From positions 1-58,521 of the IMG/VR virus record IMGVR_UViG_3300046167_000389: a DNA stretch of 58,521 nucleotides; one strand, 5' to 3'. Below are positions 1 through 58,521 of this stretch, one piece after another (position 1 is the stretch's first letter; every line of letters begins with the position of its first letter). The notes under the pieces were generated by a model, which had not been told where the DNA came from, did not search any database, and saw only the letters and a list, made by a program, of their open reading frames with translations. Position numbers and translations under genes: made by a program. The stretch is from a virus. Taxonomy: Duplodnaviria; Caudoviricetes.

Positions 1-323
1 CACAGATCTAGAGGGGTAGGGGGTGGCAGTCGCCCCGGTCGGCCCGACGATTAAAAAAATAGATTGATTTATGCCGATTTCTTTAAGTCATTGTTTTTAT
101 TATATTTTTTATTAATCTATGACTGAATAGTTCACGGGATGACTGTGATTTTAAAAGTAAAATCAATTGCTTAGATAAAACTGGCTCATAGAATACTGGC
201 AGAATATGCAATTAATCAGAATATTGTGACATAAAAGCACCAGCCGTGCCATCGATCCAGACCATCGTGCAGGGTGGCGGCTGGCTGACGAACATCAGAC
301 GCTGGGGCGGGAAGCGGCATTGT
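1..323 (+). repeat. Left direct terminal repeat (323 bp)
   Basis: Aligns without gaps to 58199-58521, with 14 substitutions counted by hand. Confidence 0.9.
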
Positions 324-619
324 ATACCCCCAGCCCTCTTTTCCTGCCTGCTTACCATCACCTGCTCGAACAGCCAGCCTGAGCAGCCTACACCAGCCCA
401 TGACCCATGATATGCTGCGCCTTGCTTGCCGCTCTGTGTGGCGTTCTCTGAGCCTGTGGCAGGGTGTTTGCCGCGAAATCAACATAGGCCTCACGCTCGA
501 TATAAGCGCCACTGAATAGGGGTAATTGTTTTGGGTATAATTATGCCATCTAACTGTTTTGCTACTGTGTGAGGCTTACAGCGCCTCTCAGAGCATACTA
601 CATTCCGGTCATCGGACAC

Positions 620-647
620 AAAAAAACCGGCTCGAAAGCCGGTCTCT
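620..647 (-). terminator. Intrinsic terminator ending the leftward early operon
   Basis: Minus strand ACCGGCT-TTCG-AGCCGGT followed by a T run. Confidence 0.85.
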
Positions 648-673
648 ATGGTTTGATTGTTTGGGCTGGCTGG

Positions 674-928
674 TCAGGAATGCCTCGAACCATCAGCCTC
701 GACGCCAACCCACATGAGGCCGGTGTTAACCATCACGCTTCCATCGTTGAAACCTAGTTGAGGCTGGGCTGATAGCAGGAACTCACAGAGCGGCTGCTTT
801 ACCTGATGCCAGTCATGTAGAGTGCAGATCGATATGATCTGTTCGTTGGTCAGATGCTCAAGTTCGCTGTCAGGCAAAGCTTCAAGGCTGACGGCTGCGG
901 GGCGGTTTTGCGCTGCCAGATCCATCAT
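674..928 (-). CDS. Hypothetical early protein
   Basis: ORF; start trimmed to the ATG overlapping the stop of the upstream ORF. Confidence 0.6.
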   Translation of the reverse strand: MMDLAAQNRPAAVSLEALPDSELEHLTNEQIISICTLHDWHQVKQPLCEFLLSAQPQLGFNDGSVMVNTGLMWVGVEADGSRHS

Positions 929-1110
929 TTGATCCCCCAAGCCCAAGCATCGGCGGCGTGTGGCAAATAGCCGATTTCATCACGCACAAGGCTGTCGATG
1001 TCGGCATCACGCTCGATATCGATTGGCTCCTGCACTTCAGCGAATTGAACTTGGGCTGACCACTGAGCAGCCTGTGTGCCGGTGGTGGTTTCGAGAAATA
1101 GTTTTTCCAT
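925..1110 (-). CDS. Small acidic hypothetical early protein
   Basis: ORF translationally coupled on both sides. Confidence 0.6.
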   Translation of the reverse strand: MEKLFLETTTGTQAAQWSAQVQFAEVQEPIDIERDADIDSLVRDEIGYLPHAADAWAWGIK

Positions 1111-1196
1111 CAGGATATACCCCAGATTAAATTGATAAGATTAATTGCGAACAGGATCGCAACCGTTGAGGCAGCGGCTCGATTGAGCCACCGCAT
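1110..1196 (-). CDS. 28-aa hydrophobic peptide (MRWLNRAAASTVAILFAINLINLIWGIS)
   Basis: Read by hand; TGATG overlap with the next gene; single TM-like stretch. Confidence 0.5.
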   Translation of the reverse strand: MRWLNRAAASTVAILFAINLINLIWGIS

Positions 1197-1213
1197 TTTT
1201 TTGATTGGATCGA

Positions 1214-1936
1214 TCACGACAGGTAACCGGCGCTGCGCTGACCACCGGAAACGCCAGAGCGTAGGCCTACACGATCACCTGCGCTGCGCCCTGCCTTCGA
1301 TGCACCTGCGCTTCGGTTGCTGGTGTGACGCCGTCCACCTGAGCGCAGCCGTGGGAACTCTTTGCGGAATGCATCATCCAGCGCACGGTCAGCCACTATT
1401 ACCAGCGCCGTGCCGTTCGAGGCTTTGGGCTGCTCGACATTCGAGCGGCTTTCACGATGCATTTGTTCCAGCCGGTTACACAGGCGTGATGCCATAGCAT
1501 TCATAAAGCTGGACCGGATCGAGCGGGCGTGATGATAGAAGGCCTCTTCCTCATAATCTGCGGTGTGCTTATAGCTCAGGAACTCAAGTTCCATCGAAGA
1601 CTGCATCAGGCTGATCAGATACATTGCATTGTCTACTTTGTGTTGCTGGCCGAAGATCGTAAGTTTTGATCCGGTTGCTACCAATTTCACTTCACAGAAT
1701 GCTTGCAGACCGTACAGCGCACCCCAAACCGGATGCCTTACCTTTTTACCCAGCGACATGCTGTCTTTTGTGTATTCGGTCAGGCTGATGTCTAGCTCAG
1801 TCAGGGTGCAATTGTATTGGTCCTGAAGTGATTGCATGGCCTGAGCAGCGGCCACTGCCTCTGCCTCTGTACAGCCGTTTTCGACAGTGCGTTGGCTGAA
1901 TGCTTTAAGCTTTTTTAAGATTGATTGTTTGTCCAT
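1214..1936 (-). CDS. DUF2786-family phage protein
   Basis: N-terminal ILKKLKAF...GCTEAEAVAAAQAMQSLQDQYN resembles DUF2786; C-terminal GRSAGDRVGL. Confidence 0.75.
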   Translation of the reverse strand: MDKQSILKKLKAFSQRTVENGCTEAEAVAAAQAMQSLQDQYNCTLTELDISLTEYTKDSMSLGKKVRHPVWGALYGLQAFCEVKLVATGSKLTIFGQQHKVDNAMYLISLMQSSMELEFLSYKHTADYEEEAFYHHARSIRSSFMNAMASRLCNRLEQMHRESRSNVEQPKASNGTALVIVADRALDDAFRKEFPRLRSGGRRHTSNRSAGASKAGRSAGDRVGLRSGVSGGQRSAGYLS

Positions 1937-1962
1937 TGGATTGGTCCTTTTTGGTTGGTTGG

Positions 1963-2130
1963 TTATTGCTTTGGGATTTGGATGGTGTAGCGGGTTTGGG
2001 CGTGTTTGAAATAATAGACGCCGTCCTTTTCACCCATGAACATGAAGTCAAACTTCACGGCTTCCATGAAAGTCTCGAAAGCTTTTTCAGTGTTTGAGCT
2101 AGTGATGCGGGGTTCTCTAATGCCATACAT
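1963..2130 (-). CDS. 55-aa hypothetical early protein (MYGIREPR...IPKQ)
   Basis: Read by hand; GGAGG RBS upstream. Confidence 0.65.
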   Translation of the reverse strand: MYGIREPRITSSNTEKAFETFMEAVKFDFMFMGEKDGVYYFKHAQTRYTIQIPKQ

Positions 2131-2132
2131 GA

Positions 2133-2408
2133 TCACACCTCCACATAAACGATGGTGTCAGGCTTCAGGAATATTTCCTTGCAAACATCGTCAGCCGAAC
2201 TGCATGAGAAATTGGCAAAGGCTGGCATCCCATATTTTGATTTTGGGTTGTAGTGATTTCTTACAAATTCGCCTTTGGCGTTTGGCTTGCGTCTGAAATA
2301 TTCACCCTCTTTCACAGAGCGCAGCGCGACTGCCTGCATCCCGTTTTCCATCGTCATAATATCTGCCGCCATTTCATTGAGCAGGTTCAGGTTTGGTTCA
2401 TTGGTCAT
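2133..2408 (-). CDS. Hypothetical early protein
   Basis: ORF carrying the conserved leader motif and RBS. Confidence 0.75.
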   Translation of the reverse strand: MTNEPNLNLLNEMAADIMTMENGMQAVALRSVKEGEYFRRKPNAKGEFVRNHYNPKSKYGMPAFANFSCSSADDVCKEIFLKPDTIVYVEV

Positions 2409-2432
2409 TGGTCTCTCACTTTCGTTGGTTGG

Positions 2433-2491
2433 TAGGCTGTCTCATCAGTGACCGTTGCCTAAGCGATCAGACGGGCTGATGCCCGTTTCGA
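2433..2491 (-). ncRNA. Type II hammerhead ribozyme with pseudoknot (HH1)
   Basis: UC-GAAA-CGGGC(AUCA)GCCCG-UC^-UGAUCG(CUUAGGCAA)CGGUCA-CUGAUGA-GA; loop I UAGGC pairs with the 3' GCCUA; complete catalytic core. Confidence 0.88.
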
Positions 2492-2493
2492 TT

Positions 2494-2647
2494 TAGTCGT
2501 TTTCTTCGTTTTCTTTTTCGGTTGCTTTCCAATCTTCAAAGCAGTCAGCGCAAAGCAACTCGTTTGGGGCAGGGTGATAAAATCCCTGCACCCCATGACC
2601 GCACCCAGCGCAATAAGTTGTTCCATCTGTTCTCTTGTCCATTTCAC
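2494..2647 (-). CDS. Small hypothetical protein, probably frameshifted
   Basis: An alternative frame ends DCFEDWKATEKENEEND-stop just before HH1. Confidence 0.45.
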
Positions 2648-2654
2648 CTACCCC

Positions 2655-2897
2655 TTAAAATGGAATTTCATTGCGGTTCATGTCACGCTCACAAAAGCTG
2701 AAACAAACTGTGACGGGCTGCTTTAAACTTGAAATCAAAGCTTGCATTGCAACCGCATCGAAATATGCATCTTCAAGGTTGGCTGGATATTCACCGGCAT
2801 ATTCGCCGTGGTTGTATTCGTCTGCCTCATAATAGTGGGCCTGACTGGTGCTATCTTGAAATCTTAAAGAATTGATTTGGTTTGGTTCATTGGTCAT
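2655..2897 (-). CDS. Acidic hypothetical early protein
   Basis: ORF with leader motif; shares its MTNEPN start with the 2408 ORF. Confidence 0.7.
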   Translation of the reverse strand: MTNEPNQINSLRFQDSTSQAHYYEADEYNHGEYAGEYPANLEDAYFDAVAMQALISSLKQPVTVCFSFCERDMNRNEIPF

Positions 2898-3131
2898 TGG
2901 TCTCTCCAGTTCGTTGGTTGGTGTTCAGGCACAGATGCCCGTCACCCCTGTTAACATGTCTGAATTAATTATGTCCACAATAAACTGCCAATATACCGCG
3001 ATAAGTTAACAGGCCTGTAGAGCGCATATAAGCGCCACTGAGTGCGTTAACAGTTTCTGCCACTTAGAGTTCATGAAATCTGCTAGACCCCACTCAGCGG
3101 CGATTTTCGCTTTTTTCGGGGTAATTTTGCC

Positions 3132-3161
3132 AAAAAAAAGGCCCGTCCGAAGACAGGGCCC
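3132..3161 (-). terminator. Intrinsic terminator
   Basis: GGCCCTGTC-TTCG-GACGGGCC followed by T8. Confidence 0.85.
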
Positions 3162-3182
3162 AGTTCAGGGAGAATTTACTAG

Positions 3183-3358
3183 TCAGCCGGTGGCTTTTTC
3201 CAGCCGGTCAATGGACCGGTTTAGCTTGGCTGCTTTTCGTTGCAATGCCAGCAACCGGCGTCGTCTCAGTTCGACGGCTGCGGGCTGGGGTGGTGGCTGC
3301 ATATGAGAACTGGCCCAGTCATAAAATCTGACGGCTTATGTTTGAAGCTTTTGCCCAT
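3183..3358 (-). CDS. Small basic coiled-coil protein (frameshift in a T homopolymer)
   Basis: MGKSFKHKPSDF joins YDWASSHMQ...LEKATG if one T is added. Confidence 0.45.
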
Positions 3359-4259
3359 CACGCTGCCTCCAGAAAACGGTTGTCCGAAATCCATTTATTA
3401 ACTTCTAATTCACGCTGCATCATATTAGCTGCGCGGTTTTGATTGCGGCATCAGTCTGACGCAGAGCGAAGCCGTTTCGATCATCGGCATAGGTGGCATA
3501 ATTGGTCCAAGCAGATACCAGAGCGAATTTGTTTTTACCTCTGACTGAGGCCTCTGACTGATACAGCGAGAACATTTTGTCTGCTTTGTTTTCTACCTGC
3601 CGCTTGCTGTCGGGGTTGGGCTTTGGAGCCATCATAGAGTTGAGCAGCGCCTTTACTGTGTCATCGGTCAGGCTGGTTTGGGCAAATACTTTCAGCCGTG
3701 CGCTGTCAGCGTAAAAATCGTTCTTCGCTGTCCGAAGCTGTTTGATAAAACCTTCCATAGAAAACTGGCTGCTATTCCTACGGCGCACCTTCGAGTGTTC
3801 TCCCGATACCATCCCATTGAGGCAAAACGCATCTATCGCGCCGAATAGCGTTGTGTTCGAGCCAGAGCCACCATCGATCGAGTGCAAGGCAATGATGCGC
3901 TGCTTGATGGTTGTTTGGTGTTCGTCGGTTTCAATCTGTGTTGCGATAGATGGGAATTGAACATCCATCATTCCAAAAGCACCATTTCTGCCAGACTGAA
4001 ATCTAAGCTGCGCGCCTTCAGTATCGGCTGGGTCCATGTTCTCGGTCACCTGTTGCCAGACGCCCTCAAAAAATGATCGGTGGCTGGCGCATGAAAACGT
4101 GTCTCCCACATGCCCCAGTACTTTTCCGGTGTTACCGTCGATCACAAATTTGTGCCGGTCCTGTCGGCTGGCCTCAAACACCGGATCGAAGTCTAAAGTG
4201 GTTGGCAGTTCGAGGTCTTGGCTGAAGTTTTGAAAATCTAACATATTTCTCTCTTTCAT
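3358..4259 (-). CDS. DUF932-like phage protein (3' frameshift)
   Basis: Motifs IIALHSIDGGS and AIDAFCLNGM; true C-terminus probably NRAANMMQRE...LEAA in the shifted frame. Confidence 0.75.
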
Positions 4260-4284
4260 TGATTGGTTGGTCTGTTCGTTGGTT

Positions 4285-4343
4285 GCTGACTGATCGTCAG
4301 ACCGAAGGCATCACCCTCCGATAACGGCCCAAAGGCCGTTTCA
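4285..4343 (-). ncRNA. Second type II hammerhead-like ribozyme (HH2, variant stem II)
   Basis: GAAA-CGGCC(UUUG)GGCCG-UU^-AUCGGAGG(GUGAUG)CCUUCGGU-CUGACGA; begins right after the upstream stop codon; the 10.1/11.1 positions are U/U. Confidence 0.7.
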
Positions 4344-4559
4344 CTATGCAACCATAAACAGGCGCTCTTGCGCCTCTGCAATTTGCCACTGCTTCATAGA
4401 CCGGCCCTCGAAAATCGGCACGATGCGGTCATTACGCTCGACAACGATATAATTGCATTGATCCAGCCGATAGCCGCGCAGCGCGTGGTCAAGGCGCTTT
4501 TCGTTTGAGTAGGATTTGGCTGATTTCAATTTGATGGCGCTGCGATTACGTTTCTGCAT
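4344..4559 (-). CDS. Hypothetical early protein
   Basis: Start moved to the ATG after AAGGACCAATCAA. Confidence 0.7.
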   Translation of the reverse strand: MQKRNRSAIKLKSAKSYSNEKRLDHALRGYRLDQCNYIVVERNDRIVPIFEGRSMKQWQIAEAQERLFMVA

Positions 4560-4671
4560 TTGATTGGTCCTTTTCATTTTCATTTTGTGTCTGCTCGTTA
4601 AGCCAGACGTTTATGCTTTCAATTTCACCGAAGAATAAATCGTCGGGCATTTCCCTCAAGTCGTTTGACAT
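4546..4671 (-). CDS. 41-aa acidic peptide (MSNDLREMPDDLFFGEIESINVWLNEQ...)
   Basis: Read by hand; AAGG upstream. Confidence 0.5.
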   Translation of the reverse strand: MSNDLREMPDDLFFGEIESINVWLNEQTQNENEKDQSNAET

Positions 4672-4762
4672 TCTTGAACCTTTTTTGCTGTCAGTTAAAA
4701 ATGATGCTCAAAACATCGAGCCAGCACGATAAAAACCCGTACAAGGGCGAAGAAATATCTGA

Positions 4763-4972
4763 TTAGCGCACCGCCTTAATTAGGTGGTTTTCCATAGTTA
4801 TGATGCCAAACCATTCTCTGCCTTTTCCGGTGATATGTGGGCGGTTGGCTACAGTCAGTTCGCCATCGCCACGATACTGAGGGCCAAATAGGCTGGTCTC
4901 TATATACGCGAGCGGCTTGCCTACGTTTTCTTTGCAAGCTTTCTTGGTGGGATAATTTGCTATCATTGTCAT
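4763..4972 (-). CDS. Hypothetical early protein, first gene of the leftward operon
   Basis: ORF with leader motif downstream of a promoter. Confidence 0.75.
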   Translation of the reverse strand: MTMIANYPTKKACKENVGKPLAYIETSLFGPQYRGDGELTVANRPHITGKGREWFGIITMENHLIKAVR

Positions 4973-5027
4973 TTTATTGGTCCTTTTCGTTGGTTGGTTG
5001 ATAGGCGCAAATCAAGCGCCTGTCAGA

Positions 5028-5057
5028 AGTCTACAGGAAGCCGCTTAATAAATGCAA
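5028..5057 (-). promoter_or_regulatory. Leftward early sigma70-type promoter
   Basis: TTGCAT-N18-TAGACT. Confidence 0.6.
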
Positions 5058-5255
5058 CAGTTAAATTGCGAACTAATAACCTGACTAATTGGTCAACTAA
5101 CGATTTTAAAAAATCATTTTTTATTTTCTCACCTACCTTCACCTACGTCAGGTGACTACATGTAGTTGCAATATGGTCCATATATACTCAGTGAAGGTAT
5201 GATTTGTTCGCGCAGGGAAATTTTTTGATTTTAGTCTGACTGTTAACTTATTTGA

Positions 5256-5285
5256 TTGACAACCTGTTAACTGCTGTAGTAGACT
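5256..5285 (+). promoter_or_regulatory. Rightward early sigma70-type promoter
   Basis: TTGACA-N18-TAGACT; predicted start site falls at the leader motif. Confidence 0.65.
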
Positions 5286-5317
5286 ACTTACTCAACCAAC
5301 TAACAAGGACCAATCAA

Positions 5318-5494
5318 ATGAAAGCTACAGCAATACATCACTTAATGAATGACTACTTGGATAACCATACTCTGGTTAAGGCTTGGCGTGTGCTGGACTA
5401 CGTGCGGAAGTATCCTACTGCACTCAGTGGCCTTAACCGCACTGAGCTGGCTATCTACAAGGCCATCGTCAACAACTGCGGCGAGGAGATGTAG
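5318..5494 (+). CDS. Small hypothetical early protein
   Basis: ATG after AAGGACCAATCAA. Confidence 0.7.
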   Translation: MKATAIHHLMNDYLDNHTLVKAWRVLDYVRKYPTALSGLNRTELAIYKAIVNNCGEEM

Positions 5495-5495
5495 A

Positions 5496-5834
5496 ATGCA
5501 AGCTAGTATTAAAATCACTCAGCGTATGCTTAATAAGTCCATCATCGATGCTAACAAGTCAGTGGTGGCATTCGCCAAAGAGTATCTGCCATACGACTAC
5601 GATCACATATCTACCCTGCCAAGCAGGAAGCTGGTTTTTACAGGTGTATGGACACACGCCGATAGCTTACCTGTTCCGGTACGCCTGTATCTAAGACCTC
5701 GCGGTGATAGGCTGCTATCTATCGGCAGTTTAAAGCTGTTTGCAAAGGCCGGTGATACTGTAACCTTCAGCCCAGCCTCTGACCCTTCCAACTACCAACT
5801 GGAGCTAGGTCTGATCGAAGGAGAGGCGGCATGA
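5496..5834 (+). CDS. Possible stand-alone B3/EcoRII-N-like DNA-binding domain protein
   Basis: KSIIDA...VRLY..RGDRLLSI.SLK.FAKAGDTV resembles N-terminal domains of MvaI/BcnI-family proteins (by eye). Confidence 0.45.
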   Translation: MQASIKITQRMLNKSIIDANKSVVAFAKEYLPYDYDHISTLPSRKLVFTGVWTHADSLPVPVRLYLRPRGDRLLSIGSLKLFAKAGDTVTFSPASDPSNYQLELGLIEGEAA

Positions 5835-6223
5835 GTGGATGCGGAAGCACTCTAGACTTTGAGTACATAAAAGCAATTATTCGCTACAACCAGATGGATA
5901 AGAAAAAGGTAGTTTATCTTAACTATCATGGTGACCTCCTGAAACTTCAAGAGGAAGTCAGTATGAATGGTAAAAGGTATATTGGATACCGCTGCCTAAG
6001 CTCAATTGATCCATTTAACCGCTGGAACCTTAACAAACATTTCATAGGTAAATGGACTACTGGAACGAAGGTAGAATTTGTACGTGACGGTGAGAAGGTT
6101 CTATTTGCCGGTCTCTCATCTCCACGGTTGGAAGAGCTAACTTCAGACATGACCGGCATGTTGGAAGTGTGGAACCTAAACATCCAGAGGTATGAACAAA
6201 CTACTGAGAGGTGTGCGGCATGA
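5831..6223 (+). CDS. Hypothetical protein
   Basis: Coupled ORF with RBS. Confidence 0.65.
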   Translation: MSGCGSTLDFEYIKAIIRYNQMDKKKVVYLNYHGDLLKLQEEVSMNGKRYIGYRCLSSIDPFNRWNLNKHFIGKWTTGTKVEFVRDGEKVLFAGLSSPRLEELTSDMTGMLEVWNLNIQRYEQTTERCAA

Positions 6224-6534
6224 AACTCTATACCAACAACCAAGGACAGTGGTCAGGCACTCAGGCTGATGCTCGCAAGCGTTTTAAGAATGACATGCGC
6301 CTAGTCGAGGTTCCGGTAGACAAGCCCAATCTGCTTGCCTTCCTGAATGATAACGCAGTGGGTTCTTTCGAGGCTCTTGGTCACAAGCCAGAGCCAAACC
6401 CTGATCAACTATCCCCAATCGCAACAAGCTGGGTTTCTTGGGCCTTAGAGCGCCTACAGCACGGCCAGAAGAAGGACGCAGAAGAGATGCTTATCAAAGG
6501 TCTCAAGCTACAGAAGGAGATGGCTAATGGTTAA
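6220..6534 (+). CDS. Hypothetical protein
   Basis: Coupled ORF upstream of the integrase. Confidence 0.65.
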   Translation: MKLYTNNQGQWSGTQADARKRFKNDMRLVEVPVDKPNLLAFLNDNAVGSFEALGHKPEPNPDQLSPIATSWVSWALERLQHGQKKDAEEMLIKGLKLQKEMANG

Positions 6535-7663
6535 AGCTCCCTACGTCAGGCCGCGCAGGTTAAGTAATGGGTGGGTCTACGACATCAGGCCTACTGATGA
6601 AGTGCTAGAGACTTTCCCGCATCTGAATGTTAAGCCACGGGAAAACTATACCTGTATTAGAGATGCCAATGCCCGTGGCTTTGAGATTAAGCGTCTGTTC
6701 GAGGCTCACAAAGCCGGTGAAGAAGTAGAGGTACGAGCAGACAGCCGCTCTGTCGCTGCGCTGGTGGACTACTACAAGGACAGCATGGCTTATACAAACA
6801 TCAAGGCCGCTTCTACCAAGCGGTCCTACGATGGTCATCTCAGTCATGTCCAACGTGTACACATAGGCAGTAAACCGTTCAGTAAGATGTTTGTGTCACA
6901 GGTGGATTACGAATACGCACAAAGATTGTGGTTACACATACAAGATGACGTAAGTACACACAAAGCCAACCACACATTCAAGGTGCTGAAGCTAGTATGG
7001 AACGAAGGTTTACGCGCAGGGAAAGTTAAATCTAACCCGTTCTCCTTAGTCAGGATACCCAAGCTACCGGACAGGCAGGTTATGTGGACCGTCGATCAGA
7101 TCAAGGGCATGGTGAAGTACTGTGATGAGCAGGGCTATCCAAGCATGGGTACTATGATCGTCATGTGTTATGAGTTCTGCCAGCGTCCGGTGGATGTACG
7201 CACTATGAAGTGGTCTAACATCGATGGGCGTACTGGTGTTAGTAACTTCATTCAGCAAAAGACCGGCAAGCAGATGTCTATCAAGGTAACCAACGCCGTT
7301 CAGGACAGGTTACATCTACATCAGCACCGTAACTCAGACGATTACATCTTCGCCTACGAGAATACTGGGCGTCCATATTCTGACGATAGATGTAATAAGT
7401 TCTTTCGTAAGCTGGCTGATGGTTATGGGCTACCTGAAGTGCCTCTACAAGGCAGGTTTAATAAAGATGGCAGTCAGATGTACTCTACGATCTGGTTAGC
7501 TGACTTACGACGAACTGGTATAACCCATGCCAGTCAGTCTGGCTGCTCTGACAGAGAGTTGATGGCTCTCTCAGGCCACAAGAACCCTCAGATGCTGGTT
7601 GTATACGCAGTAGAGGGCGAGATTGAATCTACCAATGCAAATATTAAACGAGGACTATTATAA
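6527..7663 (+). CDS. int: Tyrosine integrase
   Basis: Catalytic motifs QRPVDV, QQKT, ADLRRTG, LSGHKNPQMLVVY. Confidence 0.92.
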   Translation: MVKAPYVRPRRLSNGWVYDIRPTDEVLETFPHLNVKPRENYTCIRDANARGFEIKRLFEAHKAGEEVEVRADSRSVAALVDYYKDSMAYTNIKAASTKRSYDGHLSHVQRVHIGSKPFSKMFVSQVDYEYAQRLWLHIQDDVSTHKANHTFKVLKLVWNEGLRAGKVKSNPFSLVRIPKLPDRQVMWTVDQIKGMVKYCDEQGYPSMGTMIVMCYEFCQRPVDVRTMKWSNIDGRTGVSNFIQQKTGKQMSIKVTNAVQDRLHLHQHRNSDDYIFAYENTGRPYSDDRCNKFFRKLADGYGLPEVPLQGRFNKDGSQMYSTIWLADLRRTGITHASQSGCSDRELMALSGHKNPQMLVVYAVEGEIESTNANIKRGLL

Positions 7664-8407
7664 ATGAATCACGAACAAATTACTGTTCAGTATGTACGGC
7701 ACTCAGGTGATGACCTCTCAGTCGTAGACGCGGCGAGAGTAAGCTATGACGCTAAGAGTGAGGCTCTGGGTTATACTGGTAAAGAAGGTGGACCTATGGT
7801 TCCTGAGCTACATGATAAGGATAAGAAGCTCATTCGGTATCTGGCTGATCATAAGCACTACTCACCATTTAACCATGCCTTTGTCACTTTCAGGTGTACC
7901 GCGCCGTTGTTCGCTATGGCTCAACTCAAGAAGAGCGAGTACATGCCGTGGAATGAGATAAGCCGCCGGTACGTGGACAGTGAGCCTGAGGTCTACTGGC
8001 CGAATGAATGGAGAGGCCGTCCTCGCAAGGGTAACTCTAAACAAGGCAGCGAGGGCCACATCACTATCTCAGATGATATCATAGAGGATTCCTATGATGG
8101 CGCTATGCTCAGTTACCGGACTCTACTTGAAGTAGGTGTAGCTCCAGAGATGGCTCGCATGGTTCTGCCGCAGTCAATGCTATCTTCGTGGATCTGGAGC
8201 GGTAGCTTAAAAGCCATCAGCAAGATGTGCAGCCTACGGTGTGCCTCTGACACGCAGTATGAGAGCCGTGTGGTAGCCAATCAGATTAGCGACATCATGC
8301 GAGGGCTGTTCCCAGTAAGCTGGGCTGCGCTGATGGGAGAGTCTTACCCGTACATACGGCCAATGAGTGACCAAGAGAGGCAGAGAGCCAAGGAGAGAGC
8401 GGCATGA
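7664..8407 (+). CDS. thyX: FAD-dependent thymidylate synthase
   Basis: AARVSY, HYSPFNH, WNEISRRYV, EMARMVLPQS. Confidence 0.93.
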   Translation: MNHEQITVQYVRHSGDDLSVVDAARVSYDAKSEALGYTGKEGGPMVPELHDKDKKLIRYLADHKHYSPFNHAFVTFRCTAPLFAMAQLKKSEYMPWNEISRRYVDSEPEVYWPNEWRGRPRKGNSKQGSEGHITISDDIIEDSYDGAMLSYRTLLEVGVAPEMARMVLPQSMLSSWIWSGSLKAISKMCSLRCASDTQYESRVVANQISDIMRGLFPVSWAALMGESYPYIRPMSDQERQRAKERAA

Positions 8408-8556
8408 GTAACGACATCAGAATCACAGAACTGGAAGAGCATCCAGACGGGTCAGCGACTATACAGATAGACCTTAGCCCTGAAGTCTTCGCGGAGATAT
8501 TCCAAGCCGGTTTTATAGCCTTGGTGAAGAGAGGTCTAGATGAAGAAGACAAGTAA
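8404..8556 (+). CDS. 50-aa hypothetical protein (MSNDIRITELEEHPDGSA...)
   Basis: Read by hand; ATGA overlap with thyX. Confidence 0.6.
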   Translation: MSNDIRITELEEHPDGSATIQIDLSPEVFAEIFQAGFIALVKRGLDEEDK

Positions 8557-8743
8557 AAAGCAGTACGCAATAACGTACTTGCATTATGTACTCGCACTTC
8601 GCGGCACAATTAAAGAAGCTGTGGAGTATGCTAAACAAGCTGAAAAGGATAGGGAGATATTGAGTGACATGAGCCAGAGAGATTTCTTAGGTCATGTCTC
8701 TGATTATATATCTATCTCAGATGTCACTGGTCAGGATGTGTAA
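8540..8743 (+). CDS. Hypothetical protein
   Basis: ORF with GAGG RBS. Confidence 0.55.
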   Translation: MKKTSKKQYAITYLHYVLALRGTIKEAVEYAKQAEKDREILSDMSQRDFLGHVSDYISISDVTGQDV

Positions 8744-8890
8744 TGATTAAGCTCTGCTACTACTGCTCACGTACCCACCAGCTACTGGCTCACAAGACTA
8801 TCCATAAGTCGGTGGCTGAACAGGAAATGAGTTATATCAACGGCTCTGACTTCTACATTCGTTTGGAATCAGTGAACGGATACTGATCAC

Positions 8891-8936
8891 AGTGGCAAAA
8901 GTGGCAGACTGCCACTCTGGAATCTGCCATGCCACT
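8891..8936. repeat. GTGGCA/TGCCAC direct and inverted repeats, probable integrase arm sites
   Basis: AGTGGCA twice, then TGCCAC, TGCCAT, TGCCAC, next to the attP core. Confidence 0.55.
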
Positions 8937-8978
8937 TTACCCATGTCGGAGGCATTTTATTGTTTAATATCAGTAATT

Positions 8979-9021
8979 TGGCTCCGGCGGTAGGGATCGA
9001 ACCTACGACCAATTGATTAAC
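8979..9021 (-). mobile_element. attP core: 3' half of tRNA-Asn(GTT)
   Basis: GTTAATCAATTGGTCGTAGGTTCGATCCCTACCGCCGGAGCCA covers anticodon, T-arm, acceptor strand and CCA; no 5' half; close to the integrase. Confidence 0.88.
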
Positions 9022-9107
9022 CGGACCCATTGATTTCATTGGATAATTCGGGATATCTGCAAAATGCCTGTTAACACTAATTGTTTTTATATGCACCTAA
9101 TTAAGTG

Positions 9108-9135
9108 TTGACAGATGAGAATAACTATATAAGCT
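9108..9135 (+). promoter_or_regulatory. Promoter for the primase operon
   Basis: TTGACA-N16-TAAGCT followed by a 5' hairpin and the leader motif. Confidence 0.55.
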
Positions 9136-9199
9136 GACGCTGTCTCTTTGGAGAGGCAGAACCCCAAACCAACTACCAACCAACTACTATGAGTGACCA

Positions 9200-9968
9200 A
9201 TGACCTACCTCGAACAACTAGAAGTCATCAAGGCTATCCCTATACGGGAAGGAGACACTAAAGTAATCCAGTGTCCTTTCTGTGGTGGCTTGAAGAAGCT
9301 TTCTGTTTCTAAAGTAGACGGCCAGCTAAAGTGGTATTGCTTTAGAGCAAGCTGTAATGGCAAAGGCATATACCAAGGCAAGAGAAGTCTACAGGCAGCT
9401 AAGAATTATCTAGCAGATGCTGTACAGCAAAAGACTAGAGAGCCAAAGCCTATTCCTTCGATTACTACTCCAGCCCGTAATCATCAGCCAGCACTCGACT
9501 ATCTAAAGCAGAACAATAGCCTAGAGGCTTATGAAGCTGGATACATAGATGTACGATACGCACCGGCAGAGGACAGAGTGCTATTCTGCATAGACACAGG
9601 CGCTGTAGGTAGATCACTAAAGAAGTATGGACCTAAGTGGCTTTCTTACGGTGTGCTGGAAGAGGGCATACACGTAGGTGTTGGATCGTCAGCCGTTCTC
9701 GTTGAGGATACACCATCAGCCTGTTCTGTTAGCAGAATTAACGGCCTTGTAGGAGTAGCTTTACTAGGTACTCGCGTAAGTAATTGCTTAAAAAAGTCGC
9801 TAAATAAATACGATGCTTGTTATTTGGTCCTTGACAAAGACGCTTCGTCTAAGGCTATAACAATAGGCTAGGAGTATAGATAAAAGCTTACTGATTAGGT
9901 TTACTTCTGAGGATTTAAAAAACCTGTCAGTTAACCAGCTTGTAGAGGTGTTAAGTAATGAACTGTGA
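9200..9968 (+). CDS. DNA primase (Zn finger + TOPRIM), frameshift near 9868
   Basis: CPFC...YCFRASC, VLVED, VALLGT, LDKDA; C-terminus continues in a shifted frame to the stop at 9968. Confidence 0.85.
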
Positions 9969-10264
9969 AAAATTTGAATGTATGAGGTCACCTCATATGT
10001 GTCTTGTAACACATCACTGGACAGGTTCGTATCTTAGAAAGCCCTACGGCGCTCACTACAGAATATCTCTCCGCATGCTTAGTAAGAAAGTTCTCAGAAC
10101 TACTTCTGATTGGACGGGTATAGATGTTTGGTGCAGCCCAATAGTTGCCTTAGCTCCACCATATCCCTCAACATAATTACCAGAATAAACTATGAAGGGG
10201 CCATTGTGGTCATTATATTCGTCTACGAAACCAGTACAGACGTTAAAGCAAAGGGAATGGTAAA

Positions 10265-10471
10265 ATGAAAGCTAGAGGAATAGCGATTATTGACATGTCA
10301 ATTGATGGGGGCTTCAAGGAAGCCGCCGCAGAAGAAGTAGCATTGGAAAAACTGATAGCAGACTACTGCAAGGGCAACCCACGCATAGTACACTATCAAG
10401 TTGAGTTGAGGGAGCGCAGAGGTGAACCCGGAGCCGTTGATCTGAATAAGATGAAGTTCAGAGCTAACTAA
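10265..10471 (+). CDS. Hypothetical protein
   Basis: ORF followed by a terminator. Confidence 0.65.
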   Translation: MKARGIAIIDMSIDGGFKEAAAEEVALEKLIADYCKGNPRIVHYQVELRERRGEPGAVDLNKMKFRAN

Positions 10472-10496
10472 CTAAAACTAAACGAAAAAGAAATTC

Positions 10497-10524
10497 AGCC
10501 CTGTCTTCGGATGGGGCTTTTTTT
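10497..10524 (+). terminator. Intrinsic terminator
   Basis: AGCCCTGTC-TTCG-GATGGGGCT followed by a T run. Confidence 0.85.
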
Positions 10525-10583
10525 ATTTAATTGGCTGTGTTACAATAGCACCTTATTAATACGCTAACAGCCAAGAGAGTTAA

Positions 10584-11798
10584 ATGGACCAATCATTGCT
10601 TAAAAGCTGCCTCAGTAATTCGTTCTATAGCGAAAACAAGGCAAAGCTTAGACCATCCCTTTTTGATGATACACTCAAAGAAGTATACACAACCATCGTA
10701 TCAATGCACGATGCATTTGAAAAAGACCTCACCCCACTAGAGCTATTTAGTTACTGGAAGGCCAACAATCCTACTAGCACAGGAGCTTGGACAGCCGACA
10801 TCCAAGACCTAATCAATTCAGTATCCAATGCCGAAGCGATCGATGATGTAGTGGCTGTTGATGTCATCGAAAACCTGTGGCGTCAGCATATAGGCTTAGA
10901 CATAGCCACCCTTGGCATAAAGATGTCTGAGGGTGATGCGGCTGCAATGGACTTACTAAAGTCTCTTCTAGACCGTGTCTCTGAGGGCTACATGCCTGAT
11001 GACTTTGCTGATGAAGTAACTGATGACATCGATGAACTACTGGCTGTTGTCAGTAATGATAACCGTTTCAAGTTCAACATCGACACACTCTCTAGAGAGG
11101 TCTACGGAATTGGTAGAGGAGAGTTTGGTGTAATAGCTGCCTACTCTAATGTCGGTAAGACTGCGTTTGCTATTAGTCTGTGTGCTGCACCGGCAGGTTT
11201 CTGCGCTCAAGGTGCTAGAGTAGGTTACATAGCCAACGAAGAGATTGGTAAGCGTACCAAGTTACGTGCGGTACAAGCGTATACCGGCATGACCAAAGAT
11301 GAGATTGCTTTTGACAGCCGTGGAGCCGCTGCACGGTATGCTGGTATTAAAGAGAGGCTGACCTTTGTCGATGCTCAAGGCTGGGATATCCAGATGCTTG
11401 AAGCGTATCTCAATAAGAAGAAGTTCGATGTGGTCATCGTCGATATGGCCGACAAGATTGCCCTAACTCAGCAATTTAACTCTGGGCATGAACGCCTGAG
11501 AGAACTCTACTACCGTCTACGTGAGGCCGCTAAGAAGTTTGACTGCGCTATACTAGGGCTATCACAAGCATCCGCTGAAGCTGAAGGCAAGACCCGTATC
11601 ACTATGTCCATGATGGAAGGCAGTAAGCTGGGTAAGGCGGCTGAGAGTGATGTCATGCTAGGCATAGGCCGAATGAATGATCCTGATAATCCTGATGACC
11701 CTAGTCGATGGATCACAGTGATGAAGAATAAGATCAGTGGCTGGCACGGTACAGTTCTCTGTAACCTGAACTCACAGACCTCTCGCTATGAAGTGTGA
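10584..11798 (+). CDS. DnaB-like (SF4) replicative helicase
   Basis: Walker A AYSNVGKT, Walker B VVIVD, LSQA, KNKISG. Confidence 0.9.
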   Translation: MDQSLLKSCLSNSFYSENKAKLRPSLFDDTLKEVYTTIVSMHDAFEKDLTPLELFSYWKANNPTSTGAWTADIQDLINSVSNAEAIDDVVAVDVIENLWRQHIGLDIATLGIKMSEGDAAAMDLLKSLLDRVSEGYMPDDFADEVTDDIDELLAVVSNDNRFKFNIDTLSREVYGIGRGEFGVIAAYSNVGKTAFAISLCAAPAGFCAQGARVGYIANEEIGKRTKLRAVQAYTGMTKDEIAFDSRGAAARYAGIKERLTFVDAQGWDIQMLEAYLNKKKFDVVIVDMADKIALTQQFNSGHERLRELYYRLREAAKKFDCAILGLSQASAEAEGKTRITMSMMEGSKLGKAAESDVMLGIGRMNDPDNPDDPSRWITVMKNKISGWHGTVLCNLNSQTSRYEV

Positions 11799-11934
11799 TG
11801 ACCTGCCGCCGCACCTTGCGCTGCTTCTGGAAGAAGTTGGCGTAATTAACCCTGAGCCTGAGCCACAGCCTGTAGTGCGTGACCTCTCATTTAAACGTCC
11901 AGAGTTGGATGAGAATGGGGATCCACCGTGGTGA
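11788..11934 (+). CDS. 48-aa Pro-rich hypothetical protein
   Basis: Read by hand; overlaps the helicase stop and the polymerase start. Confidence 0.5.
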   Translation: MKCDDLPPHLALLLEEVGVINPEPEPQPVVRDLSFKRPELDENGDPPW

Positions 11935-14090
11935 AATGGCTTGTATTGGACTTAGAGACAACGGTTAAGCGAATAGATGGCCGAATAGATAACAGCCCTA
12001 AGAACCCCGACAATCGGTGTGTGTCTGCTCACTACGGCTGGCTTGGGCTGGAGACTGTAGATGAGGTTCACACAGACCTGTGGCATCACAAAGAACTACA
12101 CTCGCCTGATGGTATAGACCGCCTGAAGCAGCACCTCGCTGAAGCAGACGGCATGATATGCCACAACGTGAAGTTCGATGCTGAGTGGCTGCTAGAGATG
12201 GGCTTTGAATTGCCGCCTATCGTCAGAGATACAATGATAACAGAATACCTGTTAGCCAAGGGCCAGCGAAGACTGCTTAGTCTGAAAGAGAGTGCATTAC
12301 GTCGAAAGACTGCGAGCTTAAAGAAGTCTGACTTAGTAGATGAGCTATTTAAAGGCGGCACATGCTTTTCTGAGATGCCGTTGGATGTAGTAGTCGAGTA
12401 CGCAGAGGCTGACGTTAAGGCCTGTGGTGAGTTGTATATAGCGCAGCAAGACATCTTAGCCCGTGAGCATAATCTCAGCCTTAAAAAGGTCATTCCCTTT
12501 ATGAATGAGATGCTGTTGTTTCTCTGTGAGATAGAGATGAACGGGGTAAAGATTGATAAGGCTGCTCTAGCAGAGGTTGAGGCGCAGTTTACCGAAGAGA
12601 AGGCTTCCCTAGAGATAGACCTGAAGCGTATTGTTGAACAGGTGATGGGTGACACTCCCATTAATCTAAATTCAGGTGATGATATGACCAGAGTGATCTA
12701 CTCGCGGGAAGTCATCGACAAGGCCATACACAAGCAGACGTTTAACATCGGAACCAACGAAGCCGGTAAGTCACTCAGACCGCCGTTTGATTTTATAAAG
12801 TACCCTAATAAATTTTATGATGCAGTACGGACCACCACCAGAGTTGTTATGAAGCAGTCTGCCTCTCAGTGTCCTGACTGTTCTGGTTCCGGTACTATAC
12901 AGAAGTACAAGGTTAAGACGAAGACGAAGCTAGGTAAGAAGTATCGTGTGCAGGGTGATCCTTATAAGAATAGGTCACGGTGTACGGTATGTAATGGCGT
13001 AGGAGCGATATACACCTCGACTGGAATAGTTGCTGGCCTGAAGATGGCTCCTAGTACAGCCTACGATGCCAGTATCGGCGGGTTTAAGTCTGACAAGGTT
13101 ACTATACAGCGTCTGATTGAACAGGCCGAGCGCAAGGATAATGCCACCGCCGTAGAGTTCCTGACTAAGCTGTCTCGCCTAAGTGCTGTGTCTGTTTATC
13201 TGGATAGCTTTGTGGCTGGTATTAAGAGAGGTACTCGCGCAAGCGGGTTTCTACATGCAAACTTCAATCAGTGCATTGCCTCTACTGGTAGACTGTCGAG
13301 TGGCGGTGGCATGTCGTTGAACTTACAGAACCAGCCTAAGAGAGGTTTCCCTGTTCGTAAGTGCTTTGTCAGTCGGTTCCCAAACGGTCTACTTTTAGAG
13401 TCGGACTACTCCGCTCTTGAATTTAGAACGGCGTGTGAGTTGTCGAGAGACAGTCAAGGCTTGGCAGACGTTTTAGAGGGTAAGGACATACACAGACAGA
13501 CTGCAAGTATATGTCTACAGAAGCCGCCTAACGAAGTCAGTAAGGATGAGCGTCAGGGTCATAAGTGGGCCAGCTTCCAGCCACTATTTGGAGGCACTGG
13601 AGCCGGTCAACCAGAGCATATCAAGGCCTACTTCAGCCGCTTCTATGAGATATACGAGGGTATATACGGCTGGCATCAGTCACTAATGAATGGCACTTTA
13701 AAAGATGGCACAGTAACCACACCTAGCGGGCGTCAGTATTTCTGGCCGAATGTCACTAGAACCAAAGCAGACAGGGTATCGAATGCTACTCAGATACTGA
13801 ATTATCCAGTACAAGGCTTCAGTGCAGACTTAGTACAATTAGCTTGTATAAGGGCGTTTAGGCTGTTTAAGGAGAGAAAACTACAATCAAAACTGATACT
13901 TACGGTACACGACAGTTTAGTGTGCGATACACATCCTGATGAGGTGGATCAGGTCAGAGAAGTTCTAACTGAAGCTATGACTAAGGTCAGCGAAGAGTCA
14001 AAAGAACGGTTTGGCTACTCCCTTATTGTGCCGCTCGACATAGAAATAAGTCGCGGTAAAAACTGGCTAGATCAGGAAGAATATGTTTGA
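11928..14090 (+). CDS. Family A DNA polymerase with DnaJ-like Zn-finger insertion
   Basis: Exonuclease DLETT and HNVKFD; polymerase STGRLSS, DYSALE, NYPVQG, TVHDS; CPDCSGSG and CTVCNGVG insert typical of HMO-2011-type phages. Confidence 0.95.
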   Translation: MVKWLVLDLETTVKRIDGRIDNSPKNPDNRCVSAHYGWLGLETVDEVHTDLWHHKELHSPDGIDRLKQHLAEADGMICHNVKFDAEWLLEMGFELPPIVRDTMITEYLLAKGQRRLLSLKESALRRKTASLKKSDLVDELFKGGTCFSEMPLDVVVEYAEADVKACGELYIAQQDILAREHNLSLKKVIPFMNEMLLFLCEIEMNGVKIDKAALAEVEAQFTEEKASLEIDLKRIVEQVMGDTPINLNSGDDMTRVIYSREVIDKAIHKQTFNIGTNEAGKSLRPPFDFIKYPNKFYDAVRTTTRVVMKQSASQCPDCSGSGTIQKYKVKTKTKLGKKYRVQGDPYKNRSRCTVCNGVGAIYTSTGIVAGLKMAPSTAYDASIGGFKSDKVTIQRLIEQAERKDNATAVEFLTKLSRLSAVSVYLDSFVAGIKRGTRASGFLHANFNQCIASTGRLSSGGGMSLNLQNQPKRGFPVRKCFVSRFPNGLLLESDYSALEFRTACELSRDSQGLADVLEGKDIHRQTASICLQKPPNEVSKDERQGHKWASFQPLFGGTGAGQPEHIKAYFSRFYEIYEGIYGWHQSLMNGTLKDGTVTTPSGRQYFWPNVTRTKADRVSNATQILNYPVQGFSADLVQLACIRAFRLFKERKLQSKLILTVHDSLVCDTHPDEVDQVREVLTEAMTKVSEESKERFGYSLIVPLDIEISRGKNWLDQEEYV

Positions 14091-14115
14091 TTACCGCGCT
14101 TAACTAATGTATAAT
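14087..14115 (+). promoter_or_regulatory. Sigma70-type promoter
   Basis: TTGATT-N17-TATAAT. Confidence 0.7.
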
Positions 14116-14141
14116 GTAAGTTCACTTTTAAGGAAATAAGT

Positions 14142-14961
14142 ATGACTGACTTAGTATTGCAAGATAACAGCTTAACGATTGAAGAAATTGCGGCACAATT
14201 AGGTGCGGCCTCTACATCATCAGGGCCGTCAATCCCTGCGGTAGGAATGAATTACGATGGCGAAATGGGTCCAATGGGCGCATTCTACTTGAAGACTGGT
14301 CAAGACCAAGTCTACGCCACAGAGAATGTAAGGTTCAGGGCATTTAGTAATCACCTACAGTACCAGCACTGGGGTGATGATGGCCTAGTAAACAAATCCT
14401 TACTGGTGAAAAATCAGCGCGAGGAAGCCCGTGATCAATTGGGCGGCATTATGTGTGGGATGCCTACTTATGAGCAGTCTATTCAAATGTCTCCTCAAGA
14501 GCGTGAGAAATACAAAGACATTGACCGTTACCGCATTATTAGAGGTATAATTAACTATACAGGCACAACCTCAGATGGCCGTGAGGTTACTATCGAAAAC
14601 CAGCCTTGTATAATGTCTCTTAAACGTAAAAATTACGGACCCTTTCTACCACGATGTTTTAAAGAAGCTGCCTCGCGGAATGAATCTTTGGGATTTTGAA
14701 AGCATTCTATCCAAAGACACGCAAACAAGCCCTAAAGGTAAGAAGTACTACGTCATGCACTTTGCTCCGCAGTTTGGTAGTCCAATTATAATGGATGATG
14801 TCACTCACGATAGCTTAAAGCATGTCACGGGTCTTGTTCTTGCTGAGAATAAGCGGATTGAGGAAGCCTATAAAGAAGCCAGTATGCGAGCCGTCGATGA
14901 GGCTGAAGCTGCTAGAATTATGGATGAGGTTAATCCCTTAGAAGCGGATTACCGCGTATAA
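14142..14961 (+). CDS. Probable ssDNA-binding-like replication protein, one gene split by a frameshift near 14650
   Basis: Two overlapping ORFs join into one; position after the polymerase; acidic tail. Confidence 0.55.
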
Positions 14962-15731
14962 TGGGCGTAGTAGAAGGTATGTCAAACGAGATGTACCACT
15001 CCCAGAGTGGTATATCCTCAACCGCTGTTAAGACGGTATACAAGAAGTCTCTTGCCCATTGGAAGGGCGAGAAACGCAAACAGACATCTGCTTTCTCTAT
15101 GGGGTCTGCCGTTCATGCTCTACTGTTAGAAGAAGACCGCGACTTAGTGATCAAGGGTCCAAAGACTCGGGCGTCTAAAGGCTTTAAAGAGCTTGAGGAG
15201 AATGCTGGAGATGATCAGGTTGTGCTTACTGAAGTAGAGTACCACGTAGCACACCGCATGGCTCAGGAGACCCTGAAGAATGAGACCTGCCTGACTGCTT
15301 TGAGGCATCAGAACCGTAAGAATGAGGTCTCTATATTTGCTGAGTGTGAGCGTACCGGCTTGATGCTTAAAACAAGGCCAGACCTCTACATACCTACAGA
15401 GGGTACGGTTTATGACGTTAAGACTACTCAAGATGCCAGCCCTACAGGGTTTGCTAAAGAGTGCTGGAAATACTGTTATGATATCCAAGCAGCATTCTAT
15501 TTGTATGTGTGTAATTTAGCTGGAATCTTAGTAGAACGCTTTCATTTCCTTGCAGTGGAAAAAGCTGCTCCATACGCCAGCCACATGCACGTAGTTAGTC
15601 CAGATCTACTAGCGAATGCTACGGAGCGTATGCATAGGACACTGGCTGTCATTAAGGATGCTAGTGATAAGGAAGATTTTGGTACTGGGTGGGGCGAGTA
15701 TACAGTCCTAGACCTCCCGAAGTGGCTATAA
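14961..15731 (+). CDS. PD-(D/E)XK exonuclease (RecE/ExoVIII-like, DUF3799)
   Basis: YHSQSGISST, GSAVHALLLE, KTRPD, DVKTT, YDIQAAFY. Confidence 0.88.
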   Translation: MGVVEGMSNEMYHSQSGISSTAVKTVYKKSLAHWKGEKRKQTSAFSMGSAVHALLLEEDRDLVIKGPKTRASKGFKELEENAGDDQVVLTEVEYHVAHRMAQETLKNETCLTALRHQNRKNEVSIFAECERTGLMLKTRPDLYIPTEGTVYDVKTTQDASPTGFAKECWKYCYDIQAAFYLYVCNLAGILVERFHFLAVEKAAPYASHMHVVSPDLLANATERMHRTLAVIKDASDKEDFGTGWGEYTVLDLPKWL

Positions 15732-16099
15732 CCCCACAGAGTGCCAAAGCGAAGGGCCGAAGACATCAGCAATGGGTCAGAGATAAAATTCTCGCTCTCT
15801 TTCCCAAAGCACTCCTCCCAGATGATGTCAGAAGCACTTCTATGGGCGCTGGCGGCGAAGACATACAATTAAGTCCAGCCGCCAGACGCCTGTTCCCATA
15901 CTCTGTAGAGTGCAAGGCCTTTAAATCATTCGCAATCTACAAGGTGATGGACCAAGCGGCAGATAACTGTCCGAAAGGTGCGGAGCCAATTGCCATTATT
16001 AAAGCTGATCGCCAGAAACCTCTGGCTGTCATGGACGCAGACCATTTCTTTAAATTGATTGGGAAAAATAGTGCCAAAAATAAACCTGCCCGAAAATAG
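15722..16099 (+). CDS. Holliday junction resolvase-like nuclease
   Basis: AKAKGRR, GAGGEDI, SVECK. Confidence 0.75.
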   Translation: MAITPQSAKAKGRRHQQWVRDKILALFPKALLPDDVRSTSMGAGGEDIQLSPAARRLFPYSVECKAFKSFAIYKVMDQAADNCPKGAEPIAIIKADRQKPLAVMDADHFFKLIGKNSAKNKPARK

Positions 16100-16388
16100 T
16101 ATCCACGTAATGCTCACCCTTGATCCTGATAGTGGCAGCATGACCCTGTCATCGCAGGGCAACATCCCCGAAGACTTAGATCCTGAATATGTGAAAGCCA
16201 TGATGGATATATCCAACGGCCTCTGCATGATTTTGGAGAACGGTGTCGAGTACCTAGCCACAACCGGCTCCATTCTAACTGCCCTAGAAGAAGAGATGAG
16301 CGAAGAGGTGGTCTTCGAACCGGATGATGAGCTTCTAGATGCAGTGTCTGACGCCAAGATTATAGATTTTAGCAAGAAGGTGCATTGA
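16071..16388 (+). CDS. Acidic hypothetical protein
   Basis: ORF within the operon. Confidence 0.6.
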   Translation: MPKINLPENSIHVMLTLDPDSGSMTLSSQGNIPEDLDPEYVKAMMDISNGLCMILENGVEYLATTGSILTALEEEMSEEVVFEPDDELLDAVSDAKIIDFSKKVH

Positions 16389-16702
16389 TGAACGCTCGCA
16401 GTAAAAAAATGACTTACGAAGATCATCTACGTGAACCCATTGATCAAGACCCAATGCCCATCATGGATGTAGTCCATAAGCCTCTACATTATAATCAGTC
16501 TGGAATTGAATGCATAGACGCTATGAAGGCTATGGCAGACGGCGGTACTGAGCCACCTAAAATCATTCCAACTCAGCATCAGTCATATTGCTGGCAGAAC
16601 TCCTTTAAATACCTATGGCGGTGGCCTTATAAAAATGGGGCCGAAGACCTCAAGAAAGCCCGTTGGTACTTAGACCGGCTGATTGAGGAGCTTGAAGAAT
16701 GA
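16385..16702 (+). CDS. DUF3310 family protein (T7 gp1.7-like)
   Basis: VHKPLHYNQSGIECIDA; KYLWRWPYKNGAEDLKKARWYL. Confidence 0.88.
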   Translation: MMNARSKKMTYEDHLREPIDQDPMPIMDVVHKPLHYNQSGIECIDAMKAMADGGTEPPKIIPTQHQSYCWQNSFKYLWRWPYKNGAEDLKKARWYLDRLIEELEE

Positions 16703-17184
16703 TCACTCAGGAAGATATCGACGCAGTGGCTGAACTAGCAGAGCCACTACCACAAGCTGGCCTACACAACATGCCAGATGATTGGGATAGACACAGACAT
16801 CTCTCGCCTCTGGAAATGGTCTCTGACTTTGCATCCCGAATGGAGCAGCCACTAGGTGAGAAGTGGAAATTCAGCAAGAAGCTGGAAGATTTTCGCTGGG
16901 ATATGATTCAGGAAGAATACGGGGAAGCTTTTGATGAAAGCTGCAACGGCAATAACCCTGAAAACATGCTCAAGGAATTAGCTGATCTTGTCTACGTAAT
17001 TTACGGCTACGCAGCCACATATGGCTGGAACTTAGACAAGGCAGTTCGCCGTGTACACCGCTCCAATATGAGCAAGCTGGGCTTAGACGGCAAGCCCCTG
17101 AAAGGACCAGACGGCAAAGTGCAGAAGGGTCCGAATTATAAAAAACCAACACTAACGGATCTAGTGGAGACCAATGATGAGTAA
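16699..17184 (+). CDS. MazG-like NTP pyrophosphohydrolase
   Basis: IQEEYGE, KELADLVYVIYG, VHRSNMSK, DGKVQKGPNY. Confidence 0.85.
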   Translation: MITQEDIDAVAELAEPLPQAGLHNMPDDWDRHRHLSPLEMVSDFASRMEQPLGEKWKFSKKLEDFRWDMIQEEYGEAFDESCNGNNPENMLKELADLVYVIYGYAATYGWNLDKAVRRVHRSNMSKLGLDGKPLKGPDGKVQKGPNYKKPTLTDLVETNDE

Positions 17185-19104
17185 CCTTACTACCAACTGA
17201 CTACCAGACCTTTATCGCAACCAGCCGCTATGCGAGGTGGCTTGAAGAAGAAGGCCGCAGGGAGAACTGGGGCGAGACAGTATCTCGGTACATGGATAAC
17301 ATCGTAAAGCCTGTAGCCGGTGATGATACCTATATAAAGAATATAGAACAGGCCATCCTTAGCCTAGAAGTCATGCCCAGTATGCGGTCAATGATGACGG
17401 CTGGAAAGGCGGCTAACCGCGATAATACGTGCATGTACAACTGTAGTTATCTAGCCGTAGATGATCCGAAGGCCTTCGATGAGGCTATGTTCATCCTGCT
17501 CTGTGGAACTGGGGTAGGGTTCTCTGTCGAGAGACAGTATATCAATAATCTCCCTGAAGTTCCTACGCTCTTCGACAGTGATACTATTGTCATGGTCAGG
17601 GATAGTAAGGAAGGATGGGCTAAGGCTTTCAGGCAAGTTCTTGCTCTCCTGTGGGCTGGTGAAATTCCAAAATGGAATGTCGGAAAAGGTTAGACCGGCT
17701 GGTGCGCGACTAAAGACATTCGGGGGCAGGGCGTCTGGCCCAGCGCCGTTAATTGATCTGTTTAACTTTGCGGTTAAAACCTTCAAAGCTGCACAAGGCC
17801 GAAAGATGTCTTCCATAGAATGCCATGACCTGATGTGCAAAGTGGGCGAAGTAGTAGTCGTTGGCGGTGTACGCCGCTCCGCAATGATTTCTCTGAGTAA
17901 CCTGTCTGATGATCGTATGCGACATGCTAAGAGTGGTAAGTGGTGGGATGAGCCGCAAAACAATATTTACAGATTTGGTTATCGTGCTTTAGCAAACAAC
18001 TCTGTGGCATACTCGGAGAAGCCTGACAGCATAGCATTCATGCGTGAGTGGACTGCCTTAGTAGAGAGCGGGTCAGGCGAGCGAGGGATATTCAATCGTC
18101 AAGCAAGTAAGACGCAAGCTGCTAAAAATGATAGACGGGATAGTTCATATGATTTTGGAACTAATCCTTGTAGCGAGATTATCCTTAGACCATCACAATT
18201 TTGCAACCTCAGTGAAGTAGTTGTACGGGCAACCGACACTATAGAAGACTTGGAGCGTAAGGTTCGTATAGCTACGATTTTGGGAACCATACAGGCCACA
18301 TACACTAAGTTCCCATACCTTCGGAAAGTCTGGGAGAAGAATACTGCCGAAGAGCGTCTACTTGGCGTCAGTCTCACAGGTATTATGGACAACCCTCTAA
18401 TGACTACAGCCAACAATGGATTGGCTAAGACTTTAGAGCATCTCAAGCAGGTTGCGGTGGACACTAACAAGGAGTGGGCAGATAGGCTTGGCATAGAGCA
18501 GTCGGCTGCTATTACGTGCATAAAACCATCGGGAACAGTTTCTCAACTTGTTTCATGCGCCAGCGGGATTCACGCACGGCACTCTCCGTATTATATTCGT
18601 ACAGTGAGGGGCGATAATAAAGACCCTCTAACGAGATTTATGATAGACCAAGGCATTCCCAATGAGCCAGAGTCTCAGAAACCTGATCAAACGACTGTCT
18701 TTAGCTTTCCTGTGAAGTCTCCTGAAGGAGCGGTCTGCACCGCAGATGTGACGGCTATTGAGCAGCTTGAAATGTGGCTGATGTACCAGAGGCACTGGTG
18801 CGAGCATAAGCCAAGCGTGACTATCAATGTGAAGGCAGATGAGTGGTTTGAAGTAGGCGCATTTGTATATGAGAATTTTGATGAGATGTCTGGCGTATCG
18901 TTCTTGCCATTTAATGAGCATGTATATGTCCAAGCTGTTTATCAGGATTGCAAGGCTTCAGATTATCAAAGTCTTTTGGAAAAAATGCCTGATCGAATTG
19001 ACTGGTCAAAACTTCAAGACTACGAAAAAGAGGACAACACCGTGTCTATGCAGACGATGGCTTGCACTGGAGACAGTTGCGAACTTGTTGATATTTCAGC
19101 ATAA
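17177..19104 (+). CDS. nrdJ: Class II (B12-dependent) ribonucleotide reductase, two frameshifts
   Basis: MSNLLPTDYQ...SRYARW start, GTGVGFSVE, GGVRRSA, TNPCSEI, KPSGTVSQL, C-terminal ACTGDSCE. Confidence 0.9.
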
Positions 19105-19112
19105 ATCCCAAT

Positions 19113-19144
19113 AAAAAAGCCCTCAGATCGCTTGACCTGAGAGC
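19113..19144 (-). terminator. Terminator of the leftward structural transcript
   Basis: GCTCTCAGGTC-AAGC-GATCTGAGGGC followed by T6; overlaps the -35 of the sRNA promoter. Confidence 0.8.
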
Positions 19145-19160
19145 GCATTTACACTAAAAT
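19132..19160 (+). promoter_or_regulatory. Sigma70-type promoter of the candidate sRNA
   Basis: TTGACC-N17-TAAAAT. Confidence 0.7.
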
Positions 19161-19166
19161 GTATCT

Positions 19167-19238
19167 TGAATGGGGTTGAGATTGGTCCATCCTGTTCGTT
19201 GGTTGAGACCCCTGCTTTGGTTGGCGGGGGTCTCTTTT
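19167..19238 (+). ncRNA. Candidate ~70-nt trans-acting antisense sRNA
   Basis: Lies between the promoter and the terminator GAGACCCCTGC-TTTGGTTG-GCGGGGGTCTC-TTTT; contains ATTGGTCC and GTTCGTTGGTTG, complementary to early-gene leaders. Confidence 0.72.
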
Positions 19239-22200
19239 ATTCTATACCCAGATCCATCATCTGTTCGTCTATGCTGATAGTAGGAACACTTTCGTCTTCT
19301 GTATTGCCTGTTACTGAAGAAGGGTACGCAAGAGACATAGTTTCTAAGTTGTCGCCTACTTTTCTACCCGCTATTGTTACAGCACCACTCACACCTATCT
19401 GCCTCGCCATACGGCTGTATTCTTTGATCGTTTCAATCACTGTTTTCTGCATGGGGCCACGGCCCTTAATTCCAGCCACAATTAATTCAGGCACTTTAAA
19501 GAGCAGTTCCATTTGGGTTTTCTGGTTCGCTATTGGAAGCTGGTCGATATACTTTTTAAAGAATGCGGAGCCAATGGCTGCAGCTTGTAGACTGGCATCA
19601 CCTCTACCAAATAATACACCTACGTTAGCACCAATTAATCTAGCTAAATTCTTTTGAAGATCTGGTGTATCTGACATTACCTGATTAAACGTCTTAGGGT
19701 CTGTCATTCTCTTTTCTAGTTGTAGGCCTTGAAAGATCATTTCTCCTATAGCATTTTTTTCGTCAGCACTTAAAATCCCAGTGTCTACCATCACATCTAG
19801 AATAGTAGGGTCTCCTGAGCGTCTACTCATAGGCTGTAACATACGTTTAGCTACCGTGGTGAAGTCTGGTGGATCACCCGCCCCTGCAAATATCTCATCG
19901 ATTGTTGCATTTCTAAAATCAATCTTAGCTTCAGGAGAAATAGAACCCGCTTCGACAGCTTCCCTAGCCAGCCTTGAGTAACCCTCTACTGGGGTGTCTG
20001 TTGCTAATGTTTTCCCTATAGCGTCTGATAGTCTTTCGGTGTTTCTTACAAATCCTAACTCATCAATTAGCCTCGCTGCGGTTTTATTGGCCTCGTACAG
20101 CGTAAGCAGATCTCCTTTGAAGTTATCGAACTGATTAATAAGATTTTGGTTTTGATTGATAAATGTGTCTAAGGCTTTGAGGTCTAAAACGCCTGTAGTA
20201 ACATCTTCAAACTCCATAATCTTAGATCGTAAGAAGTCTTCTTGAGCTTTGCTTATAGTTAATCCCAGCAATACAGGTTCGTCGGCTAGGGCAGGTGGCA
20301 AGTAGTCAGGAGTAGCCCCAGTCCTAGAGAAGTCTACTGTAGGGCCGTCTTCAGGAGCATCTTCAGGCTTAGGATCTCTACTGTAAGTCTCCCCTTCAGG
20401 ACGGTTGAACATCTCGTCCAATCTTTCCTGCGTAGACTCAAAGTTTGGCAACTCATCTCTAGGAACAGGGTCTCCATCTCCTGCGGCTTCAGGCGGCACA
20501 GCTTCAGTTACTTCATCTTGAAATTGTCTTTCAAAGGTACTTCTTCTGCCATCGGGTGGAAAAATATCATTACCAGATCCGGGTTCTCTAAAGGAAGGAT
20601 CACCTACTGGCTCAGTAATCATCTCCCCATTCTCATCAAACTGCACCTGACCAAATTCATCTCGTACAGGGCGCTGGGCTGCAGCCGTAGCACGGTAAGG
20701 GTAGGCGGTGTTCTCAGGATAGATTACATCATCAGTAGTGGCTGCGTCAGTAGTAGGTGGTACAGGCTCCTCGACGTTCTCTGCAGCGGCCTTCTTAGCA
20801 GCTAGAGAATCTTCCATGCGGATTAATTCAACTCTATCTGCAGCGGCGTCAGTAAACTCAGCGGCCTCTCTTAGCTCTCTAAATTTTTCATCTGCCTCTG
20901 CACCACCGGAGCCAAAGCCCTCTCTTAATACGGCGGTATCTCTAATACTTGTGCCGCCCTTAGTCTCTGTAGAGAGTACATCTTTTACAAAATACCGTGT
21001 AAATCTTTTATTAAGCGCAGCACTAAATCCACGGGCTTGGTCAATAACACTACCAGCCGCCCCGTCTAAGGTACTTAGCTGATCAATAGATGCAGCGGCT
21101 AGATCATCAAATAAACCCGCCTTCTTAAATTCACTATTAGCGGCAGATGCTCTAGATTGATCCAGCATCTCAGAGCGAAACTGAAGTATTCTTCCTACAG
21201 TAACACTTCCGTTTTTTCGTATCTCTGCTTGCAGATTATCAATAACGTCATCAAGCTGACCGCCGCCAGCTATTGTTCTACCTTCAGGAAGGCCGTCTTT
21301 TAATTTCTGTATTACTGCAGAAAGTTGTTCTCCAGATACAGACTGTTCCTGATTAATTCTATCCCAGAGTGCAGTCTCCATACTTCTGATATTATCTTTA
21401 GCTTGGAAGATAGTTTTCTGCGTAAGGATGGAAGCCGCCGCAGGGTCTGTTTTACTCATGGCTTTTAAAGCTTCTGCCACTTTATCTTCTTCTAGCTTTA
21501 ATTTAGAGTCGATCACACTAGAATAGAAATTTGTTCGTAGAGCTTTAGCCATCTCTGTATTACCGGCCCTAGCCATAATATCAGAGGCCTTTAGAATGCC
21601 CGACAAGACTAGATTGGCCCGTTCCATAACGTCTTTACCAAACTCAGGGCTTTCAACCATTAACCTCTTCTGCATTGCCATTAGCAGCGGGTTACCAGTT
21701 AAGTCTCCTGCCGCAAGATTACCTCCTAAAGAGTCGGCTGTCTCTATGTCTGATATTATTCGCTCAGGAGTGTAGAACTCTGCCTGTTCTCTAAGTGCGG
21801 CTGCAGAGGTTGTATTTCCATTACTTTCAACAAAATCGGCCTCTTCTAGTAGGCCTTTTCTAGTTTGCTCTGCAGTTTTTAGGATTTGATCTACTGCTAG
21901 TTTTCTAGCTCCGGTGTCACTCCAGCTAGAAAATACTTGATCGACTGCCTTACGCCCTTGTCTGTATGCCATTCCTAAAGGTGATGCTTTTGAGATAGCT
22001 CCTACATTGGCCCCAGAAATACCACCCAGTAATTCTGCCCCCATCATAACCCAAGGGTTATCTCCTAGACCACCAGCTTCTACTGCAGCCACTCCTGCAG
22101 CCGCTCCTGTGGTGGCAGCGGCTTCTGTTGCAGCAAATTTAGCAGGATTATTTCTGATCCCTTGCATGAGAGGATTAGTAAGTCCAAATCCCGTCTTAGC

Positions 22201-22791
22201 AGCTTGTAAGCCACCGGCTATAGGTAGGGCATTTTCCCCGATTACCCTACCAGCTTGAAACGCAGGTCTATACTCTTGAGGAACTTCTTCTCGGCTATCT
22301 ACATAATCGATTGTGCCTAGAGAAGCAGCTTCAATAGTGTCTCTTACATTCTGACCGCCGCCGATTGGATTAGGAGATGAAAGATAGAAGTCATCTGGGT
22401 CTGTGCTGGCATTAACACCTACTGCATTGAGGCCTTTTCTAACCAATCCTTCACCAGCTTGAAGGCCCATATTAACAAGGTCTACTGGTGTACCCATCAA
22501 GTTAGTTACACCAGTAGCTGCACCTGAGAGTAATGCCTCTGGCTGACTATCTATTGAGCTAGTGGCTATACCTGCATCCACATTACCTTTAGTTCGTAGA
22601 GCTTTACCTGAAGTGATAAAGTCCATGATACTTGAAACGCTGTCTCCAGATTGTTTCGCGGCGTTCAAGTCCATCGTGAAGTCATCTACAGTTAATGAGC
22701 CGCCACTATCTTGTAGTAGGGTTTCAAAAATATCTTCATCAGGCACACCGTTAGCACGGTCTTGCAGAATTAATCTTGCATCAATTTCCAT
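19237..22791 (-). CDS. Large internal virion (ejection) protein, putative
   Basis: 1184 aa; last gene of the structural module. Confidence 0.6.
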   Translation of the reverse strand: MEIDARLILQDRANGVPDEDIFETLLQDSGGSLTVDDFTMDLNAAKQSGDSVSSIMDFITSGKALRTKGNVDAGIATSSIDSQPEALLSGAATGVTNLMGTPVDLVNMGLQAGEGLVRKGLNAVGVNASTDPDDFYLSSPNPIGGGQNVRDTIEAASLGTIDYVDSREEVPQEYRPAFQAGRVIGENALPIAGGLQAAKTGFGLTNPLMQGIRNNPAKFAATEAAATTGAAAGVAAVEAGGLGDNPWVMMGAELLGGISGANVGAISKASPLGMAYRQGRKAVDQVFSSWSDTGARKLAVDQILKTAEQTRKGLLEEADFVESNGNTTSAAALREQAEFYTPERIISDIETADSLGGNLAAGDLTGNPLLMAMQKRLMVESPEFGKDVMERANLVLSGILKASDIMARAGNTEMAKALRTNFYSSVIDSKLKLEEDKVAEALKAMSKTDPAAASILTQKTIFQAKDNIRSMETALWDRINQEQSVSGEQLSAVIQKLKDGLPEGRTIAGGGQLDDVIDNLQAEIRKNGSVTVGRILQFRSEMLDQSRASAANSEFKKAGLFDDLAAASIDQLSTLDGAAGSVIDQARGFSAALNKRFTRYFVKDVLSTETKGGTSIRDTAVLREGFGSGGAEADEKFRELREAAEFTDAAADRVELIRMEDSLAAKKAAAENVEEPVPPTTDAATTDDVIYPENTAYPYRATAAAQRPVRDEFGQVQFDENGEMITEPVGDPSFREPGSGNDIFPPDGRRSTFERQFQDEVTEAVPPEAAGDGDPVPRDELPNFESTQERLDEMFNRPEGETYSRDPKPEDAPEDGPTVDFSRTGATPDYLPPALADEPVLLGLTISKAQEDFLRSKIMEFEDVTTGVLDLKALDTFINQNQNLINQFDNFKGDLLTLYEANKTAARLIDELGFVRNTERLSDAIGKTLATDTPVEGYSRLAREAVEAGSISPEAKIDFRNATIDEIFAGAGDPPDFTTVAKRMLQPMSRRSGDPTILDVMVDTGILSADEKNAIGEMIFQGLQLEKRMTDPKTFNQVMSDTPDLQKNLARLIGANVGVLFGRGDASLQAAAIGSAFFKKYIDQLPIANQKTQMELLFKVPELIVAGIKGRGPMQKTVIETIKEYSRMARQIGVSGAVTIAGRKVGDNLETMSLAYPSSVTGNTEDESVPTISIDEQMMDLGIE

Positions 22792-22799
22792 AGGATTTC

Positions 22800-25166
22800 C
22801 TATCCATCACGTTTTATGTAGGAAGATTGGCCGACAGGAGTTGTACCACTCTGTGGGTTTTCAAACCCTTCAACAATTGTCTCATATATTTCCAATAAAG
22901 GGAGAAGAGAGTTTAACGCCATTCTAGCCTTGGCATTATCTCTTGTAGACATAGTCATATCCACTGAATTTTTACTCTGTGTAGAGACCGCACCTTCTAA
23001 AATTTGTTTGACTGATTTAAATCCACGTAAAGCATTTGGCTTAAAAGATCCGCTATCCAATAGCTTGCCCGGTTCAGGTATTAATGAAGCTAATTGCTGC
23101 TTAAGAGCTACGCTGTCTCGGATGTTTGGAAATGCAGATACAAGCTGTAAGACCGTTAGAGTTCTAAGCTTCTCCAACTTAGACTTTGCCTCTGCGCTGT
23201 TCTCATCAAAAGTAGTTCCGAAGACAAAGCCTGATACATTATTCCCAATCTTCTTAGCCCAGCCTTCAGGACCAAATGCAGAGCTAATGTCTTGCAATCC
23301 AGCAATACCCCCACCAAGACCGGCTTCTGCCAGTAAAGATGCTGCAGCGGCTTTTTCTTCGGCAGTAATTACTACTTTATTCCCCTGCTCATCCTCATAA
23401 AATACACTAGGAACGCTCAGGTTATTGGGGTCTCCGGTTTGACCGCTTTGCATAGCTTCTTGTAGAGCCTCATTCATTAGTACCTGAGTCTCTGTATTCT
23501 GATCTGGATTTGATCTCTTAGGATAGAACTGTTCACCTGTGGCTTTATTTACAAATACAACTCTGCCCAAACCATCAGATGATATATTTATAAAGCCGTT
23601 TTTAAGTTGGGAAGCTTCTTCGCGGTCAATGCTAAAGTCCTGCATTATTTGCTCTACCGCACCAAGCTGTACGTCACTATAACCGCCTTCGGGGCCAGTT
23701 AATCTATTATACTCGTCTTGAGAATATACCCTTGTCGTTGTCTGTGTACCTTTTTGATATAAGGTGCGTGGGGTAAATGTTGCAGAAGAAGTTGCTTCAT
23801 TCCAAGAATTTTCAATAGCAGCTACACGCTTACTATATTCTTCTGGCGGTAGTCCTTCTGGTATTAAAGCTTTTTCTGCAGTAAAATATAATCCTTTAGC
23901 CGTAGTAGGCTTAGGAATATCATCCACTGCCTTTTGATCATTACGGGCTTTTAGGGCTACTTGATAGGGGGCTATTTCAGCTTCCGGTCTACCTTCTAGC
24001 TCCATAACAGCAATCTTAGCAACTAAGTCAAATCTACTAAGTGCGCTTGGGTTTATTCTAGGCGCTGTAATTTTATTAGCGCGTTCAATTAGAGCATCAT
24101 CTCCTGAGTCATTGGCTATGAGTAGAATCTGTGCTGCAGTGTGGTATGTGCCATCCTTCTTTTTAAACGGATCAAATAAACCCTTCTTGTCGGCTATTAT
24201 AAACGAAGCGAAGTTTGGATCGTCTTGTTCTTCTTCCATCATAAACGAAGAGTCAGCAAAGTCTTTTGCGTACTTGCTCATATACGTGCCATTGGAGTCT
24301 TTGCGGTCTTTTTCACCACCCGATATCAAGTAATTTTTCAGGCCGGTCTTACCGCCTAAATGAGCAATAGCTACTAGGCTGGACTCTGTGAGTATAGTGC
24401 CGTTTATTTCTTCACCTACATACTCATCTAGACCTTCATTTCTAATAAACGTACTGATGTCTCTGAAGTGCCAGTTATTTATCTTTCTCTGCTCTCCTTC
24501 CGGTAACTGAGCAAAGGTGTCTGGAGTAAAGTTAGTGCCGTACTTTTCGTTATAATCTTGCAGTCTAGCTTGCCCCATCTGAATTAAGCCGCCGTACTTC
24601 TTGCCGTCTTTTGGATCAATCGACACTTCAGTGGAAACACCACTGCTTTCTCTCATCTCCATATCAGTAGGAGTAGGCGGCTTAGTATCTCCTGCCGCAG
24701 TATCGAATATAGCATCGGTTTGCTGGGCTGCCTCCGCAAGTCCGGGGGGAGCTTTTTTAGACTTTTTAGAGGCTACACTCTGAAGTTGATTTCCTAGCTC
24801 CGTATAATATTCCATAACCAAAGCAGCATCATCATCAAATAGCTCAAGGTTGGATATTACATGTCGTTGGAAGTTAGGGTTCTTAGCGTCTTCTCCTAAA
24901 TTACCTAAAATAGAGATTGCCTTAGATCTACGCTGTTTTTCCAAAGCATTTTTAGCTTTGCGTTTTTTATTAAGCTCTTCGTTTTTGACCTTCTGCTCTT
25001 CCATAAGCTTCAGGGCTTCTTCGCGTCTACGGTCTTCCCGATCCTGTATGTAATTAGCGCCTGTCTTCAATAGCATACCAATGCCTTGTTCAAAGTCGCT
25101 AGGAGCCTCTGGCTTGAAGCTTAGTTCGCCTGAAGCTACTTGTCTCTGAGTATCACGCCAACCCAT
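22800..25166 (-). CDS. Internal virion protein with lysozyme/transglycosylase-like domain
   Basis: RESSG, YGGLIQMG, VAIAHLGG motifs. Confidence 0.65.
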   Translation of the reverse strand: MGWRDTQRQVASGELSFKPEAPSDFEQGIGMLLKTGANYIQDREDRRREEALKLMEEQKVKNEELNKKRKAKNALEKQRRSKAISILGNLGEDAKNPNFQRHVISNLELFDDDAALVMEYYTELGNQLQSVASKKSKKAPPGLAEAAQQTDAIFDTAAGDTKPPTPTDMEMRESSGVSTEVSIDPKDGKKYGGLIQMGQARLQDYNEKYGTNFTPDTFAQLPEGEQRKINNWHFRDISTFIRNEGLDEYVGEEINGTILTESSLVAIAHLGGKTGLKNYLISGGEKDRKDSNGTYMSKYAKDFADSSFMMEEEQDDPNFASFIIADKKGLFDPFKKKDGTYHTAAQILLIANDSGDDALIERANKITAPRINPSALSRFDLVAKIAVMELEGRPEAEIAPYQVALKARNDQKAVDDIPKPTTAKGLYFTAEKALIPEGLPPEEYSKRVAAIENSWNEATSSATFTPRTLYQKGTQTTTRVYSQDEYNRLTGPEGGYSDVQLGAVEQIMQDFSIDREEASQLKNGFINISSDGLGRVVFVNKATGEQFYPKRSNPDQNTETQVLMNEALQEAMQSGQTGDPNNLSVPSVFYEDEQGNKVVITAEEKAAAASLLAEAGLGGGIAGLQDISSAFGPEGWAKKIGNNVSGFVFGTTFDENSAEAKSKLEKLRTLTVLQLVSAFPNIRDSVALKQQLASLIPEPGKLLDSGSFKPNALRGFKSVKQILEGAVSTQSKNSVDMTMSTRDNAKARMALNSLLPLLEIYETIVEGFENPQSGTTPVGQSSYIKRDG

Positions 25167-25719
25167 CTACTGGCTCCTCTTCTGTATTTTCCATCCCCAG
25201 CATGGCTGACTGCTCCTCTGCAGGGGCTACCATTTCACTTTTTTCTGTAGGCGCTCCCATCAGACCACCTGTAGGTATCTCAGAGGCTGTCTCAGGAGCT
25301 TGTGGGGGCATCTCTGCCATATCGTCTGCATCCATAATACCCATAGATAGCTTTAAGGCTGTTGGGGTAATCTTTGGCTTGCGGTCTTCAATAATCAGCT
25401 TGGGAGAGAGACCTGCATCCTTAGCCATAATATCGATATACCGCACAACAGGGCCAGCTACTAAGATAGCCAGATCAATAGCAAGCTTGCCTTTGCTGAC
25501 TGCTTGTAGAAGCATTGCAGTCACTGCACTGGTAACATCCAACTTCAGTTCAACCAGTGACATCACAAGGTCATGCTGATCGGGTTCGCTTACCTTACCA
25601 ATCAAGTACTGAACTGCCTCATCATAGTCAGTATACTCAGGCGGTCGATGCCAAGGGTAGTTTCTTGTATCGGCGGTCATGTTAGCGCCCGGAATTGGTG
25701 CATCTACTGGCTGTCGCAT
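25153..25719 (-). CDS. Hypothetical structural-module protein
   Basis: APIPGANMT...YPWHRPPEY. Confidence 0.65.
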   Translation of the reverse strand: MRQPVDAPIPGANMTADTRNYPWHRPPEYTDYDEAVQYLIGKVSEPDQHDLVMSLVELKLDVTSAVTAMLLQAVSKGKLAIDLAILVAGPVVRYIDIMAKDAGLSPKLIIEDRKPKITPTALKLSMGIMDADDMAEMPPQAPETASEIPTGGLMGAPTEKSEMVAPAEEQSAMLGMENTEEEPVDGLA

Positions 25720-25883
25720 CAGTCTTTATCCTTCTCAGTAGTACCTAAAATGCGCTCTTCTAGTGCATCAAAATAGTCTGGGGTGAACAATCTACCTTGT
25801 TCAGCGAGGTCCGTTGTCTTTGGGGGTGTCTTTCCATCCAAAAACAATTTCACAGACTTCTGTACTGCATCTTCAAATTTCAT
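25719..25883 (-). CDS. 54-aa hypothetical protein (MKFEDAVQKS...)
   Basis: Read by hand; fills the gap with coupled junctions. Confidence 0.6.
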   Translation of the reverse strand: MKFEDAVQKSVKLFLDGKTPPKTTDLAEQGRLFTPDYFDALEERILGTTEKDKD

Positions 25884-25884
25884 C

Positions 25885-27792
25885 CTACCAACCCCAATCT
25901 AACCAATCTCTATCCACAATATCTTCCACTGTTTCTACTAGATCAACTTCCAGTTCACCCTCATCAAATGGATTTACGTCTATGTCTACGCCAGCCGCTT
26001 TAAGGGCGGCTGACGCTAATACAACTGGACCAACATACGGAATAGCAGCGGCAGGAACCCCTAAAGCAGCCGCTCCTGTGCCAATTGCACCACTTACGCT
26101 GCTAACTGCTCCACTTACTGCGCTTACTGCGGAACCCACTAATCCAGTACCGCCTGAAACGGCAGAGCTTATTAAGCCACCTTCTCCAGCCGTAGATGAA
26201 CCAAACAATACATCAGTCACCATCCCAGCCCCAGCTTCAGTACCCAGCATAGAACCTGCTAGAGTAAATAGACCCTCTGTAACTGGGTTCATTCCGGGTG
26301 CAGACATTCTAGATTGTGCTGTAATAGTAGTGGCTAGAATATTCATATCACGGTCAGCTTCGCTATTAAAGTTGGTTACCGTGTGGTCCAGCAAACTATC
26401 TACACGATCCCACATCTGGTTCATCGCTTCTTGGCTTAAATCTAACCCGTTACGCACATCCTCATTGGCGGCATCAAAAGACATTTCTGCATTAGTTTCA
26501 GTTACAGTTTGCCGCCATTGAGCATTGTCGGAGTCGATCTGATACTGCATATCGGAGTAGTATCTTTGACGGCTATCTTCCATGTCGGCTTCAAACTCAG
26601 CGCCGTCATTTAATTCCCCTGCATTGAACCGTTTGATTGAGTTTAGTTGTTCAGAACGATGCATCTGGATGTTACTGTTCAGATTGTCATAGTACTTTGT
26701 GAAGTCGTTTTCTTGCTCTACATCGAAGCGTCTAGCCACGTTTGTTTCAGCGGCATCCGACAGCATTACGTCTATCCGCTCTTGAGTGTTAATAATCTCT
26801 GCTTCCTGCTCTAGGTCTAGATTCTTTAGATCCATTTGCAAAAAGGCATCGGCATTATTTACTGCCGCAGTTTCTCTCGCACCTAGATTAGCCACCTCAA
26901 ATTTAGCCAGTGCCTGAGCCTTGTTGATGATTGACTCTTGGCGGTTATCTAAATTCTCCGTAGTCAGCGTCTGAAAGAACGCCGCCTCATCTTTTGATAT
27001 GCCAATCGTCGCTTCCATGATTGCGTTTGCCATCGCTGCAGTCGCCGCAGTACCTGACATGCCATCGAAGGCTATACTACGCTTTAACATACGGGCAGTA
27101 CTTTGCGCCCACGGCGGGATAACCGGCTCACCAGTATCAGGGTCTTTAAACTGCCTACTAATAATATCCATCTGACCTGCTATAGTAGCTTTGGCGTCAG
27201 TGTAATTACCCTCGCCCAGTTCTTCAGCAAGCAACCGCCCAGACGTTGTAGAGGTATCAATTATTGTGGAGAAGTTCTGCGAGGCGTATTGATTTAGGGC
27301 AGCACCTGTCTGGTTAACTGTACCATCTTCGTTAACTCCAGTAGCAGCCGCATCGATGTCAATTTCTATATCACCGGCATCAATAAGAGCATCAGAATCC
27401 TCAGTGAGTTCACCTTGTGCTGCATTAACCGTAGTTAATGGGGTGCCTAATGAACCTTCCACAGTCTCTACATTATCTGAGTATCCCGCTGCGTCTGGGG
27501 TTTCATCAATTTCGTCGGTAAGGGTCACGTCTTCTTCGGCTACTATATTCGTATTATCTATAACCAGATCATCGCCCAGATCATACCTCGCATCGTCTGC
27601 ATCTAGATTTGTGCCTGTAGCATCAGGATCTAATTCGGTATAATTATCACTTAGATTAAGATCATTATCAGTCAAAAACGTATTTGGATCAGTAGCTAAT
27701 GCCTGAATATCTACATCCTGATCAGTCATACCAACGTCATCCATAGCACCATCTAGATCGAAGATGTCTTCGTTTTCTGTTTCTTCAGCCAT
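25885..27792 (-). CDS. Acidic internal virion protein, putative
   Basis: Coiled-coil middle and Gly/Ala-rich hydrophobic C-terminus; start after AAGGA. Confidence 0.6.
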   Translation of the reverse strand: MAEETENEDIFDLDGAMDDVGMTDQDVDIQALATDPNTFLTDNDLNLSDNYTELDPDATGTNLDADDARYDLGDDLVIDNTNIVAEEDVTLTDEIDETPDAAGYSDNVETVEGSLGTPLTTVNAAQGELTEDSDALIDAGDIEIDIDAAATGVNEDGTVNQTGAALNQYASQNFSTIIDTSTTSGRLLAEELGEGNYTDAKATIAGQMDIISRQFKDPDTGEPVIPPWAQSTARMLKRSIAFDGMSGTAATAAMANAIMEATIGISKDEAAFFQTLTTENLDNRQESIINKAQALAKFEVANLGARETAAVNNADAFLQMDLKNLDLEQEAEIINTQERIDVMLSDAAETNVARRFDVEQENDFTKYYDNLNSNIQMHRSEQLNSIKRFNAGELNDGAEFEADMEDSRQRYYSDMQYQIDSDNAQWRQTVTETNAEMSFDAANEDVRNGLDLSQEAMNQMWDRVDSLLDHTVTNFNSEADRDMNILATTITAQSRMSAPGMNPVTEGLFTLAGSMLGTEAGAGMVTDVLFGSSTAGEGGLISSAVSGGTGLVGSAVSAVSGAVSSVSGAIGTGAAALGVPAAAIPYVGPVVLASAALKAAGVDIDVNPFDEGELEVDLVETVEDIVDRDWLDWGW

Positions 27793-28036
27793 TGATCTTA
27801 TTCCTTTCGGCTTCGCACCGTCTGATACGATCACGTAAGTAAATGTAGTTTTTCATCGCTTCCTCTATTGCCCTACTGTCAGGGGGAAGAGCTTCGATTT
27901 CATCTGCTAATTGATTGTTAAATCTGTCGTCATACTGCTTTATTGCGGGGCAGTAGACCTCAAGCTGCGTTCTATAAACCGTTGTCGCGCAGCCGGTCAG
28001 TGACAGACTTACGATCAGTAAGATTATCGTCTTCAT
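27785..28036 (-). CDS. o-spanin-like lipoprotein
   Basis: Signal peptide with lipobox SLTGC; overlaps the upstream gene. Confidence 0.65.
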   Translation of the reverse strand: MKTIILLIVSLSLTGCATTVYRTQLEVYCPAIKQYDDRFNNQLADEIEALPPDSRAIEEAMKNYIYLRDRIRRCEAERNKING

Positions 28037-28211
28037 GTTCTGCCATGTTTTTGTAAAAATCAGAGGCCTGTGTCTGTGCCTCTAATTCGTCCTCTAGGAC
28101 TTTGATTTTCTCTTTAGCTCGCCCTTTGACCTGACCCATTATGTAAATAATAGGTAAGGCTAGTGCTAAAGCGCCTATGATATAGGACTTGATCTTACCG
28201 AAGACGAACAC
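27972..28211 (-). CDS. i-spanin-like membrane protein
   Basis: N-terminal TM plus coiled coil, after the endolysin. Confidence 0.6.
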   Translation of the reverse strand: MFVFGKIKSYIIGALALALPIIYIMGQVKGRAKEKIKVLEDELEAQTQASDFYKNMAEHEDDNLTDRKSVTDRLRDNGL

Positions 28212-28942
28212 TAATGGACGCCTTCTTTGTTATCCTTCCAACGGGCGTATGCTGCTAAGGCAATCCCGCCAATAGCACACAGTAGGAAGATGGTTTTAAG
28301 GCTATCAGCGTAGGCTACCAGCCCCTGTAATTGACCCGCTACCTCGTTCAAGCCAGTGGCTGCACCGGCTATGCCAGCGCCTACCATAGTCTTAGACTTA
28401 GTAAGCTTCTTAGGAGCCTCTGCAGTAGGCTTCTGTACCATAGCAGGGCCACCCTCATCGGACGGCAATTGAGCGTCACGGCTAAAGATAGCTGCTTCCG
28501 CTGCACGGCGTCGAGTAAGTCCACGAAGAGGCTGTAATTTACCGTCTACCCGCGCCTTGTTCCATCTTTGCAGTTGCTCAGGTACATCATCGTACAGACC
28601 TGCGTTCAGGCGCTTGAGGGCTGTTGATGATTTGAACGCACCCCCGCCTAAGTTGAATACAAACGACACTAGAGCGTCATACTGCCCTTGGCTAAGAGGG
28701 ACATTTACTAGGCGCTTAACTATCTTGCCGTGTTCATCTAAGTCCTCTTGAAGACGCTGTTCTGCCTCTGCTACGGTGCAGGTCATTCCAGAGCGAATAC
28801 CCTTAGTCGCGCCAAATCCTAGCGTCCACTTTCCAGCGGGGCAGCGATATGCGTGAACTAAGCCATCGTCCTTGACTTTGTGCAAGCCTTCAAATTTCTT
28901 AACAAGATCAACGCATTGCTGCGATACATTAGTTGGATGCAT
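28211..28942 (-). CDS. Endolysin, GH24 lysozyme with C-terminal hydrophobic segments
   Basis: KKFEG, YRCPAGKWTLGFG, DALVSFVFNLG, GLTRRRAAE. Confidence 0.9.
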   Translation of the reverse strand: MHPTNVSQQCVDLVKKFEGLHKVKDDGLVHAYRCPAGKWTLGFGATKGIRSGMTCTVAEAEQRLQEDLDEHGKIVKRLVNVPLSQGQYDALVSFVFNLGGGAFKSSTALKRLNAGLYDDVPEQLQRWNKARVDGKLQPLRGLTRRRAAEAAIFSRDAQLPSDEGGPAMVQKPTAEAPKKLTKSKTMVGAGIAGAATGLNEVAGQLQGLVAYADSLKTIFLLCAIGGIALAAYARWKDNKEGVH

Positions 28943-28982
28943 TTTATTAAAATCACTTATAAAATAAATTAAATATACTACT

Positions 28983-29011
28983 ATTATACACTAATTCAGC
29001 GCACAATTCAA
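28983..29011 (-). promoter_or_regulatory. Promoter for lysis and internal protein genes
   Basis: TTGAAT-N17-TATAAT. Confidence 0.7.
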
Positions 29012-29018
29012 CACTTAC

Positions 29019-29857
29019 TTACAGGCGTTGCTCTAGTTCTTCTATACGATCATTAGCTTCCTGTAAGGCTGACCACAGGACGGGTACAAGGCTAGAATAA
29101 TCTACTGTCTGATACACCGGCATACCGTCAACATCTTCAGCATCTTTATCCCCGAAGACTGCCCAAGGAACGATTGCTTGAAGTTCATGGGCTATAAACA
29201 TGGCCCTAGATTGAGTGTCGGTATCTCGCTTACCCATAATGGCATCAACAGACATGACTAAATGAGTGGCGTCTATCAAGCTACCTTCAACCGTCTTAGT
29301 TCTATAATCAGATGTCGTTACATAGCTGGCGGCTGAAACTGCATTCGTGACGGTAGCACTGTCGCCGGTAATATCGCCCGTAACCGAAGCATCACCACTC
29401 AAGAATAAATCCTGCCAACGATTATTGTTTCGTGCCAATATCTTTGGTGTTCGTCGTATCAGGAACCAATGCACCATCGGCTACATTAATATGAGCCAAG
29501 GCTTGCCAGACTGCATTATCTGCAGTTGAGTTTGCACAGACATGCATACGATCTGTGGTCACGTTCACCCAGACTGATCCGACTGCATAGCCCTAAGTCT
29601 GTATCATCATTAACTGTAGGATCTGACGTAGCATCCAGCTTGTTCAAGCCTCCAACTCCACCGTGTGCGGCAGGTAGGTAGCCTGTGACTGAGCTTGCTA
29701 GAGGTATCTTTGCGCTATCACCCGCTACGCCGGTATGCGTATGGCCGCTGGTTCCAAAGGCTGTCTGTAGTTGGTTGAACTCTGAGTTCAGTGGCGCTGC
29801 AGTAATATCCAGCGTGTTCTGAATGGAGCTTGCTGATTGTCTGGTATATCCTGCCAT
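29019..29857 (-). CDS. Tail fibre-like protein with C-terminal S74 intramolecular chaperone (frameshifted)
   Basis: Start MAGYTRQS...LNSEFNQL; C-terminal TSDYRTK, FIAHELQ, VDYSSLVPVLWSALQE. Confidence 0.7.
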
Positions 29858-31537
29858 TATCTCTTTCCCTGACTGTGCAAATTCAAATACTAGCCCTTGG
29901 ATCGAATGTGGGCTGGCTACTGCGTCTGTTACAAAGGTAGCTCTAGTTGAGTAGCCGCTGCCTTGTATGTCCGACACGATTACGGGCTTTGATGAGCCGC
30001 CGTATTTTACGTCTGTGGCGTTATAACTAATGTTCCTACCGCCGTAGACTGTGGGTGCGCCGGTAGAGTTCTGACTGTAATCCCGTGGTGTAGAAGTGTC
30101 TGGATCAGACCAATCGTATTCGATGTTAAGGAGCATCGTGAACGGGCCTTCTGCTCTAATAAAGGTGTTTAGCTTGTGAATCACTTTGCGGATTTCAGTG
30201 TCGCCAAAGTCTAAAAACGGCGTGGAGTACAGACTGATAATGTTAGCACCGGCTAGGCTGTTGCCTGTTTCTTGGCGGTAGACCTTGCCGTCGAACCCGC
30301 CATGTAGAACAAACTCTTCTGCTCCTATGTATTCGCTGGTACAGACTGATACTTTAAAGCCCAATAAATCGCTAAACTCCCAGCCCATGCCTTGTTGAGT
30401 GCTAGTTAAGCCGCCTAATATGCCTTTGCCTTCAGATGTACTACCTCCCACAAACAATCGGATCTGAGACTTGGCTCTGATGACCGTAGAATTAAGCGTA
30501 TCCAAATCCTCATTACGGATAATGTCGGTTAGTCTACCTTGTATGTTTTTACTGATGGAGCGGATCTCTACATCACCAATATTGGCAGTACCTGAAACAG
30601 GGCGCAGACCATCGGGGCTTAGAAATATTAGATCACCGCCTAGCTCTTGTACTGAGTCACGGGCTACACAGCCTACGTTGCTGGTTACATTGTCAGGCTT
30701 AAACGGGGCAGTGGCTCCTTGGGCCGTATTCTTAGCCAGCTTCTTGATAGCGTTCTGACCGAATACAAATAAATCCTCACGGAACGGCTTTAGCTGTACG
30801 ACTTTAAATCCTGCAGAATATTGGTGGCTATCAGCCGCCGTAGTCCAAGTGTACGGATCTTGTGGCGCTGAATGGGATATACCGTTCTGGTAGCTCGTAT
30901 CCCCTGCAATAAACAGGTAATCCTCAAACACTTCTACAATCTCTGGGGCGTCATAGGCATTTGGTCCACCGGCACTAGAGGCACCGCCTGAGTTAGTTGA
31001 GAGTACTTGCTTCCAGTTCGTGCCGTCGAAGATTGTCAGTGGGTTTATACCATCAACAAAGGCCACCATAGAGCCGCTGCCAAAGTTAAACTGCACATGG
31101 CGTATCTTGGTAATAGTCTTAGAGCCGCTAACCGTGTTGTGTGTTAGTCCGGTGGTAATTTTGCTCCAGCCAGAGCCGGTAATGTGTTTCCAGAAAGAGT
31201 AAGTATTTCCAGAAACATCCTTACGTGCGGCTATAATGTAAGGCGATCCCAAAATTTCATTACGGTACATGCAAAGGCCAAGGATTTTACCTTCGGCTAC
31301 AGGATTACTTGAGCCGTCTAATGCCTGTACTTCCTGCCCATACTCGCCACCAGAATAGGTAGCCGTGGTATCGTAATGGTCAAAGCCTTCGATGCGTCTG
31401 TAGCCACCAAATAAACTAGGCTCGTAGTTCATCAGGCGGGTAGCTGCACCGGGAAAGTTAGCAGCCAGATCCAAATGGTTCTCATTGCTATTCAACCCGC
31501 CCTTGCAGATTACTTTATATGAGTCGATACGATCCAC
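29857..31537 (-). CDS. Tail nozzle / tubular protein B-like
   Basis: Beta-rich, GCVARDSVQELGGDLIFLSPDGLR; fusion to the next gene in the ORF track is a frameshift. Confidence 0.7.
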
Positions 31538-32280
31538 TATAAGCCACTCACTGATCTAAAGCTTGCTGAAGCATTACCGCCGCCGAAGTTCACTCTGGTG
31601 TCTCTGACTTCACTGTAGCTGTTGATGTATTGTGATTTCATGTCGGCTATAGCCCGTTCAAAATTGCGCTGGGCTAGTTGGGCCGACTCTGGATTATCCT
31701 TGAACATATAGATGTGATACAGCGCACCTTCTACGAAGATTGGTGTCAGTACGTCTGGATAAACCGAAGCGCCGGTAGGTGTATCGTTATATGCTACAAG
31801 CTCAGTCGGGTGCAGGAAGTACCTAAACTCTAGGCGATACGGCTTATCCGGTGCTGGGCTTATGCCAAATCCTACGCCGTGACTGGGAAATACATATTCA
31901 GGGCGACTGATACCTGACGTAGCTGCGTCATCGTCTTTATCCCGATAGCTCTTGTACCATACATCCCGATCTATGTACTGCAGGGAGCGGTTTTCTGTGG
32001 AGAAAGTACCATCGCCCACGATCTGAAAAGAGTTCCACTCCAGCGTCTTGGCCCTAGTTGGGTTACTATATTCTGTCTGACCTACAACTACCTGAGTAAG
32101 CTCTTGGGCAGCATTAAAAGGCCACTCGAATTGCTGTGCGTTGAAGTCAAAGATTGCGGAGTTAATTGCATCCTTAGCCGCCGCCTGTATGCCACGGGCG
32201 TTCTCAAAGTCAGATTGTGTAAGCTCGACTTCGTTGAGTCGCCTTAGCACCCGATTAGTCAGGTCTAAAAATATAGTCAT
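31537..32280 (-). CDS. Tail adaptor / tubular protein A-like
   Basis: FLDLTNRVLRRLNE start, P.PDK.Y motif, position. Confidence 0.7.
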   Translation of the reverse strand: MTIFLDLTNRVLRRLNEVELTQSDFENARGIQAAAKDAINSAIFDFNAQQFEWPFNAAQELTQVVVGQTEYSNPTRAKTLEWNSFQIVGDGTFSTENRSLQYIDRDVWYKSYRDKDDDAATSGISRPEYVFPSHGVGFGISPAPDKPYRLEFRYFLHPTELVAYNDTPTGASVYPDVLTPIFVEGALYHIYMFKDNPESAQLAQRNFERAIADMKSQYINSYSEVRDTRVNFGGGNASASFRSVSGL

Positions 32281-32292
32281 GTATGGGCCTTT

Positions 32293-34935
32293 TTAAGCTG
32301 CGTTTTTAAACGGGCTGCTTGGAGTAGAAGTTGAGGTGGTCGCAAACGGCGACACATTTAGATCTGAACTTCTTGAAGTAAATGGCGGCTCAATCACGCT
32401 AGTAGTGATGTTCTGAGCGCCTTCGGCATTTACGATAGGTGTATTCAGAGTGCTGGTGATAGCACCAGTTAGAGTTAGATTAGCATTGGCGCTAGTTAGA
32501 CTGTTAATATTAGCTATAGCACCGCTGGAGAATACGCCTTCGGGATTGGCTTGAGTAGTAACCCCGATATTAGTAGACGGCTTACCGTCTGCGACTGCAT
32601 CTCCATCGATGCTGGTGGTTGATGATACAGTAGCCGCCGCTGTGGTTACACGTATACGATTGTAGTTTATTACGGTGGTAGAGGCTACATTCGCAGGTGC
32701 TTTTGGTTGTGCTATTAACTGCGCTTGAACTGAATCCGTGCAGTTTATATTAGCTACGATTAGTGAGGTGGATACCCTTTCTGCTACAATCTGGGTAGTA
32801 GCCTGTACGGTCGTGGACGGTCTGCCGATCCTTATTACCTCGGCGTCTACAGAGGTAGATACCGCAACATCAGCAATCACACGGTCAGCAAGTACGCCGG
32901 TTACTGATGAACCAAACTCTAAAATGGTGTCGGTAACTACACCATCAAAGGATTCGCCGGTTACGGATGCAGCAAAAGTATAAGTTTCGTCAGCGGCTAG
33001 ATCAACACCCAGACCCGCATCCATGAACCCATCAAAGGCATATGTATTATCTGCAGAGGTGTTTGTTCCTGTGGAGCCTACTGCCGAGGCATTGAAGGTG
33101 TAAGTAGTGTTTGCGGCTCCGGGTCTAAAGTCTTCCGAAAGTATAGCCGCCTGTGAAGAAACAGTAGAAGTAGCAGCGGATTTTATGATGCGAACTACAT
33201 CCGCAGCGGCGGTAGATTGGACAGACTCAGAGGAAGTATTCTGACGTATCCGTACAAAGTCTATAGCGGTAGATGATGTACTTGTAGCAGATACGCTACC
33301 CTCGATAACTACCTCAGAGCCTACTGATGTAGTGGAGCTTATCGAAGAAGCGGCAGAGCCTAGGTGTAAGAAGCTGCCAAGAACTGATCCGTTAAATCCA
33401 TACGTGTTATCGGCGGCGGCGTTTGTTCCAGTGGAAGCGGTAACTACTGCAGAAGTAGCATATGTGGTGTCCGTAGCTGCGGGTCTAAAGTCCTGACCAA
33501 CAGCCGCCGTAATAGAAATAACATTAGCACTGACTGCGGCATTAATAACTCTAACAGGATCAACTGATCCAGTAGACGTAACATTAGCAGATGCTTCGCT
33601 TAGTCTAATTCTAACTGCGTCAGGAACTAAGCTAGACGAAACTATATCAGCGGAAATAGCTGCTACTCGTATTCGGGTAACATCAGTCGTGCCAGAAGAT
33701 ATTGCGGATGCAGCGGCTTCTGCATCTAGTACTGTTTCACCCGATACAGATGATGTCGAGGTTACATCACCCAAGGCAGAGGCATTTATTACAGTTAATC
33801 TGCCATTGACCGTAGAATCAAAAGTATAGGTTTCGTCTACATTAGCGGATGTACCCGCAGAGCCTGTAACAGTAGCATCGATGCTGTAGGTGGTGTCTGT
33901 TTCAGCGGATACCGGCGGGAGAGGTGTAACTGAAGCAGTAGTGCTGTAAGTCGTGTCTGTTTCGGCATCGATTGCGAGTTTGCCAACAACGGAAGCAGTA
34001 GTGCTGTAAGTCGTGTCTGTAGACAGAGCTACAAAATCTTCGCCGCTTACAGACGTTGTTGTTGTAATCGCCGCTGTAGGGGATGCTTTAATTAATCTGG
34101 CAGCATCGGCGGTAGCAGAAGACGTTACAGTAGCTGTGGCGTCTGATTTTATGAGTCTCTGTTGGTCTGCCGAAGCAGAAGAAACAATATTAGTGCTTGG
34201 CCTACCCAGCCTGACTTTGTTTACCGCATCAGCAATAATTGTAGTTACTGAAGCAGCTATATCAGAGGTACGAACTCGTTTTGCAGCTAGGCTGGTGCTG
34301 GCAGCTATATTAGCAGCGGCTACAGATAGGCGGGTAATTTTACCTGCGATAGAAGTGGTGGCCGAAGCAGTCGTGGTGGCTGCAGTAGTGCGGGTACGTT
34401 TAGCCTCAATGCTAGTGGTGGTGGCAGAAATTGCTGTACCGGCTGCTTTGCGGAGCCTTACCTGATCAACAGATCCCGTGGCAGTAGCCGTGGCGGCAGC
34501 ATTGGCTGTCCGTATCCGATCATAATCTATCGTCGCCGTAGCCGACACAGACGCAGACATGGCGGCGTCTACGATAGTGGCAGTAGTGGCACTTACTGTC
34601 GTTGTAGCGGATATAGACGCAGCTACATCAGCAGTTCTTTTTCTCTGTACTGCAGTTGAAGCTGTAGCAGAGATAGTAGTGCTAGGTCGCCCTAATCTTA
34701 CCTTGTTAACTGCGTCAGCAATGATTGTAGTAACTGAGGCCGCAATATCAGAAGTGCGTACTCGTTTAGCGGCAAACGTGGTGCTAGAATTAACAGCCGC
34801 AGCCGCTGCAGTATCTTTAACCCGTACCGCTTCAACAGCCGTTGTGCTGGCAATAGCCGCACTTGCAGAAGCCTCAACGATATTGGCGTCGAGGGCCGCT
34901 AAAGGTGCTGATGCGAGAGGACTAAAGCCGAGCAT
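32293..34935 (-). CDS. Ala/Thr/Ser/Val-rich repetitive virion protein
   Basis: ~20-22 aa periodicity; MLGFSPLASAPLA start. Confidence 0.7.
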   Translation of the reverse strand: MLGFSPLASAPLAALDANIVEASASAAIASTTAVEAVRVKDTAAAAAVNSSTTFAAKRVRTSDIAASVTTIIADAVNKVRLGRPSTTISATASTAVQRKRTADVAASISATTTVSATTATIVDAAMSASVSATATIDYDRIRTANAAATATATGSVDQVRLRKAAGTAISATTTSIEAKRTRTTAATTTASATTSIAGKITRLSVAAANIAASTSLAAKRVRTSDIAASVTTIIADAVNKVRLGRPSTNIVSSASADQQRLIKSDATATVTSSATADAARLIKASPTAAITTTTSVSGEDFVALSTDTTYSTTASVVGKLAIDAETDTTYSTTASVTPLPPVSAETDTTYSIDATVTGSAGTSANVDETYTFDSTVNGRLTVINASALGDVTSTSSVSGETVLDAEAAASAISSGTTDVTRIRVAAISADIVSSSLVPDAVRIRLSEASANVTSTGSVDPVRVINAAVSANVISITAAVGQDFRPAATDTTYATSAVVTASTGTNAAADNTYGFNGSVLGSFLHLGSAASSISSTTSVGSEVVIEGSVSATSTSSTAIDFVRIRQNTSSESVQSTAAADVVRIIKSAATSTVSSQAAILSEDFRPGAANTTYTFNASAVGSTGTNTSADNTYAFDGFMDAGLGVDLAADETYTFAASVTGESFDGVVTDTILEFGSSVTGVLADRVIADVAVSTSVDAEVIRIGRPSTTVQATTQIVAERVSTSLIVANINCTDSVQAQLIAQPKAPANVASTTVINYNRIRVTTAAATVSSTTSIDGDAVADGKPSTNIGVTTQANPEGVFSSGAIANINSLTSANANLTLTGAITSTLNTPIVNAEGAQNITTSVIEPPFTSRSSDLNVSPFATTSTSTPSSPFKNAA

Positions 34936-34938
34936 TTG

Positions 34939-37428
34939 TTATCCCTCTAACGGGGCTGCTGGTGGCGTGAAGTTTGCGGTGTAGCGAGCTAAATCTTTAG
35001 TAATGCGGAGGTCTTGGATGTAACCTTCAAAATTATAACTAGCGCCTCGATATCCACCTATTATCCAATTTTCAGATCCAGCACTTATATTACTAGACGA
35101 ATTTACTGTATCTTCCAATGTTCCATTTATATAAAACTTGTAAGTATTGGCACTAGAATCTCTGACTAAAGAAATGTGACTCCAAGCATTTGTTGTGATA
35201 GAACCAAAATTACCGTTATAAGAATAAGAACTATTATTCCAAGACAATGCGGCTGCTATATTACCACTTTGATGATAAAATTGTAAGCCAACACCCTTAC
35301 TAAACGGCATCAAAAGATTTGTATCTTGAGCAGGATACATCCAAAACTCAATCGTATAGTCTTTAGAAAATATAGAATCATCTGCAGGAATATCAATATA
35401 ATCACCCGTACCATCAAAATACATTGACTTAGTATTAGCAAACTTAACCTGAGTAGTTGAACCAGTAGTATTGCCAACCAGTTTTAGATTAGAACTTTGA
35501 GATTTATCTATGATAGAGGCGTCTGTGCCTTTGATGTGTAGCTCTGCACCTGATGAAGATCGTGACGAAGTAGGAACTGTAGATGATCCGCTTGGCGTTC
35601 CCGTCTGCACTAAAAAATCTGAAATGTAGCCCGTCCAATCCAAATTATTACTCCAAGACGATCCTAAATTGCCAATTGTAAGATCAGTATTTGGAGCTGA
35701 GTAACCTGATAACGATTTTGAAGATTCTTCAACTCCGTTTATAAACATCTTTGCAGTACTTGACGTGACTTGTAGCTCGACAAAATACCAAACATTTCTA
35801 AGTGCAAAAACCCCAGTATCCGTATCTCCGCTATCGACAGAATATTTAATTGGAGTGTTAGTACCCCCGTAAAGAAAAATACCTACTCTGCCGCCACTAC
35901 CAGCACCTTGTCCAAAAACGGCTCCGATTTCGTCGGTACTTGATCTAGTAGAATAGAACCAGCAACTAACTGTAAAATTTGTTGATCCACTAGGTATTTT
36001 ACCCGCAGAAGTTTCTAATCTATCATCAGTACCATCAAAATATACAGACCCACCGTGATCGGCTGCATCGTATTCATTGTAGTCGTAGGGTGAGAATGGT
36101 TTTGTGAAAACATTGCCGTTTACTGTTATTGTATGCGCGTTAGTTGAGCCATCAGATATATATGGTAGGTGGCAAGTAAGCAGTGAAGTATTAGTAACTG
36201 CACTCACACGTTCAGTGGGAACAGAGTAAGCAGTAGTGTCTAAGGATGTAACTACCCGAAGGTCAGAAATGTAGCCATTAAAGAACGGTTGAATACTATA
36301 TGCGCCTGTACCTATAACTGGACGATTTGATCCATTTGTTAAATTTTCAGTTCCAGAATGTGTGTCGGTTTGTAGTGTACCATTTACATACATTTTAGTG
36401 GTGCCATTATCTCGGGCTACACAAAAATATGCCCACTGTTTTGTCGATATAGCAGTGTTTCCAACTATAACATCTGTACCCGCTATTTTATATCTAAATG
36501 TACCATCAGCTTGTGTGTAAATAACGAGATGATTTCCAGTGGCATTACTTAAAGGTCTATAATCAAGAAGATAACCATCACCCAATGAGCCTGTAAAATA
36601 CACCCAGAAACTTATAGTAAAATCTCCAGAGCCAATTGCTGCTCCGCCGCTTGAAGAAGAAACATTTAGATATGTATTGGTCGTCCCATCAAAGTAAGTA
36701 GAATAACCTCCACTACGATAAGGGCTAAACGTACCAGCGTAAGAATCGCCATTTACTGTAATGCTATGGCTATTAGAAGAGCTATCGGTAATGTTATTAT
36801 TGTCTGACGTACCCGTAGCAGTCGCCAGCAAAGTTGTATGATTACTATCCGTTACAACCGTAACAAACGACAGGCTAAACGCATTAGCGCTGGTAGCCTG
36901 ATTGATGCCATCGCTGGCAGTAAACGTCAGAGTAAAAGTAGCATCTTGGCTGGCGTGTGGCGTTACCGTGAATACGTTTGTATTGTTGCCAGTGCCTTGC
37001 GTTACCGTAGATCCGTTTAACGATGCAGCGCCAGTAGTAACGCTGTAGCCGTATGTCAGAGGTACTTCTTCTGGATCAGCCGCCGTTACAGTAATTACTG
37101 TGGCTGTACCATCAGTAGCCAAAGTGAATGGCGTAGTATTGCTGCCAGCATCTTGAACAGAAGTAATGTTAGGGTTCGTATTAACCAAGCTAACAGAGTA
37201 CCAGCCAGAGCCGTTATTGATGTAAAAACGATTAGTAGCAGTCACATAAGCCATATCACCAGCAGCAAAGCCAGACAGCGGTAAAAGATCAGCCGTAGCG
37301 TAGACTACAGCCCCAGCCGCAACGGTATCAAAAGCTACCCCGCCAGAGCCAGTAGACTTTAAAAACTGACCGCTAGAGCCATCGTCTAGGACGTTTGCAA
37401 GAGTGCTGAGATTTGATGCGTTGCTCAT
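34939..37428 (-). CDS. Tail fibre / receptor-binding protein with three LamG (ConA-like) domains
   Basis: Three repeats of YFDGT...FT.xFW...GYI.D. Confidence 0.8.
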   Translation of the reverse strand: MSNASNLSTLANVLDDGSSGQFLKSTGSGGVAFDTVAAGAVVYATADLLPLSGFAAGDMAYVTATNRFYINNGSGWYSVSLVNTNPNITSVQDAGSNTTPFTLATDGTATVITVTAADPEEVPLTYGYSVTTGAASLNGSTVTQGTGNNTNVFTVTPHASQDATFTLTFTASDGINQATSANAFSLSFVTVVTDSNHTTLLATATGTSDNNNITDSSSNSHSITVNGDSYAGTFSPYRSGGYSTYFDGTTNTYLNVSSSSGGAAIGSGDFTISFWVYFTGSLGDGYLLDYRPLSNATGNHLVIYTQADGTFRYKIAGTDVIVGNTAISTKQWAYFCVARDNGTTKMYVNGTLQTDTHSGTENLTNGSNRPVIGTGAYSIQPFFNGYISDLRVVTSLDTTAYSVPTERVSAVTNTSLLTCHLPYISDGSTNAHTITVNGNVFTKPFSPYDYNEYDAADHGGSVYFDGTDDRLETSAGKIPSGSTNFTVSCWFYSTRSSTDEIGAVFGQGAGSGGRVGIFLYGGTNTPIKYSVDSGDTDTGVFALRNVWYFVELQVTSSTAKMFINGVEESSKSLSGYSAPNTDLTIGNLGSSWSNNLDWTGYISDFLVQTGTPSGSSTVPTSSRSSSGAELHIKGTDASIIDKSQSSNLKLVGNTTGSTTQVKFANTKSMYFDGTGDYIDIPADDSIFSKDYTIEFWMYPAQDTNLLMPFSKGVGLQFYHQSGNIAAALSWNNSSYSYNGNFGSITTNAWSHISLVRDSSANTYKFYINGTLEDTVNSSSNISAGSENWIIGGYRGASYNFEGYIQDLRITKDLARYTANFTPPAAPLEG

Positions 37429-37434
37429 TCTTTA

Positions 37435-37743
37435 CTACCTCTCAGCACACCAAGCATTCACAACCGCTGCGACTTCATCGCTGGTCATAGTGCTATCGTC
37501 TTCATTTAACAGTGGGTAACGGGAGTGAATATTTTGAACTGCTGCAACTAGCTCTGTTTGAGTGTAAGTTGTTACAGTGTCTGGAATATAGTATTCTCTA
37601 TTGTCTGGCGAATAACCAATCATTGTATGGCTATCAGGATCAGCAAAATAACCACCATCTGCAATCCAAGGTGGTGTTTTCATACCACCATCAGTCATAT
37701 GTAATTTGTACTCAAGATACATTTTGATTACTCTTCTTTTCAA
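37435..37743 (-). CDS. Hypothetical tail-region protein
   Basis: ORF in operon. Confidence 0.6.
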   Translation of the reverse strand: MKRRVIKMYLEYKLHMTDGGMKTPPWIADGGYFADPDSHTMIGYSPDNREYYIPDTVTTYTQTELVAAVQNIHSRYPLLNEDDSTMTSDEVAAVVNAWCAER

Positions 37744-38533
37744 TTTGCAGCATATAATCAGAGTTTAAAAAATCAGCCTTACCGAATATGCGTTCAGCCG
37801 TTTTATCTGCGTTAGTACAATACTTGTCTGCCATCTGGTCTAAGAAATCTTCAAGATCATTTGAGTGTGGCAAATCATTTTTAGCAATTCGATCAGAGGT
37901 GTGTTTGATGTAGCCGCTTACCTCAGTTAAACCAACTTGAGGGTGAACGCCGTACTGTGTCATATATTCAATAGTAGCTGTCGAAGCTCTGCCGCCATCC
38001 ATCAGGTTTCTATACATTAACTCAAAGCCACGCCTTACGTGATGTCTTTTTTCTTCAGCTTCAAATGTCGCTTCATCCCATTCTTTAATGCCGTGTGCTT
38101 CTTGAATGTTTTCATAAGCGTCTACCATCGTAGCAATGTCTTTAATACTACCGTTGATTTTGTTTTCAACTGACACAAGAGAGTGTCGCTTATGGCGCAG
38201 CTTGGCCTCGGATACAGCGTCATCTAAGCCTTCTAGTTCCATTATTTCCTCTCGCAACTCAGCGTGAGTAACTTGGGCTTCTGACAATGCCATCTTACGC
38301 TTTTCAACTTCAGCCGTAATCTGACGCAGCATACGCATAGGGCTATGACCGTTCAGCATTGTAAGGGTCATCATATTGATAGTGGTCTGACTGTTTTGAC
38401 GATCAAAAGCCCTTGTTGCTCGGTCAATCATAGGCAGCTTTTCTGCTACCCGTGCAGCGGCTACCTGATTTATGTTTTCAGAGGCTTCGACGGGAAGACT
38501 GAAGGTAATCGGTTTTGTAACGACTTGGTTCAT
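37712..38533 (-). CDS. Coiled-coil hypothetical protein
   Basis: ORF in operon. Confidence 0.65.
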   Translation of the reverse strand: MNQVVTKPITFSLPVEASENINQVAAARVAEKLPMIDRATRAFDRQNSQTTINMMTLTMLNGHSPMRMLRQITAEVEKRKMALSEAQVTHAELREEIMELEGLDDAVSEAKLRHKRHSLVSVENKINGSIKDIATMVDAYENIQEAHGIKEWDEATFEAEEKRHHVRRGFELMYRNLMDGGRASTATIEYMTQYGVHPQVGLTEVSGYIKHTSDRIAKNDLPHSNDLEDFLDQMADKYCTNADKTAERIFGKADFLNSDYMLQIEKKSNQNVS

Positions 38534-39645
38534 CAGGATGCCGCTCCTGATGCACTAGCTCCAACATTTCGAGCAATAGTTAAATCACCGTGATCAGTTG
38601 CATTTCCTAAAGTTTGAACGACAACTTTGTCTATTATATCGCTTCGATTGCTAGCATAACCACCAATAAAACAGGCGTTAGTTCCGTTACCTACACCCCC
38701 TAAGCCACTTCTGCTTACAGACAAATCACCAAAGTCAGTAGCATTTCCAGTGGTGCTAATAGTCACATAGTCTATTACATCTCCACCAGCAGCACCGCCA
38801 GCAAACAAACCTCTAGTGCTATCTGCCGCTGATGCTAGGGCATGTCTTGAAACCGATAAATTACCAAAATCAACGGCATTACCAGCAGAAGCAATTGTAA
38901 CATAGTCTATAACATTTATAGGCTGACTAGAGGAGTTTCTCCCACCAGCAAACAAACCTCTGGTATCATTGGCTAATCCCGTGGCATTTCTACAGTCATT
39001 ATTTAAATCGCCAAAATCAGTAGCGTTTCCAGTTGTAGCAATGGTTATTTTATCTATTGAGTTTGTTATTTTACCTAAATGAAACAGGCCAGTTGTACCA
39101 TCTGAACACGCTGCGTTGTCATTGGATGCGGCAGTAGTGTTGCCAAAGTTAGTAGCGTTTCCAGTTGTAGCAACAGTAATATACTCTATAAGCTGAACAT
39201 CGTTGCCAGCAAATACTGCTCTTGTTTTATTTGATACGCCCGAATTACCTCTTGCGGTGTTAGTAAGATCTCCAAAATCGGTAGCGTTACTTGAAGAAGT
39301 AATGTCAAAATAATCAATAGTATTTACATTGCCATTAGAACTAATACCTCCAGCATAAACACCTCTATCGCCAGAATTTGCGACATCTGGTGCGGGAGGG
39401 CTTAGCTCAACCCCATACCAATCAGTACCGTTGTGATGATAAAGACTTGTGTTTGCAGTTACATAGGCTAAATCACCTGCGCTGTTACCGCTTTCAGGCA
39501 AAGCGTCAGTGTCAGCGTATGTTGTTACGCCACTAGCGGCATCAGCAAAAGCTAAAACTCCGCTACCCTGAGAAGTCAGAACTTGCCCAGAGGTGCCATT
39601 GTCTAAAACGTTAGCTAGATTGCCAAGATTGCGGTTGTTGCTCAT
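38533..39645 (-). CDS. Repeat (beta-propeller-like) tail-associated protein
   Basis: Six repeats of IDY.TI...GNATDFGDL. Confidence 0.7.
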   Translation of the reverse strand: MSNNRNLGNLANVLDNGTSGQVLTSQGSGVLAFADAASGVTTYADTDALPESGNSAGDLAYVTANTSLYHHNGTDWYGVELSPPAPDVANSGDRGVYAGGISSNGNVNTIDYFDITSSSNATDFGDLTNTARGNSGVSNKTRAVFAGNDVQLIEYITVATTGNATNFGNTTAASNDNAACSDGTTGLFHLGKITNSIDKITIATTGNATDFGDLNNDCRNATGLANDTRGLFAGGRNSSSQPINVIDYVTIASAGNAVDFGNLSVSRHALASAADSTRGLFAGGAAGGDVIDYVTISTTGNATDFGDLSVSRSGLGGVGNGTNACFIGGYASNRSDIIDKVVVQTLGNATDHGDLTIARNVGASASGAAS

Positions 39646-39646
39646 A

Positions 39647-39877
39647 TTATGTTACCTTAGCCCAATCAGTTCCATCAAATGTATACTTATTTCCTTCCCA
39701 ATCTTCTGGTGCGTTAGAAACACTTGTATGCAAAGTTGCCGTAGCACTATTTAGGTCACCAATAATAAATTGGGCAGGTTCGCCAACGGTTATAGTGCTT
39801 TCGTTTATAGCTACAGAAATACTGTCTTCTAAAAGATACTTGGAAAGGTTTGTTGAGGTTTCTACAATGGTTTTCAT
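39647..39877 (-). CDS. Small tail-fibre-associated protein
   Basis: APEDWEGNKYTFDGTDW. Confidence 0.6.
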   Translation of the reverse strand: MKTIVETSTNLSKYLLEDSISVAINESTITVGEPAQFIIGDLNSATATLHTSVSNAPEDWEGNKYTFDGTDWAKVT

Positions 39878-39878
39878 A

Positions 39879-42668
39879 TTAACCTTTCACTATTAGCTTA
39901 GTTGCAGACACAGCGGTTCCTGCAAATACGCTTGGGTTTGAAGGGGTTAAGCCCACCCCACCAGTTGTTTGAACGTAATATTTTTGCCCCGCTGTAATGC
40001 TGCTTTGTGCATCATCCACAGAGCCTGCAATTTGGATTGTTGCAGTTTGTCCATTTGTGTAGGCTGCGTCAGAAATACCTATAAAGTTTTCGGCAGTCAG
40101 ATTTGTTGTGATATTGCTGACATCAACCATCTGCACTTTCGATGCGCCGGTACTTTCTGAGCTAGTCGTTGAGACTGCAAATTGCTCTGTATCTGGATCA
40201 TAAACTGGCGTTGCAATATACGCTAGCGCTGCCGCCACATCTTCACGACTAGCTGCGCTAATACTATTACTTGTAACAGTTATCTTTCTCATTTTTATTG
40301 AAGCATTCAGAGCGTAAAAATAATAAGGTGTTGAAATAGCATCGTTGTAACACAGTACACCATGTTCAGCGTTGTCTGAGTCAGGAATTTCAAGCGTACT
40401 CTCTGTTGTAATAGTTGTTCCACTGACGCTTAAAAGCGACAGATACCCCCTACCACTATGTCGATACGAAGTAAGCCAACGTGATACGTTTGGGCAATAA
40501 ACAATAGACATTCTGTTAAATGAGTTATAACTACCGCCAATCTGTGTGGTACTCCCTGCGGTCACACTTGTGCCAGATATGGTCATCGCAGTTGCATAAG
40601 CGTAGTAACTTCCTGTTGAAGCATAAAGGCAAACTACTGTACCAGAGCCGTTACTAACCAAACGGGGTTTTCTTGATAAGACTGTAGATAAACGAACAGA
40701 ACTGCCGTAAGAAATAGACGTAGAGCTAACTGTTGCTACAAGCGCTCGTAAACGATTACTATCACCACCATCACGGCCCGCCACAATGATTTTGCCTGAT
40801 CCTGAATCGTAACAAGCTCCAACAGAATAACAAGTGCTGCTGCTGAACGGCTGAAATGCTGAACTAAAGCTTATTGACGTACCGCTAACCGTTCCTATTT
40901 TTTGGTAGGCTATGGTGTTTGCGGAATATGTAACAACAATTTTACCTAAGCCTGAGTGGTAGTCCGTACTGTTGCCAAATTCGGTACTAAGCACTGACCC
41001 TGAGTGAAACACAACAGGCGTACCAAAACTAATTGATGTACCAGATATTGTCCCGACTACGGCTGTGCCATATGAGCTATTGTTTGCGTCAACGTAACAG
41101 TAGATTACTTTATTATTTGCAGTATCATAGCAGCCACCACAACTATATTTTGAATGCTCATTCCCTGTTAGTTCTACTTGAGATCCAATAGATGTCGATT
41201 GCGAACCAGATACGGCCGATACTGTTCCGTCAGAATTAACTACTACTGTATCACCATTAGCCAAAGTACCACTAGCCACAGCTTCTAATGAACCGCCGCC
41301 GCCACCACCAGCGGCATCAGCAAACTCTAACGCATTAGCCCCGCTATTCATCTGCAAAACTTGACCCGCTGTGCCTAAGCTTGAAGGAGTGTCAGATAGG
41401 TCTACTATATTATTAGGAGTGCTGGCGAGCGAGCCGTGTTCAACCACCTCAACAACATCGTCAGCTACAAAAGCTGAAAAGCCTGTAATTGTAGTGCCGT
41501 TGCTTGCTGTAAAATCTTCACCACCGCCACGAAGCTTAACGCCGTTTTTATAGACTGCTACTTTATCAGGGGTGTAGTTTACCGTTACAGAAGTCTCTCC
41601 CGCATTCGGCTCAAGAAACGTGCTACTGTAAGGACTAGCAAATGGTGCGCCATATTCAACAACTTCTACAACATCGTCTTCAGCCGTTGCGCTAATAGTA
41701 ATCTGCGTGTCAGTAGCAGTGACTTCGCTATCTTGTAGTTTCACACCATTGAGAAACACCGAAATGTTTTCAGCTTTCCAAGAACCAGTAAAAGCAGTTT
41801 CACCATCAGAAGAAACTACAGTCTTTGTAGTGGTAATAGGTACTAAAGAGCCGCCGGTAGAACTACTGCCACTAGCCGTAACTACACCAGAGCCATCTAT
41901 AGATAAACCTGTGCCAATCTTAATCCCGCCAAGCGCAGAGCTAGAGGCGGTAGGCAGAACGTAATTATTTGCGCTGGTAGCTACGCCATCTAGCTTTGTC
42001 TTATCAGACGAGGACATAAGGCCAGCGGCTGATGTTGTGGCGTTAGAATAGCTAGTGCTGCCTACGTTTATCGTGCCGCCCATACCACTGTGATTGGTGC
42101 AGTAATAATAAAGGGTGCTGGGCGCATCCTGCTCTAGTTTTACTTCAACGTACTTAGACCCAACTACGGTTACGCCCGTGGTAAACTGTGAGCTATTGGC
42201 GGCATCAGCTTGAGTAGCCAACCGGAATGGATGACTTGAGTTAGTGCTATCAGAAACATCAAAGCGGTAGGTAACAGACGGCACTAAAGTAATCGTCTGA
42301 TTAGCAGTACCATCAATCAGGTAGTTGCCGCCCGATACAGTAACCGTAATATCAGCGTAGAGCAGATCAAGATCGTCTGCAGAAGCGCTAATAAAGACCT
42401 TGGCGCTGCCAGATAGATTGAGCAAGCTGCCGGTAGATGAGCTAGTTAGAACCCGTGTGAGAGTAGAATTGCTGCCGCCATTGTGCGTGTATACACCTGT
42501 AGATACCTCCCATGCTGTGCCATCTTCAATTACCAGCCGTACTGTATGGCCGTCTAAAGACGAAGGCACAGACTGATACCCAGCCTCTGCGGAAGCTAGA
42601 GTAACAGTACCTGTGCCTGAAGTGCCGGTATCAACGGCAACCTTTACACGATCAGCGAAGCGAGCCAT
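39879..42668 (-). CDS. Tail fibre with cupredoxin-like and propeller-like domains
   Basis: FADRVK N-terminus; HPFRL...YYYCTNHSGM; GTSISFG repeats. Confidence 0.7.
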   Translation of the reverse strand: MARFADRVKVAVDTGTSGTGTVTLASAEAGYQSVPSSLDGHTVRLVIEDGTAWEVSTGVYTHNGGSNSTLTRVLTSSSTGSLLNLSGSAKVFISASADDLDLLYADITVTVSGGNYLIDGTANQTITLVPSVTYRFDVSDSTNSSHPFRLATQADAANSSQFTTGVTVVGSKYVEVKLEQDAPSTLYYYCTNHSGMGGTINVGSTSYSNATTSAAGLMSSSDKTKLDGVATSANNYVLPTASSSALGGIKIGTGLSIDGSGVVTASGSSSTGGSLVPITTTKTVVSSDGETAFTGSWKAENISVFLNGVKLQDSEVTATDTQITISATAEDDVVEVVEYGAPFASPYSSTFLEPNAGETSVTVNYTPDKVAVYKNGVKLRGGGEDFTASNGTTITGFSAFVADDVVEVVEHGSLASTPNNIVDLSDTPSSLGTAGQVLQMNSGANALEFADAAGGGGGGSLEAVASGTLANGDTVVVNSDGTVSAVSGSQSTSIGSQVELTGNEHSKYSCGGCYDTANNKVIYCYVDANNSSYGTAVVGTISGTSISFGTPVVFHSGSVLSTEFGNSTDYHSGLGKIVVTYSANTIAYQKIGTVSGTSISFSSAFQPFSSSTCYSVGACYDSGSGKIIVAGRDGGDSNRLRALVATVSSTSISYGSSVRLSTVLSRKPRLVSNGSGTVVCLYASTGSYYAYATAMTISGTSVTAGSTTQIGGSYNSFNRMSIVYCPNVSRWLTSYRHSGRGYLSLLSVSGTTITTESTLEIPDSDNAEHGVLCYNDAISTPYYFYALNASIKMRKITVTSNSISAASREDVAAALAYIATPVYDPDTEQFAVSTTSSESTGASKVQMVDVSNITTNLTAENFIGISDAAYTNGQTATIQIAGSVDDAQSSITAGQKYYVQTTGGVGLTPSNPSVFAGTAVSATKLIVKG

Positions 42669-42677
42669 GCTGGTTCC

Positions 42678-43859
42678 TTAATCTAACTTGATAACGAAAT
42701 CGCCAATGCCAAATCGAAGTATATCTCCGCTGTTCACACTGCGAGCAGTAGTCAAAGCTCCTGTGAGAATAGGGTCTTTAGATTTACGGTAGGTAGCACT
42801 TGCGTTACTAGTGTATTGAGTTGCAGAACCATAGGTTGAAGTGCTTCCAAGCGTTCCACGATAGATGCCCCAGTGCGTTACTGATCCTGTCCAATTGCCT
42901 GTGGCTTCTGGAAAAGCAATCGCAGAGGTGTTTGATATAGAGGTTACTCCGCTGCCATCAGTGGTCGGAGTGCCAAATACGTTAGCAGAAGGGCTAATAA
43001 GTACCTGTCTTGAGTATCCGTTACCATCAAATTCGCCTGTAGACCCAGAGGAAGAAGCCGCTACTGAACCAACATTACTACCGGGGTCACTTCGATATAA
43101 GCCTAGATATAGGTAGGTATCGGACACTGTAGCGTTCTGAGAAGCGTTACCATTTTGGCGAGTATAAGTTGAACCTACGTAGGGTAAAAAACAATTACCT
43201 ATAAAGGTATTTCGGTTTTTATAATGCGCTTGGATCTGTTGCATCCCTGTACTGGTATCGCCTGACGTTCCATTATAATACGCCCAATCGGTCTGACCGT
43301 AAGAAGCACCCGAAGCAGTTGTACCCCCGCCCGTAGGCTCTGGAATAAATCCTAATCTACGTGCGAGTTGTCTGCGCCATTCAGTAGCAGCTTCATATAA
43401 CGTATAATCAGTGTCGTTAGCTACAGTTACTGTACCAGATCCTACGCCCCATCTATTCGGAAAGGTAATATCAAACTGACCGCTGGCAATTCTGAATTGA
43501 TCTCCAGAAGCCACGCCTACGCCGCTATTTAACGATCCAGACATTAGGAAATAAGACGAGCCTGTATTTGTTGCATCCGTCCATAATGACCAGTGTGATA
43601 CAGTTCCCCAAGAGCCGCTTGCTTCGGCAAAATCTATGGCAGAAGAATTGGTTATATTGTCATTGGTATCAAAGCCAAATTTACTAGAAACAGAAACACG
43701 GGCGTAGCCATTCCCAGAGATCTCGTTTGAGCCTGTATTCCCATCAAGCGGATCTCCAGTATGTAGGCCCAACCACATCCCAGTAGGAATCGAAAATTCA
43801 GCCTTTTTAAAGAGGTGCTTGATCAGGGCAAGCTCTAGATTATCACTGAGAATAGCCAT
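42678..43859 (-). CDS. Virion protein with a duplicated domain paralogous to 43872-44267
   Basis: Two copies of YLGL...GNGY.R...N..AI.F.EA.G.W. Confidence 0.65.
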   Translation of the reverse strand: MAILSDNLELALIKHLFKKAEFSIPTGMWLGLHTGDPLDGNTGSNEISGNGYARVSVSSKFGFDTNDNITNSSAIDFAEASGSWGTVSHWSLWTDATNTGSSYFLMSGSLNSGVGVASGDQFRIASGQFDITFPNRWGVGSGTVTVANDTDYTLYEAATEWRRQLARRLGFIPEPTGGGTTASGASYGQTDWAYYNGTSGDTSTGMQQIQAHYKNRNTFIGNCFLPYVGSTYTRQNGNASQNATVSDTYLYLGLYRSDPGSNVGSVAASSSGSTGEFDGNGYSRQVLISPSANVFGTPTTDGSGVTSISNTSAIAFPEATGNWTGSVTHWGIYRGTLGSTSTYGSATQYTSNASATYRKSKDPILTGALTTARSVNSGDILRFGIGDFVIKLD

Positions 43860-43871
43860 CAGTCGCTCCTA

Positions 43872-44267
43872 TTAGTCAATATTGATGTCTAAATCGCCAG
43901 CCGGTATGCGGAAAATATCTCCGGTTGAAATAGCCTTGTCGCTCGTAAGCTGGGCATGAACGATCATGTCACTGGCTGTACCGCCGGTAGCCGCTGGCAT
44001 AATCATAACCGCAATCACTGTTCCGTAGTCTGCGGTAGCTTCGGGAAACTCGATAGCCGAGGTGTTGGAAGCGTTGTTTCCACTTACCGTGAACGCCGCT
44101 GTCTGACGGGCATACGCCGTACCAGAGGTAGAAACTTCAGATCCGAGTGCGGAATCCGTGGGATCTGTGGTGCATAAAGCCACGTACCAAGCTGTAGGCC
44201 GTGTGACTGAATCGGAAGTCAGCAAGTATTTTAAAGTATGGGTTTCAAATGCGTTCGAGAGGCTCAT
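43872..44267 (-). CDS. Small virion structural protein
   Basis: WYVALCTTDP, YARQ, NTSAIEFPEAT. Confidence 0.65.
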   Translation of the reverse strand: MSLSNAFETHTLKYLLTSDSVTRPTAWYVALCTTDPTDSALGSEVSTSGTAYARQTAAFTVSGNNASNTSAIEFPEATADYGTVIAVMIMPAATGGTASDMIVHAQLTSDKAISTGDIFRIPAGDLDINID

Positions 44268-44283
44268 GTGTTTCTCCTGTTCC

Positions 44284-44655
44284 TCAAATCGTGATGGTGA
44301 AAGAGGAAACAGCTAACCTGTCTCCTACGAAAAGATTGACGTTGGTTAATGTGAGATCACCGCCGCCGCCTGTATTGGTTACAGTGCCTCTGAAGACTTC
44401 GGAGCCACCGCTAGTAAAGATTTTGAATTTGGTTGCCGTACCTGCATTGATCGTAGTGTCAGTGGTAATGGCGTTAGCAGAAACGGAGCCACTATCTGCG
44501 GCTCCGAATGCTGGGTTGGTTAAGGGCAGTGTCGCTAACTCAGTATCGGAAGCATCTAGGATTTGCAGAGTACCTGCAGAACCCCCACTATCGATATCGT
44601 CCACGATGCCGTTCAAGGCAGCATTCTTAGCACGATTGGTTAGACTGATTGCCAC
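44284..44655 (-). CDS. Small virion structural protein
   Basis: Directly downstream of the capsid gene. Confidence 0.6.
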   Translation of the reverse strand: MAISLTNRAKNAALNGIVDDIDSGGSAGTLQILDASDTELATLPLTNPAFGAADSGSVSANAITTDTTINAGTATKFKIFTSGGSEVFRGTVTNTGGGGDLTLTNVNLFVGDRLAVSSFTITI

Positions 44656-44669
44656 TGCCCTTACCTAGC

Positions 44670-45728
44670 CTATGCGAGGTTGTAGTTCGCTGTGAACAAC
44701 GCTTCTGGGCGAAGAATCTTGCGCCCGTAGAGACTCATGCCGCGCACCACATCCGCGAATGTAGTAGGTGACCTGAAGGTCTCAGTCTTAGCAATCTGTT
44801 GAGCCGTAGCTACCGCAGATGCGTGACCAGCAACCATCACACCGAAGTTAGTCTCAGAGCCTGTGGAAAGTGCCACGCCAGCGCCTGTACCTTCGTAAGG
44901 AAGGTTGTTAGACTTGTAGATTGAGAACCCACGTAATGTTCCGGGCAACTTACCGTTACGCAGTTCATCACCGCCACCGAAGTCAGAATTAATCAACTTA
45001 CTTGATTCATCCATTAATACTTCTGCGAATACGGGGTCAATTACCAACCACCTTCCATCGCTGTCTACGTTAGCTTGATCCATTTGACGAGCAATACGGT
45101 TCAAGATTGCCAATGGTGAAGTGATACCACCCGCGCCACCGCCTACTGCGATTGGAATAGATGTTACTTCAGCGTCACCGCCAACATCTGATCCACCGAA
45201 GTCTGTGATGTCTAGCTTGTTAGCCGCCAACATCTCATCGTTACCAGCGTTAGTATCGGCTTTAGTACCGTTAATATCGCCAGACGCTGATCGACGCGCC
45301 CATGAAGATGGAGTCTTCCAACCTGCTAGGTAGCCAAGTACTTCTGCGTCCATTGTATCACGCAGTTTGTAACCAGCACGGTCACTTGCTAAATCGCCGA
45401 ACGAAACATGCGAGTGTGCTTCTTCAATATCGTCAATCGCAAACTGGAAGTAGTTCGCTTGGTCTACAACCATTGTGAAATCTGCGTCTGTAAGGTCTTG
45501 TGTTGCCAACGCAGTACCACGCTCATATGTCGTGATTGTGATATCTGGCTCTTTGATAATTTTAATGCTATCGCCGAAGTTACTAATTTCCCCGGTATAA
45601 TCAGTGTTAGTCACTGACTCGATAACAGAACTCTTGCGTAGAGCCTTCTGTACTTTTTTGCTATAAATTACCGGGGAGAAGTTCCCAGAGTTGAGATTTG
45701 TGTAGCCAGAGGCCTTTGGAAATGCCAT
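44670..45728 (-). CDS. Major capsid protein
   Basis: NFSPVIYSKKV, TNTDYTGEISNFGDSIKI, FADVVRGMSLYGRKILRPE; strong RBS. Confidence 0.9.
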   Translation of the reverse strand: MAFPKASGYTNLNSGNFSPVIYSKKVQKALRKSSVIESVTNTDYTGEISNFGDSIKIIKEPDITITTYERGTALATQDLTDADFTMVVDQANYFQFAIDDIEEAHSHVSFGDLASDRAGYKLRDTMDAEVLGYLAGWKTPSSWARRSASGDINGTKADTNAGNDEMLAANKLDITDFGGSDVGGDAEVTSIPIAVGGGAGGITSPLAILNRIARQMDQANVDSDGRWLVIDPVFAEVLMDESSKLINSDFGGGDELRNGKLPGTLRGFSIYKSNNLPYEGTGAGVALSTGSETNFGVMVAGHASAVATAQQIAKTETFRSPTTFADVVRGMSLYGRKILRPEALFTANYNLA

Positions 45729-45994
45729 TATAAATGCTCCTTGAATGAAATGGCTTAAATTGAACTTCTTAAATCAATTTGATTGTATGATTAGGTAGCG
45801 ATAATGACGCTGTACAATGTATTGTTAAATTGAAATAGAAGTAGCTATAACAGACAACGTAACATAGGTGGCAGTTCGTTAAGAGTATCGCAAAAGCGGG
45901 TCAAATCTCACTGGTAGACTTAGTATTATTATCTGGAGGGTTTGGTATAGGGTATACTGAATTAGTGTCTTATACCTAATTAATCAATGGTTTC

Positions 45995-46023
45995 ATTATA
46001 ACACATCGATATAGTTACTGCAA
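45995..46023 (-). promoter_or_regulatory. Capsid gene promoter
   Basis: TTGCAG-N17-TATAAT with extended TG. Confidence 0.75.
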
Positions 46024-46045
46024 TAGTTAATTACTTTATTAGTTG

Positions 46046-46824
46046 TTAACGTGCAGCTCCTGAAATGTCGTATGAGAAAGTACCAGAAGAGATTGATGCA
46101 TTGATTGCCTCTTCATTAGCCTCATACTCACGGTCAGACATTTGCTGTACCATGCTTTCAGAGAAAGTAGATTTACCACCTGTTGATGGCGCAGATGAGG
46201 ATGTTCGTCCTACAGCCTGTGCCGCCGTCTTAGTGGTCTTACGTTTGCCCATATCTGACTTGTACAAATCAATTGTACGCGCCGCCCATGTAGCATCTGT
46301 GTTGTTCTTATAAACGCTATCTTGCATCGCAGAAGGTTGCATAGATACCCATTCATGGAACTTAGGGTCTTGCCGTATTCTGAGCGAAAGTCAGGATGTA
46401 GTTGCATAAGCTGTTGTTCTGCGCGTCTGCTTGTGTAAGAGTACGTTCAAATTTCTCTACTTGCTTTAAGACGCTCTTCGCCTTCTGCCAAGAGCTTCGT
46501 TAGCCCGCTTACGGCAATTGTATCAACGATTTTGCAACATCAGGGTAGCGTATTAGACCATGCCTCTACTTCCGCATCAGTCTTAGGGAAGCCTAATCTG
46601 CTTACGAGTAGCTGCGTCTAATTGTTTTTTAACTTCTGCTAATTCTTGATCCTTTTGATCACGTACCGTCTGGATATGACGCTGAATGTCCTGATAGCGT
46701 TTTTTGTAGCTTTCCTCTTCAGCATCTAATTGCTTGAGTGCTCGGTTCGCTGTTGATGCCATTTCTTCGCTGTAGTTAATATCTTCTTCCAGCTATCGGT
46801 GTCGATATACTTTTGTTTTTGCAT
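46046..46824 (-). CDS. Capsid scaffolding protein (multiple frameshifts)
   Basis: Fragments EEESYKKRYQD, LHPDF, IDLYKSD, MSDREYEANEEAI; upstream of MCP. Confidence 0.7.
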
Positions 46825-46863
46825 AGTGTTTCCTTTTGGGTCCGATAATTTTCGGGTATCCAA

Positions 46864-47783
46864 TTAAATTATGAATGCGTATTTTTGTTTTTTCAGCATT
46901 CCTTGGAGGTTTGATGTTTTAGAAGTTTCTTCTTCAGTTGCTTCTTCATCATCTAAAAGGTCATCTACTTCGACAGTTGATGCCTCTATGTCCATCTCTT
47001 CAGATGGTACATCTTCTGTGACTTCTTCGGCTTCCTCTACCTCTTCAACTTCTTCAGTATCAGCGTGTTGGATTAGTCCATCCATCTGCATAGACATGAG
47101 ACCCATCTCTGCCTCAGACTGCATCATCTGGATATGTTTTAAGCCGTGCCACTTAACTACGTGAGCAGGTAGTACATACTCGTCAGTACTTAGCTTTGCA
47201 TCGATATCATCACGCACATTCTCTGCGTTAGACCCTAGAGGAATAGGATTACCAGACACATCATCGTAGCCCATGATGCCGTCCATCATACCACCACCGC
47301 ACGACCCATCGCAGTCGCCTTCGCAACCACACGCCATACCGCCGTGATACATTTCTACCAGTTCATCCTTGTCGTAGCTTTCTGGCCAGCTTCTCCTTTT
47401 CACGGGTAGACAGCTTACCGTCTTGTTAGTGTCGGCTTTCTTCATCGTCTACTTGAAATTTCTTAGCTGCCATGTCTTTTCCCTCTTGTGTGGTAATTCC
47501 TTTAGTGGCGGTAGCTACGCCGCCTAATGCAAAGCCCTTGCCCTTAATCGACTCCCAGACCGGACCCATGTTGAAGCCTAGCTTCTGACCGCCTAGCATC
47601 ACGCCCATGAGACCTAGCTTCGCAACATCTCTAAAGGTTACTTACCATCCTCATCTCTGGCGTCTCTAAGGCATCCAAACGCTCCTGCTCCCCAAAGTCT
47701 TCTGGATAGCGTCCCCGTAACAACTTCTGCACCATCTCATAGAGGTCAACGAAGTACCTCTCGTATTCAGCTTGTTCGCTCAT
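46864..47783 (-). CDS. Acidic head-associated protein(s), frameshifted
   Basis: DDIDAKLSTDEYVLPAHVV motif; several fragments. Confidence 0.5.
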
Positions 47784-47827
47784 AAAATTTCCTTGCAAGC
47801 GGTTAGTAAATGTAATAGCTAGGTGCT

Positions 47828-48004
47828 ATGAGTGATCCTGTAGATATTGAAAAACGTGATCGTATTATTGATGAAGTTTATAAGGCGATTAAAATGTGTA
47901 TTCCCGAAGATCAGGATGCGCCTTGGGCCGTAGACGGGCAAATTGAAAAAATATCAGATATGATAGATGCCGCTATGTTGCACTCATTAAACCGCCGCGG
48001 CTAA
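47828..48004 (+). CDS. 58-aa protein on the opposite strand inside the head module
   Basis: Read by hand: MSDPVDIEKRDRIIDEVY...LNRRG; AGGTG RBS; AT-rich. Confidence 0.55.
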   Translation: MSDPVDIEKRDRIIDEVYKAIKMCIPEDQDAPWAVDGQIEKISDMIDAAMLHSLNRRG

Positions 48005-50237
48005 AAGCGTATCTTACTTGATTATTGATGGGAGTATCACCTTTGGCCGGTAACGGCTCTGGGGCTTCAGCTTTTTTCCAGTAGGTCACACCCTTAGCGT
48101 AAACCCTGTCTCTATAAACGGTAGCAATATCAAAGCCTTTTACCGCTTGACCTGTTTTCATATCTATAAAGAGATGTTTGTCGAAGGGATTAATTCCTAC
48201 TTCTACAACAGTATCATCCATTTCATTCAGAACATTTCTTTGTGAGGTAACATTGCCCTGAACAGACATGGCCGGAACTTTTTTACCATCTTCCGCTATA
48301 GCTCTTCGCTTTTTCTGATCTACGTGAAATGTACCCTTTTCTAAGGTAACTGCGGGTAAGTAGGACTCTGCCTTACTATAATTAGGAACCCCTTTTGAGT
48401 TTATTGGATGAACGGTCTGCAATCTATTGAAGGGTGCGGGTGGTCCATCAGGATCAATTTTAGAATTTAGGTTTAAACGAACCGACTTCTCTGCGCCTTC
48501 CTCTACGGGAGCATTAATCATAGCATTTTTATTAGGGCCGCCCGCTGTACTTTTACTTAAATCAATAGCCTCTAAGTCATCTATGGTATGGCTCTTTAGA
48601 ACTACGTTGGGGTTTTCCATATTGAATTGGCTAGTTCCAATCTCTAGCTCATCACCAAACGCTGTAGCCATCTGAGTTTCTAAAGGTGGATCGTTTAGAG
48701 GTGGGCCACCGTTATCTCCAAATCGATAAATTTTAGGCTCTGGCTGAGGCCCGCCCCCAGACGGAAGACTTCTTAAATATGCTTCTTTTTCGGCTTCGCC
48801 TATGAGTGCTTTATATCTAGTTACTTCCTCAACCATCTGGTCATCTACGGGCATTAAAGTATTTGACCTAAAACCCAATGATCTTTGGTCATCTTGCCGC
48901 TTAAAGTTTCCCGCGCGTCTGTCTTCAAAGAATTTCCTTTGTAAAAGCTGCAAAGGTACGTCTTCAAGTTCTCCGCTATATTCCCCCGGAATCTGCCGAT
49001 TGTACGTGTTATGTTTAAGCTGCGGGCCAACTAAAAACTCTCCGGTAGGATTTACTCTACCCACACTAGATGTCTGCATCTTAGGTGACATGAGAAGTTC
49101 ATCTTCAGTGATACCCACTCTAGCTAAACCCATCTGAGGGAAACCAGCTTTCTGATAGTGGTCTTTATCTAATTCCTGCCAAAGAAGTCGGCGTTTTGTT
49201 CCACCCATACCACCTTCTTCAGGAAGCAGATTTAAGTATTCTTTAGTTTCTGAATTAAGTATTCCGGGCCAGTTAGGGTCTACATTATTTTTAACCCATT
49301 CGTCATATTCTTTTACTTTCTGCGGTTTAATCTCAGATTTGCTAATTAATTCCATGACAGTGTCGCTCATCATGGAATTAAAGTCTCCAGACTGCCCAGC
49401 CATAGAGGCGTATACAATATTAGGGTTGCCGCCTTGTTCAGCAACACGATTAGCCAGCTTCACCATTTTACCTGCTACAGTATCGTCTGATGCCCAAAGC
49501 CCCGTAAATGGGTTTCTCATAAACCCGCGACCACCGTCTAAGTCTACAGGCTCATCAAACTCATAGTCTCCTACGCCAGTAAGTGTCTGGTCTGTAGCGG
49601 AGCGGTCTCCCTGCGCAGGTAGTAATACTGCATTCTCTTGCTGTAATTCATCAATGGTTACTGGTTTTTTATCTACCAGATTACCCTTTTCCTGCGTCTG
49701 CTTAGGTATCTGGTCTGCGTAGTCGTCTAACCTTGTCTTAGATAATCCAGCGGGGTCTAGTTCGTTTTTTAAGGCTTTGTCTGCAGGCTTTCTATTGGCA
49801 AATAGATTACCGCCCATAGACCCTACCGTGTTGGAGTCGTATTCAGGCATAGCGTCCACAACTTTGTTGGCTTTCTCAGCCATCATTTCAGCGCCACGCA
49901 TAATAGCTTTCTGTGCAGCGTCACCAGCCCCCGGAATTAAACCTAATACAGTACCGACTGCCCCTAGACCGCCCATAGCGCCTATCAGATAGTAGTTGGG
50001 GTTTTCCTGCTCTAGCTCCTCACCAATCATCTGTACGGTCTCATAACCGCCCTTGATGTCTCCTATGATGGGGGTAAAGTCTAAGGCTACGTTGCCTACG
50101 TCTTTCCAAGTAATTTCTGGAACGTCTACTGCAAGATTTTCTACTTCCTGTGATACACCTTCTTCGGTAAATCCAAACATAGTCTCAGTCTCTTTAGAGA
50201 CCTCATCGCCGCCAAACATGTACTCGTACAGACCCAT
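47973..50237 (-). CDS. Large head-module protein with pre-toxin TG-like motif
   Basis: VALDFTPIIGDIKGGYE...LGLIPGAGD near the N-terminus. Confidence 0.55.
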   Translation of the reverse strand: MGLYEYMFGGDEVSKETETMFGFTEEGVSQEVENLAVDVPEITWKDVGNVALDFTPIIGDIKGGYETVQMIGEELEQENPNYYLIGAMGGLGAVGTVLGLIPGAGDAAQKAIMRGAEMMAEKANKVVDAMPEYDSNTVGSMGGNLFANRKPADKALKNELDPAGLSKTRLDDYADQIPKQTQEKGNLVDKKPVTIDELQQENAVLLPAQGDRSATDQTLTGVGDYEFDEPVDLDGGRGFMRNPFTGLWASDDTVAGKMVKLANRVAEQGGNPNIVYASMAGQSGDFNSMMSDTVMELISKSEIKPQKVKEYDEWVKNNVDPNWPGILNSETKEYLNLLPEEGGMGGTKRRLLWQELDKDHYQKAGFPQMGLARVGITEDELLMSPKMQTSSVGRVNPTGEFLVGPQLKHNTYNRQIPGEYSGELEDVPLQLLQRKFFEDRRAGNFKRQDDQRSLGFRSNTLMPVDDQMVEEVTRYKALIGEAEKEAYLRSLPSGGGPQPEPKIYRFGDNGGPPLNDPPLETQMATAFGDELEIGTSQFNMENPNVVLKSHTIDDLEAIDLSKSTAGGPNKNAMINAPVEEGAEKSVRLNLNSKIDPDGPPAPFNRLQTVHPINSKGVPNYSKAESYLPAVTLEKGTFHVDQKKRRAIAEDGKKVPAMSVQGNVTSQRNVLNEMDDTVVEVGINPFDKHLFIDMKTGQAVKGFDIATVYRDRVYAKGVTYWKKAEAPEPLPAKGDTPINNQVRYAFSRGGLMSAT

Positions 50238-50453
50238 TATTCGGCTCCCTTAATTACTTCATCCCGAAGAGTTTCGATCCGCTTTAATTCAGCGATAGCA
50301 CCTTGTATTTCCAACACACGGCTGATGTTCCTTGGTTGTCTCTAAGAGACTGTGGTAATGAGCTATACGTGCCTTTGCGTAATCCTTAAGAGAGTTGTAT
50401 TGATCTCTATCGTTTACTAAGGGCAGTATCCCTTTGAAAAACTGTTTATCCAT
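50237..50453 (-). CDS. Small protein downstream of portal (frameshifted)
   Basis: MDKQFFKGILPLVND...QGAIAELKRIETLRDEV. Confidence 0.55.
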
Positions 50454-52601
50454 TACTGAACTTGACCTTGAGGTGGTTGCTGAGGTTGAGGTGCATTACC
50501 TCCATTTGCTCCACCGCCGCCGCCAGAGAAACCTGCCGCATCTGGTTCAGGTGCTTGTGACGCGCCTATGTTACCGCCGCCGTTTCCTGTTGGGTCTTGT
50601 ACGGAGGGTGCGCCGCCTTCAGGAGCCTGTCCTTCGGGTGCTTCTGGTTGTGGTGGCATCATAGCCTGAATCTCTGCCATCATCTTTTGTTGGATAGCCG
50701 CCTCGCGTGGATCGTTCAGTATCTTGTCTTCATCCAAGTCCATAGAGGACGCTAACTCACGTAAGATGTAGTCATACTTAACAAATGGTTGCATCGATGG
50801 GTTGGCTGTCATTTGCATAAACTGTAGCAGACGTTGACTGCGTACTTCATTACGCATCAAGCTTTCTGTACCACGGGCTTTTACTTCTAGGTCTCCAATA
50901 AATTCTTTATCGAAGTTAAACTGCATATTAAATGCAAACAGGCTTTTACCTAAAGGCGACAATAGATAGTCATCAATATTACGCACAACTGCTTTAATGT
51001 TCTGTGCCGCCGCACCCATCAACATAGACATACCAGATGCTGTTCGACCAACACCGCCTACGGCTCCTGAACCGTGTGTATATGATGGAATACCTGTAGC
51101 TTCATCTGCAAGCTGTCGGCTCTTATCAAACATCATCAAAAGCTCTTGGGATACGTTAGGGAACTTAGTACCGAAGATGGCTTGCCCCGGTGCGCCCGCC
51201 TGTCTACGGAAGACTTTGCCCGGATATACTGATAGGTCTTGCCCCGGAACTAGATTGGTCTCATCTACTTCTATTAGTAGGTTTCCAGATAAGGCTCCGT
51301 TATCTACAGCCATCCGCATAAAGCCGTTCATAAGCAGTTGCGTGTCTGTCATGTTCTCAGCTACGCCGATTCCAAAGAAGCTGTATGGATTTAGCTCATA
51401 GGGTACGGATAAGTATGGTATACGGGTAGGAGTAAACGGATTGAGTACTAGACGCAGTATTTGTCCGTTACAGACCCATATATTGACCTGTATTTCGTCC
51501 TGATCCTTTAATTCCTTGGGGATATCAATATCAGCTTCTTCAGCCAATTCTGCGTCTAATATGCCCCAATATTCGAGTACTTCGTAGCGTTCCATAGAAG
51601 ATGATACTGAATCGTCTTCTAGTGCGTCTTCCCAGTACTCTCGCTGGTAGTCTGCGCCATACTCTACCGCTAATTCGATGCTCTCTTCGCGGAAGTGAGG
51701 ACGTTTCTTGAGAGAACGCATCTGAGTGCGGTTCAGGCGGTGTCTCTGTATAGTAAATTCAGCCTCAGACATATTACGGGCGTCTGGGTCAGGGTAGAAA
51801 TCCCAAATGCTGACGTATTCCATCTTTGGGATTGTTTCAAACAGCGGATCGTAGTTACCTTCCTCATCCCAGCGGGGATATTCCTTGTCCATAGCAAATG
51901 GACCTTTAAATACGCCGGTTCCAAAGAGAGTACACTCAAATGCCACTGATCGAAGGTGCTTAGGGGCGTCAGTCTCATCCAACTGATCGTGCATAAGCTT
52001 TTCCATCTTCTGAGCGGCACGTTTAGCTGGCTCAAAGGTAATAGAACCCGGAGTTGAGTTAGCTCCTATTTCTAAATCGTCTTTTATTGGCTCCAGCCGC
52101 TCTTTGTAGAGTCCTAAATCCTTGGCTATGTCGGGTCGAGCGATTGAGACAGGTACTTGGTAGTCTACGTCTACCTTTTCCTTAACTTTTTCGTCTGTTA
52201 GGGCGTTTGGATTGTAGGAAACCTCTCCAGCTACGTTACTGGGGAACTGTCTGGCCTCAATACCAATAGGAAACTTCGATCCTGCAAATAATACGTCTAC
52301 TACTTGGGCATAAGCAGCCAAAACTTTAGTCTTAGTTACCTTTATGAAGGCCTTTAGACTTCTCAGTCTCCGTAAATTGTACTTCTGAGGAGTATAGGCC
52401 ACGATAATTACGATAAGAATCCAGCCAACGCTCTTCGTCAGCATATCTGGCGTCTTTCGAGCGGGTATACTGGCTATTAACAAAGGCCACTGCCCCAGAA
52501 TAGTTGATATTTTCCTCTACTACGTCACCGTCTTCGGCAAGAGGTACTGCAATGTCAGTATCTGTAACGTCTTCTGGTAGCGGTTTGTCCATTAATGCCA
52601 T
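50453..52601 (-). CDS. Portal protein (frameshift near 52340)
   Basis: EERWLDSYRNYRG, KVTKTKVLAAY, FGTGVFKGP, RTASGMSML. Confidence 0.88.
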
Positions 52602-52603
52602 AT

Positions 52604-54477
52604 TCAGTATCCAAATGTTGCGTCTGCGGGTCGCCAGACTTGTTGCGGAACGCCGTGGCCCATATCAAAGGGTGAGAATGCCTTCGGTCTGCTCATTACT
52701 GCGTACCTGACGCTGTCGTATGCGTGATCTGAGGCGTAGCGAGGGTCTATATCGTCTGATCCTCTAGGGTCTGCCGGTATGACGGGCAGGTCGGCAATGA
52801 TTTGTCGGCACGTATTGAAGAATTGTATCCCCGGAAGGCCTGTGTCCTCGTCTACTTTAAGGACTTCGTGCAGCCTGTTCTTGCCAGCTACTCTTGCGCC
52901 GTTGGTTCTGTCGCTAGGACGCCAACGTGTACCCTGTGAAATCATCTCTTCAGCTATGGATGGACCAAGTTGACCCCGCTGATGCCAGCAACTGGAGTCT
53001 AGAACTCCGTAGTCTATACGCGTCAGAGCCTTCAGCTTCCAGTACAGCCCTAGCTAGTCTCTTCCGGTATGCTTACTCAGGTATAATTCCCTGTAGCAGA
53101 CTAATGTATTATAGCTTGGGTCAATAGCGAACCAATGAACAGCAGCTATAAGAACTATATCCGTAGTCGCAGGACCGAAACCTACGCCAATCAGTTGGTA
53201 TTTCATACGGCTCAATAACGTGAACCTTTGACCTGAACTCTGAGAATGCCGCTCCGTCTGCAACTGCCCAGTCTCCTTCTAGTAATTGCCGCCGCTGCAT
53301 CTCAGGGAGAGATAGCAGGTTAGCCTCGTACTGACCGCCATCCATCAGGTAGGGGTTATCCTTGAGGCTTGCCGGTATAAACCGACGATAGAACAGTGGC
53401 TCTCCAGCCCTCTCATGGCTGTCTGGGTAGACCATGTCCTCGCCGGTCTCTATGTCCTTAGCAACGAACTTTGAGTTGGCTGGTGCAGGGTCTATGAAGG
53501 TACGCTTTACCCAGCCATGTCCACTACCGCCCGGATTGGTAGTCGCTCTCATGTAGATAGGCAGAGTAGGGTCTGTAGTTCTAAGCCTTGAGCGCATGTA
53601 GTTCCACGCGAAAGGGGTAGGGTACTGAGTTAGCTCATCGAAGGCCACGTAACTAAAGGCCTGACCCTGATAGCGAAGAACGTCTTGGTCTCTCTCTAAG
53701 TACGTTAGCCAGAGCTTGGCTCCGCTAGGAAACGTCCACTGTGACTTCTTCTCAGCCCACTTAGCTCCTTGGAATGCACGGGGGTATAACTCCTGCGATT
53801 TCCATATTAGTTCCTCTAAGCTCGTCATTGGTTCTACGAAGTATAAGGCCGTTGAAGTTAGGGTTGCTGAAGTAGCGCATCGGGTCTGCTAGTAAGCCAA
53901 ACGACTTGCCGCCACCGGCTGCACCGCCATAGAGTACTTCACGCTCAGAGGCAGCTAGAAACTCTGTCTGTGGACCCTCGTTAGGTGCGAAGACTACTTC
54001 CTGCTTCTGCTTCTCGCTCTCAATCACAGAGAAGTCTAGATTGGCAGTGTCCAACTCCTCGTTGGGCTGTAACTCTGCTAACTGCTTCTTAGCGATAGTC
54101 AGTCTGCGTTTGGCGTCCGACTGCTTGCGCTTTGCAGTTGCTAGGGTCTTCTCTTCCTTAGTCTTAGGCTTACGCTTGCGGTTATCCTTAGCAAGCTGCT
54201 TCAGGCGCTTGGATGGATTGTCACTCTTAGGCCCTCTGTGAGCCTTCCAGATGTGTATCAGACCTTGATGAGATATCTTATCTCCGGTCTTGGACGTTAA
54301 CCACTCAGCGGTCTTACGGCTGGAGTGACCCTCTTCCAAGTAGTCCATAGCCTCTTCGACTAGAGCGGCCTTCTCCATGTCAGCTACTACGACTAAGGGA
54401 TCATGTTCAGAAACCTTGTAGGCGTAGGGTATTTTAGCTGTCTTGTTAGGTCTTGTCTTATTTAACCAGATACTCAA
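52604..54477 (-). CDS. terL: Terminase large subunit (several frameshifts)
   Basis: Walker A YGGAAGGGKS, Walker B AFDE, RATTNPGG, DYGYS, DHAYDSVRY. Confidence 0.9.
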
Positions 54478-54849
54478 TCGTCGCTCTTCGGTGGCAGAAT
54501 AAACATAGCCCCGCCCGTGTTCTTAACTTCTAGCTGCTCTTTCTTAATCAGGCCGGTGCGGTCCAGTAGCTGAGAGGCGGCTGCAATAGAGTTACGTGCG
54601 CCCATAGCCCCCGGATCGTCTAGCACATCAACCATGCTCCACGCTGCCTTAGTGGAGTTCATAGCAAGCACCATAGAGGCCTCGCTCGTTAATCTCATCT
54701 TTCAAGGCAGATACAACTATGCGGCTGTGGGTAGTTTCTGCGTACCCAGCTACCTTCATAGCCTTCTTGATATTACCCTTACACTCATCCGACATCAGGG
54801 CGTCTAAGAAGAGCAATTGCTTGTCGGTGTATTCCTTCTCAGTCTTCAT
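54474..54849 (-). CDS. terS: Terminase small subunit (frameshifted)
   Basis: YTDKQLLFLD...AMKVAGY; LLDRTGL; upstream of terL. Confidence 0.7.
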
Positions 54850-55121
54850 CCGATAGTCCTCATATATACAAAGCAAGCGCCGATAGATGCCGTGAAGACG
54901 ATCCACCAAATGCGCTCAAAGAATTGCAGCTTGTGGCCTCTGGACGCAGTAAGCTGATCCAGTTTCACAATACGATCCCACATAGCCTTTTGCTGATCGT
55001 CGATATTATCCATACGCTTAAACACAGTAATCATACGCTCTTCCATTCTGGCTAGAGTTACGACTGCGTGTGAGAGCTTATCCAATTTGTCCTCAATTCT
55101 TGTGAGGCGTTCATCTGTCAT
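54846..55121 (-). CDS. Coiled-coil protein with C-terminal TM (holin-like?)
   Basis: RLTRIEDKLDKL; hydrophobic C-terminus. Confidence 0.55.
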   Translation of the reverse strand: MTDERLTRIEDKLDKLSHAVVTLARMEERMITVFKRMDNIDDQQKAMWDRIVKLDQLTASRGHKLQFFERIWWIVFTASIGACFVYMRTIG

Positions 55122-55267
55122 TTTCTTTTAGCTTTTTTAGCAAGACCGCCCTTAGCCATCTTACCGGCCTGAAGGTCTTTGTAGGTCTTATCGCTGATAG
55201 TACTCTTTGACTTTGAACGGCTTGTGCCAGCCTTCTTGCGAGCATTCATATTCTTAACTAAGGACAT
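55118..55267 (-). CDS. 49-aa Lys-rich basic protein
   Basis: Read by hand: MSLVKNMNARKKAG...MAKGGLAKKAKRK. Confidence 0.7.
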   Translation of the reverse strand: MSLVKNMNARKKAGTSRSKSKSTISDKTYKDLQAGKMAKGGLAKKAKRK

Positions 55268-55271
55268 TGTA

Positions 55272-55538
55272 TTACCACTTCTTGCAGGACCAGTATCTGG
55301 CGGTTAGTTTACTCTTGGCTGTGTCACACTTGTGCCTAGCTCTGAATGATTTGCGGGCCTTTGGATTGTCCTTGCGGATTTCCATATTGGGGTCGCCAAA
55401 GGTGATGTACTTAACCGTGTCACCTTCTACAGCCAGCACCTCGAACTTCTTAGGACCACCTCTGCGCGGCTTATTTACCGCCGTAAATCCATGCCGCTTC
55501 TTACCGGCTGCTATCTTCTCTGCTTTAGTCTTTGCCAT
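55272..55538 (-). CDS. Basic conserved phage protein
   Basis: ITFGDPNM, RKSFRARHKC, ARYWSCKKW. Confidence 0.75.
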   Translation of the reverse strand: MAKTKAEKIAAGKKRHGFTAVNKPRRGGPKKFEVLAVEGDTVKYITFGDPNMEIRKDNPKARKSFRARHKCDTAKSKLTARYWSCKKW

Positions 55539-55790
55539 TTAAGCCACCACAAAATCTACTATCTGACCGTCAGGCATTCTCAGCTTGTTAGGGTCAGGAT
55601 GATACGCATACATCTGATTAACTATCTTGAGGTCTTCTACCGGAGTGTCAGGCGTTATTTTATTAGGCTGCTCCGGCTTGAACTCTTCGTTGTTCCTAGA
55701 AGACCTGTCTTTACCTGCTCTCTCAAAAACTATATTGTCGTGGGTCTGAAACGGAAAGCTAGGTAGAGGTAAGTGTGATAGCAAAGTCAT
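55539..55790 (-). CDS. Hypothetical protein
   Basis: Coupled ORF. Confidence 0.6.
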   Translation of the reverse strand: MTLLSHLPLPSFPFQTHDNIVFERAGKDRSSRNNEEFKPEQPNKITPDTPVEDLKIVNQMYAYHPDPNKLRMPDGQIVDFVVA

Positions 55791-56251
55791 CTAAACTGCC
55801 AAGCCCACCATATTAGCCCAGCGCATCCACCAAGGACGATTACGACTACTACGCACCACTGAAAGACTTCGACTAGGAATGCTCTGGCTTTAGCTTGCTC
55901 CTCAGCTTCTTCCCGCTTCCGCACCCGCTCCTGAGCCTGAAACTTTACCCAATCATCGTAGAGACCCGGACGCCCGTACAAGCGCATGTGAGACTCAATC
56001 TCCTTACGTGCTTGCTTGAGTTTATCTAGGTGCAGGAACTCCTCGAAAGAGTTCTCGTCCTTGCCTAGAGCCGCAGAGAACAGACTACGCTTCTTACGGT
56101 CACCCTGCGCCTTTAGGGTCTCCTCAGCGGTAAGGATTGCCCCTAGCTGTCGCCCCATAGCAGATATATCTTGTCCATGCCCGATCAGTTGTTTTACCTG
56201 ACCGATAGCGGCATTGGCGGCTCCTATAACCGCCAGTGTCTCTGCTATCAT
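55787..56251 (-). CDS. Membrane-anchored hypothetical protein
   Basis: C-terminal TM. Confidence 0.65.
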   Translation of the reverse strand: MIAETLAVIGAANAAIGQVKQLIGHGQDISAMGRQLGAILTAEETLKAQGDRKKRSLFSAALGKDENSFEEFLHLDKLKQARKEIESHMRLYGRPGLYDDWVKFQAQERVRKREEAEEQAKARAFLVEVFQWCVVVVIVLGGCAGLIWWAWQFR

Positions 56252-56271
56252 CTCTCCCCCCGAAGAAATAA

Positions 56272-56469
56272 CTAGATGTGATTTTGTCCTATCGGAAAGC
56301 AGTACGGCCTAGCGTTAAGCTCAAGCATATCGAAAACGTACTTAGCTACTCCCTGCATTTCCTGTACGCACTCTCGCTTAGTCTCGTACAGGTTTTCAGT
56401 ATTCATCTTAACGTCACAGGTCTTAACGTCTGTCATAGACGCACATACCAGTAACGCACCGATAAACAT
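56272..56469 (-). CDS. Small Cys-containing protein
   Basis: ORF with four Cys. Confidence 0.6.
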   Translation of the reverse strand: MFIGALLVCASMTDVKTCDVKMNTENLYETKRECVQEMQGVAKYVFDMLELNARPYCFPIGQNHI

Positions 56470-56609
56470 TACTTCTTCTTTTTCTTCATAGCCATGCCGC
56501 CGTAGCTCATAGCTGGCTTCTTCTTCATAGCCATACCGCCCATGTTAAACTTAGGCATAGTACGCTGCTTTGCTGGGGGCATGTCGGCCCCACACTTCTT
56601 ACCCTTCAT
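56469..56609 (-). CDS. 46-aa Lys/Met-rich protein with two xxGGMAMKKK repeats
   Basis: Read by hand; GAGGAG RBS. Confidence 0.7.
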   Translation of the reverse strand: MKGKKCGADMPPAKQRTMPKFNMGGMAMKKKPAMSYGGMAMKKKKK

Positions 56610-56856
56610 CATCAAACTCCTCTTCTAATAACTCTGGTATGAATCTCTTTGGATCTAATGGAACATCTACTGAACAGTCTTCTGTGGCGAAGTATCTTCC
56701 GTAGCCGTCGAACTCTTGGGCTAAGGGATTATCCCTCAACTCCTTGTCAGAGATCAGGCCTTCTTCCAGTAGTAATCTTCTGATGTGATCGAACTTCAGG
56801 ATCTGTCCTGTTCGTTCTTGGATCGCTGCACGAATATAGTACAGATTAAATGTCAT
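56599..56856 (-). CDS. Hypothetical protein, first gene of the packaging operon
   Basis: ORF downstream of the promoter at 56875-56904. Confidence 0.65.
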   Translation of the reverse strand: MTFNLYYIRAAIQERTGQILKFDHIRRLLLEEGLISDKELRDNPLAQEFDGYGRYFATEDCSVDVPLDPKRFIPELLEEEFDDEG

Positions 56857-56874
56857 AATTTAACTAACCCCTTC

Positions 56875-56904
56875 ATTGTAACATTTTATATGGCCCTCGG
56901 TCAA
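56875..56904 (-). promoter_or_regulatory. Promoter of the packaging/head operon
   Basis: TTGACC-N18-TACAAT with extended TG. Confidence 0.65.
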
Positions 56905-56937
56905 GGGCTTAATTAATCATCTTGTTAAGTATTTTTA

Positions 56938-56966
56938 TTGACAACTAGCTGATTAATTTGTATAAT
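56938..56966 (+). promoter_or_regulatory. Perfect-consensus sigma70 promoter with no sense ORF downstream
   Basis: TTGACA-N17-TATAAT. Confidence 0.75.
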
Positions 56967-57045
56967 GAATTGTCGGTTGAGTGGTTAACTATATAGATAG
57001 CCTAACTCACCCTAGTATGGGGTGTAGTAGTTTACTCTAAGTAAT

Positions 57046-57261
57046 CTACCCGCCGTAGACCTTGTGGTAGATTTCTCCCCGACTAATTCCCATATCCTTT
57101 AACTGTTTGTCGGATAGGTTCTTCAACTGCCAGTAGTCTACCCGCCGTTGCTGCATATCCTGCATCTTCTTGACTATGGCTGCGTCACCTACAAAGGTGT
57201 GGACCATCACTGCAAACATCTTTCCAAACATATCTATCTCCTTAGCTGTATGTGGTATCAT
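57046..57261 (-). CDS. DUF1127 (YjiS-like) small protein
   Basis: QRR..YWQLKNLSDKQLKDMGISRGEI; true start probably near 57231. Confidence 0.85.
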   Translation of the reverse strand: MIPHTAKEIDMFGKMFAVMVHTFVGDAAIVKKMQDMQQRRVDYWQLKNLSDKQLKDMGISRGEIYHKVYGG

Positions 57262-57309
57262 TATACCAACTACGCCAACTAGGTAGTAGATAGATAAGGC
57301 GAATACCCG

Positions 57310-57696
57310 CTATGCTTTCAGGTAATCGATAGCTCTTTGCAGACCGGCTTCGTTGTCACCTAACAATCCAATAGACAAGTTGCAGTGAGGACATAGCCAT
57401 CCCCTAAACTTCTCTGTCTCGTAGCAGTGGTCTAGCACCAACTTAGTGTCAGTCTTCCCGCAGCACTGGCAATGGTCAGTCATCGGCGGGGCAGTCTTCC
57501 TGATATTATTGACTACCGCGTTGTTATACTTCTGGCAGTCCTTGCAAGAGGTACTCCGACTTTCCCTGTCTCCTGTAGCCCGCCTGTACAGCCTAAAGGC
57601 TTCTCTAGGCTTAACCTGAGAACAGTGTCTGCACTTAATGTCGCCTGTTTTAGCTGGATTATCTTCCCAGCCAAATAGGTTAGGCTGTTGGGTCAT
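57310..57696 (-). CDS. Endonuclease VII-like HNH protein
   Basis: CQCCG...LVLDHC...FRGWLCPHCN..IG. Confidence 0.85.
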   Translation of the reverse strand: MTQQPNLFGWEDNPAKTGDIKCRHCSQVKPREAFRLYRRATGDRESRSTSCKDCQKYNNAVVNNIRKTAPPMTDHCQCCGKTDTKLVLDHCYETEKFRGWLCPHCNLSIGLLGDNEAGLQRAIDYLKA

Positions 57697-58018
57697 AGTC
57701 AGTGTCAAAAAGATCAGCAACTACTTCGTCGCTTACTTCTATCGTCTGAGCTAAATCCCTGAGCTTAGTAGCTTCCTTAGTGAGTTCAGAGGCTATGTCG
57801 TATAACTCCCCGTACTCCGACTCCGCATTGTCCAAGACAAACTGAGTAATCTCCCAGAATGGTTTCTGGATAGTCACCTTCTCATCCTCACCAACTTCCA
57901 AAGTAGTCTGTAGGTACAGCATCCCTGAGTCTGGTACTTGCAAGTCGTGGTCTAAGAAAAACGGTAGCCCGTCAGCAAACAGGACTCCATCTTCTCCGCA
58001 GTCATTATCATTAGCCAT
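57680..58018 (-). CDS. Acidic hypothetical protein
   Basis: ORF. Confidence 0.6.
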   Translation of the reverse strand: MANDNDCGEDGVLFADGLPFFLDHDLQVPDSGMLYLQTTLEVGEDEKVTIQKPFWEITQFVLDNAESEYGELYDIASELTKEATKLRDLAQTIEVSDEVVADLFDTDYDPTA

Positions 58019-58198
58019 AGGTAATCCAAATAAATAAATAAAATATGCCGCTAAGTATATACGAACTTAGCAACACTTTACAAGTGCCTTTGCTAATTTG
58101 CTAACTACTGAAGTAGTACGTTGACGGATTATTCTGCTGGAGTAATCGGCTGGGAGCCATTTACAGTTGCTATTTTCTAAAAATAGGTGGGAGTTGTA

Positions 58199-58521
58199 CA
58201 CAGATCTGTGGGGGTAGGGGGTGGCAGTCGCCCCGGTCGGCCCGACGATCAGAAAAATAGATTGATTTATGCCGATTTCTTTAAGTCATTGTTTTTATTA
58301 TATTTTTTATTAATCTATGACTGAATAGTTCACGGGCTGATCGTAATTTTAAAAGTAAAATCAATTGCTTAGATAAAACTGGCTCATAGAATACTGGCAG
58401 AATATGCAATTAATCAGAATATTGTGACAAAAAAGCACCAGCCGTGCCATCGATCCAGACCATCGTGCAGGGTGGCTGCTGGCTGACGATCACCAGACGC
58501 TGGGGCGGGAAGCGGCTTTGT
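58199..58521 (+). repeat. Right direct terminal repeat (323 bp)
   Basis: Matches 1-323 at about 96% identity. Confidence 0.9.

Follow-up and report, generated by a model that had tools for sequence, protein, structure and literature searches.

What does a short leader do that is repeated before the start codons of unrelated genes in one phage, and by what is it recognised? The question is raised by a 58,521-nt stretch of DNA, called the window here, which as a whole represents a complete HMO-2011-type phage, belonging to subgroup III going by its nearest relatives and to a marine roseobacter as host group. An integrase is present in the clade, and integration of CRP-3 into its host is reported in the available part of PMC9038755. 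A search of representative bacterial genomes for a prophage copy yielded none.

The leader, in printed form CAACCAAC...GGACCAAT, was defined as CAACNAAC (box 1), 0–20 nt, ACCAAT (box 2) and an ATG after 0–4 nt. The composite CAACNAAC-N0-20-ACCAAT gave 13 overlapping matches in the window, corresponding to eight distinct sites, compared to an expectation of 0.03 and a maximum of 1 in 100 first-order Markov simulations. The single elements were also enriched, with 19 copies of GACCAAT (6.05 expected) and 27 copies of CCAACCAAC with at most one mismatch (10.18 expected); for both, none of 100 shuffles reached as many. Seven of the eight composite sites are leaders of non-structural genes, located within 1934–9201 and on the coding strand every time, while the eighth (19181–19205, minus strand) runs antisense to the small RNA gene described below. 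A sequence-only reading had listed eight copies of the motif, one of them consisting of box 2 only, plus a partial box before nrdJ, and had noticed none before structural genes. When each copy was checked against the ORF start, all eight were found in place on the coding strand, ending 0–4 nt 5′ of the opening ATG or overlapping it, the box GGAGACCAATG was confirmed at 17166–17176, and the structural genes (19237–58521) contained no composite site. The same reading had proposed a regulon of early genes. Computationally, the motif does mark a set of non-structural genes, whereas "early" follows from gene position. The genes behind the seven to eight leaders are unrelated (DUF7168, DUF932, primase, small ORFs), and two of them, 2133–2408 and 2655–2897, have the leader and the first codons in common. 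Several early ORFs are without known function. Leaders occur at promoter-proximal and at operon-internal positions and always adjoin the start codon, which fits a role in translation and not in transcription. The features are listed in Table 1.

Table 1. Leaders, small RNA gene and associated elements in the window, with net cofold energies (kcal/mol) and perfect complements (nt) to the predicted small RNA.
Feature	Position	Strand	Start codon	Sequence	Net cofold	Complement	Remarks
Leader of DUF7168/DUF2786 gene 1214–1936 (240 aa)	1937..1964	-	1936	CCAACCAACCAAAAAGGACCAATCCA then ATG	-15.2		Operon-internal, second leftward operon
Leader of gene 2133–2408 (91 aa)	2407..2432	-	2408	CCAACCAACGAAAGTGAGAGACCAATG	-16.2	11	AUG overlapped by box 2
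Hairpin 2927–2940 and leader of gene 2655–2897 (80 aa)	2896..2940	-	2897	CCAACCAACGAACTGGAGAGACCAATG	-23.6	12	Promoter-proximal; best predicted target
Hairpin 4286–4300 and leader of DUF932 gene 3420–4259	4260..4300	-	4259	CAACCAACGAACAGACCAACCAATCA then ATG		14	Longest complement in window
Leader of gene 4344–4559 (71 aa)	4560..4577	-	4559	AAAAGGACCAATCAA then ATG	-15.1	9	Box 2 only
Hairpin 5003–5021 and leader of gene 4763–4972 (69 aa, phrog_37117)	4973..5021	-	4972	CAACCAACCAACGAAAAGGACCAATAAA then ATG	-13.8		Gene opens leftward arm
Promoter-like site and leader of gene 5318–5494 (58 aa)	5256..5317	+	5318	CAACCAACTAACAAGGACCAATCAA then ATG	-6.6		Promoter-like site 5256–5285, TTGACA-18-TAGACT, spacer with CTGTTAAC
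Hairpin 9140–9159 and leader of primase gene 9200–9871	9140..9202	+	9200	CCAACTACCAACCAACTACTATGAGTGACCAATG	-15.1		
Box 2 in first codons of helicase gene	10584..10595	+		ATGGACCAATCA	-13.9		Possible weaker target
Partial leader of nrdJ	17166..17179	+		GGAGACCAATGATG	-12.6		Box 1 degenerate
Promoter-like site of small RNA gene	19132..19160	+		TTGACC-17-TAAAAT			
Candidate small RNA, ~75 nt	about 19167..19241	+					5′ end estimated

The three small hairpins described previously just 5′ of the leaders of genes 2655–2897, 4763–4972 and primase are present, and a fourth (CTGAC-TGATC-GTCAG) was added immediately 5′ of the 4259 leader, so that four of eight leaders carry one. For the primase leader, the pairing of the hairpin is kept in relatives while its sequence has changed (CTGTCTCT/AGAGGCAG, CTGTCCCT/AGGGGCAG, GGGGCC/GGCCCC, CGACCC/GGGTCG). 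From -35 to -1, A+C amounts to 77% in the eight leaders and 49% in 64 other start regions, and the predicted mean unpaired probability is 0.61 versus 0.48 (one-sided Mann-Whitney p = 0.007); the 5318 leader is partly paired in the predicted fold (0.38). The proposal that the leader acts as a C/A-rich enhancer did not hold up as a description of what is conserved, since box 1 is the T/A-rich TATCTAACTTG, ATTCTAACT or TAAACTTGAAA in CRP-3, CRP-212 and CRP-235. As judged from the sequences, the conserved leader property is complementarity to each phage's own small RNA, not C/A richness.

The candidate gene for this RNA lies at the junction where replication genes give way to late genes. In the 5′ hairpin, the loop contains GAUUGGUC, the antisense of box 2, and CCAUCCU, on the 3′ side of the stem, is the antisense of the SD-like GGAUGG. 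The linker GUUGGUU is single-stranded and forms, together with the end of the stem, GUUCGUUGGUUG, the antisense of box 1. A terminator hairpin (19205–19234) followed by UUUUAUU carries a second anti-box-1 sequence, UUUGGUUGG, in its loop, and its T run is found on the plus strand only. The minimum free energy was -35.8 kcal/mol (z = -5.37), and none of 200 shuffles folded as well. In the consensus fold of 14 relatives, pairing holds in 96.5% of cells (0/500 shuffles as high; at most 58% in slid controls), and both-sided changes occur in 7 of 22 pairs (reached by 7/500 shuffles). The loop GAUUGGUC and the linker are unpaired in both the predicted and the consensus fold. Many G-U pairs are possible on the plus strand alone, and this strand folded better in 14/14 sequences (mean -35.1 vs -23.3 kcal/mol). 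A promoter scan yielded 11 sites in total compared to 26.7 in shuffles, i.e. fewer than by chance, so that a single promoter call is weak when taken alone. No CTGTTAAC box, a separate operator-like DNA motif at promoters of the window, was found near the small RNA promoter. The first hexamer of this promoter falls in the loop of the terminator of the late operon on the minus strand (19144–19119). Between the stop at 19237 and this terminator, the late transcript (minus strand) would include a sense copy of the leader, and a read-through transcript of the late operon would be a perfect antisense of the small RNA. None of the contigs from four RNA libraries of relatives covers 19144–19236. We infer that the small RNA is made.

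The gene is not restricted to the window. Among 26 IMG/VR loci reaching at least 5.5 kb past the polymerase gene, a covariance model matched it in 25 at the same junction, on the plus strand and ~5 kb beyond the polymerase gene in the downstream direction (E < 1e-3 in 21, E 0.025–0.14 in four); for L054, which had no match, there is a hand-picked candidate only, without a clear terminator. The gene was also matched in CRP-738, CRP-3 and CRP-235 and found by eye in CRP-212, and it is without annotation in the records of all four. The first promoter hexamer is TTGACC in 13 and TTGATC in one of 14 aligned relatives, and it recurs in CRP-235, CRP-3 and CRP-212, where TATAAT, TATAAC and TAAAAC follow at 17–18 nt. 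This hexamer, GATTGGT and GTTCGTTGGT are nearly or fully invariant across relatives, while the spacer and the 5′ end vary. In Rfam no family reached its threshold, the best being an unrelated leader family with 23.1 bits (cut-off 55 bits).

Complementarity between the RNA and the leaders was analyzed within and between phages. When the 75 start regions of the window were ranked by net cofold energy, the motif or box 2 was present in each of the top nine (-23.6 to -12.6 kcal/mol), followed by -8.0 for the tenth and a median of -3.6 kcal/mol. This ranking is partly circular because the leaders were recognised by a sequence they have in common with the RNA locus. Six seed/leader codes were obtained in all: the window (linker GUUCGUUGGUUG, leaders CAACCAACGAAC), L048/L044 (UUUUAGUUGGUUAAU, mostly TAACCAACTAA(A/G)), L014 (UAAUUCGUUGGU, AACCAACGAATTA), CRP-3 (CAAGUUAGAUAG, TATCTAACTTG and CTAACTTG, n=5), CRP-212 (UUCUAGUUAGAAU, ATTCTAACT and TCTAACTAGAA, n=5) and CRP-235 (UUUCAAGUUUAG, TAAACTTGAAA and ACTAAACTT). 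The latter three belong to phages of one host strain, FZCC0040, and differ from each other. In the window, L048, L014, CRP-3 and CRP-212, the leader of the orthologous DUF932 gene is specific to the lineage, and in the four relatives it is the best or equal-best matching TIR, or the sole ACCAAC leader among those listed. Perfect complements of at least 8 nt to the phage's own RNA were present in 8/34, 5/40, 2/36, 5/36 and 6/35 start regions, compared to 0–3 across specificity groups, and cofolds at or below -10 kcal/mol were obtained with the own RNA for 9/34 start regions in the window, 4/36 in CRP-235 and 3/36 in CRP-3, compared to 0–1 across groups. At -10 kcal/mol CRP-738 had 2/40 start regions with its own RNA, fewer than with the RNA of the window (5/40). 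The 2/36 start regions with a complement in CRP-235 equal the number that the CRP-3 and CRP-212 RNAs, both non-cognate, give there, and the single leader seen in L013 mismatches the linker of its RNA. Concerted evolution of the repeated DNA, through gene conversion among the leaders and their inverted counterpart, could mimic covariation without RNA pairing. In related phages, the leader and the small RNA exactly antisense to it have altered in step, which suggests an RNA switch over these genes as a group. The earlier claim that the motif is an sRNA target acting at the RNA level was supported by computation, with a conserved RNA gene antisense to both boxes and with seeds and leaders covarying in at least five lineages.

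We therefore consider it probable that the shared leader forms one half, on the mRNA side, of an RNA regulatory system in two parts, the other half being a trans-acting phage RNA of ~75 nt that blocks ribosome binding. The RNA would be transcribed from its own sigma-70-like promoter; its loop would pair with box 2 (GACCAAU), which overlaps the AUG or is placed between it and the Shine-Dalgarno sequence, and its linker GUUCGUUGGUUG with box 1 (CAACCAACGAAC), 5–15 nt upstream. The duplex would mask the ribosome-binding sites of at least seven to nine mRNAs on three transcription units, leading to a joint drop in their translation. Predicted targets are the two leftward operons, the first rightward gene and the primase operon, with helicase and nrdJ being weaker. 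With the small RNA absent or outnumbered, the G-poor, unstructured leader and the 5′-terminal hairpins would keep these mRNAs well translated and stable.

The same pairing could in principle activate or stabilise the mRNAs, for instance if it kept RNase E off the G-poor leader or opened a structure. The covariation supports the pairing itself equally in this case, and for some leaders, such as that of 5318, the fold prediction shows partial pairing. Activation is nevertheless unlikely: box 2 lies between SD and AUG or over the AUG, the small RNA additionally has an anti-SD-like stretch, a duplex at this position normally blocks the 30S subunit, and other start regions have on average more structure than the leaders, in which there is little for a small RNA to open. 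Pairing would probably repress rather than activate. A reading without trans regulation takes the leader for no more than a good ribosome-binding module, unstructured, A/C-rich and with a strong SD, which duplication and recombination have spread among non-structural genes, and 19167–19241 for a terminator pair with an inverted leader remnant. Duplication has indeed occurred, as the leader and first codons common to genes 2133–2408 and 2655–2897 indicate, the leaders are open and rich in A and C, translation in enterobacteria is enhanced by elements of the ACA type according to the available part of PMC3879156, and the small RNA is a prediction from the sequence. A remnant, however, would hardly keep an invariant promoter hexamer, a compensated 5′ hairpin and exposed seeds in 25/26 loci, or change its seed in step with two to six separate leaders in each of five lineages, and box 1 has lost its C/A richness in CRP-3, CRP-212 and CRP-235, which makes this reading improbable.

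Very unlikely, in our view, is recognition of the leader by a protein, either a DNA-binding regulator or a translational repressor like T4 RegA, with the antisense copy serving as a decoy in the late 3′ untranslated region. Early ORFs lacking a known function and the sense leader copy expected on the minus-strand late transcript would suit such a protein. Yet it is the plus strand that has the promoter, T run and G-U pairs, specificity changes are exact base complements as predicted by RNA-RNA pairing, promoters are already marked by the separate operator-like CTGTTAAC, and the position of the motif is fixed relative to the AUG, in operon-internal copies as well, and not relative to promoters.

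For the putative repressing RNA, a role in immunity or maintenance of lysogeny as for P1 c4 is favoured over a simple timer for the early-to-late shut-off; in this role a protein repressor alongside would bind the CTGTTAAC boxes. More tentatively, subgroup III HMO-2011-type phages might possess an RNA-coded immunity, in which a constitutive small RNA is the master repressor of a multi-operon early regulon, codes (seed and leaders together) have diversified into heteroimmunity groups within the same host strain, and late read-through antisense neutralises the RNA after lytic commitment.

Several known systems share parts of this arrangement. The CI RNA of satellite phage P4 is an immunity factor that pairs with short repeated targets in early transcripts, and the RNA described here would be alike in this respect; CI RNA ends transcription prematurely and is cut out of its own target transcript. 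The c4 RNA, the original work on which is reportedly that of Citron and Schuster in 1990, is cut from a transcript holding its target downstream and controls one operon (icd-ant); a c4 model is included in Rfam. As described in the available parts of PMC12197685 and PMC8198154, c4 (immI) of P1/P7 is a small structured RNA with complementary sequences thought to be in loops, blocks translation of a phage mRNA by pairing in the region of its ribosome-binding site, differs in specificity between related phages, which leads to heteroimmunity, and acts alongside a protein repressor. The phage RNA resembles it in that the target-complementary parts are exposed in loop and linker of the predicted fold and in that, in silico, box 2 lies 0–4 nt from or over the AUG and box 1 just 5′ of the SD. 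In contrast to c4 with its one operon, it has its own promoter-like site, 10–17 kb from its targets (1937–9202) on other transcription units, and at least seven predicted targets on at least three units. The Rfam search revealed no homology to c4 in sequence or structure.

GcvB, a host RNA for amino-acid transport genes, pairs via a single-stranded, G/U-rich region with C/A-rich targets. According to the available part of PMC3879156, it is a multi-target RNA pairing immediately 5′ of the SD with a translation-stimulating sequence, so that a regulon is silenced by one RNA. The G/U-rich seed and the leaders with 77% A+C are GcvB-like in the window and its close clade, unlike the T/A-rich box 1 of CRP-3, CRP-212 and CRP-235; moreover, the RNA described here is phage-encoded, has two seeds (loop and linker) and a site at the AUG, and it gave no Rfam match to GcvB. 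For Cluster K mycobacteriophages, the available part of PMC3203893 describes start-associated sequences (SAS) and extended SAS (ESAS), an asymmetric conserved motif found directly 5′ of the start codon in a subset of genes from different families, with an inverted repeat just 5′ in about half of the copies, most copies in one direction and a single opposite-strand copy per genome. The leaders, as an asymmetric motif at the starts of an unrelated gene subset with a hairpin 5′ of 4/8, are analogous to SAS and not homologous: the SAS consensus given in that text, 5′-GGGATAGGAGCCC, is unlike them, and host phylum and phage type differ as well. The authors left open whether SAS/ESAS is bound by RNA or protein, and that text reports no partner RNA, whereas here a gene for one was identified computationally. 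In its predicted mechanism, the phage small RNA thus resembles P1 c4 and GcvB while being a member of neither family.

The sequence-only reading had described a leader of two boxes, box 1 followed by box 2 (GACCAAT), before a number of start codons. All copies listed there were found on the coding strand, ending at or within 4 nt of the ATG of an ORF. In the window, GACCAAT occurs 19 times (6.05 expected), CCAACCAAC with up to one mismatch 27 times (10.18 expected), and the composite of both boxes, CAACNAAC-N0-20-ACCAAT, at eight distinct sites (0.03 expected). Seven of these eight sites are leaders, located within 1934-9201, and none lies among the structural genes, in agreement with the earlier remark that the motif had not been noticed before these. 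Leaders are present directly after promoter regions as well as inside operons; they keep a fixed spacing to the AUG but not to a promoter. The genes downstream are mutually unrelated (DUF7168/DUF2786, DUF932, primase, and small ORFs). Two genes, 2133-2408 and 2655-2897, have the leader and the first codons (ATGACCAATGAACCAAACC) in common and, judged by these shared codons, are paralogous at their 5′ ends. The three hairpins reported 5′ of leaders are real, a fourth was found at 4286-4300, and in the hairpin of the primase leader pairing is maintained in relatives despite altered sequence. The stretch from −35 to −1 of the leaders consists of 77% A+C, and its predicted openness exceeds that of other start regions (0.61 vs. 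0.48, p = 0.007).

Features of the phage genome, its leaders and the candidate small RNA gene
Feature	Coordinates	Strand	Basis or remark
Leftward arm, small genes	674-4972	minus	PHROG and Pfam scans
Divergent control region	about 5000-5300		PHROG and Pfam layout
Rightward arm: integrase, ThyX, primase, helicase, DNA polymerase, exonuclease, MazG-like protein, nrdJ	5318-19104		PHROG and Pfam
Structural and packaging genes, long block	19237-58018	minus	PHROG and Pfam scans
Leaders directly after promoter regions	starts 2897, 4972, 5318, 9200
Leaders internal to operons	starts 1936, 2408, 4259, 4559
CTGTTAAC boxes	2948-2955, 3005-3012, 3046-3053, 5240-5247, 5264-5271, 9068-9075		all in three early promoter regions
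Promoter-like site of small RNA, TTGACC-17-TAAAAT	19132-19160	+
Stretch antisense to both boxes	between promoter-like site and terminator hairpin	+
Terminator hairpin, 12 pairs, then TTTTATT	19205-19234	+
Small RNA part 1, 5′ hairpin			predicted fold; loop contains GAUUGGUC, antisense of box 2
Small RNA part 2, free linker GUUGGUU			with stem end GUUCGUUGGUUG, antisense of box 1
Small RNA part 3			terminator hairpin

The eighth composite site, at 19181-19205 on the minus strand, has no usable start codon after it, and its complement lies within the candidate small RNA gene. A 75-nt RNA from about 19167, with the 5′ end being an estimate, has a predicted folding energy of −35.8 kcal/mol (z = −5.37), and the 3′ side of its first stem is antisense to an SD-like sequence. 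An alignment of 14 sequences shows four invariant or nearly invariant elements, namely the first promoter hexamer, GATTGGT, GTTCGTTGGT, and the terminator core, next to a variable promoter spacer and a variable 5′ end. The consensus fold comprises 22 pairs with 96.5% of cells paired, a value as high as in none of 500 shuffles, and slid controls gave at most 58%; two-sided changes were found in 7 pairs, which was reached by 7 of 500 shuffles. The RNA was assigned to the + strand because its G-U pairs would become A-C mismatches on the other strand, because the T run is on the + strand, and because this strand folds better in 14 of 14 sequences. Two reading frames were rejected. A 163-aa ORF on the + strand (19166-19657) was ruled out as the cause of the conserved block, since relatives differ by indels of 1-2 nt. 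For a 13-codon ORF on the minus strand at 19186, the SD-like AGGA abuts the ATG, and promoter, T run, and G-U pairs are on the + strand.

The late operon has its stop codon at 19237 and its minus-strand terminator at 19144-19119, and the small RNA gene (within 19119-19241) sits in its 3′-untranslated region; the loop of that terminator contains the first hexamer of the small RNA promoter. Late read-through would therefore yield a transcript fully complementary to the small RNA, possibly acting as a sponge or an RNase III substrate. In four RNA-library contig sets (X1, X2, X6, X7; mostly relatives), a 45-nt piece (19237-19281) was the sole cover near 19144-19236. Matches were obtained in 13 public RNA runs, all with small shares, and the four examined say nothing either way on expression.

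The record represents a whole genome as a single contig of 58,521 nt. Its DNA polymerase shares 75.9% identity with the enzyme of Roseobacter phage CRP-738, 51-56% with those of CRP-235, CRP-212, and CRP-3, and about 35% with those of HMO-2011 and HTVC033P; by these identities, it is an HMO-2011-type phage near the four cultured subgroup III members. A megablast search of positions 1-12000 against the phage collection gave zero matches. The same small RNA element was found in related contigs. With a covariance model, the gene was detected, always on the + strand, in 25 of 26 IMG/VR loci that continue for 5.5 kb or more downstream of the polymerase gene (E < 1e-3 in 21 of the 25) and also in CRP-738, CRP-3, and CRP-235; CRP-212 carries the gene, too. 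It is unannotated in the GenBank records of all four phages, and an Rfam search at the gathering threshold and then up to E = 10 gave nothing meaningful. Among more distant HMO-2011-type phages, the convergent junction of CRP-1 and HTVC033P is too tight for the gene, and HMO-2011 gave only a 15-bit match which looks like a plain terminator. From these comparisons, the system seems to be confined to one polymerase clade, which comprises the window, CRP-738, CRP-235, CRP-212, and CRP-3. The related locus L054 offers only a hand-picked candidate with the loop UGUGGUC, leaders with GACCACA, and no clear terminator. In the close relative L007 (polymerase 96% identical), an insertion of about 60 nt with a long inverted repeat (L007:7772-7830) is located directly 3′ of the small RNA terminator.

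Further observations concern the genome itself. Its ends (1-323 and 58199-58521) are 95.7% identical; they form a terminal repeat or, alternatively, a circular overlap put together from genomes that differ slightly. Relative to the 642-aa ORF in the close relative L002, the nrdJ gene (17174-19104) is broken into two reading frames near 17683-17750, and in three RNA libraries the contigs of relatives are one base short at 17681; the split reflects a frameshift or else an error of assembly. ARAGORN found no whole tRNA in the window. Downstream of the integrase block, a stretch at about 8981-9020 (minus) resembles the 3′ end of a tRNA gene (T arm and acceptor stem) and is a likely attP core for insertion into a tRNA gene; L048, L044, and L026 have the same block. 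The 16-mer ATATAAGCGCCACTGA is present twice, near the left end (500-515) and in the second leftward promoter region (3026-3041). A mechanically called ORF of 77 aa (3073-3306, +) without family match contains a terminator-like hairpin on the + strand (3096-3111) and is probably not a gene; the region looks like a promoter/operator region of the second leftward operon.

Pairing between RNA and leaders was evaluated by net cofold energies on start regions and by counts of exact complements. These replaced an RNAduplex scan in which the RNA body was compared with 50-nt windows across the genome; that scan was dropped for its excessive background, with a mean of −17.5 and values near −35 for many unrelated windows. 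Among 75 start regions of the window, 9 that carry the motif or its box 2 outrank the 66 others (−23.6 to −12.6 kcal/mol; next −8.0; median −3.6); as this ranking is partly circular, the comparison between lineages is the proper test. Across the compared lineages, a linker change in the RNA is accompanied by a matching change in the leaders.

Linkers of the small RNA and box 1 of the leaders in the window, related IMG/VR loci (L048, L044, L014), and cultured phages
Source	Linker	Box 1
Window	GUUCGUUGGUUG	CAACCAACGAAC
L048/L044	UUUUAGUUGGUUAAU (loop UUGGUU)	TAACCAACTAA..., AACCAAATG adjoining start
L014	UAAUUCGUUGGU	AACCAACGAATTA
CRP-3	CAAGUUAGAUAG	TATCTAACTTG or CTAACTTG, five leaders
CRP-212	UUCUAGUUAGAAU	ATTCTAACT or TCTAACTAGAA, five leaders
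CRP-235	UUUCAAGUUUAG	TAAACTTGAAA and ACTAAACTT

Start regions with a perfect complement of at least 8 nt to the RNA of each phage were counted in a 5 × 5 table. The counts for the own RNA were 8/34, 5/40, 2/36, 5/36, and 6/35. Seeds shared by the window and CRP-738 make these two cross-match, and counts between groups were 0-3, mostly via the shared loop seed (TGACCAAA). The count of 2/36 for CRP-235 is not above those of the CRP-3 and CRP-212 RNAs on the CRP-235 start regions. A 4 × 4 table of cofold energies gave the same picture. Exceptions were CRP-738, whose own RNA gets fewer strong cofold matches on its start regions than the window RNA, and the related locus L013, in which the single leader seen mismatches the linker. 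The DUF932 ortholog carries the lineage-specific code in the window, L048, L014, CRP-3, and CRP-212, where its leader ranks first or joint first among start regions in matching, or is the sole listed leader with ACCAAC. DUF932 may be the primary target and, via inverted duplication, the source of the RNA gene. The comparison of codes lineage by lineage points to box 1 and linker as the specificity part, with box 2 and loop being more conserved. The earlier proposal that the motif is the target of a small RNA is thus supported computationally by the antisense RNA gene and the covariation of linker and leaders. Gene conversion among the repeats is a formally conceivable source of this covariation; the pairing of RNA and leaders itself is regarded as probable.

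Box 2 is positioned between the SD-like GGAG or AGGA and the AUG, or overlaps the AUG, and box 1 is located just upstream. The loop would make the first contact, and the duplex would then spread into linker and stem, masking the entire ribosome binding site. Based on this coverage and on known sRNA mechanisms, the result would be joint translational repression of the leader-bearing genes, which may be followed by mRNA decay. Overall, we consider repression by the small RNA reasonably likely. With the RNA being scarce, the open, G-poor leader and the 5′-terminal hairpins would give high expression. A function of the leader as translational enhancer is plausible by analogy to ACA elements (PMC3879156); this reading cannot rest on the C/A content, because box 1 is T/A-rich in three relatives.

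For the biological role, an immunity-like function is tentatively favoured; a simple early-to-late shut-off timer is the main alternative. The clade is temperate or integrase-bearing, and integration into the host has been reported for CRP-3 of subgroup III (PMC9038755). Targets include the primase and the first genes of both arms. The RNA promoter is devoid of the CTGTTAAC boxes marking the three early promoter regions and could thus stay active in a lysogen. Three phages of one host strain (CRP-3, CRP-212, and CRP-235; FZCC0040) have three codes, resembling the heteroimmunity described for P1 and P7 (PMC12197685). The location in the late 3′-untranslated region, where read-through gives the perfect antisense, also argues for an immunity-like role. 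A polymerase scan of representative bacterial genomes yielded 5 loci, none a recognisable prophage of the clade. The CTGTTAAC boxes (6 observed, 2.34 expected; 6 reached in 3 of 100 shuffles) are probably operators of a putative protein repressor. In the rightward promoter, the box sits between the hexamers, likewise in CRP-738; the promoter of the small RNA has none nearby.

Most known phage antisense RNAs act on a single adjacent gene. Here, many non-structural genes of the phage seem to be reached, through a common leader code, by one RNA of its own that acts in trans. Among close relatives, this code has been rewritten several times, providing a natural experiment in which an RNA regulon shifts its specificity and stays intact. 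The whole analysis is computational; since four cultured members with known hosts (CRP-738 on FZCC0089; CRP-3, CRP-212, and CRP-235 on FZCC0040) have the system, the proposal is directly testable. In a literature search, no paper joining HMO-2011-type phages with a small RNA was found, and the words sRNA, non-coding, and promoter do not occur in the main comparative paper (ISME J 2022; main text).

In its mechanism, the system is similar to the c4 RNA of P1/P7 and to GcvB. The phage small RNA shows no homology to either and has its own distant promoter and many targets; it belongs to neither family. A close parallel in anatomy to the system is given by the start-associated sequences of Cluster K mycobacteriophages: these lie at start codons, often have an inverted repeat in front of them, and occur once per genome in reverse orientation (PMC3203893). 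In that account, the authors left open whether the partner is RNA or protein (PMC3203893). The system presented here suggests that an RNA gene could be sought at the reverse-oriented copy of these mycobacteriophages.

Follow-up and report, generated by a model that had tools for sequence, protein, structure and literature searches.

A type II hammerhead ribozyme motif at a gene boundary in a temperate phage genome: a likely site of mRNA processing

On its minus strand, at 2433-2491, the viral record IMGVR_UViG_3300046167_000389 carries a compact RNA motif lying between the stop codon of one small gene and the Shine-Dalgarno (SD) sequence of the next. This placement raises the question of whether the motif, here called HH1, is a genuine self-cleaving hammerhead ribozyme and what its cleavage would do to the transcript that contains it. 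The window analysed was the whole of this complete IMG/VR virus record, 58,521 bp in length. Its gene content includes an integrase, a DnaB-like helicase, a DNA polymerase, a ribonucleotide reductase, a major head protein, a portal/adaptor protein and a tail fibre, and this combination of integrase, replication and head/tail genes identifies a temperate tailed dsDNA phage. A temperate lifestyle is indicated by the tyrosine-integrase-like gene at 6527-7663 (plus strand), which matches phrog_1 (E 2.8e-39); a search for tRNA genes in the window found none. The only relative with a name in the phage collection was Roseobacter phage CRP-738, which matched 25% of a 1.6-kb query at 70% identity. The phage distantly resembles CRP-738 and is marine and roseophage-like.

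HH1 lies in a leftward transcript with the order 80-aa ORF (2655-2897), 49-aa ORF (2493-2642), HH1, 91-aa ORF (2133-2408) and onward, all on the minus strand. No protein family was found for the 80-aa ORF. The 49-aa ORF encodes a zinc-ribbon-like protein (CxxC...CxxC) with weak, sub-threshold Pfam matches to DUF7573 and zf-dskA_traR, and its TAA stop codon (2495-2493) ends 2 nt before C11.1 of HH1. The 91-aa ORF has homologues in 6 viral contigs (51-98% identity); it matched no Pfam or PHROG family, and an Atlas search with it returned viral hypothetical proteins only.

The structure of HH1 was read from U2491, which begins the 5' strand of stem II, to A2433, which ends the pseudoknot tail, and was aligned to the Rfam model RF02276 over 2431-2493. 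Stem II consists of 2 bp, U2491-C2490 with G2441-A2440, and includes the C11.1-G10.1 pair. The conserved core, made up of G12-A13-A14 (2489-2487) and CUGAUGA (2448-2442), is complete and aligns to the RF02276 core. Stem III (2471-2486) is formed by ACGGGC and GCCCGU around the loop AUCA, with A2486-C2481 pairing with G2476-U2471; the 5 bp given for it in a preliminary description are the inner pairs, and 6 bp result when A15.1-U16.1 (A2486-U2471) is counted. Stem I (2449-2469) joins UGAUCG (2469-2464) to CGGUCA (2454-2449) through 6 bp, one of them G-U, and closes the loop CUUAGGCAA. A 2-nt CA spacer separates stem II from the tail GCCUA (2433-2437), which pairs with UAGGC of loop I (2461-2457). 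The resulting 5 bp compare with the at least 4 bp of loop I/3'-tail tertiary contact expected of type II. HH1 thus displays the type II permutation with three helices, in which U1.1-A2.1, G10.1-C11.1 and A15.1-U16.1 are all paired and no mispair lies beside the core. Position 17 is C (2470), a non-G nucleotide that closes the GUC triplet at 2472-2470 and is followed by stem I. The hammerhead cut falls 3' of position 17, placing the predicted scissile bond between C2470 and U1.1 (2469). Directly after the tail, positions 2432-2406 contain the C/A-rich leader CCAACCAACGAA (2432-2421), the SD-like sequence AGUGAGAG and the ATG (2408-2406) of the 91-aa ORF. The preliminary description had listed a full core, GUC, stems I, II and III and a UAGGC-GCCUA pseudoknot, cleavage between 2470 and 2469, and a run into CCAACCAACGAA-SD-ATG; each of these was present on the minus strand at the positions given here. 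Its assignment of the motif to a known pseudoknotted architecture likewise agrees with the RF02276 class (Perreault et al. 2011, PMC3088659). As the section on this class describes them, type II hammerheads resemble HH1 in having a short stem II and a loop I-3' pseudoknot of at least 4 bp, which is present in the majority of members, and in being found in phage or prophage DNA between genes.

HH1 aligned to RF02276 along the entire model (positions 1-66) and scored 36.3 bits; the E value was 2.7e-6 for a search of 161 nt and 2.3e-7 per genome. The Infernal search proposed for the motif therefore returned the whole structure at a score that fell 0.7 bits short of the gathering score of 37, a curation cut-off rather than a structural feature, set for a covariance model that does not score the pseudoknot. 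A whole-window Rfam scan at the gathering threshold produced no matches, and at E<=1 it listed a second hammerhead (HH2, described below) but not HH1, which was lost to filters at that search size. Standard Rfam annotation would therefore miss HH1. More broadly, genuine type II hammerheads in the genomes of marine phages are missed at the gathering threshold, as illustrated by the two here at 35-36 bits. We also used a strict type II descriptor. Besides the core, it demanded U16.1, H17, the C11.1-G10.1 pair together with one more pair in stem II, and minimum lengths of 4 bp for stem I and 3 inner bp for stem III. HH1 was its single match in the window, and none of 200 dinucleotide-preserving shuffles matched; a looser descriptor that also picked up HH2 matched 5/200 shuffles.

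HH1 was then compared with other viral hammerheads. A scan of viral_contigs with a pattern that specified the core and the three proximal stem I pairs, leaving all else free, returned 28 matches in 27 loci, representing 19 distinct sequences (20 with HH1). Since these 19 were chosen by a pattern derived from HH1, the core and the three stem I pairs nearest to it were fixed by this choice, and the evidence that they provide is limited to the unselected parts, namely stem III, distal stem I, the pseudoknot and the context. In 20/20 class members, a stem III of 6-8 bp and a stem I of 4-10 bp form with differing sequences. The 5-nt tail, taken at a fixed offset of +4 to +8 after G10.1, was fully complementary to its own stem I/loop region in 11/20 members, compared with 58/352 mismatched sequence pairs, and failed this test in the other 9 members. 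HH1 shares its tail offset with 10 other members, and five covarying pseudoknot sequences were identified in the class (GCCUA, GCUCA, AGCCA, GACUA and GGCCA). A 'longest run' version of the loop/tail test separated own from foreign tails weakly (4.7 vs 3.8). The genomic context was also shared: a reading frame open for 40 codons or more stops 1-12 nt before C11.1 in 19/20 members (within 5 nt in 18/20), and a downstream ORF begins 8-43 nt after G10.1 in 18/20. The closest look-alikes of HH1, found in L020/L038 and L030, have a 6-bp stem I, a 9-10-nt loop, a 2-bp stem II and a GCCUA tail. In one unrelated viral contig (L029), near-identical type II hammerheads at 3995-4046 and 4694-4745 (plus strand), 700 nt apart, bracket a single small gene.

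These results bear on whether HH1 merely resembles a hammerhead by chance. Its score below the gathering cut-off would allow this, as would the RF02276 matches seen at E<=1 in 6/14 control genomes. However, the per-genome E value is very small, the strict descriptor found nothing in shuffled sequence, HH1 has a pseudoknot to which the covariance model is blind, and its position precisely between a stop codon and SD-ATG is shared by 18-19 of the 20 class members. The E value, the gene-boundary position and the shuffle control effectively refute a chance origin, to which we assign a vanishingly small probability. HH1 is a genuine element.

We conclude that HH1 is very likely a true type II self-cleaving hammerhead within a polycistronic mRNA, transcribed leftward, that carries small accessory genes, and a likely insulator or mRNA-processing site. 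During transcription, stems I and III would close and UAGGC of loop I would pair with the GCCUA tail, holding stem I beside the 2-bp stem II, and the core would cut co-transcriptionally after C2470. Of the two products, the upstream mRNA would carry the stem III hairpin and a 2',3'-cyclic phosphate at its 3' end. The downstream one would start at U2469, with its 5'-OH buried in the stem I/pseudoknot fold, and would continue through the unstructured C/A-rich leader and the SD to the ATG of the 91-aa ORF. If this cleavage occurs in vivo, it would probably make the stability and translation of the 91-aa ORF independent of the upstream context. In a nearest-neighbour model, the hammerhead fold reached -12.7 kcal/mol, to which the pseudoknot would add about -5.5, compared with -19.0 for a competing fold; stem I as an isolated hairpin had -4.5 kcal/mol. 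When the 3' product was modelled free of pseudoknots, the stem I hairpin was less favoured than base pairing between UCGCU and AGUGA of the SD region (P ~0.65), and the leader had a mean unpaired probability of 0.93. The earlier proposal that the released mRNA begins with a hairpin thus holds for the stem I pairs, which are present in the sequence, but the pseudoknot-free model does not favour their formation.

Published work on the class is consistent with such activity. Pseudoknotted type II hammerheads with a stem II of 1-2 bp cleave fast in vitro, as reported in the section of PMC3088659 on these members, and cleavage in vivo was detected for three type II hammerheads of Desulfovibrio vulgaris in the results on that organism in PMC8782182. 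Hammerheads that flank prophage genes were proposed in the same 2011 article (PMC3088659) to process long phage transcripts, a role also covered in the corresponding part of the review PMC6765202; processing by HH1 is therefore not a new idea. The overview of genomic hammerheads in that review describes most of them as lacking an established biological role. HH1 is otherwise an ordinary example of the class described in 2011, and similar marine or metagenomic sequences may stand in the Dataset S1 alignments of PMC3088659. Its differences from the RF02276 class are minor: a score 0.7 bits under the cut-off, a marine roseophage-like temperate host phage and a lineage-specific C/A-rich leader that it abuts. 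The HHphage variant of haloviruses HF1/HF2, in its description in PMC3088659, lies in an early polycistronic region, 13 nt ahead of a start codon (32 nt for HH1), and a 5' end has been mapped within 3 nt of its cleavage site. That ribozyme, from an archaeal virus, has a variant core and precedes the first ORF of its transcript, whereas HH1 has a canonical core and lies mid-operon.

The second hammerhead, HH2, was located at 4284-4346 on the minus strand (RF02276 35.3 bits), with predicted cleavage between 4323 and 4322. Its core, CUGACGA, differs at variable position 7. HH2 overlaps the TAG stop codon (4346-4344) of a 79-aa ORF and continues into GCAACCAACGAA ahead of a DUF932 gene. Syntenic copies were present in the related contigs L003, L004 and L005, of which the L004 copy scored 38.5 bits, above the gathering score. 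In place of the canonical 10.1-11.1 pair, HH2 has U/U followed by C-G in the window, L003 and L005; in the L004 copy, a bulged U is followed by a stem II of 3 bp, made possible by compensating insertions. The four copies carry U, A, C and A at position 17, where G does not occur. An alignment of the four had 96.6% of cells paired and 6/15 pairs changed on both sides, and its covariation score was reached by 0/500 shuffles, which with four sequences amounts to modest evidence. Because stems I and III covary, HH2 is probably a functional variant, with an activity less certain than that of HH1 owing to its weak stem II. When the whole records of the relatives were searched with RF02276, the L004 contig alone matched; the same search returned no candidate in the CRP-738 record, at a sensitivity that missed the aligned HH2 copies in L003 and L005. 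Sub-threshold matches to the Rfam family STnc50 (35 vs 55 bits, E ~0.02) at L003 4371-4450 and L004 4537-4606 (both minus strand) arise from a terminator-like hairpin and are probably meaningless.

The presence of two ribozymes in the same orientation allows a different function to be considered, in which cuts at 2470/2469 and 4323/4322 would excise an RNA of ~1.85 kb, and ligation would then turn it into a circle or a spliced molecule. The predicted end chemistry would be compatible with this, as 5'-OH and 2',3'-cyclic phosphate ends suit RtcB-type ligation. However, a terminator-like hairpin followed by T8 (3157-3142, minus strand) and then ~220 nt of intergenic DNA free of ORFs intervene between HH2 and HH1, so the two are probably on different transcripts. 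The possibility of excision was raised in PMC3088659, where the passage concerned reports that no such products were found. We regard excision as highly improbable. The hairpin with T8 lies after the DUF932 operon and separates the transcription units of HH2 and HH1. We infer a promoter in the ORF-free region that follows it; a promoter consensus scan flagged no sigma-70-like site upstream of 2922.

The surroundings of HH1 differ between the window and its relatives. Two 44-nt direct repeats, 93% identical and spaced 489 nt apart, were identified on the minus strand. Copy 1 (2390-2433) contains the leader, SD, ATG and first codons of the 91-aa ORF immediately 3' of HH1, and copy 2 (2879-2922) contains those of the 80-aa ORF after an intergenic region and hairpin; consequently, the two ORFs share their first ~19 nt (MTNEPN...). 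HH1 lies wholly inside the 445-nt indel flanked by these repeats, a block whose first gene is the 80-aa ORF. L004 has a single repeat copy (2976-3019) and no counterpart of window 2434-2878, which holds the body of the 80-aa ORF, the 49-aa ORF and HH1. Its intergenic module and hairpin, identical to window ~2990-2923, stand directly before the leader of the 91-aa ORF homologue, and L003 carries a different 271-nt filler at the place of HH1. As these alignments read, HH1 takes the position that is held in L004 by the hairpin downstream of the intergenic region. The preliminary description had suggested that cleavage recreates a leader architecture made elsewhere by promoters; the same 44 nt do follow a hairpin in one place and HH1 in the other, and the L004 layout fits, while the promoters themselves are putative. 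The same gene with its 44-nt leader thus follows a hammerhead here and a promoter-like module plus hairpin in L004, which provides a natural test case for the processing or insulator idea.

A syntenic homologue of HH1 was absent at the 91-aa ORF homologues in 6 loci, including those of the close relatives L003, L004 and L005, and therefore purifying selection on the HH1 copy cannot be shown. Hammerheads were also absent at 3 loci with relatives of the 80-aa ORF and at 2 loci with relatives of the 49-aa ORF; in L013, an 89% identical homologue of the 49-aa ORF is followed directly by the next gene. HH1 might accordingly be an inactive or neutral passenger that arrived with the 445-nt block through recombination and for which this phage has no, or no further, use. 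Its location entirely within an indel absent from L004, the lack of syntenic conservation, the 2-bp stem II and the score just under the Rfam cut-off are compatible with such a history. Yet no core nucleotide is altered, the 5-bp pseudoknot is complete, and the overall architecture (6-bp stem I, 9-nt loop, 2-bp stem II, 2-nt spacer and GCCUA) closely matches that of L020/L038 and L030. Furthermore, a stem II of 1-2 bp is normal among the active pseudoknotted members described in PMC3088659. We consider the passenger status of HH1 unlikely, and favour a ribozyme that still cleaves.

The situation at HH2 is reversed, in that L003 and L004 carry ~245 extra nt between the HH2 leader and the DUF932 leader. 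This ~245-nt cassette (L003 1106-1351, L004 1372-1616) consists of a 71-aa ORF and a hairpin flanked by leader copies, and is the mirror of the HH1 indel. The repeat and indel pattern at the two sites indicates that leader copies mark recombination joints. A broader reading, which we put forward tentatively and rate as possible rather than probable, is that accessory-gene operons of this phage lineage are built from exchangeable cassettes with interchangeable 5' boundaries, joined at the ~44-nt CCAACCAACGAA-SD-ATG leader/start sequence. Each cassette would need a structured 5' boundary ahead of this leader, a role open to any of three devices: a promoter-proximal hairpin, an intergenic hairpin or a hammerhead. 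Where insertion of a cassette separates a gene from its promoter, the ribozyme would restore the native 5' end of the displaced gene, and the shared leader would offer a common handle for a putative translational regulator. HH1 would then act as a natural, portable 5'-UTR insulator comparable to RiboJ. RiboJ, reportedly introduced by Lou and colleagues in 2012, is said to be an engineered insulator in which a hammerhead between variable upstream RNA and the ribosome-binding site (RBS) removes the upstream context. After the cut, the 5' end is reportedly structured and the RBS that follows accessible, and the part is said to be synthetic, combining a satellite-RNA hammerhead with an added hairpin. 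The HH1 arrangement, by contrast, is natural, type II and pseudoknotted, and we infer an equivalent function. Clustered prophage hammerheads (Figure 3 of PMC3088659) are comparable in that several occur per phage (two here), at gene boundaries, with flanked genes that vary among relatives. Unlike those clusters as presented in that figure, HH1 is placed in a defined indel with 44-nt repeats, and a hairpin module occupies the equivalent spot in a relative.

The leader that follows both hammerheads was examined across the phage. With up to 2 mismatches, CCAACCAACGAA had 17 matches compared with 3.27 expected, a number reached by 0/100 shuffles. Good copies in sense orientation, shortly upstream of SD-ATG, were located at 1951, 2421, 2910, 4275, 4986 and 19195 on the minus strand and at 5292 and 9176 on the plus strand, so that the leader is found before at least 8 start codons. 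The leader is a fixed 12-mer of period-4 CCAA/CGAA units, its copies often run on into a conserved (A)AGGACCAAT...ATG, and HH1 and HH2 both abut members of this CCAACCAACGAA-SD-ATG family. The 10-mer AACCAACGAA was also present in L003-L005, CRP-738 (L009) and L010/L011, and was absent from all 27 unrelated hammerhead loci (L015-L041), indicating that the leader is a trait of the lineage and not of hammerheads. The exact pattern of hammerhead tail plus leader had no matches in viral_contigs. In metagenome_contigs it was found at 29 loci, 10 of which passed the strict descriptor; among those that failed, L061 is a probable hammerhead by eye and L067 is doubtful. A hammerhead tail followed by AACCAAC recurs in these metagenome contigs, and in L044 continues with AACCAACGAACAAGGA...ATG. 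The same pattern in genome_contigs (one genome per prokaryote species) gave 18 loci, with 0/18 hammerheads.

The preliminary description had labelled the leader an sRNA target. A duplex scan of both phage strands showed that only the antisense strands of the leaders themselves (-15.4 to -18.9 kcal/mol) exceeded the shuffled background (best values of -12.5 to -15.0 in 5 shuffles), and no phage-encoded anti-leader sRNA or trans-acting seed RNA was found within the phage sequence; the label is thus unsupported. A literature search for the literal 12-mer returned two matches, both unrelated. The leader could be a translation enhancer, a standby or regulator site, or homology for cassette exchange. 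C/A-rich elements are known to act both as translation enhancers and as sRNA targets, with the enterobacterial GcvB targets treated in PMC3879156 as precedent: as here, many of the target genes described there have a C/A-rich stretch immediately upstream of the SD. The phage leader differs in being a fixed 12-mer that marks recombination joints, with no sRNA partner found within the phage sequence. It might nevertheless form one regulated unit with the ribozyme, whose cleavage would lay it open to a common regulator, either a G/U-rich sRNA or a protein that binds RNA, so that each cleaved unit could be controlled on its own. The strong over-representation of the leader, its use at eight or more genes, its sharing with relatives including CRP-738, its position next to both hammerheads and the GcvB precedent (PMC3879156) point in this direction. 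Against it, the complements in the phage are antisense leaders alone, the absence of AACCAACGAA from the unrelated hammerhead loci makes the link lineage-specific, and the behaviour of the repeats as recombination joints explains their identity by itself. We judge a regulated unit of this kind to be doubtful, and favour HH1 as a processing or insulator site.

Two further features were observed near leader copies. Palindromes of TGTTAAC/GTTAACA cluster at 2950-3052, 5241-5271 and 9069-9076, three intergenic regions that precede leaders, and may represent an operator or promoter element; over the whole window, TGTTAAC was not enriched (11 matches vs 8.5 expected). An intergenic hairpin at 19207-19236 (minus strand), formed by GAGACCCC...GGGGUCUC with CCAACCAAAG in its loop, lies directly after the stop codon of an 1184-aa ORF and before a leader copy.

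What the first reader, a model, noticed from the sequence alone, without database searches (positions are those of the whole stretch)
4285..4343. Second, sequence-unrelated hammerhead with non-canonical stem II before the DUF932-like gene
Seen: immediately after a stop codon, GAAA, 5-bp stem III, GUU triplet, 8-bp stem I and CUGACGA, followed within ~10 nt by CAACCAACGAACAG (the best sRNA match). The stems differ completely from HH1 yet pair, which supports real structure. Positions 10.1/11.1 are U/U instead of G-C, and loop UGAU could pair with the downstream GUCA. It may be a natural slow or switchable variant, or carry a sequencing error. Since the sRNA site abuts the pseudoknot strand in both ribozymes, sRNA binding might modulate cleavage (inference).
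Basis: partly seen in the sequence, partly recalled or inferred. Interest (0 to 1): 0.75.

Follow-up and report, generated by a model that had tools for sequence, protein, structure and literature searches.

The report
Phage hammerhead ribozyme with U-U variant
This is a genuine type II hammerhead self-cleaving RNA sitting between two early genes of a marine phage, and its odd U-U pair next to the catalytic core is a rare natural variation that has already been described, so the element is real but ordinary.

Summary
On the minus strand, 4284-4346 carries every invariant hammerhead core nucleotide, a 6-bp stem III, a GUU cleavage triplet, an 8-bp stem I, and a loop I/3'-tail pseudoknot (UGAU with GUCA). 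This is the type II topology. Rfam Hammerhead_II scores it 35.3 bits (cut-off 37; E 4e-7 for this genome). Homologous copies in related contigs score 38.5 and 51.0 bits.

The U10.1/U11.1 mismatch is not a sequencing error. It recurs in 11 of 16 related contigs, as 6 distinct sequences whose stem I covaries.

It is also not new. Perreault et al. 2011 (PMC3088659, section 8) report natural hammerheads whose stem II starts with U10.1-U11.1, and cite earlier work that this is the best-tolerated mismatch.

Most likely function: self-cleavage between 4323 and 4322 inside the leftward polycistronic mRNA. This would separate a small upstream gene from the DUF932 gene.

The neighbouring CAACCAACGAACAG is a recurrent mRNA leader, also found before genes that have no ribozyme. 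Control of cleavage by an sRNA is unsupported.

Verdict: new member of a known kind, low to moderate interest.

The parts
4344..4583 (-). Upstream small ORF (79 aa by the longest-ORF rule; probable start ATG at 4559, judged from the leader consensus). Its UAG stop (4346-4344) overlaps the 5' strand of stem II.
   Evidence: no Pfam or PHROG match
4348..4353 (-). GGUUGC, the 5' strand of a 6-bp flanking helix that closes the junction. It lies in the last codons of the upstream ORF.
   Evidence: MFE folds; invariant in 9 of 9 variants, so it gives no covariation evidence
4339..4343 (-). U11.1 (4343) and the core G12 A13 A14 A15.1 (4342-4339)
4324..4339 (-). Stem III hairpin: 6 bp including A15.1-U16.1, loop UUUG
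   Evidence: an A-U pair is co-inserted in 7 of 9 homologous variants
4322..4323 (-). Predicted cleavage site: after U17 (4323), before A1.1 (4322)
   Evidence: inferred from the hammerhead numbering applied; no biochemical test
4301..4322 (-). Stem I hairpin: 8 bp, loop GUGAUG (4314-4309)
   Evidence: 5 of 8 pairs change on both sides among 9 homologous variants
4294..4300 (-). Core C3 U4 G5 A6 C7 G8 A9
4291..4293 (-). 3' strand of stem II: U10.1 (mismatched with U4343), C10.2 (pairs with G4344), A10.3
   Evidence: same spacing as the Rfam consensus (alignment, no indel)
4287..4290 (-). GUCA, the pseudoknot strand that pairs with UGAU 4313-4310 of loop I
   Evidence: invariant in 9 of 9 variants; other type II hammerheads in the fetched loci have other complementary loop/tail pairs; Perreault 2011 sections 6-7
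4281..4286 (-). GCAACC, the 3' strand of the flanking helix. It overlaps the start of the leader motif.
4272..4285 (-). CAACCAACGAACAG, part of a recurrent A/C-rich mRNA leader that precedes the Shine-Dalgarno sequence
   Evidence: 17 matches with up to 3 mismatches against 3.9 expected; contexts
3420..4259 (-). DUF932 gene. The true start is probably ATG 4244, because a relative has a frame-breaking indel between the two ATGs.
   Evidence: Pfam PF06067 E 3.9e-10
2431..2493 (-). HH1, the other type II hammerhead of the genome (G10.1-C11.1, GUC, 5-bp pseudoknot UAGGC/GCCUA)
   Evidence: 36.3 bits

Best explanation
HH2 is a functional type II hammerhead self-cleaving ribozyme of the pseudoknot class. 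It carries the rare but documented U10.1/U11.1 variation.

It is transcribed as part of the leftward polycistronic mRNA. That unit runs from a promoter-like site at 5132-5103 to an intrinsic terminator at 3157-3142. The ribozyme folds into stems III and I, a minimal stem II (U-U plus one C-G pair), and a loop I/tail pseudoknot. It then cuts between U4323 and A4322.

The upstream fragment, carrying the small ORF, ends in the stem III hairpin with a 2',3'-cyclic phosphate. The downstream DUF932 mRNA begins with a 5'-OH, the stem I hairpin and the A/C-rich leader. The two cistrons therefore acquire separate stabilities or translation efficiencies.

Shown: the sequence and structure, homology, covariation, and position within an operon. 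Inferred: cleavage itself and its consequence for expression.
For: - Core: all invariant core positions, A15.1-U16.1 and a non-G H17 are present.
- Rfam: RF02276 scores the window 35.3 bits, E 4.1e-7 per genome. Homologous copies score 38.5 and 51.0 bits, above the cut-off of 37.
- Chance control: 2 descriptor hits in the window against 0 in each of 200 simulations.
- Covariation, 9 distinct homologous variants: 98.2% of 221 cells paired, against 23-47% when partners are slid. 5 of 8 stem I pairs change on both sides. 0 of 500 shuffles reach the observed covariation score.
- Covariation, 10 hammerheads sharing loop GUGAUG: 98.9% paired, and 12 of 19 pairs change on both sides.
- Persistence of U/U: present in 11 of 16 lineage contigs, as 6 of 9 distinct sequences, with the helices maintained.
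- Literature, Perreault 2011, sections 6-8 read: pseudoknot-class type II hammerheads; stem II of 2 bp or even 1 bp with k_obs above 1.2 per min; natural U10.1-U11.1 examples; multiple hammerheads in phage-like polycistronic RNAs that cleave in vitro and in vivo.
- Literature, Olzog 2021, passages read: three type II hammerheads near phage-like genes cleave in vivo in D. vulgaris.
- Literature, 2019 review, passage read: processing of polycistronic transcripts is the proposed role.
- Context: sense orientation, intergenic, internal to an operon.
Against: - There is no biochemical or transcript-end evidence for this sequence.
- The window copy is below Rfam's gathering score. One U/U variant scores only 30.3 bits, and another is not listed at E up to 10. 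Two relatives' contigs give no RF02276 hit at E up to 0.01.
- U/U leaves a single Watson-Crick pair in stem II, and the pseudoknot is only 4 bp with one G-U. In Perreault's test construct, shortening a 6-bp pseudoknot to 4 bp cut the rate about 20-fold.
- Nested-structure MFE folds pair the tail GUCA with core U4-C7 instead of loop I. This is an inactive alternative, 3.3-5.9 kcal/mol better than the core-free fold before any pseudoknot energy is counted.
- The functional consequence for gene expression is inferred by analogy only.
Confidence: 0.8

Rival explanations
1. Attenuated or conditional ribozyme. The U/U plus GUU/GUA forms would be deliberately slow or switchable versions. Their cleavage would be tuned by the ribosome terminating on the overlapping stop codon, by competition of the GUCA tail between loop I and core U4-C7, or by the conserved anti-leader RNA encoded at 19146-19206 (+).
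For: - In the 9 distinct variants, U/U always goes with H17 = U or A (6 of 6), and G-C with H17 = C (3 of 3). The pairs a/h and b-f/g,i suggest two separate co-occurrences.
- The G-C forms differ from each other: one has an extra U plus 2 bp, one an extra U plus 3 bp, and one no extra U. This suggests repeated switching between the two states.
- The alternative pairing of the tail with the core appears in every MFE fold.
- The plus strand at 19192-19205 is perfectly complementary to 4272-4285. The surrounding element is conserved in 3 of 4 relatives searched, including Roseobacter phage CRP-738.
Against: - Perreault 2011 says U-U is the best-tolerated mismatch. GUA was faster than GUC co-transcriptionally in one viroid hammerhead (Carbonell 2006). 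'Slow' is therefore not established.
- The association rests on about two independent events.
- The leader motif also occurs before at least 4 genes that have no ribozyme, so its adjacency follows from short intergenic spacers.
- In a duplex-energy scan the DUF932 leader window ranked about 20th of 11,660 windows, alongside unrelated coding sites.
- CRP-738 keeps the 19.2-kb element but has no RF02276 hit.
- Hammerheads normally cleave during transcription, before a trans RNA could act (established knowledge).
Confidence: 0.1
2. Catalytically dead relic. The RNA would keep its hairpins for another reason, such as 3'-end protection or attenuation of transcription, but would no longer cleave.
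For: - Sub-threshold Rfam scores for all U/U forms.
- Loss of the most conserved stem II pair.
- A short pseudoknot.
Against: - All 11 invariant core nucleotides are unchanged in 9 of 9 variants, although they are unpaired and free to drift. Loop I and the tail are also invariant.
- A relic that needed only hairpins would not conserve GAAA and CUGACGA.
- Natural U-U hammerheads are reported among real members of the family.
Confidence: 0.08
3. Chance match or assembly/sequencing error at 4293/4343.
For: The score is just below the Rfam cut-off.
Against: - E 4.1e-7 per genome.
- 0 of 200 simulations give a descriptor hit.
- An identical U/U form occurs in independent contigs: L003, L006, L167, L170.
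- Five further U/U sequences occur: L120, L132, L171, L176, L179.
Confidence: 0.02

Closest known systems
Type II hammerhead ribozymes of the pseudoknot class (Rfam RF02276; Perreault et al. 2011, PMC3088659)
   Same: - Same topology: stems I and III closed by loops, stem II open.
- Same core, and a 2-position stem II.
- One A, then a 4-nt tail that pairs with loop I, at the same spacing as the Rfam consensus.
- Phage intergenic context, with more than one hammerhead per operon.
   Different: - U10.1/U11.1 replaces G-C, and the triplet is GUU, so the score is 35.3 bits against a cut-off of 37.
- An extra 6-bp helix (4353-4348 with 4286-4281) may close the junction. I did not see it in the other GUGAUG-class examples I inspected by eye.
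Natural hammerheads whose stem II begins with a U10.1-U11.1 mismatch (Perreault 2011, section 8 and Figure 5)
   Same: The same deviation at the same position, reported as occurring in nature. Perreault cites Ruffner 1990 for it being the mismatch that best supports cleavage.
   Different: I could not see Figure 5 or the supplementary figures. I therefore do not know which organisms carry those examples, or whether a U-U natural example was itself assayed.
Agrobacterium tumefaciens triple hammerhead flanking ardA, and Desulfovibrio vulgaris type II hammerheads
   Same: Several type II hammerheads lie between small phage-like genes in one transcript. Cleavage was shown in vitro and in vivo.
   Different: They have canonical cores and come from cultured hosts. 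Here the neighbours are a DUF932 gene and ORFs of unknown function in an uncultured marine phage.
CChMVd (+) hammerhead with an extra nucleotide between A9 and G10.1 (De la Pena and Flores 2001, as summarised in PMC3705267)
   Same: Relatives of HH2 (L159, L161), and the unrelated hammerheads in L133 and L169, carry an extra U at exactly this place. In CChMVd, a U there raised the trans-cleavage rate 3-4 fold.
   Different: The window copy itself has no extra nucleotide if its U4293 is read as 10.1. CChMVd is a viroid hammerhead, not a phage type II one.

Membership tests
Hammerhead ribozyme, type II (RF02276) | Invariant core: C3 U4 G5 A6 N7 G8 A9 and G12 A13 A14 | tested here: met
   CUGACGA at 4300-4294 and GAA at 4342-4340; unchanged in 9 of 9 homologous variants
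Hammerhead ribozyme, type II (RF02276) | A15.1-U16.1 pair, and H17 not G, before the cleavage site | tested here: met
   A4339-U4324; U4323
Hammerhead ribozyme, type II (RF02276) | Three helices around the core, with stems I and III closed by loops and stem II open (type II permutation) | tested here: met
   Stem III 6 bp, stem I 8 bp, both hairpins; the 5' and 3' ends leave through stem II
Hammerhead ribozyme, type II (RF02276) | Helices supported by covariation | tested here: met
   98.2% of 221 cells paired, 5 of 8 stem I pairs change on both sides, 0 of 500 shuffles reach the covariation score; 12 of 19 pairs change on both sides in 10 class members. Stem III shows only a co-inserted A-U pair within the lineage.
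Hammerhead ribozyme, type II (RF02276) | G10.1-C11.1 pair (quasi-conserved, not strictly defining; the family literature lists U-U exceptions) | tested here: not met
   U4293/U4343. Perreault 2011 section 8 accepts U10.1-U11.1 in natural members. Homologous copies with G-C exist.
Hammerhead ribozyme, type II (RF02276) | Score at or above Rfam's gathering cut-off (37 bits) | tested here: not met
   The window copy scores 35.3 bits. Homologues score 38.5 (L004/L159) and 51.0 (L007/L008/L161). U/U variant L132 scores 30.3, and L120 is not listed.
Hammerhead ribozyme, type II (RF02276) | Pseudoknot between loop I and the 3' tail after stem II (majority feature of type II) | tested here: met
   UGAU 4313-4310 with GUCA 4290-4287. 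It never varies within the lineage. Different complementary loop/tail pairs occur in HH1, L131 and L147.
Hammerhead ribozyme, type II (RF02276) | Site-specific self-cleavage giving 2',3'-cyclic phosphate and 5'-OH ends | not testable with these tools

The most novel reading that the evidence does not exclude
Within one phage lineage the ribozyme may exist in two interchangeable settings: a 'fast' form (G10.1-C11.1 with GUC) and an 'attenuated' form (U10.1/U11.1 with GUU or GUA). The attenuated form would be a conditional processing switch. Its GUCA tail toggles between loop I (active) and core U4-C7 (inactive). The choice would be biased by the ribosome stopping on the overlapping UAG, or by the conserved anti-leader RNA at 19146-19206, and would set how much DUF932 mRNA is released.
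Probability: 0.08. Interest if true: 0.6.

Novelty: new member of a known kind. Interest (0 to 1): 0.3.

Why it matters
It adds a well-documented natural series to the hammerhead family: 6 U-U and 3 G-C sequence variants of one homologous ribozyme. That series could serve as a ready-made comparison of how the 10.1/11.1 pair, the H17 nucleotide and an extra U after A9 affect cleavage in a pseudoknot-class type II hammerhead.

It also shows that Rfam's cut-off misses functional-looking U-U members in marine phages. It does not open a new kind of mechanism. The biological role of phage hammerheads, processing of polycistronic early mRNAs, stays a hypothesis here as elsewhere.

Tried and rejected
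- **RNA evidence for cleavage.** The look-up of sequencing runs listed no RNA holder. It gave only two runs, kept as contigs, with 5-7% of the sampled words. No statement on expression follows from this.
- **Earlier scan notes.** The tool was not open.
- **Cultured relative as a test system.** Roseobacter phage CRP-738 (67.5% identity over 20% of 2000-6000) has no RF02276 hit at E up to 0.01. It is not a model for HH2.
- **sRNA target ranking by duplex energy.** Not discriminating: mean -22.0, sd 4.4 kcal/mol. The DUF932 leader window scored -38.9, about 20th of 11,660 windows, with coding sites scoring as well. I draw nothing from it.
- **Nested-fold energies.** These cannot include the pseudoknot, so they neither support nor exclude the active fold. 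The HH1 fold is not better than shuffles (z -1.4), which is expected for a pseudoknotted ribozyme.
- **Terminator reading of stem III.** Its tail is not U-rich. The scan did not call it, and it called only 10 terminator-like sites against 5.7 expected.
- **Function of the neighbours.** Pfam and PHROGs gave nothing for the upstream small ORF.
- **Supplementary figures of Perreault 2011 (S6, S7, Dataset S1).** I could not see them. They may show which U-U examples were assayed.
- **Pattern scan.** It is not a census.

Full report
**What the window is.** The window is a complete 58,521-base IMG/VR virus record, with CheckV completeness 100%. Its only GenBank phage relative at the DNA level is Roseobacter phage CRP-738, with 67.5% identity over 20% of 2000-6000. 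Genes from about 1 to 5300 lie on the minus strand, and a divergent plus-strand operon starts at 5349. That operon includes an integrase and a thymidylate synthase. The finding lies in the minus-strand block, between a small ORF (4344-4583) and a DUF932 gene (3420-4259; Pfam PF06067, E 3.9e-10).

**The observation.**
- UAG stop at 4346-4344, then U11.1 at 4343 and GAAA at 4342-4339.
- A stem III hairpin at 4339-4324: 6 bp counting A15.1-U16.1, loop UUUG.
- The triplet GUU, with the scissile bond between 4323 and 4322.
- An 8-bp stem I at 4322-4301 with loop GUGAUG.
- The core CUGACGA at 4300-4294, then U10.1 at 4293.
- GUCA at 4290-4287, complementary to UGAU in loop I.
- CAACCAACGAACAG at 4285-4272.

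Rfam's default scan lists nothing. The E-value scan gives Hammerhead_II (RF02276) at 4284-4346 with 35.3 bits, and at 2431-2493 (HH1) with 36.3 bits. Both are just under the 37-bit cut-off, and both have E about 2-4e-7 for this genome. A strict descriptor of my own requires GAAA, a stem III of at least 5 bp, UH, a stem I of at least 5 bp, and CUGANGA. It finds exactly these two sites in the window, and no site in any of 200 first-order Markov simulations.

**Relatives.** A protein-guided search with the DUF932 product returned six close IMG/VR loci. A DNA pattern built from the loop, the core and the tail, with no stem requirement, returned more loci from IMG/VR and from metagenome contigs.

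I kept the copies that share the upstream context and dropped three rows: L168 (cut by the contig end), L169 (a different hammerhead) and L175 (not a hammerhead). This leaves 16 contigs including the window.
- 11 contigs carry the U/U form: window, L003, L005, L006, L132, L167, L170, L171, L176, L178, L179.
- 5 contigs carry a G10.1-C11.1 form: L004, L007, L008, L173, L174.
- By distinct sequence, there are 6 U/U and 3 G-C variants.

The U/U state therefore cannot be a sequencing or assembly error.

**Rfam scores of the variants.** The G-C variants score 51.0 and 38.5 bits, above the cut-off. The U/U variants score 35.3 and 30.3, and one is not listed at E up to 10. Two relatives' contigs show no RF02276 hit at E up to 0.01.

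**Structure support.**
- On the 9 distinct homologous variants, 98.2% of 221 cells form standard pairs, against 23-47% with slid partners. 5 of 8 stem I pairs change on both sides, and 0 of 500 shuffles reach the covariation score.
- The 4 unpaired cells all come from the two variants with a 1-nt bulge in stem I, which MAFFT aligned with a gap elsewhere.
- Stem III varies within the lineage only by a co-inserted A-U pair, present in 7 of 9 variants.
- Loop I, the GUCA tail, the core and the flanking helix (4353-4348 with 4286-4281) never vary. Within the lineage they are conserved but give no evidence on pairing.
- Across 10 hammerheads that share loop GUGAUG, 98.9% of cells pair and 12 of 19 pairs change on both sides. 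Five of those rows passed a stem filter first, so that count is partly circular.
- Pseudoknot covariation is visible across unrelated type II hammerheads in the fetched loci: UAGGC/GCCUA in HH1, UGAUC/GAUCA and UGGCC/GGCCA in L131, UGAC/GUCA in L147.

**Comparison with what is known.** Perreault et al. 2011 (PMC3088659; I read sections 6-8 and searched passages) describe exactly this architecture.
- Type II hammerheads are common in bacteria and phage-like regions.
- Most of them have a pseudoknot of four or more pairs between loop I and the nucleotides just after stem II.
- Stem II is often 2 bp, and in one tested case 1 bp, with k_obs above 1.2 per min.
[quoted passage not shown] A full-text search for 'U10.1' with 'hammerhead' finds only this paper. 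The window copy has the same spacing as the Rfam consensus, with no indel in the alignment: two stem II positions, one A, then a 4-nt tail. It is the consensus type II hammerhead with G-C replaced by U-U.

The extra U between A9 and G10.1 in relatives L159 and L161, and in the unrelated L133 and L169, also has a precedent. The CChMVd hammerhead carries an extra A10 there, and replacing it with U raised the trans-cleavage rate 3-4 fold (PMC3705267, passage read).

**Mechanism.** The ribozyme is in sense orientation and internal to a transcription unit. That unit is bounded by a promoter-like site at 5132-5103 and a strong terminator at 3157-3142, which has a T8 tail. These are consensus matches, and promoter-like sites were not enriched (3 found against 7.2 expected).

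The best-supported reading is co-transcriptional self-cleavage that separates the upstream small cistron from the DUF932 cistron. The downstream mRNA is left with a 5'-OH, the stem I hairpin and an unstructured A/C-rich leader.

This role is the one proposed for bacterial and phage hammerheads generally (2019 review PMC6765202, passage read). It is backed by in vitro and in vivo cleavage of multi-hammerhead phage-like transcripts and of three D. vulgaris type II hammerheads (PMC8782182, passages read). For this sequence, cleavage and its effect on expression are inferred, not shown.

**The 14-mer and the sRNA idea.**
- CAACCAACGAACAG is part of a leader that recurs 17 times with up to 3 mismatches, against 3.9 expected.
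- It typically lies just upstream of AGGA or GAGAG and CCAAU..AUG. It also occurs before genes with no ribozyme upstream, at 2907, 4983, 5293 and 1948.
- Its adjacency to both hammerheads is most simply explained by two elements sharing short intergenic spacers.
- It overlaps the flanking-helix strand (4286-4281), not the pseudoknot strand.
- The complementary sequence exists on the plus strand at 19192-19205, just before a strong plus-strand terminator hairpin. It lies in the spacer between convergent operons.
- That spacer is conserved in 3 of 4 relatives searched, including CRP-738, with an invariant block of about 50 nt. CRP-738 keeps the spacer but has no RF02276 hit.
- The spacer is a lead in its own right, but nothing ties it to ribozyme cleavage.

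**A pattern worth noting.**
- In the 9 variants, U/U goes with H17 = U or A (6 of 6), and G-C goes with H17 = C (3 of 3).
- The three G-C forms are built differently: one has an extra U plus 2 pairs, one an extra U plus 3 pairs, and one no extra U.
- This hints at repeated conversion between two settings of the same ribozyme, but it rests on about two independent events.
- The effect of H17 is context-dependent. In a viroid hammerhead, GUC was faster than GUA post-transcriptionally but slower co-transcriptionally (PMC1636495).
- In all five variants folded, the nested MFE pairs the GUCA tail with core U4-C7. This alternative would be inactive.

These points sustain a low-probability 'attenuated or switchable' reading.

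**Verdict.** HH2 is a real type II hammerhead and a new member of a known kind. The non-canonical stem II is a documented natural variation, so interest is low to moderate.

Noticed in passing
window 19105-19245, both strands: This is the spacer between convergent operons, with a terminator hairpin for each strand. Its central block is perfectly complementary, on the plus strand, to the early-gene leader 14-mer. An invariant block of about 50 nt is conserved in 3 of 4 relatives searched, including Roseobacter phage CRP-738 at 77% identity. It could be a 3'-UTR-derived anti-leader RNA, or simply another leader copy on the minus strand.
   Followed up: partly
window 839, 1948, 2418, 2907, 4272, 4983 (-), 5293 (+): An A/C-rich leader (CAACCAACGAA..) recurs, followed by AGGA or GAGAG and CCAAU..AUG, before many early genes: 17 matches against 3.9 expected. 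Similar leaders follow type II hammerheads in unrelated phage contigs L009, L037, L057 and L114. Those contigs were found with a pattern that required the leader.
   Followed up: partly
L003, L004, L005 about 2700-2990, compared with window 4244-4290: In three relatives an extra small gene lies between the hammerhead and DUF932. It is flanked on both sides by copies of the leader motif. This suggests the leader acts as a junction for gain or loss of gene cassettes. The ribozyme stays with the upstream gene.
   Followed up: no
window 2431-2493 (-): HH1, a canonical type II hammerhead: G10.1-C11.1, GUC, 5-bp pseudoknot, 36.3 bits. It directly follows the UAA stop of a 49-aa ORF and precedes a gene whose first codons and leader duplicate those at 2897-2920.
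   Followed up: partly
window 4244-4259 (-); L006 about 2990-3010: The DUF932 ORF has two in-frame ATGs, at 4259 and 4244. A relative has a 1-nt indel between them, and its protein match starts at residue 6. The second ATG, preceded by GAGAG, is therefore probably the real start. Likewise, the upstream ORF probably starts at 4559 rather than 4583.
   Followed up: partly
L131, L147, L114: Other phage contigs carry clusters of 3, 4 and 3 type II hammerheads within a few kb. Several share loop GUGAUG and tail AGUCAG with HH2.
   Followed up: no
window 530-655 (+); L004 5898-5967 (-); L005 5997-6076 (-): There is a sub-threshold Rfam STnc50 hit (28-36 bits, cut-off 55). Its only good part is a GC hairpin preceded by A7 on the plus strand, which is a hairpin followed by U7 on the minus strand. 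It is most likely an intrinsic terminator of the minus-strand genes, not an sRNA.
   Followed up: no
L133, L169, L159, L161: An extra U between A9 and G10.1 occurs in four different type II hammerheads. Two are HH2 homologues and two are unrelated.
   Followed up: partly

What the first reader, a model, noticed from the sequence alone, without database searches (positions are those of the whole stretch)
19132..19238. Candidate phage-encoded master antisense sRNA that would cover the RBS of at least 8 early and replication genes
Seen: a TTGACC-N17-TAAAAT promoter and a U-tailed hairpin enclose ~70 nt with no credible ORF. Its core AUUGGUCCAUCCUGUUCGUUGGUUG (19181-19205) is the reverse complement of CAACCAACGAACAGGATGGACCAAT. 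That bipartite motif occurs in sense orientation at the starts of ORFs 1936, 2408, 2897, 4259, 4559, 4972 (minus strand) and 5318, 9200/primase (plus strand). Pairing is 14 contiguous nt with the 4259 leader and 22 of 25 with the 2897 leader, and the spacing of the two boxes is identical in the 2408, 2897 and 9200 leaders. The terminator loop shows a further UUUGGUUGG. Known analogies: P1/P7 C4 antisense RNA (two-box targets), P4 CI RNA, and GcvB G/U-rich pairing to C/A-rich enhancers. Inference: one trans-acting RNA silences the whole early programme, either for lysogeny/immunity or for the early-to-late switch. I do not know of this being described for HMO-2011-type phages.
Basis: partly seen in the sequence, partly recalled or inferred. 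Interest (0 to 1): 0.95.

Follow-up and report, generated by a model that had tools for sequence, protein, structure and literature searches.

The report
Conserved small RNA gene in marine roseophages
A group of temperate marine phages carries a conserved gene for a roughly 73-base RNA whose exposed bases match the ribosome-binding leaders of the phage's own early genes, so it probably switches those genes off, although nobody has yet seen the RNA itself.

Summary
Window 19132-19240 (+) carries TTGACC-17-TAAAAT, a 73-nt stretch with no conserved ORF, and a strong terminator. It lies in the convergent gap between nrdJ and the late operon.

A search pattern that contained no promoter found 51 viral contigs and 37 true metagenome contigs with this element. 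All 88 keep a TTGAC(C/G) -35, a 16-18 nt spacer (17 or 18 in every hit) and a TAnnnN -10. The 10 chance matches do not.

Twenty-six distinct copies fold the same way: a 5' stem-loop, an unpaired GUUGGUU linker, then the terminator. 95.6% of cells pair and 10 of 19 pairs show compensatory changes. G:U pairs place the structure on the plus strand. Rfam has no matching family.

The stem-loop 1 loop (AUUGGUC) and the linker complement a two-box leader, CAACCAAC...GACCAAU, next to the start codons of 8 early and replication genes (13 sites against 1.2 expected). Phages with the RNA tend to have such leaders. Five relatives without it, including HMO-2011 and CRP-207, have 0-1.

No expression data could be obtained. 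The number of targets varies by lineage: the isolate CRP-738 has one full site.

Verdict: a real, new phage sRNA family (about 0.85), probably a trans-acting repressor of early translation (about 0.5). It is limited to the CRP-738-like lineage.

The parts
19132..19137 (+). -35 hexamer TTGACC of the sRNA promoter. It lies in the loop and 3' arm of the minus-strand terminator hairpin.
   Evidence: TTGAC(C/G) is present in 51 of 51 viral and 37 of 37 true metagenome copies that were found with a pattern containing no promoter.
19155..19160 (+). -10 hexamer TAAAAT, 17 nt after the -35
   Evidence: The spacer is 17 or 18 nt in all 88 copies. The -10 varies (TAAAAT, TATACT, TATAAG, TAAATT, TATACA, TATAAT, TACATT, TATAGT, TATATT, TAAATA) while the spacer sequence diverges.
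19168..19240 (+). Predicted sRNA, about 73 nt. The 5' end is inferred from the -10 and from the conserved GAAU/GAAC start; the 3' end lies in the U-run.
   Evidence: MFE -36 kcal/mol, z -5.3. Model R1 scores 88 bits here and finds a single copy in the window. No Rfam family matches.
19168..19197 (+). Stem-loop 1: 5' arm 19168-19176 (GAAUGGGGU), loop 19177-19188 (UGAGAUUGGUCC, holding the box-2 complement AUUGGUC), 3' arm 19189-19197 (AUCCUGUUC, an anti-Shine-Dalgarno-like CAUCCU/CACCUU).
   Evidence: 9 pairs, 4-5 of them with changes on both sides, 90-94% of cells paired against 44-57% in slid controls.
19198..19204 (+). Unpaired linker GUUGGUU, the box-1 complement. GUUGGUUG (19198-19205) is invariant in every copy.
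   Evidence: It is also invariant in the copies found through nrdJ homology rather than by pattern.
19205..19238 (+). Rho-independent terminator: 12-bp stem, loop UUGGUU, U-run. It also ends the nrdJ operon.
   Evidence: 10 pairs, 99-100% of cells paired, 3-5 pairs with compensatory changes.
19110..19144 (-). Minus-strand terminator of the late operon. It lies beyond the sRNA gene, so late transcripts run antisense through the whole sRNA.
   Evidence: The stems covary between lineages: CTCAG/CTGAG, CTACAG/CTGTAG, CCCCC/GGGGG.
1934..1961 (-). Two-box leader and start of the 240-aa DUF2786/DUF7168 gene
   Evidence: Cofold ddG -15.2. The orthologues' leaders also pair in G006 (-19.1) and CRP-738 (-14.5).
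2406..2431 (-). Two-box leader and start of the 91-aa ORF
   Evidence: ddG -19.3, rank 4 of 14618 windows.
2895..2920 (-). Two-box leader and start of the 80-aa ORF; 22 of 25 match to the RNA's complement
   Evidence: ddG -24.3, rank 2 after the perfect antisense.
4257..4285 (-). Two-box leader and start of the 279-aa DUF932 gene; 14 contiguous nt
   Evidence: ddG -18.6.
4557..4572 (-). Leader of the 71-aa ORF with box 2 only (GGACCAAUCAAAUG)
   Evidence: ddG -16.1.
4970..5000 (-). Two-box leader and start of the 69-aa first gene of the leftward early operon
   Evidence: The orthologues' leaders pair at -11 or better in 5 of 6 genomes.
5293..5320 (+). Two-box leader and start of the 58-aa first rightward ORF. 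The promoter TTGACA-18-TAGACT (5256-5285) would place the 5' end of this mRNA at the CA box.
   Evidence: ddG -15.4.
9177..9202 (+). Two-box leader and start of the primase gene
   Evidence: ddG -15.1.
10584..10594 (+). Start codon of the 404-aa ORF (helicase, by synteny with CRP-738 gp10) inside the 11-nt match AUGGACCAAUC to the stem-loop 1 loop
   Evidence: ddG -16.6; for synteny.
17143..17176 (+). Two-box-like leader (AAACCAAC ... GACCAAUG) and start of nrdJ
   Evidence: ddG about -9.5 in relatives, which is weak.

Best explanation
Window 19168-19240 (+) encodes a roughly 73-nt small RNA. The host sigma-70 RNA polymerase transcribes it from its own near-consensus promoter, and the terminator that ends it also ends the nrdJ operon.

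The RNA is a 5'-terminal stem-loop, a 7-nt unpaired G/U linker, and the terminator hairpin. The linker (GUUGGUU) pairs with a C/A-rich box, CAACCAAC, about 17-25 nt upstream of the start codon. The loop of stem-loop 1 (AUUGGUC) pairs with GACCAAU immediately before or over the start codon. Extended pairing through the anti-Shine-Dalgarno-like 3' arm of stem-loop 1 would cover the Shine-Dalgarno sequence.

This would occlude the ribosome-binding sites of the first genes of both divergent early operons and of several early and replication genes: the DUF2786 gene, the DUF932 gene, primase, helicase and small ORFs. The RNA would therefore damp or shut off early translation after infection, or in a lysogen.

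Shown: the gene's anatomy, its conservation, its strand, and the complementarity. Inferred: that it is transcribed, that it pairs in vivo, and that pairing represses.
For: Promoter:
- Real by consensus.
- It is one of only 8 sites with 10 or more of 12 matches in 58.5 kb on both strands.
- It is present in 51 of 51 viral and 37 of 37 true metagenome copies found with a pattern that contains no promoter. It is absent from all 10 chance matches to that pattern (5 metagenome, 5 genome contigs).

Structure:
- MAFFT alignment of 20 distinct copies: 96.9% of cells paired against 50-55% in slid controls; 7 of 19 pairs changed on both sides; 0 of 500 shuffles reached the observed paired fraction, number of double-change cells or covariation score (3 and 8 of 500 reached the two count measures).
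- Model-based alignment of 26 distinct copies: 95.6% paired; 10 of 19 pairs changed on both sides; 0 of 500 shuffles reached any of the five measures.

Strand: 70 G:U cells. 96.9% of cells pair when read as plus-strand RNA and 78.8% when read as minus-strand RNA. MFE is -36 against -23 kcal/mol.

Model transfer: a model built without lineage E still finds lineage E at 43-45 bits.

No conserved ORF on either strand: the minus mini-ORF runs 13 codons in the window, 4 in lineage B and does not exist in lineage F; the plus TTG start is not conserved.

Targets:
- 13 two-box sites against 1.2 expected. All but two lie at starts of early or replication genes, in sense orientation, whichever strand the gene is on.
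- In a cofold scan of 14618 windows (mean -3.5, sd 2.7), 8 of the 24 best non-self sites are such start regions.
- Strict two-box start regions: genomes with the RNA have 7, 3, 4, 0, 1, 6, 1 and 1; genomes without it have 1, 0, 0, 0 and 0.
- Among the 65 annotated CDS of CRP-738, the hits are early or replication genes, apart from one box-2-only match at gp31.
- The lineage E RNA has a changed box 2 and CUAG in place of UUCG. It pairs best with lineage E leaders (-21.9, against -16.4 to -19.1 for foreign seeds).
Against: - No transcript evidence. The four RNA runs laid were contigs and none covers 19098-19325.
- The target set is not stable. CRP-738 has one full two-box leader and G007 none. 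Orthologous leaders lose the motif in some lineages, for example G001 DUF2786 at -4.8 and G006 69-aa gene at -5.6.
- Part of the complementary stretch is locked in the stem of stem-loop 1.
- ddG values for most leaders (-15 to -19) overlap the best chance sites. One example is 12569 (-) at -22.3, on the non-coding strand.
- The covariation between seed and leaders rests on one partial lineage E genome. Common descent or gene conversion of a duplicated leader could also explain it.
- The invariance of the linker in pattern-found copies follows from the search pattern.
- The U-tail is interrupted in some lineages, for example L105, L119, L114 and L118.
- Late transcripts run antisense through the gene, so a cis role cannot be excluded.
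Confidence: 0.5

Rival explanations
1. The RNA is real, but its main job is in cis. It is fully complementary to the 3' untranslated end of the convergent late operon and overlaps the 3' end of the nrdJ mRNA. It would control late-mRNA stability or processing, for example through RNase III on the duplex, or act by transcriptional interference. The likeness to early leaders would then be a trace of its origin as an inverted copy of a 'hairpin plus leader' cassette.
For: - The minus-strand terminator lies beyond the sRNA gene (19144-19119) and covaries, so late transcripts must cross the whole gene.
- The -35 sits inside that terminator hairpin, so late transcription could occlude the promoter.
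- Read on the minus strand, the locus has the same layout as true leaders: a GC hairpin directly followed by CAACCAACGAACAG, as at the 4259, 2897, 4972 and 9200 leaders.
Against: - A purely cis antisense needs no particular sequence. Yet GUUGGUUG and AUUGGUC stay fixed across lineages whose flanks, spacer and terminator stems diverge.
- Lineage E changes box 2 in step with its own leaders.
- Two-box leaders co-occur with the RNA.
Confidence: 0.15
2. The RNA is real but acts mainly on host mRNAs. Its G/U-rich linker and anti-Shine-Dalgarno-like arm would pair with C/A-rich enhancers and ribosome-binding sites of host genes, as host regulators of the GcvB type do. The phage leaders would merely share the host's enhancer style.
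For: - The single-stranded G/U-rich seed and a CACCUU element can pair with many strong ribosome-binding sites.
- In CRP-738 few phage genes carry the full site.
Against: - The host genome could not be examined.
- Two-box leaders are nearly absent in related phages without the RNA, including roseophage CRP-207, which infects a host of the same family as written in its record. The motif is therefore not simply host style.
- Box 2 matches the phage-specific GACCAAU next to start codons.
Confidence: 0.12
3. The shared motif is the binding site of a phage protein, a translational repressor of early mRNAs in the manner of T4 RegA (recalled). The locus would then provide a decoy copy on the late-operon 3' end, or the plus-strand RNA would titrate or guide that protein rather than pairing on its own.
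For: - The motif is strictly sense-oriented at start regions and repeated.
- Three exposed UUGGU elements in the RNA of many lineages recall multi-site protein sponges.
Against: - No candidate RNA-binding protein was identified.
- The third UUGGU, in the terminator loop, is lost in lineages C, D, E and H.
- The plus strand carries the complement of the leader motif, not the motif. One protein would not bind both.
Confidence: 0.08
4. There is no separate RNA. The region is only two crossed terminators of convergent operons plus a relic leader, and the promoter-like hexamers are fortuitous.
For: - A terminator after nrdJ and one after the late operon would be conserved anyway.
- No transcript has been seen.
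Against: - The -35, spacing and -10 are kept in 88 of 88 true copies while the spacer drifts, and are absent from 10 of 10 chance pattern matches.
- Stem-loop 1, which is no terminator, covaries and needs G:U pairs on the plus strand.
- Sigma-70-like promoters are otherwise depleted: 3 against 12.8 expected in 1-10000.
Confidence: 0.07

Closest known systems
P1/P7 c4 antisense RNA
   Same: It is a short phage-encoded RNA that acts in trans on the phage's own mRNA. It uses short complementary boxes, presented in loops, that lie around a ribosome-binding site and block translation. Seed differences define immunity groups. (Review PMC12197685, passages read.)
   Different: - c4 has one target operon (ant). 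As I recall, it is cut out of the leader of that same operon. That point comes from no call here.
- The RNA here has its own promoter and terminator and lies 8-17 kb from its predicted targets.
- It has about 8 predicted targets in the window.
- There is no sequence or structure match: no Rfam hit at E up to 10.
GcvB-type multi-target sRNAs (recalled from general knowledge)
   Same: A single-stranded G/U-rich seed pairs with C/A-rich elements just upstream of the Shine-Dalgarno sequence of many mRNAs.
   Different: GcvB is host-encoded, about 200 nt and regulates amino-acid transport. This RNA is phage-encoded, about 73 nt, has a second box at the start codon, and its targets are phage genes. 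No Rfam GcvB match.
Lambda OOP and P22 Sar cis-antisense RNAs (recalled)
   Same: These are phage RNAs of about 70 nt with their own sigma-70 promoter and intrinsic terminator. They sit in a convergent arrangement and are antisense to a phage mRNA.
   Different: They overlap the gene they control. Here the overlapped partner is only the 3' end of the late operon, and the ribosome-binding sites that match lie elsewhere in the genome.
3'-end sRNAs with an internal promoter that share the operon terminator (MicL/DapZ type, recalled)
   Same: The gene sits at the 3' end of the nrdJ operon and shares its terminator, so the same seed is also present in the operon's 3' untranslated region.
   Different: It is a phage gene, and the promoter lies in the intergenic gap rather than inside the upstream coding sequence.
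Lambda LPR1/PreS phage sRNA (bioRxiv 10.1101/2024.10.31.621285; abstract and outline read)
   Same: It is a recently described phage-encoded trans-acting sRNA that supports the phage cycle.
   Different: It regulates host genes (dnaN) and activates them. There is no sequence relation, and the predicted targets here are the phage's own early leaders.

Membership tests
Trans-acting base-pairing sRNA gene (generic bacterial or phage kind) | Own promoter | tested here: met
   10 of 12 consensus matches. Conserved in 88 of 88 true copies found without using the promoter; absent in 10 of 10 chance matches.
Trans-acting base-pairing sRNA gene (generic bacterial or phage kind) | Intrinsic terminator at the 3' end | tested here: met
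   12-bp stem and U-run, 99-100% of cells paired, with compensatory changes. The U-run is interrupted in a few lineages.
Trans-acting base-pairing sRNA gene (generic bacterial or phage kind) | Conserved secondary structure with covariation and no conserved ORF | tested here: met
   for structure and strand. for the lack of a conserved start or ORF on either strand.
Trans-acting base-pairing sRNA gene (generic bacterial or phage kind) | A transcript of the predicted size exists | tested here: inconclusive
   only assembled contigs of RNA runs were available, and none covers the locus.
Trans-acting base-pairing sRNA gene (generic bacterial or phage kind) | Accessible seed complementary to several mRNAs at regulatory sites | tested here: met
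   This is in silico only; regulation was not tested.
P1/P7 c4 antisense RNA family (in Rfam, as I recall) | Match to the family's sequence and structure model | tested here: not met
   no c4 hit among all Rfam 15 families at E up to 10. The best hit of any family was rnk_pseudo at 23 bits against a gathering score of 55.
P1/P7 c4 antisense RNA family (in Rfam, as I recall) | Encoded in, and processed from, the leader of its own target operon (recalled) | tested here: not met
   The RNA has its own promoter and terminator in the nrdJ/late-operon gap, 8-17 kb from the matching leaders.
P1/P7 c4 antisense RNA family (in Rfam, as I recall) | Two short boxes pairing around a ribosome-binding site | tested here: met
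   linker against CAACCAAC and stem-loop 1 loop against GACCAAU at the start codon. In silico only.
P1/P7 c4 antisense RNA family (in Rfam, as I recall) | Confers immunity or heteroimmunity | not testable with these tools
   Needs lysogens and superinfection assays.
GcvB | Match to the Rfam model | tested here: not met
   no hit.
Cis-antisense RNA (OOP/Sar kind) | Overlaps, on the opposite strand, the mRNA it controls | tested here: inconclusive
   By geometry it overlaps the late operon's 3' untranslated end, but no ribosome-binding site or coding sequence. Whether that overlap is functional is unknown.
tRNA-derived attP core or tRNA-like element | tRNA or tmRNA fold, or identity to a host tRNA gene | tested here: not met
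   no tRNA or tmRNA in the window; no true copy in one genome from each of 185,579 species.

The most novel reading that the evidence does not exclude
The RNA is the immunity determinant of a temperate marine phage that has no recognisable protein repressor. In the lysogen it would be made constitutively from its near-consensus host-type promoter. It would keep the first genes of both early operons, and those of superinfecting relatives, untranslated. Lineage-specific seed and leader pairs (lineage E against the rest) would define heteroimmunity groups, as c4 does for P1 and P7. Late transcription, which runs antisense through the gene and over its -35, would switch it off on induction. This would be an RNA-based lysis-lysogeny switch in one of the ocean's widespread phage groups.
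Probability: 0.2. Interest if true: 0.9.

Novelty: new variant of a known kind. Interest (0 to 1): 0.7.

Why it matters
Phage-encoded regulatory RNAs are known from a handful of enterobacterial phages. I found none described for roseophages or HMO-2011-type phages. The group's main comparative paper, PMC9038755, contains none of the words promoter, terminator, non-coding, small RNA or intergenic.

This is a compact RNA gene with unusually clean comparative support. It has a whole set of predicted targets in the phage's own early leaders. One RNA addressing a shared leader 'address label' on many early genes would be a simple timing or immunity device.

It can be tested directly. The cultured phage CRP-738 and its host strain carry it, in a gap left unannotated in GenBank.

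It also gives a marker for a sublineage of abundant marine phages, and a covariance model to annotate it.

Tried and rejected
1. Expression. The look-up of sequencing runs listed 10 runs, all holding small shares of the words. X1, X2, X5 and X6 were laid at 85% likeness. All are assembled contigs, and none covers 19098-19325. This says nothing either way about expression.

2. Full-length duplexfold scan of a 41-nt seed against 40-nt windows. It was too noisy: long, loop-rich chance duplexes reached -30 to -41. I replaced it with a cofold ddG scan that charges for opening both partners.

3. Rfam at E up to 10. Only sub-threshold noise appeared: rnk_pseudo 23 bits, PyrR 20.6 bits, RefA5 13.4 bits.

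4. RNAalifold on a raw MAFFT alignment of 10 copies found only the terminator. The 5' stem-loop emerged after trimming to the predicted 5' end and naming the structure.

5. tRNA or attP idea. ARAGORN found nothing. The genome-contig scan gave 5 hits in unrelated phyla, all without promoter or terminator and all under 14 bits with the model. So no prophage copy was found and the host could not be identified this way.

6. Minus-strand 13-codon ORF and plus-strand 163-aa ORF 19166..19657. Neither start nor frame is conserved, and the sequence downstream of the terminator differs between close relatives.

7. Function of the target proteins. PHROGs and Pfam gave only DUF2786/DUF7168, DUF932, primase and unknowns. 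No HTH_3 or S24 repressor domain appears in six frames. Other repressor folds were not searched.

8. Seed-leader covariation. Only lineage E differs in the boxes, and only one partial lineage E genome (G003, 18.5 kb) reaches early genes. L178 and L204 added nothing. The result is suggestive, not decisive.

9. Second promoter unit at 56938. RNAalifold on 4 copies gave no supported structure.

11. Supplementary files of papers were not opened. Supplementary tables of PMC9038755 may list the subgroup of CRP-738 and host predictions that bear on the scope of this family.
Full report
WHAT THE WINDOW IS

The window is a complete 58,521-bp virus record.
- Its nrdJ is about 70% identical in DNA to the nrdJ of Roseobacter phages CRP-207 and CRP-13, and 65% identical to that of Puniceispirillum phage HMO-2011.
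- Its gene order matches Roseobacter phage CRP-738: integrase, primase, helicase, DNA polymerase, exonuclease, MazG-like protein and nrdJ, followed by a convergent late operon. CRP-738 is listed among the HMO-2011-type isolates in PMC9038755 (passages read).
- The window encodes a tyrosine integrase (PF00589, 52 bits).
- The finding lies in the 132-bp gap between nrdJ, which ends at 19104 on the plus strand, and a 1184-aa late ORF, which ends at 19237 on the minus strand.

CHECK OF THE OBSERVATION

- The promoter scan finds TTGACC (19132), 17 nt, TAAAAT (to 19160) on the plus strand. It also finds a plus-strand terminator (stem 19205-19234, 12 pairs, then TTTTATT) and a minus-strand terminator (19144-19119, then a T-run).
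- The two terminators are crossed. The nrdJ transcript must read to 19238, and the late transcript must read back to about 19110.
- The 25-mer complement is exact at 19181-19205 and recurs with 3 mismatches in the 2897 leader. No shuffle gave any match.
- CAACCAAC occurs 10 times against 1.8 expected.
- The leaders share the form CAACCAAC - Shine-Dalgarno - GACCAAU - AUG.
- A two-box search gives 13 sites against a mean of 1.2 and a maximum of 5 in 100 Markov simulations. Eleven of the 13 sit at the starts of 1936, 2408, 2897, 4259, 4972, 5318, 9200 and nrdJ (17174). One is the locus itself and one (25901) is not at a start.
- The 4559 leader has box 2 only.

IS IT A GENE? COMPARATIVE EVIDENCE

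Eighty loci encoding nrdJ relatives were fetched.
- The whole unit recurs downstream of nrdJ in the closer relatives, in five sequence lineages.
- A covariance model finds it in 16 of the 80 loci. Two more contigs (L004, L010) break off inside it.

I then searched with a pattern taken only from the seed and the first terminator bases. It contained no promoter.
- Viral contigs: 51 matches.
- Metagenome contigs: 42 matches.
- Genome contigs, one genome from each of 185,579 species: 5 matches.
- All 51 viral and 37 of the 42 metagenome matches carry TTGAC(C/G), a 16-18 nt spacer (17 or 18 in every hit) and a TAnnnN -10 upstream.
- The other 5 metagenome matches and all 5 genome matches lie in unrelated contexts and have no promoter. 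The latter score under 14 bits with the model.
- The promoter is therefore a property of the element and not of the search.
- Within the window it is one of 8 sites with 10 or more of 12 consensus matches. Such sites are depleted in the first 10 kb: 3 against 12.8 expected.

STRUCTURE AND STRAND

From the predicted 5' end (G19168, about 7 nt after the -10) the RNA folds as follows:
- stem-loop 1, GAAUGGGGU / AUCCUGUUC, with a 12-nt loop;
- an unpaired linker, GUUGGUU;
- the terminator.
The MFE is -36 kcal/mol with z = -5.3.

On a MAFFT alignment of 20 distinct copies this structure has 96.9% of cells paired, against 50-55% when partners are slid. Seven of 19 pairs changed on both sides. No shuffle of 500 reached the observed paired fraction, number of double-change cells or covariation score, while 3 and 8 of 500 reached the two count measures.

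On a model-fitted alignment of 26 distinct copies the figures are 95.6% paired and 10 of 19 pairs changed, with 0 of 500 shuffles reaching any measure. That alignment leans towards the structure.

Stem-loop 1, which is not a terminator, has 4-5 covarying pairs.

Seventy cells are G:U. Read as minus-strand RNA, only 78.8% of cells pair, and the minus strand folds at -23 kcal/mol. The selected structure is on the plus strand.

The model was built without lineage E and still finds lineage E at 43-45 bits.

Other checks:
- No Rfam family matches.
- ARAGORN finds no tRNA.
- No ORF is conserved on either strand.

I put the existence of a real sRNA gene at about 0.85.

WHAT IT WOULD PAIR WITH

The two conserved exposed elements are the linker and AUUGGUC in the loop of stem-loop 1. 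They complement box 1 and box 2 of the leaders. The 3' arm of stem-loop 1 (CAUCCU or CACCUU) complements the Shine-Dalgarno sequence.

I ran a cofold scan that charges for opening both partners, over 14,618 windows (mean -3.5, sd 2.7, first percentile -11.7).
- The perfect antisense site ranks first (-60.8).
- Next come the leaders of 2897 (-24.3), 2408 (-19.3) and 4259 (-18.6).
- The leaders of 4559, 5318, 1936 and 9200, and the start of the 404-aa ORF at 10584, are all within the 24 best non-self sites.
- Chance sites of similar strength exist, for example 12569 (-) at -22.3.

All leader copies are in sense orientation at start regions, whichever strand the gene is on. This fits an RNA-level signal better than a DNA operator.

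DOES THE LEADER MOTIF GO WITH THE RNA?

Strict two-box start regions were counted in each genome.
- With the RNA: window 7, G001 3, G006 4, G007 0, CRP-738 1, and the partial genomes G004 6, G002 1 and G003 1.
- Without the RNA: G011 1, G012 0, G013 0, CRP-207 (first 18.7 kb) 0 and HMO-2011 (first 17.7 kb) 0.
- In CRP-207 the AACCAAC copies lie inside coding sequence.

With the independent GenBank annotation of CRP-738, only gp59 (DUF2786) of 65 CDS has both boxes. Primase, gp09, gp61 and gp63 have one box each, and the only other one-box match is late gene gp31.

Orthologue by orthologue, predicted pairing is kept for the 69-aa first leftward gene in 5 of 6 genomes. It is kept for DUF2786 in 3 of the 4 genomes where a homologue was found, but it is lost in some lineages.

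The regulon is therefore real in the window's lineage and in lineage F. It is small in lineage H, which includes CRP-738.

COVARIATION BETWEEN SEED AND LEADERS

Only lineage E differs in the boxes. Its loop is UUUGGU(U)AUCC, and it has CUAG in place of UUCG before the linker.
- Its one available partial genome has leaders reading CAACCAACUAGGAUACAAAC, ACCAACUA...GGAAUAAC and ACCAACUA...AUAACCAAUG.
- Its seed pairs better with these leaders (-21.9) than foreign seeds do (-16.4 to -19.1). It pairs worse with most foreign leader sets.

This is suggestive. It rests on one genome, and descent of the RNA gene from a leader copy would also explain it.

GEOMETRY AND MODEL

The RNA shares its terminator with the nrdJ operon, so the seed is also present in that operon's 3' end. 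Late transcripts cross the gene antisense, and the late terminator hairpin contains the -35.

I infer that the RNA is made by the host polymerase from infection onwards, or in the lysogen. It would then damp translation of the first genes of both divergent early operons and of several replication genes. Late transcription could counteract it through promoter occlusion and a complementary 3' end.

No HTH_3 or S24 domain is detectable in the phage in six frames, despite the integrase. This leaves room for an RNA-based immunity function. I give that reading 0.2.

COMPARISON WITH KNOWN SYSTEMS

It works most like the c4 RNA of P1 and P7, which uses two short loop-presented boxes around a ribosome-binding site (review passages). 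It also resembles G/U-seed regulators of C/A-rich enhancers (recalled).

It is not a member of either family. There is no model match. It has its own promoter and terminator instead of being processed from the target's leader, and it has many dispersed targets.

I found no description of it:
- the searches gave nothing relevant;
- PMC9038755 contains none of the words promoter, terminator, non-coding, small RNA or intergenic;
- the locus is unannotated in CRP-738.

LIMITS

- There is no transcript evidence.
- The host genome was not examined.
- The invariance of the linker in pattern-found copies follows from the pattern, although the nrdJ-found copies show it independently.
- Paper supplements were not opened.

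VERDICT

This is a real, new family of phage small RNA, restricted to the CRP-738-like lineage of HMO-2011-type roseophages. It is probably a trans-acting translational repressor of the phage's early leaders (0.5). The novelty class is a new variant of a known kind. Interest: 0.7.

Noticed in passing
window 56857-57045 (promoters at 56904 minus and 56938 plus): The gap between minus ORFs 56599..56856 and 57046..57261 holds the only perfect sigma-70 consensus in the window: TTGACA-17-TATAAT on the plus strand. A divergent TTGACC-18-TACAAT faces the other way. The plus promoter and the first 27 nt after it (GAAUUGUCGGUUGAGCGGUAUACUAUA) are conserved in G001, G004, G006 and CRP-738. That transcript would run antisense into small minus-strand ORFs. 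It may be a second regulatory RNA or an operator region. Four copies gave no supported fold.
   Followed up: partly
window 17174-19104: nrdJ is split over three reading frames in the window. Compared with the intact 642-aa gene of relative G004, the window has single-base insertions near 17186 and 17681. These are frameshifts or assembly errors.
   Followed up: partly
window 6527-7663 and the whole window: A tyrosine integrase is present (PF00589, 52 bits), but six-frame searches find no HTH_3 or Peptidase_S24 repressor domain anywhere in the phage. Other repressor folds were not searched.
   Followed up: partly
window leaders at 2897, 4259, 4972, 9200; also G006: Many two-box leaders are preceded within 3-8 nt by a small GC hairpin, for example GGCA..TGCC, CTGAC..GTCAG, GGCGC..GCGCC and CTGTCTCT..AGAGGCAG. 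The sRNA locus read on the minus strand has the same layout of hairpin followed by CAACCAACGAACAG. The RNA gene may have arisen as an inverted copy of such a cassette.
   Followed up: no
window 19168-19181 and 56967-56981: Both predicted transcripts, the sRNA and the 56938 unit, begin with GAAU and carry GGUUGAG within the first 15 nt. The meaning is unknown.
   Followed up: no
window 1-10000: Sigma-70-like promoter matches are depleted: 3 found against 12.8 expected from shuffles. One of the three (5256-5285, TTGACA-18-TAGACT) would start the rightward early mRNA exactly at its CAACCAAC box.
   Followed up: no
L150 (MZ892992.1) 12668-12796: In the cultured phage CRP-738 the sRNA lies in an unannotated gap between gp19 (nrdJ) and gp20.
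   Followed up: yes
L170 1-180: A 49-kb contig of a Desulfobulbaceae MAG matched the seed pattern by chance. It carries a run of AACCAACC repeats and repeated AATAAAACCAAC units, with no promoter or terminator. It is unrelated to the sRNA.
   Followed up: partly
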